From the NCBI GenBank assembly GCA_051294905.1, contig CM119373.1, positions 994,001 through 1,054,000 on the forward strand: a stretch of DNA of 60,000 nucleotides. The letters run 5' to 3'. The notes beneath the pieces were generated by a model. It did no database searches and had not been told where the DNA came from. It saw only the letters and a program-made list of their open reading frames with translations. The first letter of the stretch is position 1. Every line of letters begins with the position of its first letter. Positions 1 to 60,000 of the stretch are shown here, in pieces. A program made the position numbers and the translations under genes. This DNA is from Botryllus schlosseri. Its lineage: Eukaryota.

Positions 1-147
1 TTGTAGTTGTATAATTGACTCCAGAAGGTTGCGTTTACAATTCGCTGCGTGTTTCTTCCTTTGACGGACCGGCATAACCGCGCCGTACGGCCTTGTTGGC
101 TGACGTACCACGACCTGTCTATTGCACACGTATTCGATGGATCACAC

Positions 148-1269
148 CAGTGTTGCCACTCTACGTTTCCGGAAAAACACAAGATTGTGTCGTAAAAAAA
201 CACTAGATCGGCGACTAGATTACTAAATTGCAGGAAAAATTTGCCGTTTTCAAGTAACCATGATGATCAAGGTACAAATCCATAGATAAGAAGTGTTCCA
301 CACATGAATTCGATACATATGTATGATATACTGCATGATCATTCAACGAAAATTAATGAAACGAATTGATATACTGCAAGATTCATCAACGTAAATTATT
401 GAAACGAATTCAACACAAGAAAAAATCAAATATTGTCGCTTTCGAATTGTACGGCATCATTAATATTATTTATCTTTCGATGGTACACCATCGATCAAAG
501 AAAGTATATTTTGTGTGGCATATCGTTCTCACTACCGTACATCTTCAACCAAACAATGGGGAGGTGTCCATGTGCAGCATACTTCATTTCCATGCATGCA
601 CAGGCATGTGACAATGCCAAGAGATTCGTCATGAGCTTCCCCAGTAAAGGGAATTTTGATTCACCGAATCCATTGTGCACATATTTCAATCCAGCCAAAA
701 TTATGTTGGATGGCATTGACTGATAACCTGCAGCTCATTTTGCGAATTTGCCAAAGCAGACCATTCTTCTGACAAATCATTAAATTCAACAAATAATATC
801 ACAGAGGGAAATTGCACAGCTAGAAGAACGATTGATTCTATTTCTCTTTGTGTTGACAAGGCTGTTAACGGATTCAATACACTCAAGTCGGCAAATGAAA
901 ATCTTTCCCGAATCTGCAGAGTGAGTTCAACAAGAAACGACAAAGGATTTCACCGAAATCGCTTTTCATTTTTTCCGGTACATTCGCTTATAATTACGGA
1001 TTCACAGCGCACCCTATTACGTAATGATTGCTTCTAACTGCACCACCACAAGGAATTGTTGAAAACAAACACAGCCAGAGACACCAAATCGCCCTATTAG
1101 CGATAAATTTAACGTATGATTTAGTTGGTATGTTCTTAGAATATTCCTTCTTCGCACGATTGCAGAAAAACACTAGATTAGCAAAATTGTGCGACAAAAA
1201 ACACTAGAACACTAGGACGACCGAAAAAACACTAGATCTAGTGTTAAAACACTAGGAGTGGCGCCACTG
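148..1269 (-). mobile_element. Internally deleted hAT DNA transposon
   Basis: TIRs CAGTGTTGCCACTC (148) and CAGTGGCGCCACTC (revcomp of 1256-1269). Exact 8-bp TSD GATCACAC at 140-147 and 1270-1277. AAAACACTAG subterminal repeats at both ends. Confidence 0.9.
495..943 (-). pseudogene. hAT transposase C-terminal (dimerisation-like) remnant
   Basis: Frameshifted ORFs with ...LSEEWSAL... and KFPLLGKLMTNLLALSHACAC, resembling the hAT C-terminus; lies inside the TSD-bounded element. Confidence 0.6.
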
Positions 1270-1780
1270 GATCACACAGAAGAATATATTTTGTTTCTGT
1301 CTCCACGACTTGTAACTTTATTGCCAATCACGTACGGCCCAAAATGCAATATATTTTTCTCCCAATCAGCGAAATACTTATGAATGTCTATCGACTTCCG
1401 AATCAGCTAAATAATCATGAATGTATATCGACTTCCGAATCAGCTAATAATCACCAATGAATGCATCAATGTCTCTACGTGGTATTACACAGGTATATCT
1501 CGAACAGCCACGAGCGATTACATGCACCAAACATCGTACGATTTATTTCGTTATCTACGTTCACACGACAAATTATACGACTCACAAGGTATTATCAGGT
1601 TTCAGTTCAGGGAATTAAGTCCGTTCACAACACTCCCTATTGCTCAAATCTTAAAATGGCTTGAACAATATAGTATGTTAAAAATACCATGCCAGTAGAA
1701 ACTGCTTTCATAATGAAAGATGTCGTGGGACGCAAAATAAGGGTCTGCGGGCCGCATAGGGCTATCCTTTGTGGTTGATC

Positions 1781-1890
1781 CAGTGGTGGCCTTACGATTA
1801 GGGGGGCCCTAGGCGAAACTTCCGGGCCCCCCCCCTTATCTACATTATCGCAACTTCTGGGGGGCTACGCCCCCCAGACCCCCCTTACTA
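1781..1890 (+). mobile_element. Probable hAT-like terminus (partner end not found)
   Basis: CAGTGGTGGCC start followed by GGGGCCC and GGGGGCTACGCCCCCCAGACCCCCC motifs, common in hAT MITE ends. Confidence 0.4.
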
Positions 1891-2439
1891 ACGCTGAACG
1901 AAGCTTTTATTGTTGTACACCTCGTATGCACTGTTCCGGTAGTACATTGTCTGTACATCATGATAAAACTGTAACCATATTAAATAATTATAATGCCATG
2001 CAAAAGTACTACTTGTCATATTTCAAAACAAGTGACTCAAGTGAACTATAGTGCGTGTCGAGACCCACCTATTTAGAAGAATTATGGGATGTAGCATGAC
2101 ATAATAGTATACCAAGGCAACTGCACGCCAAATAGACCATATCAAAATAAATCCAGAAAGCTGTCGGCTGACATTAGTAATAAGCCAGCACACCAAGAAG
2201 ATTTTGTTGTATGATTAGGCATAGAGCAAAATGTGCGGCAACGTGGTACAACACCAGTAACACCACAGGAACATATCAGCACTGGTATAACCTGTGAAGA
2301 GCTAGTTCCACGATCAGTAAGAATATAGCTTTCAATACAACATCCATTGTGCACTCGAAGAATTTTCGGGTGCCACTTTTCAAGAGCACACCAAAGGGAT
2401 TTAAACAGATTTAAAAGCAAAACCAAAAAGGCAAAGTAT

Positions 2440-2600
2440 GATGCAACAATTAAAATTACAAACCATGACATTCACATTGTAACAATGGCAACAACAACAA
2501 ACTTTGAAGTATACGGACATACGGTACTATAGTAGCAGCGCAATTTGTAAATAAACTGTTACACACACGAAACAACACTCACTAATGAGAAATTTGTAAG
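2440..2600 (+). repeat. Fragment of the Harbinger-type MITE family also at 51340-51744 and 59468-60000
   Basis: Shares GAAGTATACGGACATACGGTACTATAGTAGCA and flanking sequence with 59620-59740. Confidence 0.75.
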
Positions 2601-3984
2601 ATATGGAGAAAATCTTTTTGTCTGTAAGAACTTGCCTGGTTGGATTAAACCTAAAAAGCCACAAATAGCATAGACAAAAGACCACTACAATCAAATACCA
2701 TATACGTATTTGAAAGCACTGTTACATCATTCAAGTCATAAGGCATTATGGTTGTTGGGAAAACAGCATCATCCTCAATTTGTGCAGAAAATTCCTGAGC
2801 CGACATTGATTGTTAAAATATTTGTGTAGCAGTTCAAAATTTGCATTGTCATTTCTTTCCGAATCTGAACCACTTCCTTTTCTGAGATTCTGACTTACAT
2901 TTAGCATGTACTCGCGGCATTGTAGCAGATACTTGACTAGAGTATGGTAATTAGGAAATACTGATGCAACAAATTACAACATAACTTTTAAATGAGTGAC
3001 CAAACTCATCGTAGCTAATGAAGTGTACTGTTGTCAACTGACGAGTGCGCCTTACTTAATATGCTGTTTAGAGTTTACCGGGTCATATTTATATTGAACT
3101 GGTAGCCCATTTGAAGAATGTAATGGTCAAAATTGTCTTATGCAACACCTGATCTTAGGGCAAATCTTGGTTGCAGTCAAATCCGTGGAAAGTTGCATTT
3201 ATTTTTCACTAAAGTTACACTAAAAAGGTATATTTATGGGTAAGTTCCTTGAAATTATTAAGGTATGAGATACTCGAATCGATGCGTATCCAAGGCACTG
3301 TCGCAAAACTCAGTGTTAGCGCCTTCGACAAAATCAATTGCCTGAAAAAATTGACCCAGTGGTAATATAATTTACGGCGGTCTAGCCTGAATGTGCGTCA
3401 AATCTGAAATGACCTCAAATTCAAACCACAGTGAAATAATCAAGCGATCTATTTACATATAGTACCAAATATTTCCAGTAAAAAGTGAGTTGCATGAAAA
3501 ATCGAAAAGCTGCAAAAATTGCTTGAAAAATGAAGAAAAGTTACAATTTAAGATTCCTGCAAACAGCTTAAAACACCATACTACATAACCTTCGAGTATT
3601 TAGGAAGCTGCCAGACAAGAAATGAACAAATCTTGACAACCCTGAGAATGGATTTTCATTCAAAAAAGGCCTAATTCACAACAAATATGTTGAGTCATGA
3701 GAATGGCTCAGTAAACAACAATATATATGCTATAATAGCCTACATGCTTTCATTGGCTTTTCAAATGACTATTTCCTTTGATATTTTGGATATTCAGGCT
3801 CAGTGTGGACCGGCTTCATTAGAAATTAACATACCATATGAAAGCTGGCATCAAGAGCTAGCAAGTAGAATCTCACACAAACATATACTGGAAAATTTTG
3901 ATGCACTGAAATATACACTGCTGCCACTAGGAAGTATATATTCAATAATAATTCATTACATGTTATAATATGACCTCACTGACA

Positions 3985-5045
3985 TAAAATAGAAGTAAGC
4001 TCTTTTAACAAGCACAGAAATTCAATTATCGAATACCGTTTATAGTACCATATTCTACATCGGTAGGCCTGCATGTGTTTTCACGGTTATTCGCAAAATG
4101 ATTACGAAAATTCGCATAAATGTGGGAGGGCGGGCCCTCATGAATTCTAAGTAAGCTCTTTTAGCGGGTGCAGAAATTTAATGATAGACTGTTTACGGTA
4201 CCATATTCGACATCGGTAAATATATTTTCACGGTTATTCGCAAAATGATAACGAAAATTCGCATAAATGTAGGGGGGCCTCATAAAATCAAAGCAAGCTA
4301 TTTAGCTGATGCAGAAATGTAATGATCGACTGCTGTTTACAGTACCAGATGCTACATGGGTACATATATTTTCACGGTTATTCGTAAAATGATAACCAAA
4401 AATCGCATAAATGAAGAAGGAAGGCCCTCATAAAATCAAAGTAAGCCATTTTAGCGGGTGCAGAAATTTAATAATTGACTACTGTTTACGGTATTATATT
4501 CTACAGGGGTACCTGTATTTTCACAGTTATTTGCAAAATGATAACATTCGCGTAAATGTAGGAGGGGGGCCCTTTAGCTACTGTCAAAATGGATAGAGAT
4601 CATAAAATAAAAGTGAGCTCTTGCAACTAGTGCAGAAATTTAATGATCAACTACTGCTTACGGTACTATATTTTACATATGTAGGCAGTAGGCCTACATG
4701 TATTTTCACAGCTATTCGCTAAATGATAACTAAAATTTGCATAAATGTAGGAGGGGGGCCCCCCTATAAAATCAAAGTAAGCTCTTTTAGCGGGTTGACT
4801 ACTGTTTACGGTATTATATTCTACATGGGTACATGTATTTTCGCAGTTATCTGCAAGATAATAACATTCGCGTAAATGTAGGAGGGGGGCCCTTTAACTA
4901 ATGGCAAAATGGATAGAGATTATAAGATTGAAGTGAGCTCTCGCACCAAGTGCAGGAATTTAATGATCGACAATTGCTTACGGTACCATATTCTACATTG
5001 GTGCATGGATTTTTGTGGTTATTCGTAAAATGATAACTAAAAAAT
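3985..5045. repeat. Diverged tandem array, about 7 units of 140-170 bp
   Basis: Recurring AAGTAAGCTC...GCAGAAATTTAATGAT...TTACGGTACCATATTCTACAT...TTTTCACGGTTATTCGCAAAATGATAAC...AAATGTAGGAGGGGGCC, with units starting near 3993, 4149, 4290, 4438, 4610, 4774 and 4931. Confidence 0.85.
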
Positions 5046-5649
5046 GTGGATTGATGTTTGACCCCTCTTTACGGTACAATACCAATATTCTTTATGGATA
5101 CAAGGATTCCGCGGTTATTCGGAGAATGGTAATACTTGAAAAAAAGCGCGTAAACCGGAGAAATATATAGTTGAAAAAAGCGCGTAAACTGAGGAGGGGC
5201 CCCTCGAAAGCGCGTAAATCAACCAAAGTATATGAGGATGTTGTGGAGTCTTTTCTTGTCCTGTAGTAGAAGTTGAATTGGTTATGTGTATCAAGTTCGA
5301 AGTGATTGAGAAAATCAAAAACCTTATATAAAACTGCATGGTGTATATTGCACAAGAAAGAGTCGACTCTGTATATAGGAACATATATTAACAAGAAAGA
5401 GTAACAATAAAAACGTAAATAGTAATAACTAATGTCTAAATGTGAAGAAAACCAGATGTATGGTAATAGTAACGTCTATATAGCTCGAGGTTCTAAATTC
5501 CCTGCTATACAAAGTTGGTTATTAACCTAGGCATGGTATAAGGAAATAATTATATATTTAAAAAAAGAGATACGGTATCTAGAAATATCAACGTAAGACC
5601 TTAGTAGCTTTCACACTCTATTTAACGTCCACTTGCGAATGAATATAAC

Positions 5650-5655
5650 TTTATT
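5650..5655 (-). promoter_or_regulatory. Putative polyadenylation signal of the PLE
   Basis: AATAAA on the minus strand 4 nt downstream of the hammerhead. Confidence 0.55.
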
Positions 5656-5659
5656 AGTT

Positions 5660-5696
5660 ACACGAGCTTTCGGAGCGCTGCTCCTTCATCAGGTGT
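5660..5696 (-). ncRNA. Minimal type I hammerhead ribozyme
   Basis: Minus strand reads ACAC-CTGATGA-A-GGAGC-AGC-GCTCC-GAAA-GC-TC-GTGT: intact CUGAUGA/GAAA core, stem II GGAGC/GCTCC, stem I ACAC/GTGT, UC cleavage site. Confidence 0.85.
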
Positions 5697-7068
5697 CAAA
5701 GTGAAAGTAACGCAAAAAGAGCAACGCAAAAATATTTTCAATTTGAACATATGCATATTATGACATCATAGGGAATGAGAAATTCTAGATACTGAAGTCG
5801 CGTACTCTATGACGTCATAGACACAAATATCAAGTTTTGATTTGAAATGCAAATAGTGAGTTGTGTGCCTAAAATCGGATTGGATAAGGTGTTTATATGC
5901 TAATTTGAAAAGAACAAAAAGTGCTAAGTCAAGCATTCATGGTGTAGTGAGACATACATCCTCTATCTATATTCAGCCCTTGTCGGAAAGTATCAAATTT
6001 GTCGATATATTTTTGTTCTGTAGCCTTGCGGAGAGTAGCGTCTTCCATGTTCCCGACCAATATATTGATAGTCATGTCGCTCTCCGAGTGCCCAGCGGAA
6101 GAAAAATGATCACCGACAGGCTTCGATTTGTTACCTTTCGAGATATCATGTCGGTGACCATTTACTCTCTTGTGGAGAGGTTGACTGGTTTCTCCTACGT
6201 TACGTAGGCTACGTACCATGCATTCGTACATCCTTTTCGACAGCGAATCAAATATACGACATTACTTGATTTACAAGTAAAATGGCCTTTGATGTTGTGC
6301 CGGGCGGGTCTTTTTGTAATCACGGTGCTGTGATTGAGAATAGCACACGTCTTGCATGATGGCTGTCCGCAATTTTCCACGCCATTTTCTCGTCTTGACC
6401 GAGGTAGCCTACTATTTACCAAAATGTTACGCAAGTTGCGTGGTTGCCGGATGGCTAAAATAGGTCTTCTCGGGAATACTTCATTGCATTTCGGATCGTT
6501 GATTAGTATTCGCTGATGTTTTCGTAAAATCTTACGGATCTTTTCTGCTCCCGGGAAATATGTAGTGACCAGCGGCACTCTGCGATCTTGTGTTTCCTCA
6601 TTGTGATTTCGCCTGCAATCAAGGAGCTTCTCTCGTGGTACATTGAGGGCCCTTTTTATTTGATTCCTTATCAGCTGTTGATCGTAGCCAGATTTGATTA
6701 GTTCGTGTTTCAAAACTTCCAAATGTTCATTTTTGTCCTCTTTCTTCGAGCAAATTTTATGAATTCGAAGGGCTTGCTGTAGACTATTCCTTTTTTACAG
6801 TGTACTGGATGGAAACTGTGGTAGTTTAAAATCTTACCAGAGTCCGTTGGTTTACGGTAGAGTGACGTGAAAATGCGACCTTCCTAGATGTTGACAAGCG
6901 TGTCGAGGAATGAAACTGCAGTCATCGAGCTCTCCATGGTCAGACGAATGTTAGGGTGAAAGTCGTTTATTGAATCATGAAACTTTTTCAGTGACTGTTC
7001 TCCATGGGTCCATATCATGAAAATGTCGTCGATGTATCTCGTATAAAATATTGGCCGCAATGTTTGTG

Positions 7069-7645
7069 TATAGATAACTAACCTACGGATAGATAGCCAA
7101 CAGCCGTCGTCACGCTTGCTTGCTCGGAGGAAAATACTGCTCAGCAATCTGAACTCAACGTAATTGCCAATCCCATAGCTGACGACCCGAGCGCTCAAAT
7201 TGAACAAAGTTGATCTTATTTGAACGCTACTGTCGCACTGATTCCGAAAATATACATTCAAATCCGATCGGGGCAATGGAACCGCCTCGAAATACACCTC
7301 AAAGTCTGAAAATTGGCATTGTTCTGAACAATCGAGGACACGCAAGGGTTATTGTTATGGTCATTGTGGTGCGTCCATGCGATTGTCTGGAACAATGCCG
7401 ATTTTCAGACTTTGAACGCTATTTCGGGCTGGTTCTTTTGCCTTGATGAAAGTTTAATGTATATTTTCGGAATCAGTGCGACAGTAGCTTTCTAATAATA
7501 TCAACTTTGTTAAATTTGAGCGCTCGGGTCGTCAGCTATGGGATTGGCAATTACGTTGAGTTCAGGTTGCCGAGCAGTATTTTCCTCCGAGCAAGCAAGC
7601 GTGACGACGGCTGTTGGCTATCTATCCGTAGGTTAGTTATCTATA
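7069..7645. mobile_element. Near-palindromic foldback MITE with 7-bp TSD (P-superfamily-like)
   Basis: Long inverted arms starting TATAGATAACTAACCTACGGATAGATAGCC. TSD GTTTGTG at 7062-7068 and 7646-7652. Removal restores the RT frame FMETQTLRPIFYTRYIDD. Confidence 0.9.
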
Positions 7646-10571
7646 GTTTGTGTCTCCATGAAATCTTCCTCAAAATGATGCATGAAAAGATTTGCGTATT
7701 GCGGAGCAAATTTCGTGCCCATTGCCGTTCCTTGAAGCTGTAGAAAGATCTCTTCGTTGAATTCGAACGTGTTGTGAGTTAACGTGAAGCCGATAAGTTC
7801 CATGATGCTTTTCTTTAAAGGATGTCCAATTTCTGCAAGAGATCTCTCCACAGCCTCCATGCCATCCTTATGAGGAATACTTGTATACAGGGATGATACG
7901 TCCATGGTGACTAATATCGTTCCTGATACTAAGTGATTGACATTCATGAGTTTGTTCAAAAAGTCCGTGGTGTCACGACAAAAACTTGGTGTGCTTTTCA
8001 CCAACGGTTTAAGGTGTTTTTCCACGTATCCAGATATGTCTTCCGTTATAGTTTTGTTGCATGACACGATGGGGCGTCCAGGAATATTCTCTTTGTGCAA
8101 CTTCGGTTGAAGATAGAAGCGGCCAAGAGAGGGATCAGACGGGATATTGATCTTTGATTTCTCGTCTTCTTCCATATCCAAGTATTTTATAATTTTCTTT
8201 AATCGTTTCGTGTGTTCTTTCGTTGGGTCACAATATAGTTTCTGATACGACACGGAGTCGTTCAACTGTCTGTAGCCTTCTTCTAAATAGTCTTTCAGGT
8301 CCATGACGACTACTTTTCCTCCTTTATCAGCAGGCTTGATTACGATGCTCTCTTCCTGTTTGAGTTCTGTGATTGCCTTTTTCTGCTCCTTCGTAAGATT
8401 TTCGTTGTAGTTTCTGTTGAGGTGTTTCGACTTACTAATGAATGTAGCGTTAATTTGGTTGTGGAAACTTTCTAGATATTTGTCCAAATTGTTGTTTTCG
8501 CTGTGAGGTGGCCTCCATCTTATGTTATTCTTGGGCTTCTTGTTAATAATTTGTTCAGTTATCTCGTTTCCATTCTGAGAAGCTTCAATTTCCGGATTGA
8601 CATCGTAAAAATGGTACTTGTTCCTCATTCTTCTGTCGAATTCATCGGCGTCTCCAGCTAACTCGTAAGGATCTAGTTTTTGAGTAAGGCAGAATTTCAA
8701 ATTAAGACTGAGAACATCGATTTGAGACTGCGTCAAGGTTTTGCTAGACAGGTTAGCAACGGCTATATCCGATTTATTACTTTTAGCTGTGGCGCCCGGT
8801 GGCAGTGAAATTTCGGATTTTTCCCTTTCCATTACCAATTGCGTGATTTTTTTCTCTTTTTGAAGTATCATACCTTTGACTTCGTTTGTCGAAATTTGTC
8901 AAGTAATCAAGTAATACGGTATGTAGCACTAGTGGTTAAATGGTATATGATGTGAAACGTATTTGAAAAAAAAATCTTCAAAATGGTATATTATATACAG
9001 TTCAATTTTATTTCCACGGAGTGATAAATTTCTTCTTGACTTTCTTGTTCCTCATTGGTTGTTGAATATTGTTTTAATTTCCTCCTAGAGCTGTAACCGA
9101 TTTGGAAGGGGAACGGATAGGAGGGTTGGGTAATGCGCCGAATATGTTTGCGTCGTCTTCGAAATCGATGGATGGTGTTTTGGAGGTAGTGGGGTTCCGA
9201 ATTGGTTCGATGGTAGCGGGTGAGTTCGGTGGTAATTATGCCGGTGTAAGTGTGGGAGGGGTGGTTGGAGTTGAAAGGGATGCAGGATTAGAGGGAGGCG
9301 GGTTTGAAATGAGTATTGTAGCCGATCAATCCCTTTTTTAGGGTTCTTGTATCAAATCGGAGGGTGAGGTCGAGTAAATGGTTGCGGATGGGGTTGCATT
9401 CGAAGGTAATTTTGAAATGTTTAGGGTAAATTTGGATGATGTATTGGTTAACGTAGGGCAGGTGGGATGGGTTGGTGCAGGTAATAATTATTCCGTCGAC
9501 TAGATAACGACGGAACAAGCGGCCAGGTCTCCAAATCTCCACAACCTGGCCGCTTGTTCCGTCGTTATCAAATTTTCTTCAAAAATGGCGAGGGTGAGGT
9601 CACCGGATTGGGCGAAGTAATAACTGCCCATTGCTAATCCATATTTATGAATGTACAGGTTATCAGCAGAGGAGAAGTAGCAAAGGTCTTGGCAAAAGAG
9701 GAAAAGATCGATAGCAAAGCTGGAGATTGGATGTGGGATAGTGATGGTGCTTTTAAGCTGATTAAAGGCATACATGACGTCCTCATTTCTTATGTTTGTG
9801 TATAAGGATTCGAAATCAAAGGTAACAATTTGGCTGTTGAACGGCGCGCTGGTAATCGTCGTGTTATCGAGAGCGGCTGCGATGTCATAGCTGTTCTTTG
9901 TTAGTGTGGGTGTAATGGCATGGCTCTCGAGGTGTTCGATGTAACCGTTCTTCCACTCTGTCAGGATATTGCCTAAAAGTTTGCCGGGTTCTACAGTAAT
10001 CCAAGAGTGAGCCGAAATTATGGGTCTGCCTTTCAGTTTTGTTCGTCTTTATGATTGAATGGTCCTAGTTCCAATTTATGGGGTTTGGGTGAAAGGTTGA
10101 AAAGAGGGATGAGACAGTTTTCTTTAGTTCTAAGTTCTAAAAACGCAACGTTCTGCATGTGTCTCAGTAATAGTTTTCTTATCACTGAGGGCCTTATCTA
10201 ACATTGTTTCTAAGCAAAGTTGAATAGGGGTGTAAATGTCTAACGGATTCATTAATGTACCAGTTGGTCGAATTAAAGCAGGATCCTAAATATTAATAAC
10301 TAAGGCCCGTATTTAAGAACACCACTCGGTGCTCAAACATCGCTTGAGTGCCTCAAACAATAATAAATGGTATTCAATAACGTAACTCAAATCTCAAGTT
10401 TAAGGTCGGTTTGAGGCACGCATTCTTGAGTATGAGTTTCTTGTGAGAACTCACGGTATTCTAGGAGACTCAGAATCTGCATACTTGAGGTTATTTCGCT
10501 GAGTTTGAGCACTTTTTTCAAGTTTGATCATAGGGAAGCTTGAACTAGACTTGTTAGCTCTCTGACTGATA

Positions 10572-11398
10572 GTGGACATTGCAAGTGAATGTAGTCGTTC
10601 TCGTAGGAGAACCCAAAGAGAGAAGGAGTTGCTGCATTCTCTCGTAGACAACTTTATGGGGGTTGTCGAATCGAAAAAAGTGATGCCAAATCAATCCAAC
10701 ATAAGAATGAAGCTTGGGAGAAGATCAGTAAAGAATACAATGCTATGCCTGATGTGCAGAAGTTGACAGTCATACAACTAAAAAAACTATGGCAGAACAT
10801 GAAGACCAGAGCAAAATCTGATATCTCTCGGGAGCGCACGGCAACGAAAGCTACCGGGGGAGGTCCACCTCCACCCGAAGTTGATGAGATTTCTAAAAAA
10901 ATCTATAGCGCAATTCCGTCACAGTTTGACCCTTTGCCGAATGACTTTGATGGTGATTTTAGCGGTTCTACCCAAAATGTCCAAGGGGTCATAATCCATG
11001 TGTCGGATGCAGAGTGTATGCCTTGTATGGATAGTACAGACATGGACAGCAGTTCTGTATCCAACTCTGGTGAGGTTCCTATCATTACAACCGCAGGGAG
11101 TAATGTTATCCTCAATAGTACAATGATATCTCAACAAGAAAATGCTAGCTTATCGGGATCTACTCAGCATACCAAGAAAAAATTGAAAGCACAAAACGAG
11201 GTCAATGATTTTATTTTGAGGAGTTTATCCGAGCAGCATGAGGCGAAAATGAAACAAATAGACCTGCAGATAGAACAACAAAAACAGGAACAAGAAGTTA
11301 AAATGGAGAAATACAAAGCTGAAATGAAGTTTCTTAAGGAGGAACACAAAGCAAGAATGGAAATTTTCAAAAGGAAAGCAGAAAACCTAAATAACTGA
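10572..11398 (+). pseudogene. Harbinger Myb/SANT-like DNA-binding protein (frameshifted near 10680)
   Basis: EKELLHSLV...VESK, then AWEKI...YNA...QLKKLWQNMKTRAK...ATGGGPPP and a C-terminal coiled coil. Confidence 0.8.
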
Positions 11399-11474
11399 AG
11401 CCTGTACCAAATTTTCATTGTGACGGCATGTTATGACAGATCATAATCAATACAGAATTTTGATGAGTGGTGAT

Positions 11475-11979
11475 TGTAGCCGCCGTACGGCCCCAAGGTG
11501 TCGCTGTGGCTCTTTCACACTCCCGCCGAACAAGGAAGTGGACCCAGTGTCATTGTTACCTCACAGCGGTAACTAGGTCTGACGTAGCGTGGTGCAATTC
11601 ACTGTTTAGTGCACGTGCGTTAGTGGTAGGATCGCTTTGGCATTAGTTCAGTTAATGGAATAGGAATAGTTAGGTTTATTGCATTGCTAGAATAGGGCTA
11701 GGTTAGGTCAATTCATTCATTGTCTCACTGTTTTGATATCTCGTTACAGTCAAAGTAAATCTATAAATAAAATAAACTAAAAAACCCGGAAGACACATTG
11801 TCAAGTAAGATGCTTTGTATTTGATTAGCTTAGTACGTACTTGCCAATGCTGATTGTATTTCATTTTTAATAGAAAACACGCACCAACAAAGCGAGTCTT
11901 TTTCTCTGTGCCGAAAGGGAATATAAGCAGCCAGATATTTCAATCCACCCTGTGGCGCGATCTGCGGGTTGCGGCTACA
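11475..11979. mobile_element. Solo LTR (505 bp)
   Basis: TGTAGCCGC...GCGGCTACA termini, 5-bp TSD GTGAT at 11470-11474 and 11980-11984, internal AATAAA. Confidence 0.85.
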
Positions 11980-11995
11980 GTGATCAATAATCATG

Positions 11996-14243
11996 TTACG
12001 GTAAGAAATATGGGTTTAGAAAAGACAAGATTCTGTTTCTTTGTGCAGAGATGAAATGGTTGCGGACTATTTCTTGTCGACAAGCTGCTCCGTTGTGATC
12101 GCTGTCAGGTACATGTGTAACAGGTACTTTCTCAGATACTTGACTAGAAGGATCAAGTTCGATGGATCTAAATAGAAATTCAAGTTTAGATATAGATGTG
12201 CACTGGTTTAGTGGTATGTGTCAAGGAGTTAAGACTTGAGCCCGGGTTAGTTAAGCAAAATCAGTTTACACTCCTCAGGTATGACGAAATAGCTTAGACG
12301 CTAAATACACTTTAACACTTTATCGGAGTTGACTATCAAATGGCAAGATCTATCTTCGTGGCAACCCAGAATGAACATTGACACTACTAATTGTTATCGA
12401 TAGGATTGAAAGGGTGTCTAGTAAGATTGCTTAGTGATAAACTTGTCAGGTTTCCTATAAAAACGCTACACACCAAATTTGGGCCAATTACGACCAGTAA
12501 AGGGCGTGCAATCCTGAATTGAAATTTCGACCATTTTTGAATTTATAGTATTTACAGTGGCAAATTTCGACACTCCGATGTGATCAAACTTCGTGTTCCA
12601 AGCATGACTGAAGGGAAAGTGATGTTTTTTTCACATATTTGCATCTTGATACTGGCCTGTTATAGCGTGGAGATAATGAAATTCCTGATTAATGAAAAAT
12701 TTGACACTGATTTGCTGGAAATGAGTCAACAAAATTGAAATAGTCTCGCTTAAACGATGGTGATATATTAGCAAATAAAATACTTTTAAGGCTGAAATCG
12801 TGCACTACGAAGAGAAAATGAACCGAGGCACAGGTAAAATACAGCAAAATATATTTCCCAGGTTAATATCGATGCCCGAAAGTATCTTTTGTAGTGCCGA
12901 TGTAGATTTGACGACGTTGTGGCTTTTTTCTTCGTAATACGTTATGATATTTGCTTTACACGATTCCTATATGCCTCTACAAGGGGGATTACTAATGCTA
13001 AGACATTATTTTCGAATTTTAGCCGACCTGCATCTTCATAGGGCAGGTATATGTACCGTAGTGAACCATAGTGTTTAGTTCAGTTATGCCATGATTTCAA
13101 GTAACATCATTGAAACATTCAACATAACTGGTTTTTATTTCGCAATGTAGAACAAGTACGTTTGGCCAACAAAACTCGAGTAGAAGGTAGGTAGAATTCA
13201 CCACTTGATTACATTGTGCAAGTATAGGCAATACCCAATTAAGTATGGTACTCCTAAAACAGTAGCTACTTTGTTACGGACCAGTGACCACTTCTCATTT
13301 GTATGCATGCACCCTTTGGCATACTGCCATCATTCTGCCTAGCCACCTAGCATATTTTTAACATTGACAAGAATTCAAACGGTGGAAACATAGTTGTTTT
13401 TACCTGGTACGTCTAGCATAGTTGTACAGTATGGCTGTAGCCACAACGATCCCCATGGTGGTGGAAACTTTTGTTCGTATACCCAGTGATAGGCAAGGAA
13501 AAACCCTCTTCCAGACTCCAAAGGTCCTCTCAATTGTGATCCTGGCCTTGATGAGCGGTTTGTTGAATTTTCTCTCGCCAACATTTTGTGGAGCCAAAAA
13601 TGGGGTCATAAGATATGGTTTGCAACCATACCCATTGTCACCCACTAGCATACCATCATTATATTGTCCATTTTCAAAACACTGCCTCAAGTTTGAATTC
13701 AAAAATATACGCGAGTCATGTACAGAACCCCTCCAACGTGCCACTACATTGGTGAACAACATATCGGAGTTGCAGACGGCTTGAACATTTAGGGAAAAAA
13801 ATCTCTTCCTATTTCTGAAGAGTTCGGCATCTTCACCGCCGGGAGATTGAATTTTTATATGAGTGCAATCAATTGCACCAATGATGCCAGGAAAGCTCCC
13901 CAAAAAAGCCCGATCCTGCTAACTGTTGGCTGCGAGACTCCTTCAAGGTCTCCAGTGACGACTTGGAAGCTTCCAGTTGCATAAAACCTGAGCACGGCTA
14001 GGAATTTCAAGATAGGTGGCAGTGGTTGACCTCGATCAGTAACCGAGATAAGGTCTGCCATCATTCCATGAATCCAACAACTGCCATCTTTGTTAAGCGA
14101 TATCTTTCAGTAAATTTCTCATCAGAAAACGTCTCCATCGGGTTGGTATAATCTAGCAAATATTTTCTTATGGCAGGTGCGCGGCAGGTGGTAAGATATT
14201 GGTTGACAATTTCTTGCAAATCTAGTGTATCGAGGAAATCCAT
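11996..14243 (-). pseudogene. HARBI1-like DDE transposase, frameshifted, with intron 12168-13403
   Basis: LRFYATGSF, GAIDCTH, GSVHDSRI, GDNGY, IERTFGVWK. GT-AG splice joins in frame to a last exon containing GAACRQEIVRNHF. Confidence 0.88.
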
Positions 14244-15511
14244 CTGTATAAATGAAAAGTATTCGGATATCTGTCAAGTCATCTTTATTACCAGGTCCAC
14301 CATAATCATTAGAGTATATTTTGATGGCAGCTATAATTGTTTGTAGAATTTACAGATATTATAATGCCATATGCTCCCCAAAAAAGCCCTGATACTGACC
14401 TTTAGCTGATTATGCTACAATTTTACAATCGCTGTGATGTACATTGTGCAAGTACATAGATACACATCTGAGCCTGCGACAAACTACGAACAGCATAGCA
14501 ATACAGCATTTCAACCCTAGTTTGCATTTTGCAGCAACACTTCAAGCATTCTGCCAGTATTTGACAACTTCATATTCTATCCAATATAACAGTTTCCACC
14601 AATCATAGTTCGAAAAAGCGGTCACCGATGAATGAACACTCAAGTCTCAACTCTATCTTGAGATCGGTCCAAAATGGACCTTGAATACCGCATCCGCTCT
14701 AAATATGAGGTGATCTCAAACTGATCTCAGATTGTGCGATCTTGAGCTTGTCTTGAAGTACCGTTCTTGAATACGGGCCTAAGTCTCGCCTACTTACGAT
14801 TCGTTCAATTTGTTCTACCTGATTCTTAGAAAATGTTGGCTTTATATGATTGGTATTTAATTTAGAGCCCCTAAAATTTTCCAAGTTATCCAAAGTATTT
14901 ACTATGACATCCCTAACACGATTGGGGTGTATTGCGAAAGAGCTTTGGATATGGTCGAATTGAATATATTTTGGAGATTGGGAGCGGAATGGGTTTCAGG
15001 AAAGGTTTGGGTTTTCTAATGGGGTCTCTATGGGGGTTGGTTTTTAAAAGTAAGTTAAGTACTGCACGGGTGACTTCTCATTTTTGAGTTTATTGTGGGA
15101 TCGAAATTGTTGGGTGGGTATAAAGAAGGGGCCTACACCTGAGATATCAGACAGAGCGTAATCCGGAGTGTATGTTGTGAAATTTTGGGAAGTAGTGCGA
15201 GGTTTGTTGAATTCTTCCGTGATATTTTTATTAATTAGATTATGGTGTGTGGTTAGTGAGGAGGTCATGTAAGTCTTGGTAGTAGAGGATAATTGATTTA
15301 GATGGTGTGCTGGACATAGTGTCGAGTTTTTGGGGATTATCGTCAGATGTGTAATTACGATATATAGCTGCTTTGAAGGCTTTTGCTGCTTTTTCATCAT
15401 CTCCATCCGCATTAAATAGCATTTCGATAGTAGTTTCCACTTCATGACATTTTATGTGTTTGGCCCGTTCCGTTTTCCCTGCATCATCAAGATTTTTTCG
15501 CATTCTCTCTG

Positions 15512-15610
15512 ATTAATGCATTCACTTTTCTTCATAGTTATGTCTTTCCCATATGGTTTCAAATCATTCAACCCCCTTATGCACAGCTGCATCCCAGTCT
15601 CCCATATGTT
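15512..15610 (-). pseudogene. Short Mutator-like/Kolobok-type transposase fragment
   Basis: Minus-strand frames give MGD(W)D..VHKG and DLKPYGKDITMKKSECIN, resembling the GDGD...PYG...K.EC.NH motif. Confidence 0.45.
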
Positions 15611-15714
15611 TAAATCCCAAAATCACTGGAGCACTTCCATAATTCTTTGGCAGTATGGTATGGAACGATTGGGTGGGTATGGAGTATGGAGAATTCCCAT
15701 TCCATACCATACAT

Positions 15715-16134
15715 TAGGCTTACCATATTTCGGAAATGAAAAAAGAGGACACTTTTTCAGAAATTTCAGACATGCAAAACTGCAGAAGAATTCTCAAAAA
15801 CCGGTAAATTTTTCCCACTTCATGATCGGTTGACTAAAAAAAAAAAGGTCATCACTTCCGCTCAGAGCTCAAAATCACGTTTTTCACTCCACATTGCCAG
15901 GTGGATGACTAAAAAAAAAAGGTCTTCTTTTCGCTCAGAGCTGAAATCACCACTTTTCCCTCCGAAATACCCGCCGGAGCTTCACTTTTCACTAATTTGC
16001 ATATCACTCGCAATTTTCTCTAAATCTGACCTAAATTTTCAAAAAAGAGGACAAAAGGCCGTCCTCCGAGGACACTTTCAAAAAAGTCAAAAAAGAGGAC
16101 AAATCCTCTTAAAAGAGGACGTATGGTAAGCCTA
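15715..16134. mobile_element. hAT MITE (420 bp)
   Basis: TIR TAGGCTTACCATA, 8-bp TSD CCATACAT at 15707-15714 and 16135-16142, subterminal AAGAGGAC repeats. Confidence 0.92.
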
Positions 16135-16152
16135 CCATACATGCCCTGGTTA

Positions 16153-17777
16153 TATATATATATATATCGTCTTTCAATTAAATAAAAGGGCAAAAGAAAA
16201 CAGGAAACAAACGAACATCAAGATAATGAGTTTTCAGCCCTTATTAAGCGCCTCCATCGTGGGCGGTCGTGGGCGTCTTCGAGCGATAGCCCGCGTTGCG
16301 CTAGCTCGGTCTCTATTGTTGAGCGCCATGTGGTTCTATTCCAGCCACCTCTGCGCCATGGCTCCGTCGGAATGTGGTTGATGATGGCGGCGGCTGGTTG
16401 ATCGTCTTGATGCCGCACTAGATGACCGATTAAGCGTAAGCGTCGTTCAGCAGCCAGCAAACGGCATGGGACTGTTTTTGTGAGTTTGCGCAGAGCATTG
16501 GTGGATATGTGCTCCGGGTGGTGGATGCCGAGTGCGTAGCGGAGGAGTGCATCGTAGTTGGCGTTGAGTGTCTTAGCCAGCTTTTCTGTCAGCGTGAGTG
16601 CTTCTATTCCGTAGAGAAGAACCTGCTCGACAGTGGCACGGAAGATGCGGGTCTTGAGCTGGGTTGAGGCACTTGAGTGGAAGAGGCTATGTAGCCGTCT
16701 TGCCGCGCCCCAGGCCTTTGCTCGCCTCGCCTTGAGCGCTTTTCCAGAGTCAGCGACGTCAATACCGAGGTAAACAAAACTCGTTACATACTTGAGATCG
16801 ATATCTCCCAGTTGAATTGGTGTCGCGTTCGCCGGTAGAGCTGGTATGGCCAGAACCTCAGTCTTCTTAGCGTTGATCTGGAGGCCAACAAGAGCGGCGG
16901 CGGCCTCTAGCTGGTTTATGAGACACTGTGCCGATGCGGTGTTCGGGGCAAGCAGGGCTAGGTCGTCTGCGTATGCAAGAACACCTACGTGGATTGCCTC
17001 GCGAGTCGTACGCGTGCGCGTTCCTTGCCGTGGCCGCCGTTCGAAGAAGTCGTGGCATTCATGTCCCCAAGCAGCATGGTTATGTCGCGCTGCGGGTAGG
17101 TTGATAGAATGCCTTCTAGTTGGTCGTAGAAGGCGAGCGTATCAGCTGGGAAGGCAGTGGTGTTCGGAGATGTTGGTCCATACGCACACACTAGGTGCAG
17201 TTTGCGGCGACGGAGTTGAATGCTGGCTGTGATAATCCGGCTGTTTATAACGCAAATCTTTGCCTCGGCGTGGAAACGCTGGGACAAGATTAGACCGACG
17301 CCTCCAACTCCGCCTTGGTTGGCAGGTGATTGGATCATGATGATGCCTGCGCCTAGGTCTTTTTCACGGAATGGTTCGGTGAAGTGCTGGCGATGTTCTT
17401 GGATTGCCAACGCATCAAGTTTGAGGTCTGTCACAAGTGCGGCAGCTTCTTCCTGGCGCCATACAGAGTTCAAAGTTCTCGTGTTCAGAGTTCCAAGTTT
17501 AACTTCTGCATTTAGGCTAATCCTCAGGGATCTTGGTTGAGGCTTCGGGTCCCCGGCGCCACCCGGCAGATCCCAGTCTTTCTGTTGATATTGTCCCACT
17601 CGGCGAGTACGCAGTAACTTAAGGTAGTAAAGTCTTCGTCGCACTTTGCGACTTGGTCTACTCTGTTTACTGCCTATACTGCGCAGCACGTCCGAGCTGT
17701 ACGTAATCATTACAAAGCAATCAGCTAGCGGAGCGAGAAATACACGTCTGCACTCGGCGACTGACTAAAGCGACTTC
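16153..17777 (-). mobile_element. Internally deleted copy of the RTE-like LINE at 48089-51276
   Basis: Near-identical to both ends of the full copy, with about 1.57 kb missing at a junction near 17050. (TA)n tail. TSD GCCCTGGTTA at 16143-16152 and 17778-17787. Confidence 0.95.
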
Positions 17778-17785
17778 GCCCTGGT

Positions 17786-18530
17786 TAGGGGACAGCCACA
17801 TTTATCGCAGATCTTCGTATATGGCCTTAAGTAGAATAGTTCGCAGCAGATTTATTTGACTTGAAGGTTTTTATTTGCTCGATTAATTGGCACTCGTGGC
17901 ACTCGATTTCTGAAGATGTGTTGAAACATTTGAATGAGGAGGACCGTGTGTTTCTGGAGGATCAGCGTGGGTCACGTAGATTCACATTTGGCTATACAGA
18001 CCAGGCTCAATTCAACAGCTCTGTCGCAAACGAGCCGCAGAGGATGCCGAAATAGTTCGCAAAAAAAAAATCGCAAGAGTGCGAGTTCTCTATTGTAATA
18101 TCACCAGACTCAATTATATCTACTAGCGATACTGAGGGCTCTTCTGACTCGGCCAGATCGACCGAAGATGAAATGCCCGGATGCAGTGGCGTGAAAAAGC
18201 CCGATTTCATTTTTTTTTGAAAGTTCCACGAAAAGCGTCAGGTTCGAGTAAAGTATTAGCTGCTGCCGATAGGCATAAGATTTCGAGCAATTGCTTGAAT
18301 GATGTATTATCATCACTCATTGTAGATTGCGGTGGTAATGTTGACGATTTTGTGTTGAGTACCACAACAACGTTGCGGTCGAGAAATATTGCGCGCAGCG
18401 AAATGTTCACAGAAATAAAGGACAAATTTCAATTTCCGACCGATGGCAGATCAATCACAATTCATTGGGATGAAAAGCTGCTGAGGACTGGGAATGAGAT
18501 GACTTCTAAAGAGCACATTATATATATAAC
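17786..18530 (+). pseudogene. hATm-like transposase remnant
   Basis: FLEDQRGSR, AAADRHKIS, STTTTLRSR and ITIHWDEKLL motifs; TAGGG start at 17786. Confidence 0.6.
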
Positions 18531-19249
18531 TGAGTGTATAATCCCAGGACTACACAAAATGTGCAATTCATGAATTGGCCAAGGCAATGTGGGCAAGAAT
18601 ATGTTGCGGACATGGAGTCACAACCATCGGATTTTGCTCCATCCATAACTGTGATGTGGAGTCCGATGACTGTGCATTTAAATGATATACCTTTTCGACC
18701 AAACCATATTGTTCCGATTTTCCAATGAAATACGGAAAATAATATGATTCAACTGAAAGCAGGACGATTAACCCGTCAAAAATTAATTCAGCGGATCACA
18801 GTCAGAAGACATCGTATTCAATAGATGTCGAAGAAATGTCAAGGCGAGGCTTCGAACCTGGAGTGAACCTGGAGTAAATAATTTTCAAAAGGTAACAAAT
18901 TCCATTGATGCTGGGGAGAGGTGTCTTCTATGCGGACCAATACCAACAATTACCAAACCAATTTTGTATCAATCAAACCATAGGCGCCGAACGCTAATTT
19001 TCCTTAGGCATGCGGGTTCGATGACGTCACAAAGGGATGACGTCATAATGTGACAAAGCAAGTGATCTCCTACTTAGTTGGTTTGCCTTGTGCCGTCGTG
19101 CGTGTCAGGTTTTGATCTTTACACGCGCCCGCAAACCTCGCTAATTTATCGTGTCAACAACATAGGCAATGTGCTGAAGATATAATCACTGGCCTAAACA
19201 GTCGCATCTCCAGCAGGGATGGTGCGCACGATATAATGGTTGACCTGAG

Positions 19250-21720
19250 TAATCGCATCGGTAATAGGCCTGGTGCGCAACACATCATTTATTGTATGGG
19301 GCATCAAATCAACCTTGTTGTTTAAAATAGTATCTCAAGTTGCACAGAAGGTGGGAATGCGTTACGCATATTAAACGAGGTACGCATATTAAACGAGGTA
19401 TCGAAATTCGTTTTAAGCATTCCAGTCGTTTTGGCGAGTTTCTGTTTTTTCATACCAATGATAGCGATGAAATGAGAGAAGCGTTGCCGTCGCTCCGGCC
19501 GCTATGCCCGACTCGCTGGCAAGGGCGTAGCCAGAAAAAATATTTGGGGGGGGGGGCGAAAATTTCATGACGTAAATGAACGTTAAAGATAAAGAAAAAT
19601 AGGTAAAAAACGATGGACTTGGGCCCTTATTGGATGATTAACATAACATTTTGTGTGATCGTTATATATATATTCCATTCACAGAAATGATGTGATAGTA
19701 TGATGATTGTGGAAAACCCGACGACAACACCTTCGCGCGAAGCGCGCAAATTTTTCTTGGTTAATGAATGAAATTGGTTCATTATATTGTTATTTGCATA
19801 CTGCAAATACGTTTTCATTAACAGATTTACCGGCAGGGCTGATAGAAGTGGTGTCATCGGGGGGCGCTTAATTATACATCTTGAACTATATATGTTGCAT
19901 ATGAACTATATATGAATGTTGATGAACTTTTTTTACTCTTCCAATAGGATCGTACCGATAATAGGTAACGGGGAAAACAATACTTATATTTATACGTATC
20001 AAAATTAATAACAATTTATGACATGAAGACTTCTGGTGGATCCCCGACCTAGCCGCGCGAAATATTGTACAGGACGATCTACGAAAAATGTGGCGTGCGT
20101 CAGAACTGGTATTTTAGTCGTCAAAATCCCAAATTTCGCGGTCAAGCTAACCAAAATTTGGTTATTTGGTTTTGGTAATTTATTGTTTGATAATATTAGT
20201 AATTTCGAGAATCAGCCCGCGGGTCACTCAAAACCTTTTCGCGGGCCACGGGTTGGCCGCCCCTGTTCTAGAGAACGTGCAGAACGTAAATTCTTTTTTT
20301 TAATAAATGAAGGATTAATTTGATCAATAATATTGGTGCGTCTATATGAACAAGTGGTGTCCATTCTTATTGACGCTATAGCCTACTTTAAAGATTGAAA
20401 TCGCTGATACAAATCAGACCAAATACAAAAACTCCTTTGATCAGACTCGTTCAATTTCAAATTAGCACTTTTTAACGTGAAGTGGTGATATTTTCTTGTA
20501 CCACGCAGTCGCATTTGTGTTGGAGGGGCCTGATTGCAGGGACAGGATCATTAGGCGCCATGCAGCCATTCAAGTACCCGAAAATGTTTCTCGAAGGCTT
20601 TCGGAATACATGGGTCGGTTTTATGGCCGTCAATCATTGTGGGGGCGCACTTTGCGGATTCGCATGTACCCTACTTTATCTATCTTCGTGTGTCCCGGAA
20701 CGGAAGTTGCCGGAGCTAACAGTCCCCAACCCCCATACTGAACTGACACTCCTATAGACTCAATCAACCCAACGACCTCGGGCTACTCTAGTGTATCTAC
20801 TGGTACTGTTGTATTTTCATAATAGAGAATGCAGCTAAATTCTATAATGGGTATTTGCGGAAAGAGTTCGTGATACCGATAATAAAATCAAGACATGAAT
20901 GGACAATAAATCGCGCGAAGCGCGAAGAAAAATTTTAGGTTACATACATCTGCCCCAAAATAATGTAATATCTATTGATTTTACGAAAATTTTCCAAAAA
21001 TTTGGGGGGGCGACCGCCCCTTTCGCCCCTCCCTGGCTACGCCAGTGCTCGCTGGGTGATGCGAAAAGCGTCAATTGACAATTTTATTGCGAATTATGAA
21101 AAAATGTTGAACTTGAACTGGTTGGAAGAATGCTGCGATAGTCAACAACAAGACGCAACCACCAAGGCACTTTGTCTATCTTACTTGCTGCAATTGGAAA
21201 AGTTTTCTACCTACTTTCATCTGCGGTTACTTCAACGGCTGGTGAACACTTTCCACTCTGTTCACAAAGCAATACAAAGTTCCACGATTTCACTATTTTC
21301 GGCCAGGCAATTGATTTCTAATCTGCCTCGCGTCCTCATTGGTGACGGGGCATCAACGGAGAATGCCAGTGCATTTTTTTACAAGGTATCTGGCGAAGCA
21401 CGAAAATTAATATTAATATTACCTTCCGTTCCGCGCGCACGGAGCCGAATGCACTCACAAAACTCTGACCAACAACATTCTGTGGATGATTTCTTCCGTC
21501 ATACTTACCATGATGTCTTTTCAAAGAGTAGTGAAATTCTTTTGAGTAGATATGACTTTAGTGCATTGCGTCGATTGAAGACGTATCTGCGATCGACAAT
21601 GTCACAGCGCCGTCTCAACTCATGCTAAATCTTGAATGTCCATTCTGAGATGGTAGAAAAGATTAATATGGAAGCCATGATCACAGAGCGCATCAATGCT
21701 TTTAGATATTAGGCACTCGT
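19250..21720 (+). pseudogene. hAT (Tip100/ZMYM1-like) transposase remnant, interrupted
   Basis: YCMGHQINL, LRPLCPTRW|VMRK (joined after removing the insert) and FSALRRLKTYLRSTMSQRRLN. Confidence 0.8.
19520..21047. mobile_element. Non-autonomous hAT element
   Basis: TIR CA(AG/CT)GGCGTAGCCAG, exact TSD CTCGCTGG at 19512-19519 and 21048-21055. Confidence 0.9.
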
Positions 21721-24700
21721 TATGCTATTTCCTGTCCGCATTCTTTTGTTTAGTCACGTCACAATTTCTTTCCGGTCACAAATACAATCTCATTGCGAGA
21801 GCGTGTATTTGTTCAACTATAGATAACTAAGGTAAACCGTAGATGCGACACAAGCGAGCATCACGTGACTTCACGCTCTAAATATACTTTACGGCACTGT
21901 TGTTGTTTTGCTTGGCGCTTATGCAGCAGGAGGCAGATTTCAGCATTAGGATGGTAATATCTATCCATGGGGTATGTTTAGCGAGTAGCTGCTCCGTATG
22001 GTTACTAACTAAGGTTGTTGGATCCATGCTACACAATATGTGATAGGAAAACGACCAATCGAATACCATTTCGAAGCCATTAAATACGGCTGCCCGAAGC
22101 GGGTTTCTTGTTTCTCGCGATAGAAGTTCCCAAGGTGTCGTATTGAAAGTAATTATACTACTAATGACGTGTTGGTATCATATCAATCAGAATAAGAAAC
22201 GGAATTTCAGTCGAAACGTACAAGTAAATACAATTTTTAAGCCATAATAAATGGCTATACCACACAAGTAGAAATTCAGAGATTGGAAGTAGTTACTCAT
22301 TACGGGTTGGATTAGAAAAAGCATTTTGGTTGGCCTGATCTAAATCCCTTCTAATATTGGAGATATCTTGATATGCATGAAGTTATGCTGCAGTGATAAG
22401 AATTATTGTTACTTGACAGGCGATTAACTGTGTAATAAATTTATAATCGTACATAACTTGTGATAGGGACGGAGGGAGGTGTATTTGATTGGGAGTCACT
22501 GTTGACTGACGACGTAATTCATGACCTGTTGTACAACGACATGGAAGAAAGTAACGACAAAGAAGCATCTGGTCAAGTTGAGAAGCCTACAGCTAAAGCG
22601 GCTATTATAATAAATAGTATTTTACCTCATGACTTCATTCAACAAATCAGTGATAAAATCACGTTGTCTGACTATGGCAGGCAGAAATTTGATGGATTTT
22701 GGAGTGAGTGGCAACTGGTGATAAGACTCTGGAACCTAGTGCATTGCTCAGAATAGCCACAATACTACTGCCTACCATCTATCTTCATTCAATAAGTCTG
22801 TAATGGAATCAGGCTGTCCCAATGCGGCAAGCAGAAGATTGATGGAAGTCGATGTGAATTTCAGTCGAAGCAGGTGATAACGCAGAAGCATTTCACGCAT
22901 GGGACTATTTCTATGAAAGTTTATCAAGGATCAAATTTATCAAAGGTTTTGCTCGGCACAATGAAGCTAATGAGTTCAGTCAAAGAAGAAGAAACTTTGA
23001 GGAAAATTTGGTGCGTTGTGAGCAAAAGTCCTCAGTACATTGCATGGGCACTTTCAACAACACACGTGGCCCTCTCGGAGGAGAACACCGCGGTTTGGAA
23101 ATTGTAAACTCTGCATTGCAATTTCCAACCACGTGGCTCCTTCATTTCATTTATGAAGAGGAAGGCTTGACCAAATATTCATATTTTGGAGGCAAACGAA
23201 CCCGATACTGAAGTAGAAATGATGTTAATTTCATCTCAAACGCAAGTAAAAGTAGCAATTTCCAATAAGGCTGAGTTTAGAAGTAGTCAAATATCATAAC
23301 CATGCTAGTAAGTCTTACAAGTAGGTTACTTGAGTACTTTGAAAAAGTAGAAGTATTTCGTCACTATCCACCTGTTGGAATCTGCCAAAATATATCTGAC
23401 TGTGACATAACCAACAGTCCATGTGTTTCTGTTTTTATGTGCCATATTTCGTGATTTATTTTCTATATCATCATGAAGAAGGAAGCAATAAAATGCGGTT
23501 TTACCAAATTTGTCTCACCTGGGAGAGCCTAACAAGGATTAGAGAACCGAATCAATGGTCATAAGTCACAGAGTAAGGGAGTGTCTATATTTCCATCAAA
23601 CCGAAATACATAACAAATAAGGCAGCATCAATAATGACATGGAAGATATAGCCTGCACATGCGCAATACTAGGATAGGAATGAGTGATGAGACCTTCGCA
23701 TTCATCTTGTCGGATCACACCCACATCAAACATGTTGTACACTGTCTCATCTGATTGTATAAATAGTCGTAAACATATATGATTAGAATAATGTAAGGGT
23801 TAAGTAGGTTAACAGTAATGATATATGACGACAAGATGAAGATTTTCTACATCCATCATACGACTGTTCACGGATAGATGTTGTGACAGTGAATTACAAA
23901 TGAGAGACCCTGAGTGGACAATAGATTTCTAGCCAGGTTACTATTAGATGCAGGGAACTATAGATTTGCCCGTTGACAAGGATCTTGTAGTATGAGAGTG
24001 AAAATATTTGTGTGTAACTATTATCTTGTAGAATTCAATGCTTAATGAGGGTAGGTGACAACCTGGTACGTAGAGGTGCTCCTACATCTGAAAGCAGATG
24101 GGCTGCATGTTTTGAAAATACTGGGTGTCAAAAATGTGGCAATTAGAAGCCGCCTTGCGGTAACAAATCATCCAGTTAAATTATGTCAAATGTGAAAAAT
24201 CATTTCACTGACAGCTTAAACGATGAAATTGACATTGCGCTGATTTTATGGAGTTTTGTGCTTCTTAGATAAATTCCAGCGGTGATTTGGATATCTGACT
24301 GTGGAGTTACGCTAGTCACTCCATCATGCAGGCATTCACAGAGTCTCTTTGGCAAAGCTGTGCAATAATAGAGGGATCATCAATGATGTTACGTAGGTCT
24401 TATGTCACACAAATTTCACAACCTTTACTTTCATCCTCTTCGACTGGACTCAGCATCGTCATTTAGTTTCATTTTGTTGAGAAGAAACTTGGTCCTTGAT
24501 AAATTTATAGAAATAGTCCCATGCATGAAATGCTTGGTGGGATCACCAGCTTTGACTAAAATTCGTATTAAAATCCATCAATCTTTCGGTTGTCGTATTC
24601 GGATAGCGTGATTCCATTACTGACTTCTTGAATGAAGATAGCTGGTAGGTGGTATGATAGTGACCCTTGTATAAATTTCATATCCAGCAACCACTTGCTT

Positions 24701-24839
24701 CTTTGCCATCATTGTCCTCTATGTCATTGCACATTATACAGCAGATAACATGGTCAGTGAGCAGTGACTTTCAATCAAATCCACCTTCATCGGCCAAGTC
24801 TGGTATACACCCATCTTTTCTGGCAACGAGCCGACCACA

Positions 24840-25190
24840 ATGGATGTAAAGATATCCAAATATGTTTGTTGCTACTACGACGCCCAGTGTTGATTGGCAT
24901 CATTATGGAGATGAATACGGTGTCGAAAGATGCTCTAGTGAATTTCCTCCATATGTCCGATGAATTTCCTCCATATGTCCGATACCACAGATGACTTTTT
25001 TGCATGGCCACCAAAAGAGGACAAATGCTGGGTCTCCTTTCATTACATTCTTTGCAAGATCCAGCAACTTCAACTTAAGGATGCTACAAATACTGCACGA
25101 CGATCTGCCCTCAAATACATAATCTCACCAGAAGACAAGCCAAAGATCCAAAATGTATTTTCTCATTTCATGTCTAGAACCCGCAAAACC
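24840..25190 (+). pseudogene. Transposase-like C-terminal remnant (possibly Sola2-like)
   Basis: IGII...DALVNFLH...FAWPPKEDKCWV...ILCKI resembles C-termini of such transposases; recognised from memory only. Confidence 0.35.
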
Positions 25191-25257
25191 AAGTATCTTT
25201 TACAATATTGTCGCTGTATGGCCTCGAGATATCATGGATTAGTTATGAAATCAAACT

Positions 25258-25630
25258 GTCCACCAGAGTTTTGCGGTTGTGTAGGAGAGTTTTGCCGTAG
25301 TCTACCACAGAGTTTTGCTGTTGTCCACCAAAGTTTTGCGGTTGTCTACCAAAGTTTTGCGGTTGTAAAGGAGAGTTTTGCGGTAGTCTACCAGAGTTTT
25401 GCTGTTATCCACCAAAGTTTTGCGGTTGTATAGGAGAGTATAGTGGTAGTCTACCAGAGTTTGTTGTCCACCAAAGTTTTGCGGTTGTATAGGAGAGTTT
25501 TGCGGTAGTCTACCAGAGTTTTGCTGTTGTCCACCAAAGTTTTGCGGTGTATAGGAGAGTTTTGCGGTAGTCTACAAGAGTTTTGCGGTTGTCCACCAAC
25601 GTTTTGCGGTTGTATAGGAGAGTTTTCTAA
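25258..25630. repeat. About 21-bp minisatellite (AGAGTTTTGCGGTTGTCTACC-like)
   Basis: About 17 diverged units, bracketed by a roughly 65-bp direct repeat at about 25195 and 25717. Confidence 0.9.
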
Positions 25631-26152
25631 CAGAGTCACCCTCAAAACCCTGCTAGTTACCACCAAAACCATGCTAGCAACCCGCAAAAACCAGGCAGAT
25701 TCAGTTATATGCGTGCATCTTTTACAATACTGTCGCTGTATGGCCTCAAGATATCATGGATTTGTTTTGAAATTCAACTATGCACCAAATCTGATGATCT
25801 GTACGCGAAACCCACAAAAGCAAGGCATATTCAGGGAATGTGCGCATCTTCTACAATATTGTCACAGTATGGCATTTGAAGACATAGATTAGGCCTATGA
25901 TCTAATTCAGCATTAGGCAACACTCTCAGCAATTTGAGATGTCTAATGGGACATTCATGTAATTTCTTCACTCAAGTCTTCCAGTTAGAAGGGAGATAGC
26001 CAAAACACCTTGAGAAAAAGGGGAATAGTTGGGAATAGTTGAGTTTTTCAAGTGTGTCCAAAATTGTTGTTACATCACAAATAATGTACATCATGACCAT
26101 GTGGTAGCTCACTTCTTGAAATTTTAAGTACCAGTGGAAATTCACTAGCAAC

Positions 26153-27532
26153 ATGGCAGGAGCAATGGAAAGTACTAAGAATCCTTGTGTTGTTTGCTGC
26201 ATGCAATGTAGAGAGGACTGCATTGAATTTAGTCGGTGCAATGAATGGACTCATTTTAATTGCCTCAACGTGCATGTAAGTAAGGAATATATTGCTAGTA
26301 AAGAATACATCTTCTTGTGCACAAATTGTTATAATTTTGAAGATACACTGCAACGGATATCTTCCAATTTCAATTTGACTACAATGGATCATTTACCTCA
26401 GCAGGAGACCCTCATGATTGAAGCCCATGATTTACGTGCTCCAAATATTACTGGAACTGCAAAAAATCTGAAAGAAGATGTAGGTGCAGTGAAGATTCTT
26501 GAAAAATATGATTCAAAGGTCTTGGCCGAATATCAACCAATATCTGTTGGAACGGATGGAAATTGTTTATATCGCGCAATCTCCCTATTAATGTACGGTT
26601 CAGAGAGCATGCACATTTATTTAAGGACTCTTAGAGCAATAGAAATACTAAAAAATTCACAATATTACGATGACACTGCAAAAGATTATTCGGACCCCTT
26701 CAACGATTGGCGAATAGTATCAGCTTGTCATTATGGCTCACATTCAGACATTTATCATGCTCATGCCATTGCAAATTCCATGGTCATATCATTAGTATCG
26801 TACATGCCATCAGTAGGACCTCAGGACATGCGAGCTCCAGCCTATTGCAAGAAGATTGGAAATGTGCGCAAATTACCTTCGGGATCAGTCATGCGGTCCA
26901 ACACATCACCAAAAGAATTTGAATATAATATCAATCATTCTGTGGTGTTAAGGAAAAGGCATCAACCTGCATGCAATGACTCAGAGCCACTAAAGACTTC
27001 AGTGTCCAATACTACGGCAGTTGTGGTGGAGCAGAAAGGTACTTCCACACCTTCCATTGAAAGTTTGAATACTAGTTGTGACAGCGAGGAGCCTAAAATT
27101 GATGTAGATAGTAGTTTTTTGAAGCCTACTAATATGCAAGCTCTGCCTTGCAACAAATATCTTCCATTCAGAGAAATATTAACCAAGCTTTCCTCTCAAA
27201 TTAGATTGGATCTTCCGAGGAAAGTCCCAAATGGATTGAAGGAAGATGTGTATGTATATGTCACCTTCAAAGACAATGAAAAATGCAAATCTAATGGACA
27301 TCAAAGGGATTTTACGGATGACTGTGGGGCTTGGGAAAAATGTAGTTTCACATACAATTATTATTTGAAGGAAACCAAGGAGTACATTCACAAGCGTAAG
27401 GGTATTTTTTGCAGGAAAAAAATGATTGATGGTGAAAGTACCTTCACTTCTATAAAAAAATTGGTTCGTGATGACCTAATCGGAATCACTAGCTACTATG
27501 CAAAACTTAAAGCAGACAACAAATTGAGATAA
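26153..27532 (+). CDS. PHD finger + OTU/vertnin-like protease-domain protein, probably transposon-encoded and 3' truncated
   Basis: Open 459-aa ORF. N-terminal CxxC...C..WTHxxC...CxxC, then SVGTDGNCLYRAISLLMYG, a His box NHSVVL and DDCGAW. Confidence 0.7.
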   Translation: MAGAMESTKNPCVVCCMQCREDCIEFSRCNEWTHFNCLNVHVSKEYIASKEYIFLCTNCYNFEDTLQRISSNFNLTTMDHLPQQETLMIEAHDLRAPNITGTAKNLKEDVGAVKILEKYDSKVLAEYQPISVGTDGNCLYRAISLLMYGSESMHIYLRTLRAIEILKNSQYYDDTAKDYSDPFNDWRIVSACHYGSHSDIYHAHAIANSMVISLVSYMPSVGPQDMRAPAYCKKIGNVRKLPSGSVMRSNTSPKEFEYNINHSVVLRKRHQPACNDSEPLKTSVSNTTAVVVEQKGTSTPSIESLNTSCDSEEPKIDVDSSFLKPTNMQALPCNKYLPFREILTKLSSQIRLDLPRKVPNGLKEDVYVYVTFKDNEKCKSNGHQRDFTDDCGAWEKCSFTYNYYLKETKEYIHKRKGIFCRKKMIDGESTFTSIKKLVRDDLIGITSYYAKLKADNKLR

Positions 27533-27539
27533 ACTACTG

Positions 27540-29892
27540 GGAGCATGATATTGGTGTTTCAAGTTCAACTCATTTTGATCAATTCAAACAAGTCATTGAA
27601 GATAGGGGTTTGAAGATGTGGCGATTGAAATTACCGAATCAGTTCTATCTCCTGACAGCGAGGAGGTGTCGTATGTTGTGGCTGGGTACATTGGTAAGAA
27701 GGTCCTCCAAATAATGTCTTGTCAAATATGTCATGAGTCCTTTTTTGACGCGTCCTGTGGCGCAAGTTTACGTTATTTCGACTTGCTCGATCACGGGGGA
27801 CTGCTTGCTCCTCAGAACCACTCGGCAAGTTTGTTGCATCCAGTTTTTCGATCCTAGGTGGTTCTGATAAAATCATCTGTTCTCACCCCCAAGTCGCAGT
27901 GAGGGAAGCTGGTCAATATGTTTTGCATCGTTTTGGGGGCACCTCAAGTTTTGCATGTTGTGATCATCGAGATCGAGCTTTAAAATTGGCGAGCAAAATC
28001 AGTGTTAACACATAGTATAATAACAAGCAGTATCTGGTAAATGCCTCTGTGAGAAAAGATGCTGCGAAGGACTTGAAAAAACGGCAGTTGAGCAAGACGT
28101 AGTAGTTTGCTTACTGCAGTAATTCATTTCACTTGCAGAACTTCTATAGGCTAAGCTTCACGTACGTTTTTTCAGAGTAGTTCCCAATGAATGAATTTCA
28201 TTTTCACGTGCTGGAATTCATTTTACCACGCTGTAAAATACTTCTACATGCCCAGGCCGTGTTATTTTTGGCATATGCCAAAACTGCCAAAAATAGCTTA
28301 TTTTTGGCATTTTTCAATTTTTATTTTTGGCAGTTTTGGCATCGACCTCTAAATAGATATTTTCAGACTCGAATTAGTCATAAAAACGCTTTATTTGGGT
28401 CAGTTTATCAATAGAGACCAAAAAATGTGCACCTTCCACTTATAATAAGTACCAACAAACAATAAGAAGAAGAAAAAACCTAGCGATTACATAGGTTAAT
28501 AATATCAAACAAAACCACAAAATGTGCAGTATCCATTCGGAATCGGTGCCAATAAAGCAAAAAGAATGAGAAGCCTAACAAACACGCTCAACTCCTGATT
28601 GTTACAGCTGTTGAATAGACTTAAATTGTTTGCACTGTAACAGTGCTTCCAAACTCAGGTCAGCAAAGTTTCTCCTGAATTAATTTTTCGCCCAACGAAT
28701 CTGGGAAATATCGGCTTCAACAGTAGCCGTTGAGGGAAAGAATGTTGCCAGTCCTCCACAAAAGGTTTTCAAAGCTTCAAAATTTCGGAGGGCAGAACCG
28801 GCTTCCAAGCATCATGAAAAGAGATCACTGCGCTAGTGCCATCGATCTCATCGCGGAAATAATTTTCTTCCCGATACTTTTCCAGGAGTTCCCTGTGTTG
28901 TCTCTCAACACATTCTATTTTGTAGCGCGACCAACCCATCATCTCCATCAGTCTACCGATATATTTTAGCAGGACTTTTGTCACGTCAGATGGCTTTAAT
29001 ATTACCAACTCACATGGAAGAGTCCTGGGAAGGTTAGCTTGTTTAAGAACATTAACGCAACAAGACTGTCTGGCGAAACGAGACTGCAGCTCAGAAATAG
29101 CCGGACTGTTTGTTGTGTCACAATGCTCAACTCGATCACAATGCAAAAATCTTAGTTGAATTTGGGGGTTCCAGATGCATGAGCAGAATACAATTTATAT
29201 TTTAGTAATCAGTACAGCGGCAGATTTCCATTGATACCCGTTTTATCAAATTTAGCGCTCGGCAAGCCGGTTAAAAATGGCCGTAAAATTGCCTTTGGAC
29301 AAATGGAAAGTGTGACGTAAACCAAATGCAGTTAGCCGTTCAATCTCGCTGTGCCCACACCATTTAGGACACCATGCTTTCTCCCCTAATGGGTGGGCTG
29401 GGCCCATAGAGTAAAAAACCTGCCCTTCACACTTGTAATGCGGTCCTGTTAACACAACACCATGAAAGAAATACACTATTGGCAGATTGTGTTATTTTTG
29501 GCATATGCCAAAAATTAGTTATTTTTGGCATTTTCAAATTTTTATTTTTGGCATCTGGCTCCCGAAATGCCAAAAATAACACGGCCTGTACATGCCCATT
29601 GGCATTGCCCAAGTTGGGTATTCTCGTTACATTGTCTTCTTGTATGTTGGTGGATAAATACATTGCGACGCTGTCGCTTGGCTCTTAATTGGGTTGTTTC
29701 ATCTGAAAGTACTAATTTTGCCTGTTATAAGACTTTATTAGACTTGAATGGCTAGGCGTCTGGTATCGAGAAGTGAGATCGCAAGCCATCATGTCTGTTT
29801 TGTAAGCGTCGGCCTCTTATATCCCAAGCGTCGGCCTCTTATATCCTGCAACTGCAATGTGCCATGTTAGGCCGTAGGTATCGTAGGCCCCG
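27540..29892 (+). mobile_element. 3' half of a P-superfamily element
   Basis: YVVAGYIGKK...CQIC...YFDLLDHGGLLAP (THAP9/P C-terminus). Ends in ATCGTAGGCCCCG, the same terminus as the element at 55081-57572. Confidence 0.75.
28253..29588 (-). mobile_element. Internally deleted hAT element
   Basis: TIR CAGGCCGTGTTATTTTTGGCAT, exact TSD TACATGCC at 28245-28252 and 29589-29596. Remnant TVEADISQIRWAKN.FR...DLSLEALLQCKQF. Confidence 0.88.
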
Positions 29893-30970
29893 GTTAACTA
29901 CTGCATATTGACGGATTATTGTATCTGGTTATCTGTATAAAAGTATAGCTAATCAGTCGTCTTGGTGCTCTACTATACAATAGTTATCTGGAGATAGCCT
30001 TTTGCTCTTGGTGAAGCCTGTTGCTCTTGGTGAAGTTCTTCGTAACAGATATATATATATACTCAATACAATGGTTTATATATATACTCAATACAATGGT
30101 TTATTCAAACGTTATACAGTAGTAGCGTATATAGTCTCAATCATAATCCTAATGGTCTCTAACACGTGCCATACCCTAATATACGAGTCTATGGCTCAGT
30201 GGTCTCGAGTCATCACAAGAAGTAAACACTATCTCTCGTGTGCTATACACTCCTATGAGATTATCTATCACCGGCGAGGGGATATCGAATTTCTCAATCC
30301 AAATTCTAAGCATCAGCCTCACGTTCAATGGGAAATGGGATAATACTCGAGTCATCATTTTATCGCCATATGCATTGCTACTCTGCATTTGAAACGGGTG
30401 TATTTCATGCCGTTTCTCCAAATGAATTGATAAACAAGGCCTTTTGATGAATATTCAATCAGCGAGTCAAGATTTATAAGACTCCGTCATTGTGTCTTTC
30501 CGATGCCAGTAATTTCTGAATATCTTTTAATCAACTTCTTTCTTCAGTCCAGATAACAATATGATGAGATTGTTAGTCAAGCTATTAGATCACGATAGAA
30601 CTATTTCTGTTGCTGAGGCAGCGGAGATGAAAAAAAATGCGGTTTACGAGGTATTTGAAGATATACTACACAAAATCAAGTATTAGGACAATGCATTTGA
30701 CCACTATGCAGGGCTTCGGAGCAGCCGTAAATTTGCATTGCTCCAGCTCCGGAGCTTTCTTCTATAATACATCAGCTTCCGGCTCCAGCTCCGGAGCAGC
30801 ATTATTACCACTGCTCCGGCTCTGAAAACTATCGAAGGTGTCTGTCTATATCAGGGGTGAGCAAACCGCGGCCTGAGGTCCATATGTGGCCCGTGATAAG
30901 GCTTTGAGTAGCCCGCGAGCTAATTTCCCATTATATTATCGAAATTCTGTTATATTATCGAAATTGAATT

Positions 30971-33255
30971 TGTGAAAACCCGAGGTTTCCAGAATGTTCG
31001 GTATTTTCCGTTTGAAATATTGTTGCGCGTGGTATGGCTGGAGACCGCGTGTTGAGTTGAGTGGAGTGGGGAGTTGGCTGAGAGCGTGGCTGAAGATGGA
31101 TGCGAGTGAGTGTGTCTCTGTGTTTGGTAGCGTGAAGTATTAGTAGTTTGGGGCAGCAGCGTGAAGTAGTGGTGGTATTAGGCAGTTAGGGCGTGAAGTA
31201 GGTAGTTGGTCTTGTGTTGGCGGGCTTGAGTTGGACGTACCGGTCGGAATCTCTGCGCGGATAGGCTGGGGCACGGCCTAGTCACTGACGGTGCTGCGCG
31301 AGCACCTAGGGAGTGATGTTGCCCCGTTGGTAGTTCGTACTCGCTTGTAGATAGCAAGACTGCTGCTGGGCTAGGTTTAGGCTGATGGGTATGTGTGCTT
31401 GTGCGTGAGGCTTGTGTGGAGTTTAGTTACAGTTTCCTGTGTAGTGTGTATCGTATAGGAGTTATGGATCGTCTGGGTTCCGTTATGTGTCCGTGAGCAT
31501 CGTTATTATGAGTTTCTTGTGTCGTATTAATATAATCTTATACCGCATAGACTTGTGGTGTTGTCGGTTGTACCGTGATTGCAAGTGTCATTTGAGCAGG
31601 CGGCAGTCGCAGGGAGACGAGGTCCCGAGCCCAGTAACACACCTGCGATCCCCGTTATTGCTACCGGTATACGCCGTAACGGGGTCGCTACAAATTTTGG
31701 CGAGCACGCCAGGACCTTGTTTATCTTTGTGATTGCCGCTGCTGTGCATGCGTATAATATGTCGACTATCGAGTGCCGGTATATCGTATATTCGTATTTG
31801 AGAGATGAAGCTTTTTTGGGCGGAACGTTTGGAATAGCTATTTGTTATTGTGTCTGCGGTGGCCGAGTGTTCTGTGGATTCTTTATGACGTGAACAATGG
31901 GAACGAGCGTTCGTACTGGTTTGGCTACTACGAAGTACGAAGCGGAGGCCAATTATAGTGAGTGGATTGGCTGTGAAGAAATTGTAACCAGTGCCTGCAG
32001 TGCATGTGCGTGCACTTGAACTGAAGATGTTACAGAGCCTGGGGTTATGTGCTGGCGGAGTGCAGTAAAGAGGCGGATGGCTGAAGATAACTGGGCGAGT
32101 GACGTTGATTGCGGATTGCGGAAGCTTCAATAAATGTGTATGCTGGATTGCTGGTCAAGCGGAGCATCGGGTCGTAACTGATAGCCCTGTCGTGGGCCGT
32201 GTCGAAGCGCAGGGTTGGCTCAGGCACTGATGACGGTGACAAGCTCGTCAGTGTGTGTCGGCGGCGGAAAATCGAATGTCCCTTTTCGGAACCATCATTG
32301 CTTGGTGGTGGATTCGCATTCAACTGAGGGCAGCTTGGACGGTGGCCATGGCAAGCTGTGGAATGCAGTCGGAACTAGTGCGGCGGACTTCGATGTCGGG
32401 GAGCAGTCTCTGAGGCCAAGCGTACTCATGTTATTGTAAGCTGTTTGTGGACTTGAGCGTATTGCTTTGGAATTGGGCTATTGGTGATTTCGATTTTGTT
32501 TGAGAAAATCTCAATCAAAATAGGCCGGGGTAGTGTGAAAACCCGAGGTTTCCAGAATGTTCGGTATTTTCCGTTTGAAATATTGTTGCGCGTGGTATGG
32601 CTGGAGACCGCGTGTTGAGTTGAGTGGAGTGGGGAGTTGGCTGAGAGCGTGGCTGAAGATGGATGCGAGTGAGTGTGTCTCTGTGTTTGGTAGCGTGAAG
32701 TATTAGTAGTTTGGGGCAGCAGCGTGAAGTAGTGGTGGTATTAGGCAGTTAGGGCGTGAAGTAGGTAGTTGGTCTTGTATTGGCGGGCTTGAGTTGGACG
32801 TACCGGTCGGAATCTCTGCGCGGATAGGCTGGGGCACGGCCTAGTCACTGACGGTGCTGCGCGAGCACCTAGGGAGTGATGTTGCCCCGTTGGTAGTTCG
32901 TACTCGCTTGTAGATAGCAAGACTGCTGCTGGGCTAGGTTTAGGCTGATGGGTATGTGTGCTTGTGCGTGAGGCTTGTGTGGAGTTTAGTTACAGTTTCC
33001 TGTGTAGTGTGTATCGTATAGGAGTTATGGATCGTCTGGGTTCCGTTATGTGTCCGTGAGCATCGTTATTATGAGTTTCTTGTGTCGTATTAATATAATC
33101 TTATACCGCATAGACTTGTGGTGTTGTCGGTTGTGCCGTGATAGTAAGTGTCATTTGAGCAGGCGGCAGTTGCAAAGAGACGAGGTCCCGAGCCCAGTAA
33201 CACACCCGCGATTCCCGTTATTGCTACCGGTATACGCCGTAACGGGGTCGCTACA
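30971..33255 (+). mobile_element. Non-autonomous LTR retroelement (TRIM/LARD-like, Gypsy-type TSD)
   Basis: 722-bp TG...CA LTRs at 30971-31692 and 32534-33255, TSD AATT, PBS, purine-rich tract before the 3' LTR, and an 841-bp interior without gag/pol motifs. Confidence 0.92.
31698..31714 (+). promoter_or_regulatory. Primer-binding site, tRNA-Arg(ACG)-like
   Basis: TGGCGAGCACGCCAGGA just after the 5' LTR, close to the complement of the tRNA-Arg(ACG) 3' end (TGGCGAGCCAGCCAGGA). Confidence 0.65.
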
Positions 33256-34733
33256 AATTGCTCAGATTGTGAACTCGCTAGGCCAACCAAAAATATGATT
33301 CGTCTGGCCGCGACACTAGCGATGTTGATGACTGGACTAAAATATCAGTTTCGACGCATTGGCAGATCCAGAATCCAGTCACATTTTTAGTAAATCGCCG
33401 TCTATTATAATTAACCAAAGAAGCACTTTACTCCGTGCCACAGCATTAAAATTCTGATGCGACGTTTTAACAATGGCACTGTACTCATTGCCATTAGGTC
33501 ATACAGCTCAATTGCCATTAGGTCATACAGCTCAATTCAATCTTCAAATGTGCGATTATTATTCAACTGTAACTGTAAGTTAGCGCAAAATGTTCGGATA
33601 TAACGACGGGATCAAATGGCCAATGGTTTGATGTTCGATATTGGTGCACTAGTTACCAGTCCATCCGGTGTCGATCAAGTTTATCGGAATAATATTTTCC
33701 CGTTGAAATGAATCGAATAATCGAAATAAACCCTGTGTCATGCACATTGCGCCATGCCAATAACGAATTAAACTGTGCAGTATGCACATTCCACATTAAC
33801 AAGTTTACGAAACAGATGATTACAAATTGGAAATCGCGTGTCAAATCAGTATTTTGTCTCCAACATAGAATACCATGGGGTTTTGGCTTAATCTTCTGTC
33901 ATCCCCTAATTAAGTTCGAAAATCCTTACTGGAGTGAATGTCAATGATGCGCAGTAATGAATTGCAATTAGCATGCATAATTGCATATTCGCAATAACAC
34001 TGTCCACTTTCGCGGCCCTACTAAAGAACTATCACGAAAAAACAAGTATTTGCTTATCCGATTCGTAGCAACGATGACATGGAATTTCTCGGCTCGTGCT
34101 CGTCATATCGACATGTGCAACGAAATCACGTTTTTATCATCTCTCCTATTTCGCGTAATACATAGTGATCATTCTTTTCGAAGCGTATGCAATTGGCCAA
34201 CAAGGTTGTGCTGATGATGAAATTGCGGGTATGCCGAATACCCACAATATTGACAGGCATATGTCGCATACCGAGGTTCGGCACTCATGTATGAAAATTG
34301 AACATTGAACTGCTCTACTATTAAATCCCCAGGAACATGGTTAGCGCCAAAGAGGAAAAGATTCTTAATTTCGCGAAGGTTTGCTTTTGAATTCGGTAAA
34401 CTCGGCAGATATGGTTGTTGCATATATAATAGCATCTCATGAAATAAGTCGGAGCCGGAGCTACTTCTCAAATAACTGGCTCCAGCTCCGGCTCCGGCTG
34501 AATTTTATATGGAGCTCCGGCTCCAGCTCCGGTAAAAATGCTCGGCTCCGGGGCTCCGGCTCCAAAGCCCTGCCACTATGTTCATCTCAAGTATGCCATG
34601 GTCGATGGCAATGACGTTCCCAAGGTTAACATTCCAATACACCAAAGAAAAGAAGGCAAGACCAAATTTACTCTATCAACCGTTGGTATCGTCAGCCGCG
34701 TCGAACTGCGGTTTTCTGTGAAACACTCTACAC

Positions 34734-35563
34734 CAGGGGTCGCCAACTCAAAACGGGTCGCGGGCCACTTTTCAAATTTCGTAGCGGCCGCGGGCCGCAT
34801 GAATTCAATATCGATGTAAAGTAGCTATAACCACGTTTTAAAACTCTATGTTAGTACAACGCTGTGCTACCTAACATAGTCGATGGGCATAGTGATCACA
34901 AAAGAAGTAATATTTTATTACAGGAATAAAAATACAACAGAATATCACCGTCATCAATTTCATTTTATTTTGAACTCTGAGCTGTGCACGATACCTTGAA
35001 ACGCTTTTTGGTGCTAGCGACATACGCTACTAAATGAAAGACCATCTCCACGCAAAGCTTGATCTTGTGAAGAAGCACTAAGCCAGTGGTTCTGAAACCT
35101 TTTTAGACATGTCCCGCTTTATGATACTGAAAATTGTCGTCCCCCTTATTGTCACATCACAAAATGCATCCATAGAGGTAGCAATCCGAAGGGATAGTTT
35201 AATGGCATGGATGGTTATGAATGTTGATGACAGAATTCTATAATATGAATTCGGGACTATACACAGAGCAATAACTATAACTATGAACTCGAGGTAAATC
35301 GCGCGGAGCGCGAAAAATTTGTCAGTTGATTGCAGCTCCGCGCCCCCTTCAAATGCTTTCACGCCCCCACAAGGCGACACGCCCCACAGTTTCAGAACCA
35401 CTGCCCTAAGCCGTTTTCTAAGCGTCTCGGTCTTGGCTGTATTTCGGCCATTGCAGGTTAATTTCAGTATGTGCAAGATGTTTTCTTAGCTTTCTTCCGA
35501 AATCTCAAATCATGTCGCGGGCCGCAAAATATGACCCCGTGGGCCGCGTGTTGGTGACCCCTG
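34734..35563. mobile_element. Charlie-like hAT deletion derivative
   Basis: TIR CAGGGGTC(G/A)CCAAC, GCGGGCCGC subterminal motifs, imperfect TSD around TCTACAC. Confidence 0.8.
35084..35403. mobile_element. Charlie-like hAT MITE (320 bp), nested
   Basis: TIR CAGTGGTTCTGAAAC, TSD CACTAAGC/CCCTAAGC (7 of 8 match). Confidence 0.85.
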
Positions 35564-35856
35564 CAGTCTACACGCAGTGGTTCCCAACCTCTTTCGATGT
35601 CCGGGCCAACTTTAGAATTTCAGAGTACGGTTGGGGCCGCACGAAGAACGAATAGAAACATCAGGAAAAAGGAAATTCAATTTATTGTACAATTTGGCAT
35701 TGGCTTTGATGAAGAAGTGTGCCAAAGCGAGGAGGAATTACAGATGCTTCAGTACGCAGTAGCTGCTTGAGATGGCCATCGGTCAATTGATTGCGATATT
35801 GATTTTTGATTCTGGCCATTTTGCTGAAAAGTGCTTCTCATACATAACTCTTTGAG

Positions 35857-36790
35857 ACCCAGCCCACTCATATGAGTGGGTGATTGTCTTCCCGGAACAT
35901 CCACGCCCACTTATATGAGTGGGCGATGACCGCTTCGCGATTCAAGCGTCTACCTATGCAACCTTCTTAGCATTATACTTGAAGGTAGAAGCGATATAAG
36001 GCACAATTGATACTATTTTTAAATAGCACGACAGTACTTGTAGCTATTAATCAGTTTTGATTGTGAGCTCAAACAGAGCTCAAACACACACAATGAAGGT
36101 CATTGATGAATAAACTATACAAACACGCCATGACCTTCTCAACTATACGATTTCATCGGCAAAGATGGATGGCTGCAAGGATTCCGGTACAACGTATAGT
36201 AGTGGGTGCGAGGCCGTCTTATCCAATGCGTCCAGCTCAGAAGACGAGATTGCGCCAATCGCGTTATTGCAGCATGCAAGACCTTCGCGTATCGTCATTG
36301 GTCATCTCGCCGACGAATGCAAGAAAACGCATTGATAGCCTACTGTAGTGCGTACTGGAGCGAGAGGCCGACCCAGGCATCAACCTTATACGCCTTGTAA
36401 TCATATTCCTGATGCAACTGCGGAAAATCTCGAGCCTCCAGTAATGATTGATCCGCATCCACATACGGTAGCACATCTAACAAAGGGTCAAAGGAAACGC
36501 GACATACCCACGAGACGTCCTAGCATGGATAGATTGCGGGCCAGGCATTTTGCGAAACCAACTCCTCCTGGCTCCAATAGACCCGACCCCATCTGCAGAA
36601 GGACAGTCATGTCTGTTACCACAAAGAGCGCACGAAACAGCTACGTGAAGGAACATCTGTCGGGCAGAAATTAAGACCTGGCGAAACAAGCTTCATGTGC
36701 GCTGAATGCGGTGTAGCTTTGCATGTCTGTTCACCCATGCATTGAAGTTTACCACACAATAGAAGAATACAAAAACTAAAAAAAATGAAC
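35857..36790 (+). pseudogene. piggyBac remnant (C-terminal cysteine-rich domain)
   Basis: DRLRARHFAKP...ETSFMCAECGVALHVC...YHT across frames; repeated CCCACT.ATATGAGTGGG palindromes at the left end. Confidence 0.65.
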
Positions 36791-37489
36791 TCTGTCCCGC
36801 TGATCAAATGTAAATAATCTTGTTAGTTTGCGGTTTTTTTTTCATAGAGACTGTTAGTTGGTTGTTGTATATACAGGTCCAGCATAGTGTTCAAGACGCT
36901 AAGGGCATTATCACCGCGGGAGTCGTCTTCGTTTTGTTCATTTTTCATTCAGAGTTGTTGTTGACTTCATTATGCTTGCAAATGCACCTTGTTATTCATC
37001 ATCAGTTACATTTTCTACAGTGCGGATAGTTCATCAGGTGCAGTGTAAAATTAGTACCGCTGATATTGCGCTGAGCCAATAACCTAATTATAAGTTTCCC
37101 GAATGTTGAAAGTAAGTCACCAAATATTCATTCCACCAAATATCGTCAGATTCCCAAATCTAGGCGATTTTTTTTCAAAAACTGTGGCTTCAGTCAGTAC
37201 GTTTCTTTTTTCCGAAAGATTTACATGAAACATTGGACATAACGGAAGTAAAAAATGATGAAATATGATTCCTTTCCGTACACTTTGTTACATGTGATTA
37301 TCCTAATTACACGTCTTTCATCTGTTAGGGATTTATGCTCTGAACTGGTATTATGCTCTGAACTGGTAGTTATTTCGGTATGTTTCAGGCTCAGAACTGC
37401 TTTACTGAAATGTATGTTCCTGTAGATATACATACAGTTGTCTTCCATTATCGCAGGCCCTTGAGACGTACTTCTTTTGCGATCTTTTG

Positions 37490-39800
37490 CTATTGATGGG
37501 TAACTTTAACCGTTCTTAATGAATTTGTTTGACAGATATCATTTAGCCATAACTTACAATATTTAAACTCGATATTCTTTAACATCTTGTCCACGATTTC
37601 AGCGTTTTTTTCATCCGGTTTCTTTAGCCTTATTTTTATTCTTTGGGCTATTGAAGCTATGATCCATTTGGAGTCAACCGTTTTCTTTTGATGCTTTATT
37701 TTGTTTCTACCAGCCCACACCGCCTGGTTATAGATGGTGATGGTTTTAATCAGGGCCGTTTCCTGGTCTTGTGTTGTTCTCTCATTTATATTCATACAAA
37801 GTGTTAGTTCTACCTCTGGGGTTCGTATCTGAACTCCCGTTGATGATTCCCAGGAGCTCAGTATCGCTTTTAGGGCCGGTTTCGTCTCCTTGCATTGGGC
37901 AAAGAGGTGCGCATGAGTTTCCAGTCTCGTTTTGCTGATCTCACAGTCTCTTGTTGTCGCTCCCAGTCTTGGCTCTAGCCTCTCGTTGATTTGCAGAATC
38001 CCCTGTGCAATATTCCAGTTAATTTCTTTTTGCTGTGGTGTGAGGGTGTTGTGGTTTATGTTTTTCCAGTTTTTTTCCTTCTAAATCTGATATTTCTCGT
38101 TTGTGTTGTCTTTCCAGGGTTTCCTTGTATATATCTTTCCGTCTCTTTTTGTCAAGATCCTCAGCTGCAATGCCTATTTCTCTCATTGTGTCTTTTTTCC
38201 TGTCATTTAAGGGCTGCAGTGTGTGCGCGGCCTGTCCTTTGAGATGGATCTTTTTTGTATTTTTTTTAGTGCGAAGGCTAGTTGGTAGTCTTTCCTTTTC
38301 TGCCTTCCTTTTCTCCTCATCCCTGAAGGTATTTGATTGCCGGTTTTATGTACGCTAGATCTGTTACCCTTGGGATGTCTACAAGGTCTATTCCTCCAAG
38401 GGCCGTGCTCAGTGTTAGGGTTTTGTAAGTTATTCTTCCTTCTACACCGAGGAGGAAGAGCTTGATCTTTCTTCCTAGTCTCTCTGCAATGTCCTTGGGG
38501 AACCTTGAGTTCGCGGCCTGGTATACGTAAAGTGGAAGGACGTTGGTTCTTATTATGGTCACTATTTCGTCTCTAGGCAGGTTCATTTTCCCTACTTCAT
38601 CCATGAGTTTTTTTTTTGCAGGGCTTCTTCCCATTGTTTTCAAGTAGCATATTCCTCGCTGTCGCTGGTATTTTTTCTTCCCTCGCTAAATCTTATCCCC
38701 ATGGTTTTCTTTTTGTTTATTTCCATTCCACTTGCTTTTACGAAATTGTTTATCATTTCCAAGGCCTTTTTGCAGTCCTCCTCTTTTGATAGGGTTACTG
38801 ATATATCATCAGCATATCAGCATATGCTGGTGCTATTATTGGTTCCTTTTGCCCTTTCAGTTTGTGCCCCGTGATATTTTTGTTTAAGCACGGTAGGAGT
38901 GACTCAGTTGTTATCGTGAATATCTGCATATATATCGGGTCTTCTTGCTTTATCCCGGATCTTATCGGTATGTACTAGCCCGTTCTGCCATCTATCGAGC
39001 TTTTGGCCTCGCCTTGTCGGTAAGTTTTTTCCAGGTAGCCTCGGAATTTTTTTCCGAGTCCTGCCGTCTTGAGGGCTGCCTGCATGAATTTATGATCATT
39101 CATATCATAAGCTTTCTTAAAGTCAATTGAGACAATTGCTTCCTTCCTGCTTTCTCTCGTGTCTGCTGTCACTTCCCTCATAATCAGGTTGATGTTTTTG
39201 GGTGGGTTCACATATTGCTGTGGGTGCGTTATGTGCTGTAGGTTGTTCTTTAGTCTGTTTTATAGTCTGAATTGAGCAGTGTAATTGGCCTATAATTTTT
39301 GATATCCCTTTCATCTCCATCACATTAATCACACCCCGCGCTAGGTCTGTTGGTATCTTCTGTGCAGCGTATAATTCGTTTAGCGTTCTTGCCAGGTCTT
39401 TTATGATGATTTTTAGGTTGATTGCATAAAATTCCGCACTTATCCCATCCTCGCCTGGTGATTTCTTTTTTCTCTGCTGGTTCATAGCCGGCCTTACCTC
39501 ATAGGGTTGTATTTCCGCATCTATGGCGTCCTTTTGTTTATCTGTGAGCTTCCCTTGGTGGTATTGCAGGAAGGTTTCATGTCAGTGTTCTTTTCTTTTT
39601 ATAAGTCTTTGTAGAAGACCTCTACTATTTCCCTAATTTTTTTTTGTCTTTTGTTGGCCTCCCTTGATGGCCTAGTATTTCTTTTGAGGCATCCTATCTT
39701 CTCTTCCTTATTTTTTTACATAGGAGGTATGGTTTTTTGTCAAGTAGGGTTTCCTCCTCTATTTTTCGTTCGCGAAAGCTGGCACGCTGCAGCTTCTTTG
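37490..39800 (-). mobile_element. Decayed L1/Tx1-like LINE ORF2
   Basis: KSPGEDGISAEFY, SIDFKKAYD, YADDIS, LGGIDLVD and a C-terminal ETHAHLF..C; many stops and frameshifts. Confidence 0.8.
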
Positions 39801-40139
39801 ATCAGTTTTTTTATTAATAAAACACAAGTTGGGTGGCCCTTAAAAGGGCCGTATAGCGATAAGTAAAAATTGATTACAGTTACAAAGAAGAAAATGAAAG
39901 TTTCCACGCTACACATAGTCATATTGATAATCACATGGATGAGATAATGGCCTTATGAGGAATAATAAACACATATAAGCGAATTAAAATGTAAGGGAAT
40001 GCGCGACAAGTAATCGTCATTGCATATTTTTGGCTGGCTCACAGTTAAATTCACTACTATGTACGACTACGGTATAAAATTGAGAAATAATTTTCATTTA
40101 TCAAGGATTTGTTGATTATTATTCTGACATATTGTTTTC

Positions 40140-42758
40140 TCAGGAAAAATGTTTAAATTCCGTGTTACTTACGACAAATCTTCAGTTGCGGACCACATTA
40201 TGTTCCCTGATGCTGGGCTCAACTTCAGCATACAATATTTTACCAGTGAATTCAATGACTGGCTGGATGTAGATGATATGGAAATATTGCCCGACTCTTG
40301 CAGGCTTAATATCATCAAAAATGTGGATTTGGAGATCACAAATCAGTCCATCGACTGTGACACATCTTTGGACAAAAGCACGGATGGTACTGTTAGGAAA
40401 GCAAGTGTGACAGATGAACCAGACTGGAGTTTCAAAAGTGAGTTCACCGAGATACCTTATTAAGTAGAGCTGATATTTCAATGATATTTATTTGAGTTGG
40501 GCAAACTAGTTCCGGTGAATTTCAAAGCATGCTAAATCTAGCAAGATATCTCACACACGTTCACCTTGAATTTGAAACCACATTTGGATGCTCTTTAATG
40601 ATTGTATCCGCTTCTGAAAACTGAGGGATGCGTCTTTACCATGAACACATACGAACAATGGCCCATTCTCCCATATTAGATGCGGTTTTTAAGAGCTGCT
40701 TGCAATACTCCTGCAATCGTAATTTCAAAATATTGCCTGCATGACCAATATATACGATTTCAAAGTGCACCCCATATTACTGATCTCTGTCAGCAGTATG
40801 TATATGATACTTATATGATTATTGAATTTACTTTAATTTCTAGATCCTTGATGATATGAAGCATCTTGTTAGGTGTGACATCGTACAGACGCTTCAAGTT
40901 TACAAGGAAAGCGGCAAACTTGAAAAAATTAAACGCCTTGTAATATCGAAATGGACAAAGTTACCGATGACATAAAATTGTTACTTCGTGAGTGAGAATT
41001 ATCCTCCTTTCGTTTAACTCTGGACTAAATATAGAATTCGTTGGTTTGCAGGCAAAGATGATGTATCGTGGCTAATCGGGATGGTACCGTTGCTCAAAGG
41101 CAATGATCTAGTTGTACTTCAGGTAACAAAAGAAGTTGGCCTGCCTCCTAAATTTTCATTCAATAGCAAGCTAAATGATATACGTCTATTTAATGAAAAG
41201 CCCAATGTAACTACTAGTATATATAACTACTAGCCCACTGCAAAATGACATTTGCAATCACTTTTCGAAATTAGGGATTGCGATGCATGGGTCACAGATA
41301 GGGCTGGGCAAACCCGAGTACCTGAGTGATTCGATTCTGAATCACGTAAAATGAGTCGAGTATTCCAGTATCATTATGACGTCACAACAGAATTTAATAT
41401 GTCAGGTTGAAAAATGCACCTTTTATCCCACCACAAAGAATATAATGCCTGTTATTCGTCACATTAAAGATACTTTGGTATTTTTTCGACCATACCGATT
41501 TCATTGCTCTTGTTGAAATTGTTGTTGGATGATGATGACTTTGAAAATGTGTTATTTCCAGTCACGGTCGTAGCTTTGTACTATGTCTCGTAGGCTGCGA
41601 CACGGCTAATCAAGGTTTCAAGGTTTCCCTCAATGGAAAATGGTATTAAGACTATAATTCTCGATGGTAAATTAACTTTTAGTGATGAGGAGCGCATAAT
41701 TTCAGTACTAGAAAAACTCATCTTTTACTACTCGACTCGAATCATTGTGCCCAGCCCTAGTCACAGACAGAAGTACCAAATTGCATTGGTTTCTAGTTTA
41801 TAGCATGATGTATCATTTAATGCAGAGATTATTTCCTTTGGTAGGAATTGATTCTAATATACATTACTTTACAGGAAAAGGCAACTACGCCATATCCGAC
41901 GTTACTCTGCTACAGTGGAGTGAAGGTGTCATTTGATGGAATTGTCATCCCCTGCAGTGACTTGCTGCAGGCTGTTGCTGTATTGGTGGCTATTTATTGG
42001 GTTTTCAATATTTCATTTTCCCCGCTCAACACAATTGCTTCATGCAATTTTTGTGCGGGCATGTGCTTAAATTTCCCACCATATAGGTACCCTTGAGACC
42101 GATAAAGCTTCTTAATGTCGCAGTAGTGATTTCAAAGTTAGTATTTTAAGCCTAGTTTTGCCTAATAAACTGAAAACTATCAAGTAGAAGTAGACTTTGA
42201 TCTCTATTCACCAGTATGGCAGTATAAGTCGCATTTTCAAATGAGTGAAAAAATATATGCCTAGTTTAGCTTAACAAACCGTAAACTAACAAGTGGCAGT
42301 AGTGTTTCAAGTAAGTGAGAACTAACAAGTAGCAGTAGTGTTTCAAGTAAGTGAAAAGTATCGACCTAGCTGTGCTTGACAATCCAAGAAGTAGAAGCAG
42401 TCTAAATTCAAAACAATTGATGTAGCAATCATAATCTGATTGGGGTCCTTCATTACTACCACTTCTGTTAAGCTATATCGAGTTATTCCGTTGATTTATT
42501 TATTGCCAAATTTCAATTGTAGCTGTAATAATATATGATTGAAAACTGACCCAATTTTGTGGAATCTGTAGCATCCAGCAAAGGTGAGATAGCTAAAAAT
42601 ACACCCATATGGGCGGCGATGCTTCGGGATGTAAAGGCGTCTTAATCACCTTTAGGATGTGGGTGAGTTATGTTGAAAATCAACCCCAGGGGTGTAAAGG
42701 GTGTTTTTGCTTGTACCACCTCTGGAGGTGTGGAGGTACACCTTTTTTATTTACAGTG
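40140..42758 (+). mobile_element. EnSpm/CACTA-type element remnant (spliced accessory ORF and right terminus)
   Basis: Exon-like pieces FSIQYF..EFNDWLDVDD...LPD and LLQAVAVLVAIYWVFNISF. Terminus TTTACAGTG (revcomp CACTGTAAA) with ACACC/GGTGT subterminal repeats. Confidence 0.6.
41299..41759. mobile_element. hAT MITE (461 bp)
   Basis: TIR TAGGGCTGGGCA, exact TSD GTCACAGA at 41291-41298 and 41760-41767. Confidence 0.92.
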
Positions 42759-43399
42759 TATCCACGTGCGTTTTCGTACGTATTCGCATTACCACAAAAT
42801 ATACAGGAATAATATAATGTTCGTTTCTATTATTACCAAAGTTATACCTCATAGCTTCATCTGCTGTTACGAATTACTAGGTCGAAGATATTGATTGCAC
42901 TGAAAGGAAGGACCCTGGCTAACCGAATCAGGCAGTTCCGTGAATTCGTACCAGCACTCTCCGGGCAGCAGGTCATTTCAAAACCGAACTTGCACTGCGG
43001 CGATCAAGAATACTGTTAAAATAACGATCGGTGATTTGGGCCGCCTTGAGGATGGGATGGGGAAAAGTCGGACCCGTACATCGCGGCTACTGCTTGCTAC
43101 ACCAATTTGTCGTCACGAGACGGTATCAATACGATGTACAAAATCAGTACCACACAGGTAGTAATCGAACAACATTTCAAAGCGCTGAAAATTTGAATTG
43201 CAAGGCTAGATAAAGAAATTTACGTTTCAATGTCAAAACCAAAACAATCAAGACGGGACCGTTTTTCCCTGCAAGGAGTCGAGATGCACAGCTAACAGAA
43301 GGTATAGTGAATCGTGTACCTTCGCTAGTAGAAGGGTCTGTTGTGACTACTGTCATTGCTGATACACGAGAGCCCTAAAATCAAATGAAGTTGGAAAAC

Positions 43400-45739
43400 A
43401 AACGATGTTGGGTATATTCTTGACTACCATTCGCAGCTTGGCGATGGTGAGAGATATATAGACTTCCGACTTATGGTGGTTTAAGAAACGTTCCACTTCT
43501 TGGCATGAGGAGGAAAGATATCAATCAAATTTCTCAAAGTATGGCTTGATGATGATGATGGATTTTCAAAATGGTTGGTTTATTGTACCCAGCTCTCTGG
43601 CGGATGCGGTTTGTGCAAGATTTGCATTGAAACGAAAGCACGTCTTAAGCATGGTAACCTACAAAATTTTGCTTTTGTCCAAAAGCCATGCATGGATTTC
43701 ATGAAATTTATTGAAAAGGCTAGAAAGGCTTCTTATCATAAAGAAGCAACTGCAGCTTCAAAAACTTTTCTCGGAACCATTGAAAATGATAAAAATGTAT
43801 GCACATCCCATGCAAGTGAGAGAAAATAGAAATATAACGAGAATAGAAATATAACGAGTGCGATAGTTCAGAGTAAGGTAATTTTATGAAGCTCCTTCAG
43901 TTTCGCATTGACTCTGTGGACGAACATATGAAGAAACATTTTTGATCGGATGTATGCAAATGCCGAGTACACTAGCCCGACCATACGAAATGAGATGCTC
44001 AGGAAGGACCATTATGGTTGTTGAAAAGATCGTCGCGGAGGCTAACGAATCGTTCGTGTCTGTAATAGCCGACGAGTCTTGCGACATTTACGGAAAAAAC
44101 AGCTCAGCATTGTTTTGAGATATGTGAAAGGTTCTAAAGTACACGAAAGTTTCACGAGATTTGTTGAAATGGAATGTTTCCGCAGAAGCAATTTATGCAG
44201 GCATTTTATCTCATCTCTCTACAATAAGGCTGGATTTTGACGAATTGGTCGTAGAGGGATACGATGGGGCATCAACGATGGCAGGTCACGTGTGCGGTGT
44301 ACAAAAACACATCCTTGATAAATACCCTCGTGCAATATTTGTATACTGCGCCCCGTGCAATATTTGTATACTGTGCCCTCTGGTCGTCATTGACTAGGTT
44401 TAATCAATGAGAGGGCACAGTATACAAATATTGCACGGGGCGCAGAATACAAACCTAGTCATTGACGACCAAACTAAGTTTCCAATAATCAAAACCACCT
44501 GTGACATCATCAGGGAGATGATCGTTTTTTCCATAGATAGTCCCTAAAGGTGCACTATTTTGAGAATTAATATACCCTCTGCGCGATCAGGTGGTTTGAG
44601 AAGTTGGTTTGAGAAGTATAAGAGCATCCGCTTCTTCAAGTCTAATTTTCTGAGTACCTCTCAAGTTAACCAGGAATGTTTACTAGACCTGCCAAGCGTG
44701 CGCAGTGCGATCCGGGTCATCCTGGCCTTGGCAGCAACAACTGTGGAGGCTGAAACGTCTTTTCCGTCCATGAAGCGGATCAAGACCTGGCTACGCTCAA
44801 CAATAGCTTCCGATCGCATCTCAGATTTATGTGTGCTTCATGGCCATCGCGAAAGGATGAGTGAGGACAAGATCGATAGAGTTGCAATCCTGATGTTGTC
44901 ATATTCTGTTTATTCAATAAATTGATTCTACTTTTTGTTTGAAATTACCTTCTGAATCTATAAGAGTGTCGATATTTTTCTGAACTCAGCAACCAATAAG
45001 TAACTTTGTAAACGTCTGAAGCTGATTTATTGGCCTACTAATCCATCTCTATAGGTGCATTTGTTTCTTGGCTTCTACATCAGGCGGTGGGATCTTGAAA
45101 TAAATGTGTTAGTAGCTGCTCCCTTGGACTCATCAAAAATTTCATACATAAGAGCTACAATGCTACATAGGTAAGGGAATGTATTTGCTCCGCATTACGT
45201 ATTGGCCGTCGCTACTATATAATTCCTGCATGACTGTTGTATTCCGAAATCGATAGCGCGTTTCACTGTGCAGCGATTGTCCAATTGTTAACGAATAGTA
45301 CATGAGGCAGATTCGTTTGTGCCTCACCAGGCTATTGTTTCGTTGCGACGGCATTGTCTGTAATAAAGCCGAGTGTCACCTTCCTTGGCCATTTTGAAGG
45401 GGTTAAAGTGCTCTGATACTGTCAATATTAGGATTTTTTGAATCAGTGTCACGATAGCATTTGATTGATTGATACCAGTTATTATGAATTCCAAGTTTTT
45501 TGTGATGAATTGCATTGTCTTGGGTGAGGCACGACCCGCCCGTGCCTCACGTCTCCTTGGCGCTGTATTTTTGAATAATAATTATGCAAATTGATTGTGT
45601 TTGGTGAAAAATGTTCAAATTTCGTTATTCATGAACATCGATGTAAAATATCAATATTAATCATCGACTCATGGAGGGTTTTCACTCACTCACCCTGACG
45701 GCAGGTGCCTGACCTGCCTCATTGGGCCGCACGTCCCTG
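43400..45739 (+). mobile_element. Decayed hAT (Tip100/ZMYM1-like) with right terminus
   Basis: SVIADESCDI, QLSIVLRYV, GYDGASTMAG, TTVEAETSFPSMKRIKTWLRST. Terminus GCACGTCCCTG at 45739. Confidence 0.8.
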
Positions 45740-47819
45740 ATGTATACCCTTTCATACATTATCTCATGACACCACTCCTAATCCCCACAACCGAGCCAGA
45801 GAAAAAATATAAATAACTCTGCTCAATGCGGTGAGCAGAGTTTTGGGATGGTGAAGCGAAGATTTCATATGCTGCATATACCTACGCGAATGAACTAGGA
45901 GAACGCCATCCCAGCAATAGTTGCCGCTGTATGTATTCACAACTTCGGAATACTGACTAGAGAGCTTTGCACTGATCCGGGCGAAAATGATGACGATGGT
46001 AAAGCTGATAGGGATCAAAGCGCCATACCACCGAGCTTGTCAGGCTAGGCTTACAGACATGAAATAATTGCAACCGATTTCACGTAACTTGGCGTTAAAA
46101 TGACCAATTCATTTTTAGCAATGTCATAGGTCCTTGGGATCACTCCTACAACAGTTTGCAGTCTGCATCGTCATGACATGCAGCTCCTCCTTTCTTTTCT
46201 CCTCCCTATTTCTCAAAACTTTCTCTTCCTCCAGCATAGCTATCTTTTTTTTCAGCAGTGCAATCTCACGATCTTCAATGGACTTGGCTAAAATATTTAT
46301 ACACCCAATGTACCAAGGAATCGGGCAACTTCTCCTTTACTGACTCCAACTGTGTATAGTGGTACTATTAGTTGAGCATACCAAGTATCCAACACATTGA
46401 TGATACTCAATTTGCGAGTATCTCTAATTCACTAAATCCTTGGAACATGCACCAAATAATCAGGAGTTCTAGATAGCACTATTGAGACTAATAATAATGC
46501 TACACCGCTCATAGATAAGGTCACACATTGCAACATACGCCCGACTAATGTGTGCTAGAGAATAGGCACTGGCTCTCATTACCTGCATTATCAACTTTCT
46601 CAGTCTGGATGACATACACTGCGTAAGCGCAAAGTATTAGAGAAATGTCGATAAGCACAATTACTAAAGTTCTTACCAAATTCACGTTCTGAGTTAGGCG
46701 GTTGTTCCGCTGCAGGCTTCAAAAGCAAGTTAGATGACGGGTTCTCTTCAGAACAACCTATAAAGGAGAGGTCTGAAATAATCAAACTGTAGAACACAAT
46801 GTGTCGCTGGTTGAGGGGATCAGATCAACAGTAGAAAGTATTGAATCACTTGCTGCATATTTCAAGCGAGCTGGTCTCTACAATATACAGCATTCCATGA
46901 AGCAAAGCAATGATACAAGGTGGAATTCCATCTTAAAAATGGTAAAGTCGTTTAATGACAACCAATTGGAAATTTGCACTTTGCTATAAACTCTTATGGC
47001 CAAGAATAGATACTGGAAAACAGAGACTGGAATACATTGATTGTTTTACAGGGAAAACCCTGATCACTTTCCTGGAGGAGTTCAAATCTCAGACATTGGA
47101 ATTGGAAGGTGAATTGGATGCTACCTCTTCACAAGGTATATATGACTATAATGATCTTAAACTTTCGATGCAATCATCGTCAACGCATACTTTGTTACTT
47201 CAGTTTCTGACAGAAGAGTGATCGAGATGTTTGAGTGAAAAATTTGAAATAACTGACATGCATCGTCTTGGCTTTTTTCTCAAATCCCAAATACAAAGGT
47301 CCAAATGAAAGAACCAAGGTACATGAACAACATGCTAGAAACTGGTCCTCTTTTTTCTTTCTGGAAATTCTACAAACCACAGCAAACCAGGGGAAGATCA
47401 TTCATATACTGCTTCTAAAAGGAAGGAGATAGATGGTAAGGTAGTCCGAGTCTAGATGAGCGGTTATTTAATTGGCAAGAGGAAGTTACAGGACACTATG
47501 AGTTACAGGACCCTATAACCTCGATACTGATGAGGTAGCAAACTACAATCAGACAAACTTCAGTCGACTGGACGTCGAAATTACTTGAAAATCAGAGTAA
47601 GTTCCTGAAGCGTAGTGCACATTTGCGTAATTCGTACGCGCGTACTGGACGCGTTAAGTATTTTTGTAGTTTCTTTCCTTTCTCTGCTCTTCTCTCGTTT
47701 GCTCGTCGCGTAAAGAGCCTCTTTTCTCTCGTTTTTTTTACGCGGGCATTACGCAGACCTTACGCGGAAAGTGCGATTCGTACGCGCGTATTGTTGACTT
47801 GCCAAGCTCCCAATCAGAC

Positions 47820-48088
47820 ATAGCTCCCAAATATGGTCCAGAAAAATGCCCGGCATTTTCACACCTTGGCTAGGTAACGTGTCTAACCGTTTTGAAAAGC
47901 TTATTAAATCGGCTGTTCACCGTTGTTATTTCAGCGTTAACACGCATGTGGTGTACACGACGAAATCCTTGTTGCCCAACTCTCGAAAATATGAACTTCC
48001 TGCCTTCAATGCAAGCAATGTTGTCTACCAATACAAGTGCCACTGTGATAAGATTGTTTGAGCGTATTAGGCAGCATATCCCTTAACT
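47820..48088 (+). pseudogene. Penelope-like element fragment (thumb / GIY-YIG start)
   Basis: GPEK..PWLGNVS...SNVVYQYKCHC...RLFERIRQHIP. Confidence 0.7.
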
Positions 48089-51000
48089 ATATATATCGTC
48101 TTTCAATTAAATAAAAGGGCAAAAGAAAACAGGAAACAAACGAACATCAAGATAATGAGTTTTCAGCCCTTATTAAGCGCCTCCATCGTGGGCGGTCGTG
48201 GGCGTCTTCGAGCGATAGCCCGCGTTGCGCTAGCTCGGTCTCTATTGTTGAGCGCCATGTGGTTCTATTCCAGCCACCTCTGCGCCATGGCTCCGTCGGA
48301 ATGTGGTTGATGATGGCGGCGGCTGGTTGATCGTCTTGATGCCGCACTAGATGACCGATTAAGCGTAAGCGTCGTTCAGCAGCCAGCAAACGGCATGGGA
48401 CTGTTTTTGTGAGTTTGCGCAGAGCATTGGTGGATATGTGCTCCGGGTGGTGGATGCCGAGTGCGTAGCGGAGGAGTGCATCGTAGTTGGCGTTGAGTGT
48501 CTTAGCCAGCTTTTCTGTCAGCGTGAGTGCTTCTATTCCGTAGAGAAGAACCTGCTCGACAGTGGCACGGAAGATGCGGGTCTTGAGCTGGGTTGAGGCA
48601 CTTGAGTGGAAGAGGCTATGTAGCCGTCTTGCCGCGCCCCAGGCCTTTGCTCGCCTCGCCTTGAGCGCTTTTCCAGAGTCAGCGACGTCAATACCGAGGT
48701 ATACAAAACTCGTTACATACTTGAGATCGATATCTCCCAGTTGAATTGGTGTCGCGTTCGCCGGTAGAGCTGGTATGGCCAGAACCTCAGTCTTCTTAGC
48801 GTTGATCTGGAGGCCAACAAGAGCGGCGGCGGCCTCTAGCTGGTTTATGAGACACTGTGCCGATGCGGTGTTCGGGGCAAGCAGGGCTAGGTCGTCTGCG
48901 TATGCAAGAACACCTACGTGGATTGCCTCGCGAGTCGTACGCGTGCGCGTTCCTTGCCGTGGCCGCCATTCGAAGAAGTTCGTAGTATCCGGGAAGGCCG
49001 TTCGCAGCACGAAGTCAAGGATGACCACAAACAAGAATGGTGCCAGGGTGTCACCTTGAAGCACACCAGCCGAAGTGTTGAAATCTCCGCTTGGGCCGTC
49101 ATCTGTTCGGACTCGCGCTCGTGTGTCAGTGTAGAGGGCCATAATGGCGTACGTTATCACCTCAGGAATTCCATAGAATCTGAGGATCTCCGCCATGGCT
49201 GGGCGCGAGACCGAGTCGAAGGCTTTCGCGAAATCAACGAAAACGGCCACAACATTCTTTTTGTGTGAGCGGCAGGTGTCAATGATTGTGCGCAGTGCCA
49301 GGATGTGCTCTGTTGTACCGCGGGATGGTCGAAATCCATTCTGAGCATTCAGGAGCTTGGTAGAGAGTTGCTCACGTATGCGAAGGAGCAGTACTCGGTC
49401 GAACAGCTTGGCAGCGGTCTGCATCAGGGAGATGCCTCTGTAGTTCGCTGGGTCACTCGCAGCGCCTTTCTTGTAGATAGGGACGATTTCGCTCTCGAGC
49501 CACTCGGGGGGCACCGGGCCGCCTTCGAGGACGCCATTCATGATGTCGAGGAGCACAGGTGCAACGCCCGAGGTGTAAGCAGCCGTTGGGATGCCGTCCG
49601 TGCCGGTGGCCTTGAATTGTGGTACTCCACTCATGGCTGTCTTGAGCTCACCTAGCGTGATCAGGGTTGTATTGATCGCTAGAGGATTTGCTGCTAGTGA
49701 AGGCGGTGCAACGAGCACATCGATGTCCGGTGCAGGTGTAGATAACAGGGTCTCGAAGTGTGCTGCGAGGTCTTCCGTACAGGCCTTCACGCGGGTCCTC
49801 TTGAAGCCAACTAATTCACCGATAGCTTTCCAGGCTGCTCTTGGTCGGCCTGCTTCCAACTCCTTTTCCACGGAAAGGGCAATGGCTTCGACTCGTTCCT
49901 TGCGAGCTGCGTCGTAAACGTTTGTTAAATATAGAGCTGCCTCGTTCGCATCGCTATGTGCGTCCAGTGTTCCAGAGGTGTACGCAGCACGTCTGAGAGT
50001 CTTGAGGTTGCGGCGCGCACTGAGCACTGTCGGGTCGGATTCCCAGGCTAATCTTGGCCGTGGCTTGCTACGGGCCTCACCGAGCGTTTCACGGGCGGCA
50101 TCCTTGACTGCTGCTACAAGTGGCGCAAAGTCGGTCGGCATAGCATTTTGGATCTCGAGGGCGCGGAGTGTGTGCGTGGTAAAGACATTCATCGTATTTG
50201 CGTCCTTAAGATCGAACCAATTTGGTAGGGGCTCTTTCGGTGTGCGCTTCGGGACGAACGGGAGGCGTTCACGAAGCGTGGCCAGCACCATGCGATGGTC
50301 ACTCCTGATCGTTAGCATGCGCACCGTTCGGCAGTTCGTGAAATGGCGCCGTGCGGGAGCATTGCAGCAGATATAGTCCAGCCGTGTGTTGCGTTGGCGC
50401 ATACCGTCAAATGTCGTCATACGCTTCGGCTTCATAGAGAAGTTGGCATTGAGAGGAATGAGGTCGCAGCGGTCGAGTAGATTGGTAAAATGCTCCGAGT
50501 TGCTGTTCTCATGGCCAACTGGGAAGCGAACTCGCTGCGAGCGCTCGGCCAACGTGGCATTCATGTCCCCAAGCAGCATGGTTATGTCGCGCTGCGGGTA
50601 GGTTGATAGAATGCCTTCTAGTTGGTCGTAGAAGGCGAGCGTATCAGCTGGGAAGGCAGTGGTGTTCGGAGATGTTGGTCCATACGCACACACTAGGTGC
50701 AGTTTGCGGCGACGGAGTTGAATGCTGGCTGTGATAATCCGGCTGTTTATAACGCAAATCTTTGCCTCGGCGTGGAAACGCTGGGACAAGATTAGACCGA
50801 CGCCTCCAACTCCGCCTTGGTTGGCAGGTGATTGGATCATGATGATGCCTGCGCCTAGGTCTTTTTCACGGAATGGTTCGGTGAAGTGCTGGCGATGTTC
50901 TTGGATTGCCAACGCATCAAGTTTGAGGTCTGTCACAAGTGCGGCAGCTTCTTCCTGGCGCCATACAGAGTTCAAAGTTCTCGTGTTCAGAGTTCCAAGT

Positions 51001-51276
51001 TTAACTTCTGCATTTAGGCTAATCCTCAGGGATCTTGGTTGAGGCTTCGGGTCCCCGGCGCCACCCGGCAGATCCCAGTCTTTCTGTTGATATTGTCCCA
51101 CTCGGCGAGTACGCAGTAACTTAAGGTAGTAAAGTCTTCGTCGCACTTTGCGACTTGGTCTACTCTGTTTACTGCCTATACTGCGCAGCACGTCCGAGCT
51201 GTACGTAATCATTACAAAGCAATCAGCTAGCGGAGCGAGAAATACACGTCTGCACTCGGCGACTGACTAAAGCGAA
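48089..51276 (-). mobile_element. Full-length RTE-like non-LTR retrotransposon
   Basis: Single intact ORF, 5' and 3' UTRs of about 60 nt, (TA)n tail, TSD TTAACT at 48083-48088 and 51277-51282. Confidence 0.93.
48147..51212 (-). CDS. APE endonuclease / reverse transcriptase (1021 aa)
   Basis: GTLNTRT, IQE, GDMNA, LDYI, SDH (APE). NYRGISL, QNGFR, FVDFAKAFDSV, GVLQGDTLAP, LAYADD, YLG (RT). RTE-type end AHDRPRWR. Confidence 0.96.
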   Translation of the reverse strand: MITYSSDVLRSIGSKQSRPSRKVRRRLYYLKLLRTRRVGQYQQKDWDLPGGAGDPKPQPRSLRISLNAEVKLGTLNTRTLNSVWRQEEAAALVTDLKLDALAIQEHRQHFTEPFREKDLGAGIIMIQSPANQGGVGGVGLILSQRFHAEAKICVINSRIITASIQLRRRKLHLVCAYGPTSPNTTAFPADTLAFYDQLEGILSTYPQRDITMLLGDMNATLAERSQRVRFPVGHENSNSEHFTNLLDRCDLIPLNANFSMKPKRMTTFDGMRQRNTRLDYICCNAPARRHFTNCRTVRMLTIRSDHRMVLATLRERLPFVPKRTPKEPLPNWFDLKDANTMNVFTTHTLRALEIQNAMPTDFAPLVAAVKDAARETLGEARSKPRPRLAWESDPTVLSARRNLKTLRRAAYTSGTLDAHSDANEAALYLTNVYDAARKERVEAIALSVEKELEAGRPRAAWKAIGELVGFKRTRVKACTEDLAAHFETLLSTPAPDIDVLVAPPSLAANPLAINTTLITLGELKTAMSGVPQFKATGTDGIPTAAYTSGVAPVLLDIMNGVLEGGPVPPEWLESEIVPIYKKGAASDPANYRGISLMQTAAKLFDRVLLLRIREQLSTKLLNAQNGFRPSRGTTEHILALRTIIDTCRSHKKNVVAVFVDFAKAFDSVSRPAMAEILRFYGIPEVITYAIMALYTDTRARVRTDDGPSGDFNTSAGVLQGDTLAPFLFVVILDFVLRTAFPDTTNFFEWRPRQGTRTRTTREAIHVGVLAYADDLALLAPNTASAQCLINQLEAAAALVGLQINAKKTEVLAIPALPANATPIQLGDIDLKYVTSFVYLGIDVADSGKALKARRAKAWGAARRLHSLFHSSASTQLKTRIFRATVEQVLLYGIEALTLTEKLAKTLNANYDALLRYALGIHHPEHISTNALRKLTKTVPCRLLAAERRLRLIGHLVRHQDDQPAAAIINHIPTEPWRRGGWNRTTWRSTIETELAQRGLSLEDAHDRPRWRRLIRAENSLS

Positions 51277-51953
51277 TTAACTGATTCGGTCAAAAACATG
51301 CGCAAATGATCGCACGGAGCTCGCATGTCAGTGTAAATTGGCTGCCAAAACAGACTGCTATGACGATTACCAAGCATATGAGTGAAAACCTCGCCAGTGC
51401 GCACAGCACTATAATGTCATTGCGCGTGGCAGATCTTCTACTATTATTCAGTTGAACAAACCTATTTTATGCAGACGAAAAGATTTCCTTAATAACTTAC
51501 ATTTTTCTCATTAATGCGTGTAACTGTTTATCTACAAATTGCGTTCCTACTATAGTACCGTATGTCCGTATACTGCAAAGTTTGTACTGTTACTGTTGCC
51601 ATTGGTGGTACAATGTGAATCTCATGGTCTGTGATTTTGATTGTTGCGTTACTGACGCTCGGCAGCGACAACGTGCGGCACAGCACTAAATTTATTCTCA
51701 CTTTTCGTTCAGCGATGACGTAAGCTCTCGTTTTGGCCAATTTAAGCCCTATGCACACTGAGTTCACGACCCGACGGCGACAGGGGAATCACCCTGTCGT
51801 ACACGATTCTCGCTATCGGCGACTCGCTAAATCGTGACCTAGTGCACACTGATCGCGATAATCGCTCACTATCGCGACATCTAACGGCGATAAATTCTAG
51901 CAGCCCTGGTAGTATACGGATACCAATACATCAGACATTCACGGATTTCTGAG

Positions 51954-53365
51954 TCACTCAAAGAGTGAAACAGATATATTTTTCATGATCTCATTTGCTT
52001 TTTCTTCAGGCATAGCTCTTAACTGGCTTGCAATAAATTTGCCGAAATTTTCAAAGCGATCAGGCCTTCTTTGTATTTCTTCAGTAGAAGTTTTCAACAT
52101 CTTCATCATCTCCACCTAAATATATGAATAAAGGGTTAGTTACATAATGTAAGTACATTCCAACATAGCAAACAACACTGGCCATAAACTTCATAGAGCT
52201 GAGTAAAACCATCTCTCCTGCAACAATGGTACTACTAATAGAAGACAGTTCATCTTTCTGTCCACAGCATATATGCCTCTTATAACACCATTACGTAAAC
52301 AATTTGAACTCTTATTATTCTATTATGGATGGGTCATAAATACTCTGCCAATGGCCATGGACTACCCCTTACTAAGAAGGCACTCATAAAACTTAAAGTT
52401 TCGGATAGCCGAGTCAGCTTCTGTCATCTCTCACTCAGACTAGTTCGATGAGAATTGAGTACACTAAAATCTACATGCAATATATCTGGTCACAACATTT
52501 AGAATGAATATATCAAGTCAAAATGGTCACTTGGACACTGCCTCTATCCACTCCATTACTGCAAGGCCTCTTTCGAAGACTGAAGTGCTCGCCCTGGGAT
52601 ATTGGGGTGTCTTTTGGCGTCTCGGTGTTTGGTAAATCCTCTGAAACCACTAGTGCAACAAATTAGTTCATACACAGTCGAGTATAAAGAAAACTCAGTT
52701 CATACATTCATCCCTTTTCAAGGAGGTATGAGCAGCATATGTGTCTGTCTCCGCTTCAGTCAGAATAAAAAAAAATTGTCCACCGTTCTGAAGTTAAGAC
52801 AGGAAATTAAAACAAATGCCAATAAATGTATATGGATGTTGTCATTACTCCTTGTGTTTTATAACGGAATCAAGAAAACTCAGCTGGGTATAGTATGGCC
52901 ATGTTCTGGTGGCTGAGTTGATGACCCAGAGGGAACATCTTGCTGCTTTTTATGCTTTCTTCCGTATTGAGTGCGTAGACTATTCCATCGTCTCTGGCAT
53001 ACATCAACTGGAATGAAGACAGTCATAATGAAAACCATGAATAAGTACAAAACGTGTGGTTCAAGTAACAGTACACTTGATATATTGTCAGGATACAGAT
53101 GTAAAATGAGGCTCTTTGTAACAAATCCACGGATAATTTCTATGTTAAATATAGAAGAGAGTTGCAATATCAACAAATAAATAAAATCGTCGAACAAACT
53201 AGGCATGCAACAAAAATTCTTACTGCTGGTAGAAAGTTGTTCGGCAATAGTGGTCCAAGCCTCATCCAACTTGTGCCGCTTCTTATGAATTGGTAACTGA
53301 ACATTCCAAAGGCAGGTATGTTGTGAGATCAAATCAATTAATCTTCTATTGAATTCAGTATCCAT
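51954..53365 (-). pseudogene. MADF-BESS DNA-binding protein (multi-exon; internal exons uncertain)
   Basis: LIDLISQHTCLWN...AWTTIA, GT-AG intron 53008-53223, CQRRWNSLRTQY...PSGS, last exon FGKFIASQLRAMP. Confidence 0.75.
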
Positions 53366-53548
53366 AATCAGTAGTAAACTCTGTTATGAGACTAATAAAA
53401 ACAACAACAACAGATGATCAATTGCAGCAATAACAGAATGATGAGAAACGATAAGTGTTATTCACTTCCAATGCCAATACATCAATGTGCAGTTGTGCAC
53501 TTTCCAACTTCACGAATCATTTGCAATTTACTCAGTGCACAAGAATAG

Positions 53549-56500
53549 TCATTGGTTCTGTTGCCAGGGAACTGCACCAACTGTCAGGAAGTACTTCAAT
53601 AGCTGAGATCTGTAGAATCCAGCATCTCGAGTATGAAAATTTGTGCCAAATGAAGAGAGTTGGTGCAAGTTGACATTTTCCGGGATTGCCCAGCGCCAAT
53701 TTCCATCCAACACATGGCCATCACTATTCACATTATCCCCTTGAATTGCTGATGATGACATCAACCTTGAGCCATTCTTGTTCTGTATAAAATTGTGAAG
53801 CACAACAGCAGCTTGCACTATTGCTTTAACACGTTCAACATGACAATTTATAGGCCTGTAAAATATTTGGAAACGTACAGCAAGTATCCCAAAGGCATTT
53901 TCAATCACACGTCTTGCTCTACACAAGCGATAATTGAAAATTTTTTTGTTGGCATCTAAATAACGACCAGGAAATGGTTTCATCATTCCCACTTTTAGTG
54001 GAAATGCATCATCACATGCAAAGTAATGCGGCATGATTATGTCAGAGGATGGTAAAAGGCTAGGCGATGGAATACCCAATGTGCCACTTTCAAATCTACG
54101 GCCCATAGTGGAATTGGAATATACACCACCATCACTGTGACGACCACAATCACCGATAGAAACCAGGGTAAATCGATACTGAGCGTCACATACAGCTAAC
54201 AAAACAATGGAGAAAAAGCCTTTGTAATTATAGTAATCACTGCCAGAATTCAGTGGCGCTGTAATCTTTATATGCTTCCCATCAAGGGCACCAATGCAGT
54301 TGGGACATTGCCATATATCAGAAAATTCAGAAGCAATTCGAAGCCAGTCCGTGGTAGAGGGGGGCGCAAGAACAATAGGTGCGAGTTTGGCCCAAATTGC
54401 TTTGCAGCACTCATCTATAATTACTCCCACTGTTGTATGACCAACACGGAAGGAGAAGGACAGTTGTACTTCATCGGCTCCCGTGATAAGGTATATGAAA
54501 AAGGATTATTGTTGCACTGAACATACAAATATACATACAAATATTTTTGTGCTCACAAATATTTTTGTGCTCAAATAACATAAATATATTTGATGAAGTA
54601 GAAATTCGTAACGATATTTCAATATACATTTACTATCCATAACTAGGTCACTGTCAGATCATATTGTTTCACTGATCAGAAATGTTCATATTGATAAAAC
54701 AGCAATTATGGAAGCCTTGTCCACACCTTATTTCATGATCTCACCTATTTGACTATAAATTGACACACCTTAATAGACAACATGCGAACATAAATCATCT
54801 CAATATTACATGGCTTCCTTTATTATTACCGAGATCTATTCTCCGGGCGAAATAAATTCAAAAACTGAGCTTTAGAACACATAATTGCAGTAGTACAGGT
54901 ACTGCATAGAGCTTAGGGTAACAGCTGAATTATGAATCTATGCTAATCTCAAAGTCAGAATCAATCTTGTCTTTGGAGAGATAGCCTTGCGAAAATTAGT
55001 GTCAACATGTTTGATGTCGTCATGAATAAGCATCAGCAAGGTGTGGAACTCTAAACTGGTCATCCTGAAATACGTGTGGCCGGGGCCTACGATATTCACG
55101 GCCTTATCTGGTACATTATGCGTTCAAGAGCTAACAGGCCGATGCTCACAAAACAGAAATTTGCGATTTCGCTTCTCGCTACCAGACAGACGCCTCGCCT
55201 CAGATAAGCTGTATGTATTCGTACAACAGGTCAAATTAGTACCTTACCGTAAGAAAGTGACAAGAAACAGCCTCGTAGGTGCAGTTATCCACCGATTGCA
55301 GAAGTAGCGGCTAAGTAGTGAGAAAACACCGACATGCTCATTGCTCATGTAAACCATTTTATTGCATGGTAAAATCAATTCAAGCACGTGAAGAAGAATT
55401 GGTACACATGTCATATTAGAAACTACTTGCAATAACCAACTTGTATCAAAATCAAACTTGCAGCATACAAGCTACGGCCATAGGTACCGGTAATGAGAAT
55501 GAAATGCATCACCGAAGAATGCAAGCTACGTCTTGCTCAACTGTCGTTGTTTTAAAGTCCGTTTTTAAAGCATTTTTCTCACAGAGGCATTAACTTGCTT
55601 CTGCTTGTTATTGTAATATATATTCACAATGATTTTGTCGCCAATTTCAAAGCTTGATCTCGATGATCATAACATGCAAAGCCCCCCCCCCCCAAAAAAA
55701 TAATAATAGTAATAATAAACGATGCAAAACTTATTCACTGCGACTTAGGGTGAGGGCAGATGATTTTATCAGAACAATCTAGGATTAAAAAACTGGATGA
55801 AACAAACTCGGCAAGTGGTTCTGAGGGAGTAAGCAGTCCCCCACGATTGAGTAAGTCGAAATAGCGTGAACTTGCTTTACAATTTACCCAGCAACTACGC
55901 ACGACACCTTCTCACTGTAAGGAGATAGAAATGATTCAGAAATTTCAATAGCCACTTCTTCAATGACTTTTTTGAAATGGTATAAACGAGTTGAGCTTGA
56001 TGTCAATTTTTAGGATGGAACAGAGCAGTATCATCTTTTCAGAATTGGTAACTTCTGTTGAACCAACCAGAAACCTCCCCCCCCCACACATTTGCCTATA
56101 CCGTGAGAATCGTCAACCAAGCATTAATCAGGTTCAAGAATGATGCCATATCTTCCGTGAGAGGCAAGTAACTTTTGCAAGCTGCAATAGTCGACTCATA
56201 GAATGGAGCAAGAGCTAAGTTGAGATTCTGCTTGTTATTGCTTGGATGTAACGAGGCATATATCACTTTTGGCGCTTTCCGCAAATTCGAATCATTATCA
56301 TGAGATTCGCTGATTTTGTTAAGATCGCTCCATGCAATAAATCCGCTGGGTGATGATACACCTGAAGAATCAACGGCTAATGAGAATGGAGGAAAGACAA
56401 ATTTCTTGGCTCGAAAAGTTCTTCCAGTAAATTGTGTTTGGATTTTCTGATACATTTTTGAGATATTTCGGGAAGTTGAATAATGCGCCACGCCACACCT

Positions 56501-57660
56501 AGTCATGATTGAATTCCATACGGTAGAAAATTACATATTGATTACGGTACCCTCTTTTGTACATGGTATAGCTTTCTGGAGTGTGGGACTCGGTCAAATC
56601 TTATAAACTGCTCATTTTATCAGACAGCTCAAAATCTTTCAACTGATCATTCTGAAATATCCTTCTCTTCGGTGGTTTTCTGCAAGGGGTCATAGTCGGG
56701 ATCAATGATGGCCGTTGCAGCTCATGCTCCGATCGGATGGTAGGAACTGGTTTTCCATCCAAGAGCAGTTTTTTTCGAAAGCCACAGTCTTTAATGTACT
56801 TTGCTTCGAAATGCAACACACAAATTACAGAATTCTTCGTTGGCTTCCAATCACATCCATTCACGAAAGATATCCATTTTTTGTAACTCCAAATCCTCAA
56901 ATGGAACTTGAAACTTTTTGTTTAGTTGTCAAATATCCAGCCATACTACCATAAGCACAACATTTATTGACCATTATCAATTATTTTACCTTAAGCTAAA
57001 CCTGAGTCACCAAGTATATACAATCAGTCAAAATTAACTGGAAGAAAGGCCACATGAAGCTCGCCACCAATTCTTCACCATATACATAATACGCACTGCA
57101 TAGCGGTATCCTACGTCACGCAGTAATCCGGTCAAAACGACAGCTAAACGTTTTCCACTACACTATATACGGAATATCTTCCCTGGACCATTTAGCTAAT
57201 CACGGCATCATCCTGTAACATTTCAAACGCGGCGACGAGCTCAAAAACTTCAACTCAAACTTGAGGGGTCTGCTACAGAGTATTTCAATCGCATTACTGT
57301 AGCCTGCCTAATAGTATAAGACAGTAAAAACGGCAGCTTGAAACATAGCTGTCAACCCTCAACTCGAAAACTCGCTTCAAAATGCGAAGAGTCCGGTATG
57401 AGAAGCGAAATAGAGACAATCGCCGATTGTGACGTTGAGAGTAATCGTCCTATCAAAACTTTCGCCCATTATTACGTCAATAGTAATAGCGAATTTCTGT
57501 TTTGTGAGCATCGGCCTGTTAGCTCTTGCAAGTGTCATGTACCAGATAAGGCCGTAAATATCGTAGGCCCCGGTGTGGCATTTCTCCGGATCCCAACCAG
57601 CTAAAAGGCTTTCTGCTAGCACAAACTCTGATTGAGTATCTCTTTCGGTCCACAATTCAT
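53549..57660 (-). pseudogene. Harbinger DDE transposase interrupted by a P element
   Basis: YFRM...AISPKTRLILTLR|YLITG...FRVG, GALDGKH, YYNYKGFFSIVL, HSDGG, DDAFPL, RARRVIENAFGIL. Confidence 0.9.
55081..57572 (-). mobile_element. Internally deleted P-superfamily (THAP) transposon
   Basis: About 90-bp TIRs starting CGGGGCCTACGATATT, 7-bp TSD GTGTGGC. THAP remnant MVNKCCAYG...KWI...ICVLHF...PT at 56600-56975, plus P transposase remnants (HPSNNKQN..LA). Confidence 0.88.
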
Positions 57661-58289
57661 GTACCCAATATGATCTAAAGAAACATAAACTGGCTATCTG
57701 TGCATTTGACTTCTTTCAAATAGGCATATGCCGTGAACGGAGCACGCCCATGGCAATAATAACATTTCACTCACCTTTCTGCAGAGGGACATAGCTCCTG
57801 ACAAAGATAGTAAGCACAAATTGCTTTAGCTCCTGACAAAGATAGTAAGCACAAATTGCTTTAACTGAAATAGCTGCCTTTCTTCTATTCATATTCATCA
57901 CTAAAATGAATAAGATCCTGCTATTTTATCACGCAAGTGGTAGCTCAGAGAATCCCTCGAGGACCTACCTGCCACGATGTCGCCGATAAAGTAGAGCATG
58001 TTCTACCGGTACGCCGACGTAAATTAGAGAAAGAATTTCGTCGGCGACCGCCAAAATCGCGACTCTCGGCGACTCCGGTGTGCATCGAATTTCTGCGATT
58101 CTCTCCTATTGTTGCACAACTGCGTCGCCAACTCCAGTGTGCATAGGGCTTTAGTGAGAGAGTGATAATCGTACGCGCGTACGATTTACGCAAATGTGCA
58201 CTAGGCTTGACGGAAAGTATCCCAACTTGTTCACCAATGCCCAGAAAACGCTTCTCTGATTGACTCATTTTATGTATATGAAGCACTTT

Positions 58290-58830
58290 TCAGCAAAATT
58301 ACCAGAATAAAAAATCAATATCGCAATCGATTGACCGATGGCCACCTCAACCAGCTACTGCGTACTGCATCATCTGTAATTACTCCTCGCTTTGGCACAC
58401 TTCTTGAAGCTCAAAGCCAATGCCAAATTGGACAATAAATTGACTTTCTTTCTTCTTAATGTTTCTATTCGTTCTTCGTTGGTACGTGCTTTGATGCTAT
58501 GTAATTTTGATATACTTGGGGGTATTCTTGCGGTTCCAACCGTACTCTGAAATTCTAAAGTTAGCCCTGTCCCCGAAATAGGTTGCGAAGCACTGCGTGT
58601 AGAGTGTTTCACAGAAAACCGCAGTTCGACGCGGCTGACGATACCATCGGGTAATAGTAAATTTAGTCTTACCTCTTTCGCGTATTGCAATGTTAACCTT
58701 GAGGACGTCATTGGCATACTTGAGATCAACACAGTGGACAAATGCTTTTTCCTAATACTTGATTTTACACTCACAACCGTGTAGTATATCTTCAGATACC
58801 TCATAAACCGCATCAGAAAGACATAAGGCT
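58290..58830 (-). repeat. Uninterrupted paralog of the sequence split at 30637-35830
   Basis: Colinear with 30637-30708, 34580-34733 and 35566-35830. Confidence 0.75.
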
Positions 58831-59467
58831 GCTGCACACTGGCTTTGCGACACGACTAAAACAGGTAATCCCCCGATCGTGTCGCACTCACGATCGCGGT
58901 AGTTGCGTTCCGCTGCACCTAGGCCTATCTGTTCTGTACCAGCTTAATGATTTCGTAACAGTATCGGTTCTTGGTTATTACTATTGAAGAAAATATCAAG
59001 ATACTTCCTACACTTAAATGTGTTTTCTATGTGTCCTGACTGCATTTTGCTGATGCCCCGAATTTTGATAAGGAAGTAATATTAAGTAATATCTTAGTGC
59101 CACTATAGAGACTGTAGGATGGAGCGACGACCCATTGTTCTAAGTTTAGATCCGTCACGCTTGACTTTGCGTAGTAAAATTCCATTCGCGAAAGTCCGAT
59201 TGTCCTATTTTACATGTAAAAGTATAGGCGATTTCGGAAATGCATGGACGAATTTGAGTGCCGAAAAAGGGTGGAAATATTCTGGCTAGACGGTTCAAAT
59301 TTTGCATGTTACGAGGAATGAATATGTTCTCACTAAAATAATTTCACAACTGTCCTCCACCCAGAACACGTTTAAAATCAATTTCCCGCAATGCCTTATT
59401 CAGCGATAAGTTCTCCGCTGCCGAATCCCGTAAACTCGTAGACAATGCTATAATTGATAAGGCTTTA

Positions 59468-60000
59468 ATCCTAGTGCACATTTGCGTAAATCGTACGCGC
59501 GTACGATTTTCACTCTCTCACTAAGTTGGCCAAAACGAGAGGTTACGTCATCGCTGAACGAAAAGTGAGAATAAATTTAGCGCTGTGCCGCATGTTGTCG
59601 CTGCCGAGCGTCAGCTACGCAACTATCAAAATCACAGACCAAGAAATTCGCATTGTACCAATGGCAACAGTAACAAACTTCGAAGTATACGGACATACGG
59701 TACTATAGTAGCAACGCAATTAGTAAATAAACAGTAAACCTATTTTATGCAGACGAAAAGATTTACACGCACTAATGAGAAAAATGTAGGTTATCAAGAA
59801 AATCTATTCGTCTGCATAAAATAGGTTTGTTCAACTGAATAATAGTAGACTCCAACACTTTTAAATGAAACAAAGATCTACCTCGCGCAATGACAGTAAA
59901 GATATTGTCTTTATAGTGCAGTGCACTGGCGAGGTTTTCACTCAGATGCTGACCAATTGACGAATCATATGCTTGGTAATCGTCATAGCAGTATGTTTTG
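59468..60000 (+). mobile_element. Harbinger-type MITE copy running off the window
   Basis: TTA followed by ATCCTAGTGCACATTTGCGTAAATCG; inverted homolog of 51340-51744 plus 58154-58207. Confidence 0.8.

Follow-up and report, generated by a model that had tools for sequence, protein, structure and literature searches.

Is the 37-base motif at positions 5660 to 5696 of the window (the whole 60-kb stretch of DNA that was analysed) a hammerhead ribozyme, and is it of any use to the retroelement that carries it? An initial annotation of this DNA had placed a hammerhead here, at the 3′ end of a Penelope-like element (PLE), and had described an intact core with stems I and II, a vestigial stem III (GAAA-GC-UC) and an AATAAA directly after it. 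As listed in Table 1, this description of the motif held with one small correction. The motif lies on the minus strand, which that annotation had not given, and is read from 5696 to 5660, and every element of the published descriptor of minimal hammerhead ribozymes (min-HHRs) is present in it. The CUGAUGA box, the 4-bp helix I and the 5-bp helix II can be read directly in the sequence. The box with its following A fits the published consensus CUGANGAH, and the pair G5684-C5672 closes helix II. There is no loop III, and the AGCU within GAAA-GC-UC is self-complementary (positions 15.2-16.2 are a palindromic G-C); it would pair as helix III only between two motifs. The AATAAA hexamer is also present (5655-5650), but it begins 4 nt past helix I and not directly after the motif. 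By the hammerhead numbering, the cut is predicted between 5664 and 5663. In isolation (44-56 nt), the motif takes a minimum-energy structure that includes both helices, with z-scores of only −1.25 to −1.47.

Table 1. Coordinates of the motif, its host element and the neighbouring features in the window.
Feature	Position	Strand	Basis
Minimal type I hammerhead ribozyme motif (whole)	5660..5696	-	sole descriptor match in the window
Helix I, 5′ strand ACAC, 4 bp with 5663-5660	5693..5696	-	sequence, folding
Catalytic box CUGAUGA (C3-A9), 5692-5686, plus extra unpaired A at 5685 before G10.1	5685..5692	-	sequence
Helix II, GGAGC / loop AGC / GCUCC, 5 bp, 3-nt loop, G10.1-C11.1 closing pair	5672..5684	-	sequence, folding
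GAAA (5671-5668), GC, UC (5665-5664)	5664..5671	-	sequence
Helix I, 3′ strand GUGU	5660..5663	-	sequence, folding
AAUAAA hexamer, putative poly(A) signal	5650..5655	-	only one in the 344-nt 3′ end
Predicted 8-bp hairpin competing for the helix I 3′ strand, AAUAA in its loop	5643..5663	-	prediction only
Complement (12 nt) of the 5′ strand and loop of helix II; predicted block of the hammerhead fold	5716..5727	-	prediction only
3′ untranslated end (pseudo-LTR sequence), family boundary at 5585-5594	5585..5928	-	depth step, loose ends
Probable optional 30-40-bp tail between termini ~5626 and 5585-5594	5585..5626	-	depth and contig end; inferred
5′-truncated Penelope-like ORF: RT (DKG, YIDD), CX4CxxC linker, GIY-YIG-type endonuclease	5929..8898	-	four collinear pieces against P0001
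Palindromic (MITE-like) insertion, 577 nt, splitting the RT; flanking 7-8-bp duplication	7069..7645		repeat analysis

The min-HHR descriptor was coded from the supplement of PMC4209133: a stem I of 3-7 bp, CUGANGA(N), a stem II of 3-7 bp, a loop of 3-10 nt and (N)GAAANNUH. The motif has a stem I of 4, a box of 8 nt, a stem II of 5, a loop of 3 and GAAAGCUC, all of them within the descriptor. A search with hammerhead models, which the initial annotation had named as a check, gave a divided result. The Rfam models gave no match to the motif at the gathering score or at E values up to 10, whereas the published descriptor returned a single match in the window, which is this motif. The Rfam output in the window consisted of only four microRNA-precursor matches, on palindromes and far under the gathering score. 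With a helix I of 4 bp, the motif falls outside the canonical type I hammerheads as defined by the Rfam threshold or by a 6-bp helix I with a loop-loop tertiary contact. No second hammerhead was found within the 60-kb window by the descriptor or by looser scans. A relaxed scan that included a U3-A8 core gave one more match at 52097, which was poor and was discarded.

To which hammerheads is it related? The min-HHRs in the pseudo-LTRs (pLTRs) of metazoan PLEs were published in 2014 by Cervera and De la Pena (PMC4209133), and the annotated kinship with them is supported by a full match to their descriptor (Fig. S7) and to their >80% consensus (Fig. S3), along with the lack of a loop III. Like that consensus, the motif has a U-rich 5′ flank, an extra nucleotide before G10.1, the G10.1-C11.1 pair, a palindromic GAAAN-NUH and an AU-rich 3′ flank. 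Its G-C-U-C ending also occurs in the published rows of Adineta vaga (2) and Schistosoma mansoni (1), and its 3-nt loop II is the short limit of the descriptor. The exact motif sequence, on the other hand, is absent from the 56 rows of the published alignment. A single 3′ motif is also what the 5′-truncated PLEs of Table S1 in PMC4209133 have, and that table includes a Neptune example. The non-LTR retrozymes of animals (bioRxiv 10.64898/2026.07.22.740005) likewise carry a type I hammerhead related to that of PLE pLTRs. They are described there as non-coding tandem repeats, whereas this motif is single and attached to an ORF; no tandem array over the motif, as expected of a retrozyme, was found in the window.

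The annotated location at the 3′ end of a PLE was also confirmed, since the motif lies in the 3′ untranslated end behind an RT and GIY-YIG ORF. It is on the same strand, about 230 nt 3′ of the stop codon of the ORF, in the repeated end of the family. The four pieces of the ORF are collinear and 44-60% identical to residues 118-881 of P0001, an intact relative of 881 amino acids. The first 117 residues of P0001 have no counterpart here, which is usual for truncated copies. RVT_1 is above the Pfam cut-off, with the motifs PADKGG and YIDD, and the linker CGQPSCKTC fits CX2-5CxxC. The endonuclease piece is 49% identical to that of P0001, and its Pfam GIY-YIG match is weak (E 0.05, under the cut-off). 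The placement of Cys in TCKS and IRCRKGC and of His in GDHF and AGHS is CCHH-like. One in-frame stop, two frameshifts and one insertion were found in the ORF, and with its 5′ end missing as well, this copy is dead. As a separate observation, the inserted palindrome has 266-nt arms that are 90% complementary, and the depth at its end is about 25,000 in run X1, which suggests an abundant family.

By the definitions in PMC8557442 the element appears to be Neptune-like, that is, of the Neptune or Nematis type, an assignment made by motifs and not by an RT tree. The C-terminal endonuclease, the CX2-5CxxC linker, the CCHH-like residues and the DKG motif are shared with the Neptune and Nematis PLEs as described by Craig et al. 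in 2021 (PMC8557442), and so are the 5′ truncation, the probable 30-40-bp tail and the hammerhead in the pLTR. Unlike the elements described there, the present copy is dead and has no upstream pLTR; no second copy of its 3′ end, either as an upstream pLTR or as a partial tandem, was found in the window. The Cys linker distinguishes it from Penelope and Poseidon, which are without it. The supplement of Craig et al. (PMC8557442) gave no match to the exact motif.

Where do the copies of this family end? Four of the 24 listed sequencing runs were mapped on 5200-7100 at 82% likeness, and the depth so obtained is not equal to copy number. In run X1, the depth rises in one step from 35 to 25,241 (mean 35 at 5520-5583 and about 25,000 at 5584-5711), and it is 1,600-8,600 over the ORF bins from 5904 to 7055. 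Loose contig ends at 5585, 5590 and 5594 form a cluster that was seen in three runs. There is a second step in X1, from 38,269 at 5630 to 8,340 at 5603, and one deep contig of run X6 ends at 5626. The family would thus have two termini, 32-41 nt apart, both beyond the predicted cut by ~40 and 70-80 nt, respectively. Their distance fits the optional 30-40-bp tail of PLEs (PMC11167929, PMC8557442).

Within 40 of the 161 substitution rows from the family copies, the core is left alone. Three of these 40 lie within the motif, at 5678 and 5679, where the helix II loop is variable in the sequencing runs, and at 5666 in the helix III spacer. Through the change at 5666 the spacer reads GU and not GC, which would still allow wobble pairing between two motifs. 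The same 40 of 161 rows contain no substitution in the catalytic box or in the helices, nor any compensatory pair in helix I or II.

Some other features of the reads were seen near the motif. In X1, the depth of 17,700 at 5666 roughly doubles to 38,000-43,000 at 5630-5637, and a low-depth X6 contig contains a head-to-head junction of two ends, 5656 and 5661, near the predicted cut. Both could reflect copies truncated near the cut site or a mere overlap of contigs at branch points. In addition, 17 RNA reads of run X23 have a variant motif (spacer GU, altered loop II) that joins an unrelated sequence inside the helix I 5′ strand at 5693, on the strand opposite to that of the other X23 cluster described below. 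They are probably from a truncated sister copy within a host transcript.

What would such a motif do in a living element? The explanation that I favour, at a probability of roughly 0.8, is that it is a minimal type I hammerhead sequence in a decayed PLE, which in active copies would weakly trim tandem precursor RNA with the aid of a dimer partner or of protein, while this lone copy is inactive. The monomer motif has no helix III of its own and thus cannot form an active core. By analogy with other elements in the literature, the two AGCU palindromes in a tandem precursor transcript of an active copy would pair with each other, and these four pairs would supply the missing helix III. The core would then cut after UC (5664/5663), and the element protein may aid the folding of the RNA, as in other elements. 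The ends of the family at ~5626 and 5585-5594 suggest that reverse transcription begins downstream of the motif. Since both termini lie beyond the predicted cut, the genomic copies, this one included, would come from RNA that was uncut, or cut and rejoined, at the motif. If reverse transcription starts past the motif, the ribozyme probably trims the precursor RNA and does not set the inserted 3′ end. The present copy, 5′-truncated and with no partner motif in the window, is likely inert. By nearest-neighbour energies the active dimer is not the preferred one: in the most stable predicted dimer (−30.5 kcal/mol) the strands of helix II are swapped, and the model with helices II and III and one helix I drawn is at −19.9. 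In a longer sequence context the hammerhead fold is predicted to disappear entirely, which also speaks against the favoured explanation, as do the silence of Rfam and the lack of a hammerhead in the three related loci described below.

A close parallel is PAc, the Poseidon element of Anolis carolinensis (Frangieh et al. 2024, PMC11167929). Like PAc, the present element has a pLTR hammerhead, ends tens of nucleotides past the predicted cut, and has two termini one tail length apart. In PAc, as reported in that paper, the hammerhead cleaves only with the help of protein, insertion in vitro proceeds without cleavage, and the cut site is not marked by ends of RNA-seq reads. The two differ in that the PAc ORF starts inside the hammerhead, while the AUG in the core here opens only 11 codons before a stop. 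As it stands, the motif brings a further family into a class that numbers thousands of motifs across animals and is itself of little consequence. Being dead, truncated and single, this copy is ill suited to test the in vivo role of PLE hammerheads, for which an intact tandem member of the family would be better.

Is cleavage needed at all? A less probable view, yet the one of the alternatives that deserves most attention, is that the hammerhead is genuine by descent but its cleavage is irrelevant to the element, the motif being carried as a passenger or kept as a structural or protein-binding signal. It is compatible with the identity of the motif in the favoured explanation. The PAc data speak for it, since catalytic mutants still insert in vitro (PMC11167929). 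Naiad elements thrive without canonical hammerheads, and hammerheads as parasites of PLEs are an idea floated in the same paper (PMC8557442). The min-HHR dimers were reported with low in vitro activity (PMC4209133); in the case of the Schistosoma motif given there, the monomer is inactive and the dimer and trimer have low activity. Moreover, predictions in the sequence context have the hammerhead fold blocked, with the downstream hairpin and the upstream 12-mer of Table 1 taking the strands of helices I and II. Against this view, the catalytic letters are intact while the ORF has several lesions, and the core is retained across animal phyla in the published alignment (PMC4209133).

It is improbable that the ribozyme and the adjoining AAUAAA jointly form the 3′ end of the element RNA, either by a monomer that cuts after UC or by polyadenylation ~20 nt past the hexamer. 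The initial annotation had expected RNA ends after the UC. The family copies end ~40 and 70-80 nt beyond it, and there is no pile-up of read ends. The hexamer is unique in the 344-nt end, which fits a role in forming the RNA end, although it is common elsewhere (90 AATAAA per 120,000 positions of the window). An AAUAAA just 3′ of helix I or overlapping it can also be seen by eye in 9 of the 56 published rows (PMC4209133), a further point for this role, and thus the AAUAAA neighbour is not new. A cut upstream of the AAUAAA would, however, part the hexamer from the ORF.

RNA reads bear on the same question. In the raw RNA run X23, of which ~3% was read, 95 reads were placed, only 4 of them at an identity of at least 99%, and they may derive from other loci. 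The reads that are probably element-sense cluster at 5584-5903, as an RNA end in this region would predict. Their strand was inferred from a 3′-end library, presumed from the read lengths, and from the read-strand convention of 3′ single-cell libraries. Their depth continues past the cut site (9 at 5666, 12 at 5630 and 7 at 5603), and no position in the X23 reads has many molecule starts or ends, both of which argue weakly against an RNA end formed here.

Could the blocked fold be a device of its own? It might be that in this subfamily the 12-mer (5727-5716) and the downstream hairpin hold the 3′ ribozyme off, so that only a transcript whose start, or splice junction, lies beyond the 12-mer would have it active. 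I regard this as slightly less probable again than the joint formation of an RNA end. The predicted duplex of the 12-mer with the 5′ strand and loop of helix II has −19.2 kcal/mol. When the 62 upstream nucleotides were shuffled 1000 times, 3 of the shuffles equalled this value, for a pattern that was spotted post hoc. The probability of helix II falls from 0.98 to ~0 when the RNA start is moved upstream of ~5724. However, shuffled upstream sequences also disrupt helix II (p ≤ 0.1) in 60 of 300 cases and give an equally stable fold in 27 of 300. The 12-mer sits in a 10-nt direct duplication (5709-5718 and 5723-5732), and sister subfamilies look by eye as if they were without most of it, one X6 contig having a loose end at 5716 and four X8 contigs at 5720. 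For splicing, there is a parallel in the Penelope of Drosophila virilis, where the end of an intron abuts helix I and the spliced and unspliced forms differ (PMC4209133). Here no splice joint was seen in the RNA reads near the motif. A splice acceptor before the motif was considered for its pyrimidine tract and rejected, as the first AG after the tract is inside the core and the reads have no joint. No blocking conformation in PLE hammerheads was found in the titles or opening lines of abstracts of the papers that a search of an open-access library listed, and no counterpart of the predicted blocking strand was found in the description of min-HHRs in PMC4209133. If such a switch were true, an inverted near-copy of helix II would have arisen within this subfamily, and in a tandem the upstream ribozyme would escape the block through splicing or through the position of its transcription start. 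The element would then carry a switch of its own for turning cleavage on and off, which would account for PLE RNA being cleaved at one of its ends but left whole at the other. Of all the features seen here, only the predicted blocking strand would add interest, if it were conserved and functional.

How often would a match to the descriptor arise by accident? The real 60-kb window has one match, versus 26 in 6000 block-shuffled windows searched on both strands (0.004 per window), and only 3 of the 6000 had a match as good as the real motif or better. A smaller first run had given no descriptor match in 1500 shuffled windows, and a looser custom scan gave 0.01 matches per shuffled window. A chance match is hardly credible, in spite of the weak folding z-score, the silence of Rfam and the 74 matches of a similar degenerate pattern in viral contigs, none near a PLE protein, because the shuffled frequency is so low, the sole real match is on the correct strand and in the correct 350-nt part of the one near-complete PLE, and the motif has consensus features beyond those that the descriptor demands.

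The 74 viral-contig matches came from a degenerate motif scan, and they were set aside since no PLE protein was near any of them. In two of them, L026 (1492-1523) and L029, which have the same sequence, helices I and II also close at the matched site, around a GAAA-GC-UC core, and no PLE protein lies near. This sequence may be a chance match or a minimal hammerhead outside PLEs. A search by protein gave related loci in none of the viral contigs, in 2 metagenome contigs and in 1 genome contig. None of these three has a hammerhead; two of them end 33 and 115 nt past the protein match, and L002 continues for ~520 nt without one. The broader alignments A1 and A3 contained no stretch conserved enough to serve as a search query. 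The locus L003 is a 1.3-kb scaffold in a bacterial symbiont assembly that encodes a PLE protein 57-60% identical to the animal-type relatives; it is probably host DNA in the symbiont assembly.

The window has several other mobile or repeated sequences. Just upstream of the element, at ~9040-10050 on the minus strand, lies a second RT remnant that has diverged far more (25-30% against PLE proteins), in the region of which there is a small near-perfect palindrome at ~9496-9576. No hammerhead was found at this remnant. A 263-aa Myb/SANT-like ORF (Pfam Myb_DNA-bind_5) is located at 10607-11398 on the plus strand; it is presumably of the kind carried by Harbinger-type DNA transposons. Downstream of the element, a degenerate tandem array with a unit of ~149 nt occupies 3970-5060. 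The GC-rich stretches 16159-17350 and 48088-50852, 32-33 kb apart, share exact direct repeats of at least 300 nt, and another pair of exact direct repeats, 1563 nt apart, is found at 30971-32833. These repeats are probably young mobile elements. A minisatellite array with a 21-nt unit lies at 25234-25631.

Follow-up and report, generated by a model that had tools for sequence, protein, structure and literature searches.

A decayed Penelope-like element in Botryllus schlosseri and its relatives point to an apparently distinct lineage without an endonuclease

The window, a 60-kb stretch of Botryllus schlosseri DNA, carries one dead, 5′-truncated Penelope-like element (PLE) reverse transcriptase (RT) copy on the minus strand at about 15330-8900, which is colinear with and approximately 79% identical to an intact relative of 960 aa (P0001). 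The 5′ ORF piece (14783..15332, minus strand) corresponds to P0001 aa 282-460, is frameshifted and retains the N-terminal motif in its GPxFIP form (tblastn 15317-14780, E 2e-12 and 8e-30), while the RT core, thumb and natural C-terminus (9008..10303, minus strand) correspond to P0001 aa ~461-960. These are followed by the start of the 3′ UTR (8900..9007, minus strand), which is cut off by a neighbouring PLE as indicated by composition and by one contig whose match to the neighbour stops at 8899. The 5′ truncation was placed at about 15332, where one contig departs from the window sequence, and strand composition there is G-poor below about 15350. A 147-bp tandem array at 3970-5063 together with the stretch 5630-5200 might represent the rest of the 3′ UTR; no homologous DNA backing this assignment was found.

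Stops, frameshifts and missing DKN codons showed that the window RT is dead and the copy an inert relic. The first Asp of its YxDD motif reads Val, about 45 thumb codons are absent near 9150, and other contigs possess extra letters relative to the window at 9148-9152, 10040, 10150 and 10232. Read depth over the RT reached at most 3 (trace) in two RNA runs, and a Pfam search of the window RT pieces and the upstream frame returned no match. A hairpin of 67 bp (9503..9569), lying between motifs B and C, is probably a local inverted duplication, because one of its arms is native coding sequence (PGRLFRRYL), and its reading as a MITE was rejected on the same ground.

Several other elements were identified in and around this copy. 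A PIF/Harbinger DNA transposon (10304..14779; DDE_Tnp_4 E 3e-32, Myb_DNA-bind_5 E 4e-11) lies inside the PLE ORF just before the DK motif. Its terminal inverted repeats (GGCCCGTATT) at 14779 and 10304 and the TTA target duplication (14782-14780 and 10303-10301) bear out the insert originally placed at 10304-14782, an interval that therefore comprises the Harbinger plus one target duplication. About 110 bp past the PLE stop codon begins a separate, younger, 5′-truncated canonical PLE (5640..8899, minus strand) with a DKG motif, a CxxC linker, a GIY-YIG endonuclease (EN) at its C-terminus and a hammerhead at 5692, itself interrupted by a palindromic insert at 7069-7645. A very high-copy MITE (15715..16130; terminal inverted repeats GGCTTACCATA) lies upstream and is unrelated to the PLE. 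The window copy would have been struck, after its insertion, by the Harbinger, the EN+ PLE and small deletions.

Lineage members encode one long ORF of about 680-960 aa, ordered as a helical N-terminus, GPxFIP, DKN[LMI]G, PK[VP]HKL..KGRPI, FDFxSLYT, GLxMG[SC]Y, R[YF]xDDG, the thumb and a basic KKLK..L.K.KLH.K tail. PLE membership is indicated by the TERT-related RT, the Gx(K/P)F and DK motifs of the N-terminus (the latter read from P0001, these codons being deleted in the window copy) and the PLE thumb; TERT was also the top fold match, and PF26215 was listed for P0001. With only 50 aa between SLYTNI and GLAMG, the fingers hold no insertion, and the P0001 sequence contains no CxC linker; the original prediction saw neither feature in the window copy. 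The whole unit of one relative (L001) closes at 6,732 bp and holds one RT ORF; it lacks an endonuclease, and domain searches picked out no other long ORF on the sense strand. In L004 the start of the unit recurs after 6,270 bp, and L007 holds an inverted copy of the same recurring end; relatives occur as tandem or inverted copies. In L007 the cut in the RT falls on the 3′ side, an arrangement that goes beyond simple 5′ truncation and counts against the explanation favoured here. In the P0006 cluster, full-length members (9 of the 15 listed) were located on Mb-scale contigs of seven different sizes, a distribution suggestive of recent spread that did not need an endonuclease. None of the 135 viral_contigs candidates or the 72 genome_contigs candidates belonged to the clade, and the nearest Atlas clusters were mostly rotifer proteins.

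Hammerheads were sought by pattern search; Rfam did not detect the one known at 5692. No core was found in 8900-10300 or 14780-15340, in line with the original prediction, and the same search recovered the 5692 motif of the neighbour; the 3′ UTR of the window copy is itself cut short. The pattern search gave nothing convincing in L001-L004, L006 or L007, including the whole unit L001 and the recurring unit L004.

Phylogenetic analysis placed the lineage RTs in one clade (support 100/99), outside four motif-identified Naiad rows (100/100) and separate from 14 rows of DKG or EN+ type. Row labels were assigned by motif, with the Coprina side represented by unnamed DKNLG rows only and no Chlamys, Hydra or Athena rows in the tree. 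The clade meets 20 other EN-less or DKNLG rows at one fork, a joint grouping that was not rejected (p-AU 0.47). Neither of the other deep placements was rejected among the three compared: the tree forced to join the clade with Naiads exceeded the unconstrained search by 3.9 lnL (p-AU 0.57), and grouping with the C-terminal-EN elements gave p-AU 0.42. The proposal that this RT nests in no described clade held in this tree with respect to the four Naiad rows and the C-terminal-EN groups; nesting within Coprina is possible. The lineage is apparently distinct and undescribed, and may form a branch of Coprina.

One alternative is that the lineage belongs to Coprina as an animal branch and uses exposed telomeric overhangs as primers, with the window copy being a stray or a relic near a telomere. 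The DKN motif combined with the lack of an endonuclease, the shared fork, the mostly rotifer Atlas neighbours and the degenerate CCCTAA-like repeats in which L003 ends, 1.2 kb past its stop, all favour this. However, telomeric repeats were absent from the 60-kb window and none were seen in L001, L002 or L004, the start of L004 adjoins transposon-like DNA, a whole unit lacks a hammerhead, and the lineage's signatures in motifs A and B are unlike those of the two Coprina-type rows in Craig et al. Fig. S1, leaving this explanation unlikely. Similarly unlikely is an origin on the Naiad/Chlamys side through loss of the N-terminal endonuclease, CxC motif and IFD. It is favoured by the FDF of motif A and the longer RT2-RT3 stretch common to Naiads and the lineage, by the likelihood of the constrained tree, and by the EN loss and IFD loss reported within the Naiad/Chlamys group, where some Naiads also lack the IFD (PMC8557442). 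Against it, the clade falls outside the Naiad rows, DKN replaces DKA, neither a CxC nor an EN remnant was present, and joining with the C-terminal-EN group was not rejected either.

The original prediction also raised a permuted element, in which 15240-15503 would be the latter half of a GIY-YIG domain at the N-terminus of the window PLE. The quoted open frame is present at 15240-15512 and continues into sequence matching the PLE, but only its last ~26 codons (15317-15240) align to P0001. The GIY-YIG likeness disappeared on scoring: a PLE endonuclease profile gave the stretch 0.6 bits, matched or exceeded by 258 of 300 shuffles, in comparison to 46 bits for the true endonuclease of the neighbour. 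No GIY-YIG match was found in Pfam, PHROG or Atlas (none at 0.9 or more in the last). P0001 is unrelated to the stretch at the corresponding place, its own N-terminus being an OTU domain and no nuclease, and one contig carries the upstream segment into other DNA without the PLE. A permuted, N-terminal GIY-YIG branch is therefore very improbable. From the loss of P0001 similarity, a drop in depth and the contig that runs on elsewhere, 15333..15620 (minus strand; KTERAKHIKCHE) seems to be a separate decayed repeat outside the PLE. By a motif likeness it could be a Mutator-like transposase fragment; domain and cluster searches were negative for this label, and a pattern scan for Mutator-type references was also empty.

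Endonuclease absence at the other end of the protein was confirmed: coding of this minus-strand PLE-type RT ends near 9008 with no GIY-YIG thereafter, and the EN-less branch first proposed gained support from intact P0001, which lacks a C-terminal GIY-YIG and stops at the same residues as the window copy. In relatives from distinct clusters with a complete C-terminus (20 of 20), the protein stops 205-228 aa past YxDD and carries no endonuclease, in comparison to 293-374 aa for nine matches of C-terminal-EN type. Since P0001 is colinear with the same end and all complete relatives agree, this sequence comparison indicates that the missing GIY-YIG is native to the lineage and not a deletion in the window copy. 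Because Pfam GIY-YIG was weak even on the true control endonuclease (E 0.04-0.14), a custom profile was relied upon; among its 116 targets, nothing exceeded 4.5 bits in the 110 non-control frames (control 46 bits). C-terminal endonucleases served to train this profile, and its positive control was the neighbour's enzyme, not one of Naiad or Chlamys type; together with domain search it found no N-terminal GIY-YIG in P0001 or its relatives. The reading as an ordinary EN+ Penelope that lost its 3′ endonuclease, through deletion or through displacement by the canonical PLE beginning ~110 bp downstream, is refuted by the P0001 alignment and least probable of all, as the stop precedes the junction, the complete relatives lack the domain too, and the neighbour RT is only ~22% identical and elsewhere in the tree.

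The N-terminus of P0001 matched the OTU cysteine-protease domain (PF02338; 42.8 bits vs a cut-off of 23.3, E 9e-11), with a weak match to OTUD3. The catalytic Cys27 and His136 are present, and the domain may be active. Two residues after the His, where OTU domains usually have Asp or Asn, P0001 has Trp. AlphaFold models of the domain were of low confidence (single-sequence OTU fold pLDDT 33). P0001 alone among 6,085 candidates showed the fusion and an OTU was seen in no other member; the evidence is one protein on one contig, and the 5′-truncated window copy lacks that part. Whether the window subfamily once carried the domain is an even chance, and it is a tentative suggestion that the OTU would strip ubiquitin from the RT or RNP and allow escape from degradation. 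A PHD-OTU-like ORF is also found in the window at 26120; it was rejected as the source of the P0001 domain (E 0.2).

In summary, the window copy is best explained as a dead member of an autonomous-RT, endonuclease-less PLE lineage, to which we assign a probability of roughly 0.7. The RT of this lineage would bind its own RNA and, somewhat more probably than otherwise, prime on a 3′-OH that it did not make, most likely at a nick or break in the chromosome interior (copies are known from contigs without chromosome placement, and some may be subtelomeric). A co-resident EN+ element may supply such a nick or break, or it may come from damage and its repair, and priming on a foreign 3′-OH would yield 5′-truncated and partial-tandem insertions. 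A broader proposal, possible though less probable, is an ancient, undescribed third EN-free PLE clade beside Athena and Coprina, spreading in (probably animal) chromosome interiors as 6-7 kb tandem units without nuclease or hammerhead, priming on breaks or on nicks of other elements, and with one branch bearing a captured active OTU deubiquitinase. If true, it would offer a natural model of a telomerase-like RT working away from telomeres. A diverse clade of EN-less elements that includes intact multi-copy families, and shows no sign of hammerheads or telomeric priming, would require another primer source, and bears on how telomerase-like RTs initiate synthesis and on the order of endonuclease gain and loss in PLEs.

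In comparison to known PLEs, the lineage has DKN in place of the DKG motif of Penelope/Poseidon, Neptune and Nematis, and lacks their C-terminal GIY-YIG, RT clade placement and pLTR hammerhead. Many members share MGSYD in motif B with Hydra elements (PMC8557442; motifs compared by eye against supplement alignments), but the DKT, RWK, ITLKDHK/CRLINP/FYPSI, C-terminal GIY-YIG and hammerheads of Hydra are all absent, and a pattern scan found no Hydra-type references. A C-terminal RT, the motif A FDF and the lack of a canonical hammerhead are shared with Naiad/Chlamys (PMC8557442), as is the longer RT2-RT3 stretch with Naiads; the lineage differs in lacking the N-terminal GIY-YIG, CxC and IFD, in having DKN instead of DKA, and in standing apart from the four Naiads. 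Athena/Terminons of bdelloid rotifers likewise combine an EN-minus PLE RT with tandem units, but possess two or more ORFs with a separate coiled-coil ORF1, hammerheads and telomere attachment; L001 showed one RT ORF and no further long sense ORF that matched a domain. Deubiquitinase-type proteases occur in other transposons, as an OTU in Helentrons (PMC6431247) and a Josephin-like domain in Chlamys-1_cBra and Dualen (PMC8557442), and P0001 likewise fuses such a cysteine protease to a transposition protein. No PLE RT with an N-terminal OTU turned up in our searches; if real, the fusion adds PLEs to the transposons with deubiquitinase-type domains. Coprina groups PLEs lacking an EN from fungi, diatoms and spike moss, and the shrimp element MjPLE01 has been both filed there (PMC13159263) and termed Neptune-like (PMC8557442). 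The lineage shares with Coprina the TERT-like PLE RT, DKN motif, lack of an endonuclease, single long ORF and terminal direct repeats or tandems, but differs in that no telomeric repeats (degenerate ones in L003) or hammerheads were seen, in its own FDFxSLYT and MG[SC]Y[DH] signature with extra residues before motif A, and in the OTU domain of the closest relative of the window copy.

The element occupies the minus strand in two pieces, a 5' piece at 15332-14783 and the reverse transcriptase (RT) at 10303-9008, which are separated by a Harbinger transposon (14779-10304) with the TIR GGCCCGTATT, a TTA duplication, and DDE_Tnp_4 and Myb ORFs. The window RT copy is dead and showed stops, frameshifts, the absence of the DKN codons and a Val in place of the first Asp of YxDD; a hairpin lies inside it at 9503-9569. 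Further old copies in Botryllus schlosseri were found on contigs about 85% identical to the window RT. Upstream of the element are a purine-rich segment (15620-15333), a very high-copy MITE (16130-15715) and a minus-strand LINE 3' end (about 17770-16160). The assortment of transposons in the window would point to an animal host. This LINE copy (16159-17776) terminates at a (TA)n tract, has an internal deletion of 1.57 kb and is 99.8% identical to an intact minus-strand LINE at 48088-51278 that encodes 1,039 aa with AP-endonuclease/RT. Elsewhere, a second Harbinger-type DDE_Tnp_4 ORF with an adjoining MADF-like frame was identified at 52883-54505 (minus strand), as was a 21/63-bp minisatellite within an open frame at 25257-25626.

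About 110 bp of minus-strand UTR separates the element RT from a neighbouring canonical PLE (8899 to about 5640, minus strand), which possesses the DKG motif, a C-terminal GIY-YIG domain and a hammerhead at 5692. The hammerhead core at this 3' end is canonical (CUGAUGA, 5-bp stem II, GAAA; minus strand), though it was not detected with Rfam. The neighbour is interrupted between its motifs B and C by a palindromic insert of 577 bp (7069-7645), and a tandem array with a unit of ~147 bp lies downstream of it (3970-5063). Repeats of 150-175 bp also occurred in non-coding parts of the metagenome relatives L002 and L004, and their comparison with the window array showed no sequence likeness.

The window RT fragment retrieved 8 proteins (932 candidates), the best of which was P0001, an intact protein of 960 aa from one 3,669-bp contig with 78% identity to the window RT. 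Mapping by tblastn demonstrated that the two are colinear, with P0001 aa 282-460 corresponding to 15317-14780 and aa 469-960 to 10289-9005, while aa ~851-895 are absent from the window copy. Their C-termini were concordant (KKKFNTPWKNN in P0001, KKKFITPWK-stop in the window), indicating that the window copy is not 3'-deleted and that its lack of a C-terminal GIY-YIG is native. In all 20 relatives from distinct clusters whose C-terminus is complete, the protein stops 205-228 aa past YxDD, most of them sharing a basic tail, and 9 hits of the C-terminal endonuclease (EN) type extend 293-374 aa past it. In the AlphaFold model of P0001 most of the RT was confident and aa 1-187 were poor; Foldseek placed TERT at the top, with LINE-1 ORF2p and Prp8 close behind.

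The original prediction had also read 15240-15503 as a possible N-terminal GIY-YIG, and this reading was rejected. The C-terminal endonucleases of 12 PLEs found among the protein hits were combined into a profile, which was run on 116 targets. The neighbour control reached 46.2 bits (E 3e-14), with a further 13.1 bits in an adjacent frame, the highest of the 110 non-control targets reached 4.5 bits, and the frame at 15240-15512 scored 0.6 bits, a value equalled or exceeded by 258 of 300 shuffles. Below about 15350 the strand becomes poor in G, read depth drops across 15286-15546, and a contig of 540 nt that matches 15575-15332 then continues for about 245 letters foreign to the element. The segment upstream may resemble a Mutator-like transposase motif when read across its frameshifts; domain, pattern and database searches gave no confirmation of this identity. 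The observation behind the prediction was mostly right: the analysis supports an EN-less element but not an N-terminal GIY-YIG.

A phmmer search yielded 100 representatives (E ≤0.001). A quick tree of 54 rows, which excluded fragments <330 aa, the chimeric protein P0038 and rows lacking the required motifs, placed the window RT within a 22-row clade (SH-aLRT 99). A careful tree of 55 rows (LG+G4, no mixture), with 17 clade rows picked from the longer members and P0053 skipped, gave the clade a support of 100/99. In this tree, which had motif-based reference labels throughout and lacked curated rows for Coprina, Athena, Hydra, Chlamys and TERT, the clade was separate from 4 Naiads (L009-L011 and P0140; 100/100), from the 14 rows of DKG or EN+ type (81/99), and from 20 others that were mostly DKNLG. 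None of three deep placements of the clade was rejected by AU tests: grouping with Naiad (p 0.57, 3.9 lnL better than the free tree), with DKNLG rows (p 0.47) or with EN+ rows (p 0.42).

Among 208 metagenome candidates 11 were confirmed, 8 clade-like and 3 Naiads. Searches of every frame of the relatives found no endonuclease, Rfam gave no match up to E 2, and a pattern search gave no convincing hammerhead. Locus L001 is self-closing with a 127-nt overlap, giving a 6,732-bp unit with a single RT ORF. In L004 the element starts at 642 next to unrelated DNA and the same start recurs at 6912; L007 holds an inverted copy of this end. The shared end (L004 642-826, L007 1266-1450) has different flanks, and in L007 it is inverted relative to an RT that has lost its 3' side, whereas truncation usually affects the 5' side. 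Within 750-1870, L004 also contains repeats of ~174 bp. Each of them includes a short, basic, exon-like frame (MLRAPARTRKNGG...) as well as a CUGAACA...GAAA string that is hammerhead-like but non-canonical. The P0006 protein cluster had at least 9 full-length members among the 15 of 16 listed, on contigs of 7 different sizes (0.5-5.2 Mb), and the P0003 cluster had 8 members on contigs of 6 different sizes.

What we observed is an ORF that encodes an RT alone, copies in tandem or inverted arrangement, and families in which many copies are intact. Such elements would move by target-primed reverse transcription, with the 3'-OH coming from another source, for which interior nicks or breaks are the likeliest candidates (probability roughly 0.55). 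According to Craig et al. (PMC8557442), EN-minus families arise on adoption of another 3'-OH source. Otherwise the 3'-OH may be taken from telomeric overhangs in a Coprina-like manner; the L003 contig terminates in degenerate repeats that resemble CCCTAA (4700-4784, 4 CCCTAA words, 1.2 kb past its RT stop), which counts against a purely interior lifestyle, and the copies are known from contigs without chromosomal placement.

P0001 carries an OTU match at aa 23-114 (E 9e-11, 42.8 bits, cut-off 23.3) with the catalytic Cys and His both in place. As no counterpart of aa 1-281 was found in the window, the window copy's own family can only be presumed to have had an OTU domain, and a search of 6,085 candidates for further fusions returned P0001 itself as the 1 match. 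A plus-strand open frame of 470 aa (26120-27529) combines a cluster of PHD-like cysteines with a weak downstream resemblance to OTU (E 0.005), and comparison showed it to be unrelated to the P0001 domain.

No published description of the clade or of any OTU-PLE was found in the literature covered, which included the accessible parts of PMC8557442, PMC13159263, PMC6431247 and PMC4209133; Repbase and subscription papers fell outside this scope, and members may therefore already be deposited as unclassified Penelope. DKNLG, GLAMGSY, DFESLYTN and OTU had 0 matches in a non-exhaustive search of the available PMC8557442 supplement text, and the supplements of 10.64898/2026.07.22.740005 may list PLE RTs. 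By analogy with the Josephin-like domains that PMC8557442 describes in Dualen and one Chlamys type, and with the OTU of Helentrons (PMC6431247), the P0001 OTU may act as a deubiquitinase. Among known PLEs, Hydra shares MGSYD with the clade, while its other motifs are absent from it, and Coprina shares the DKN motif, which PMC13159263 gives as a Coprina motif.
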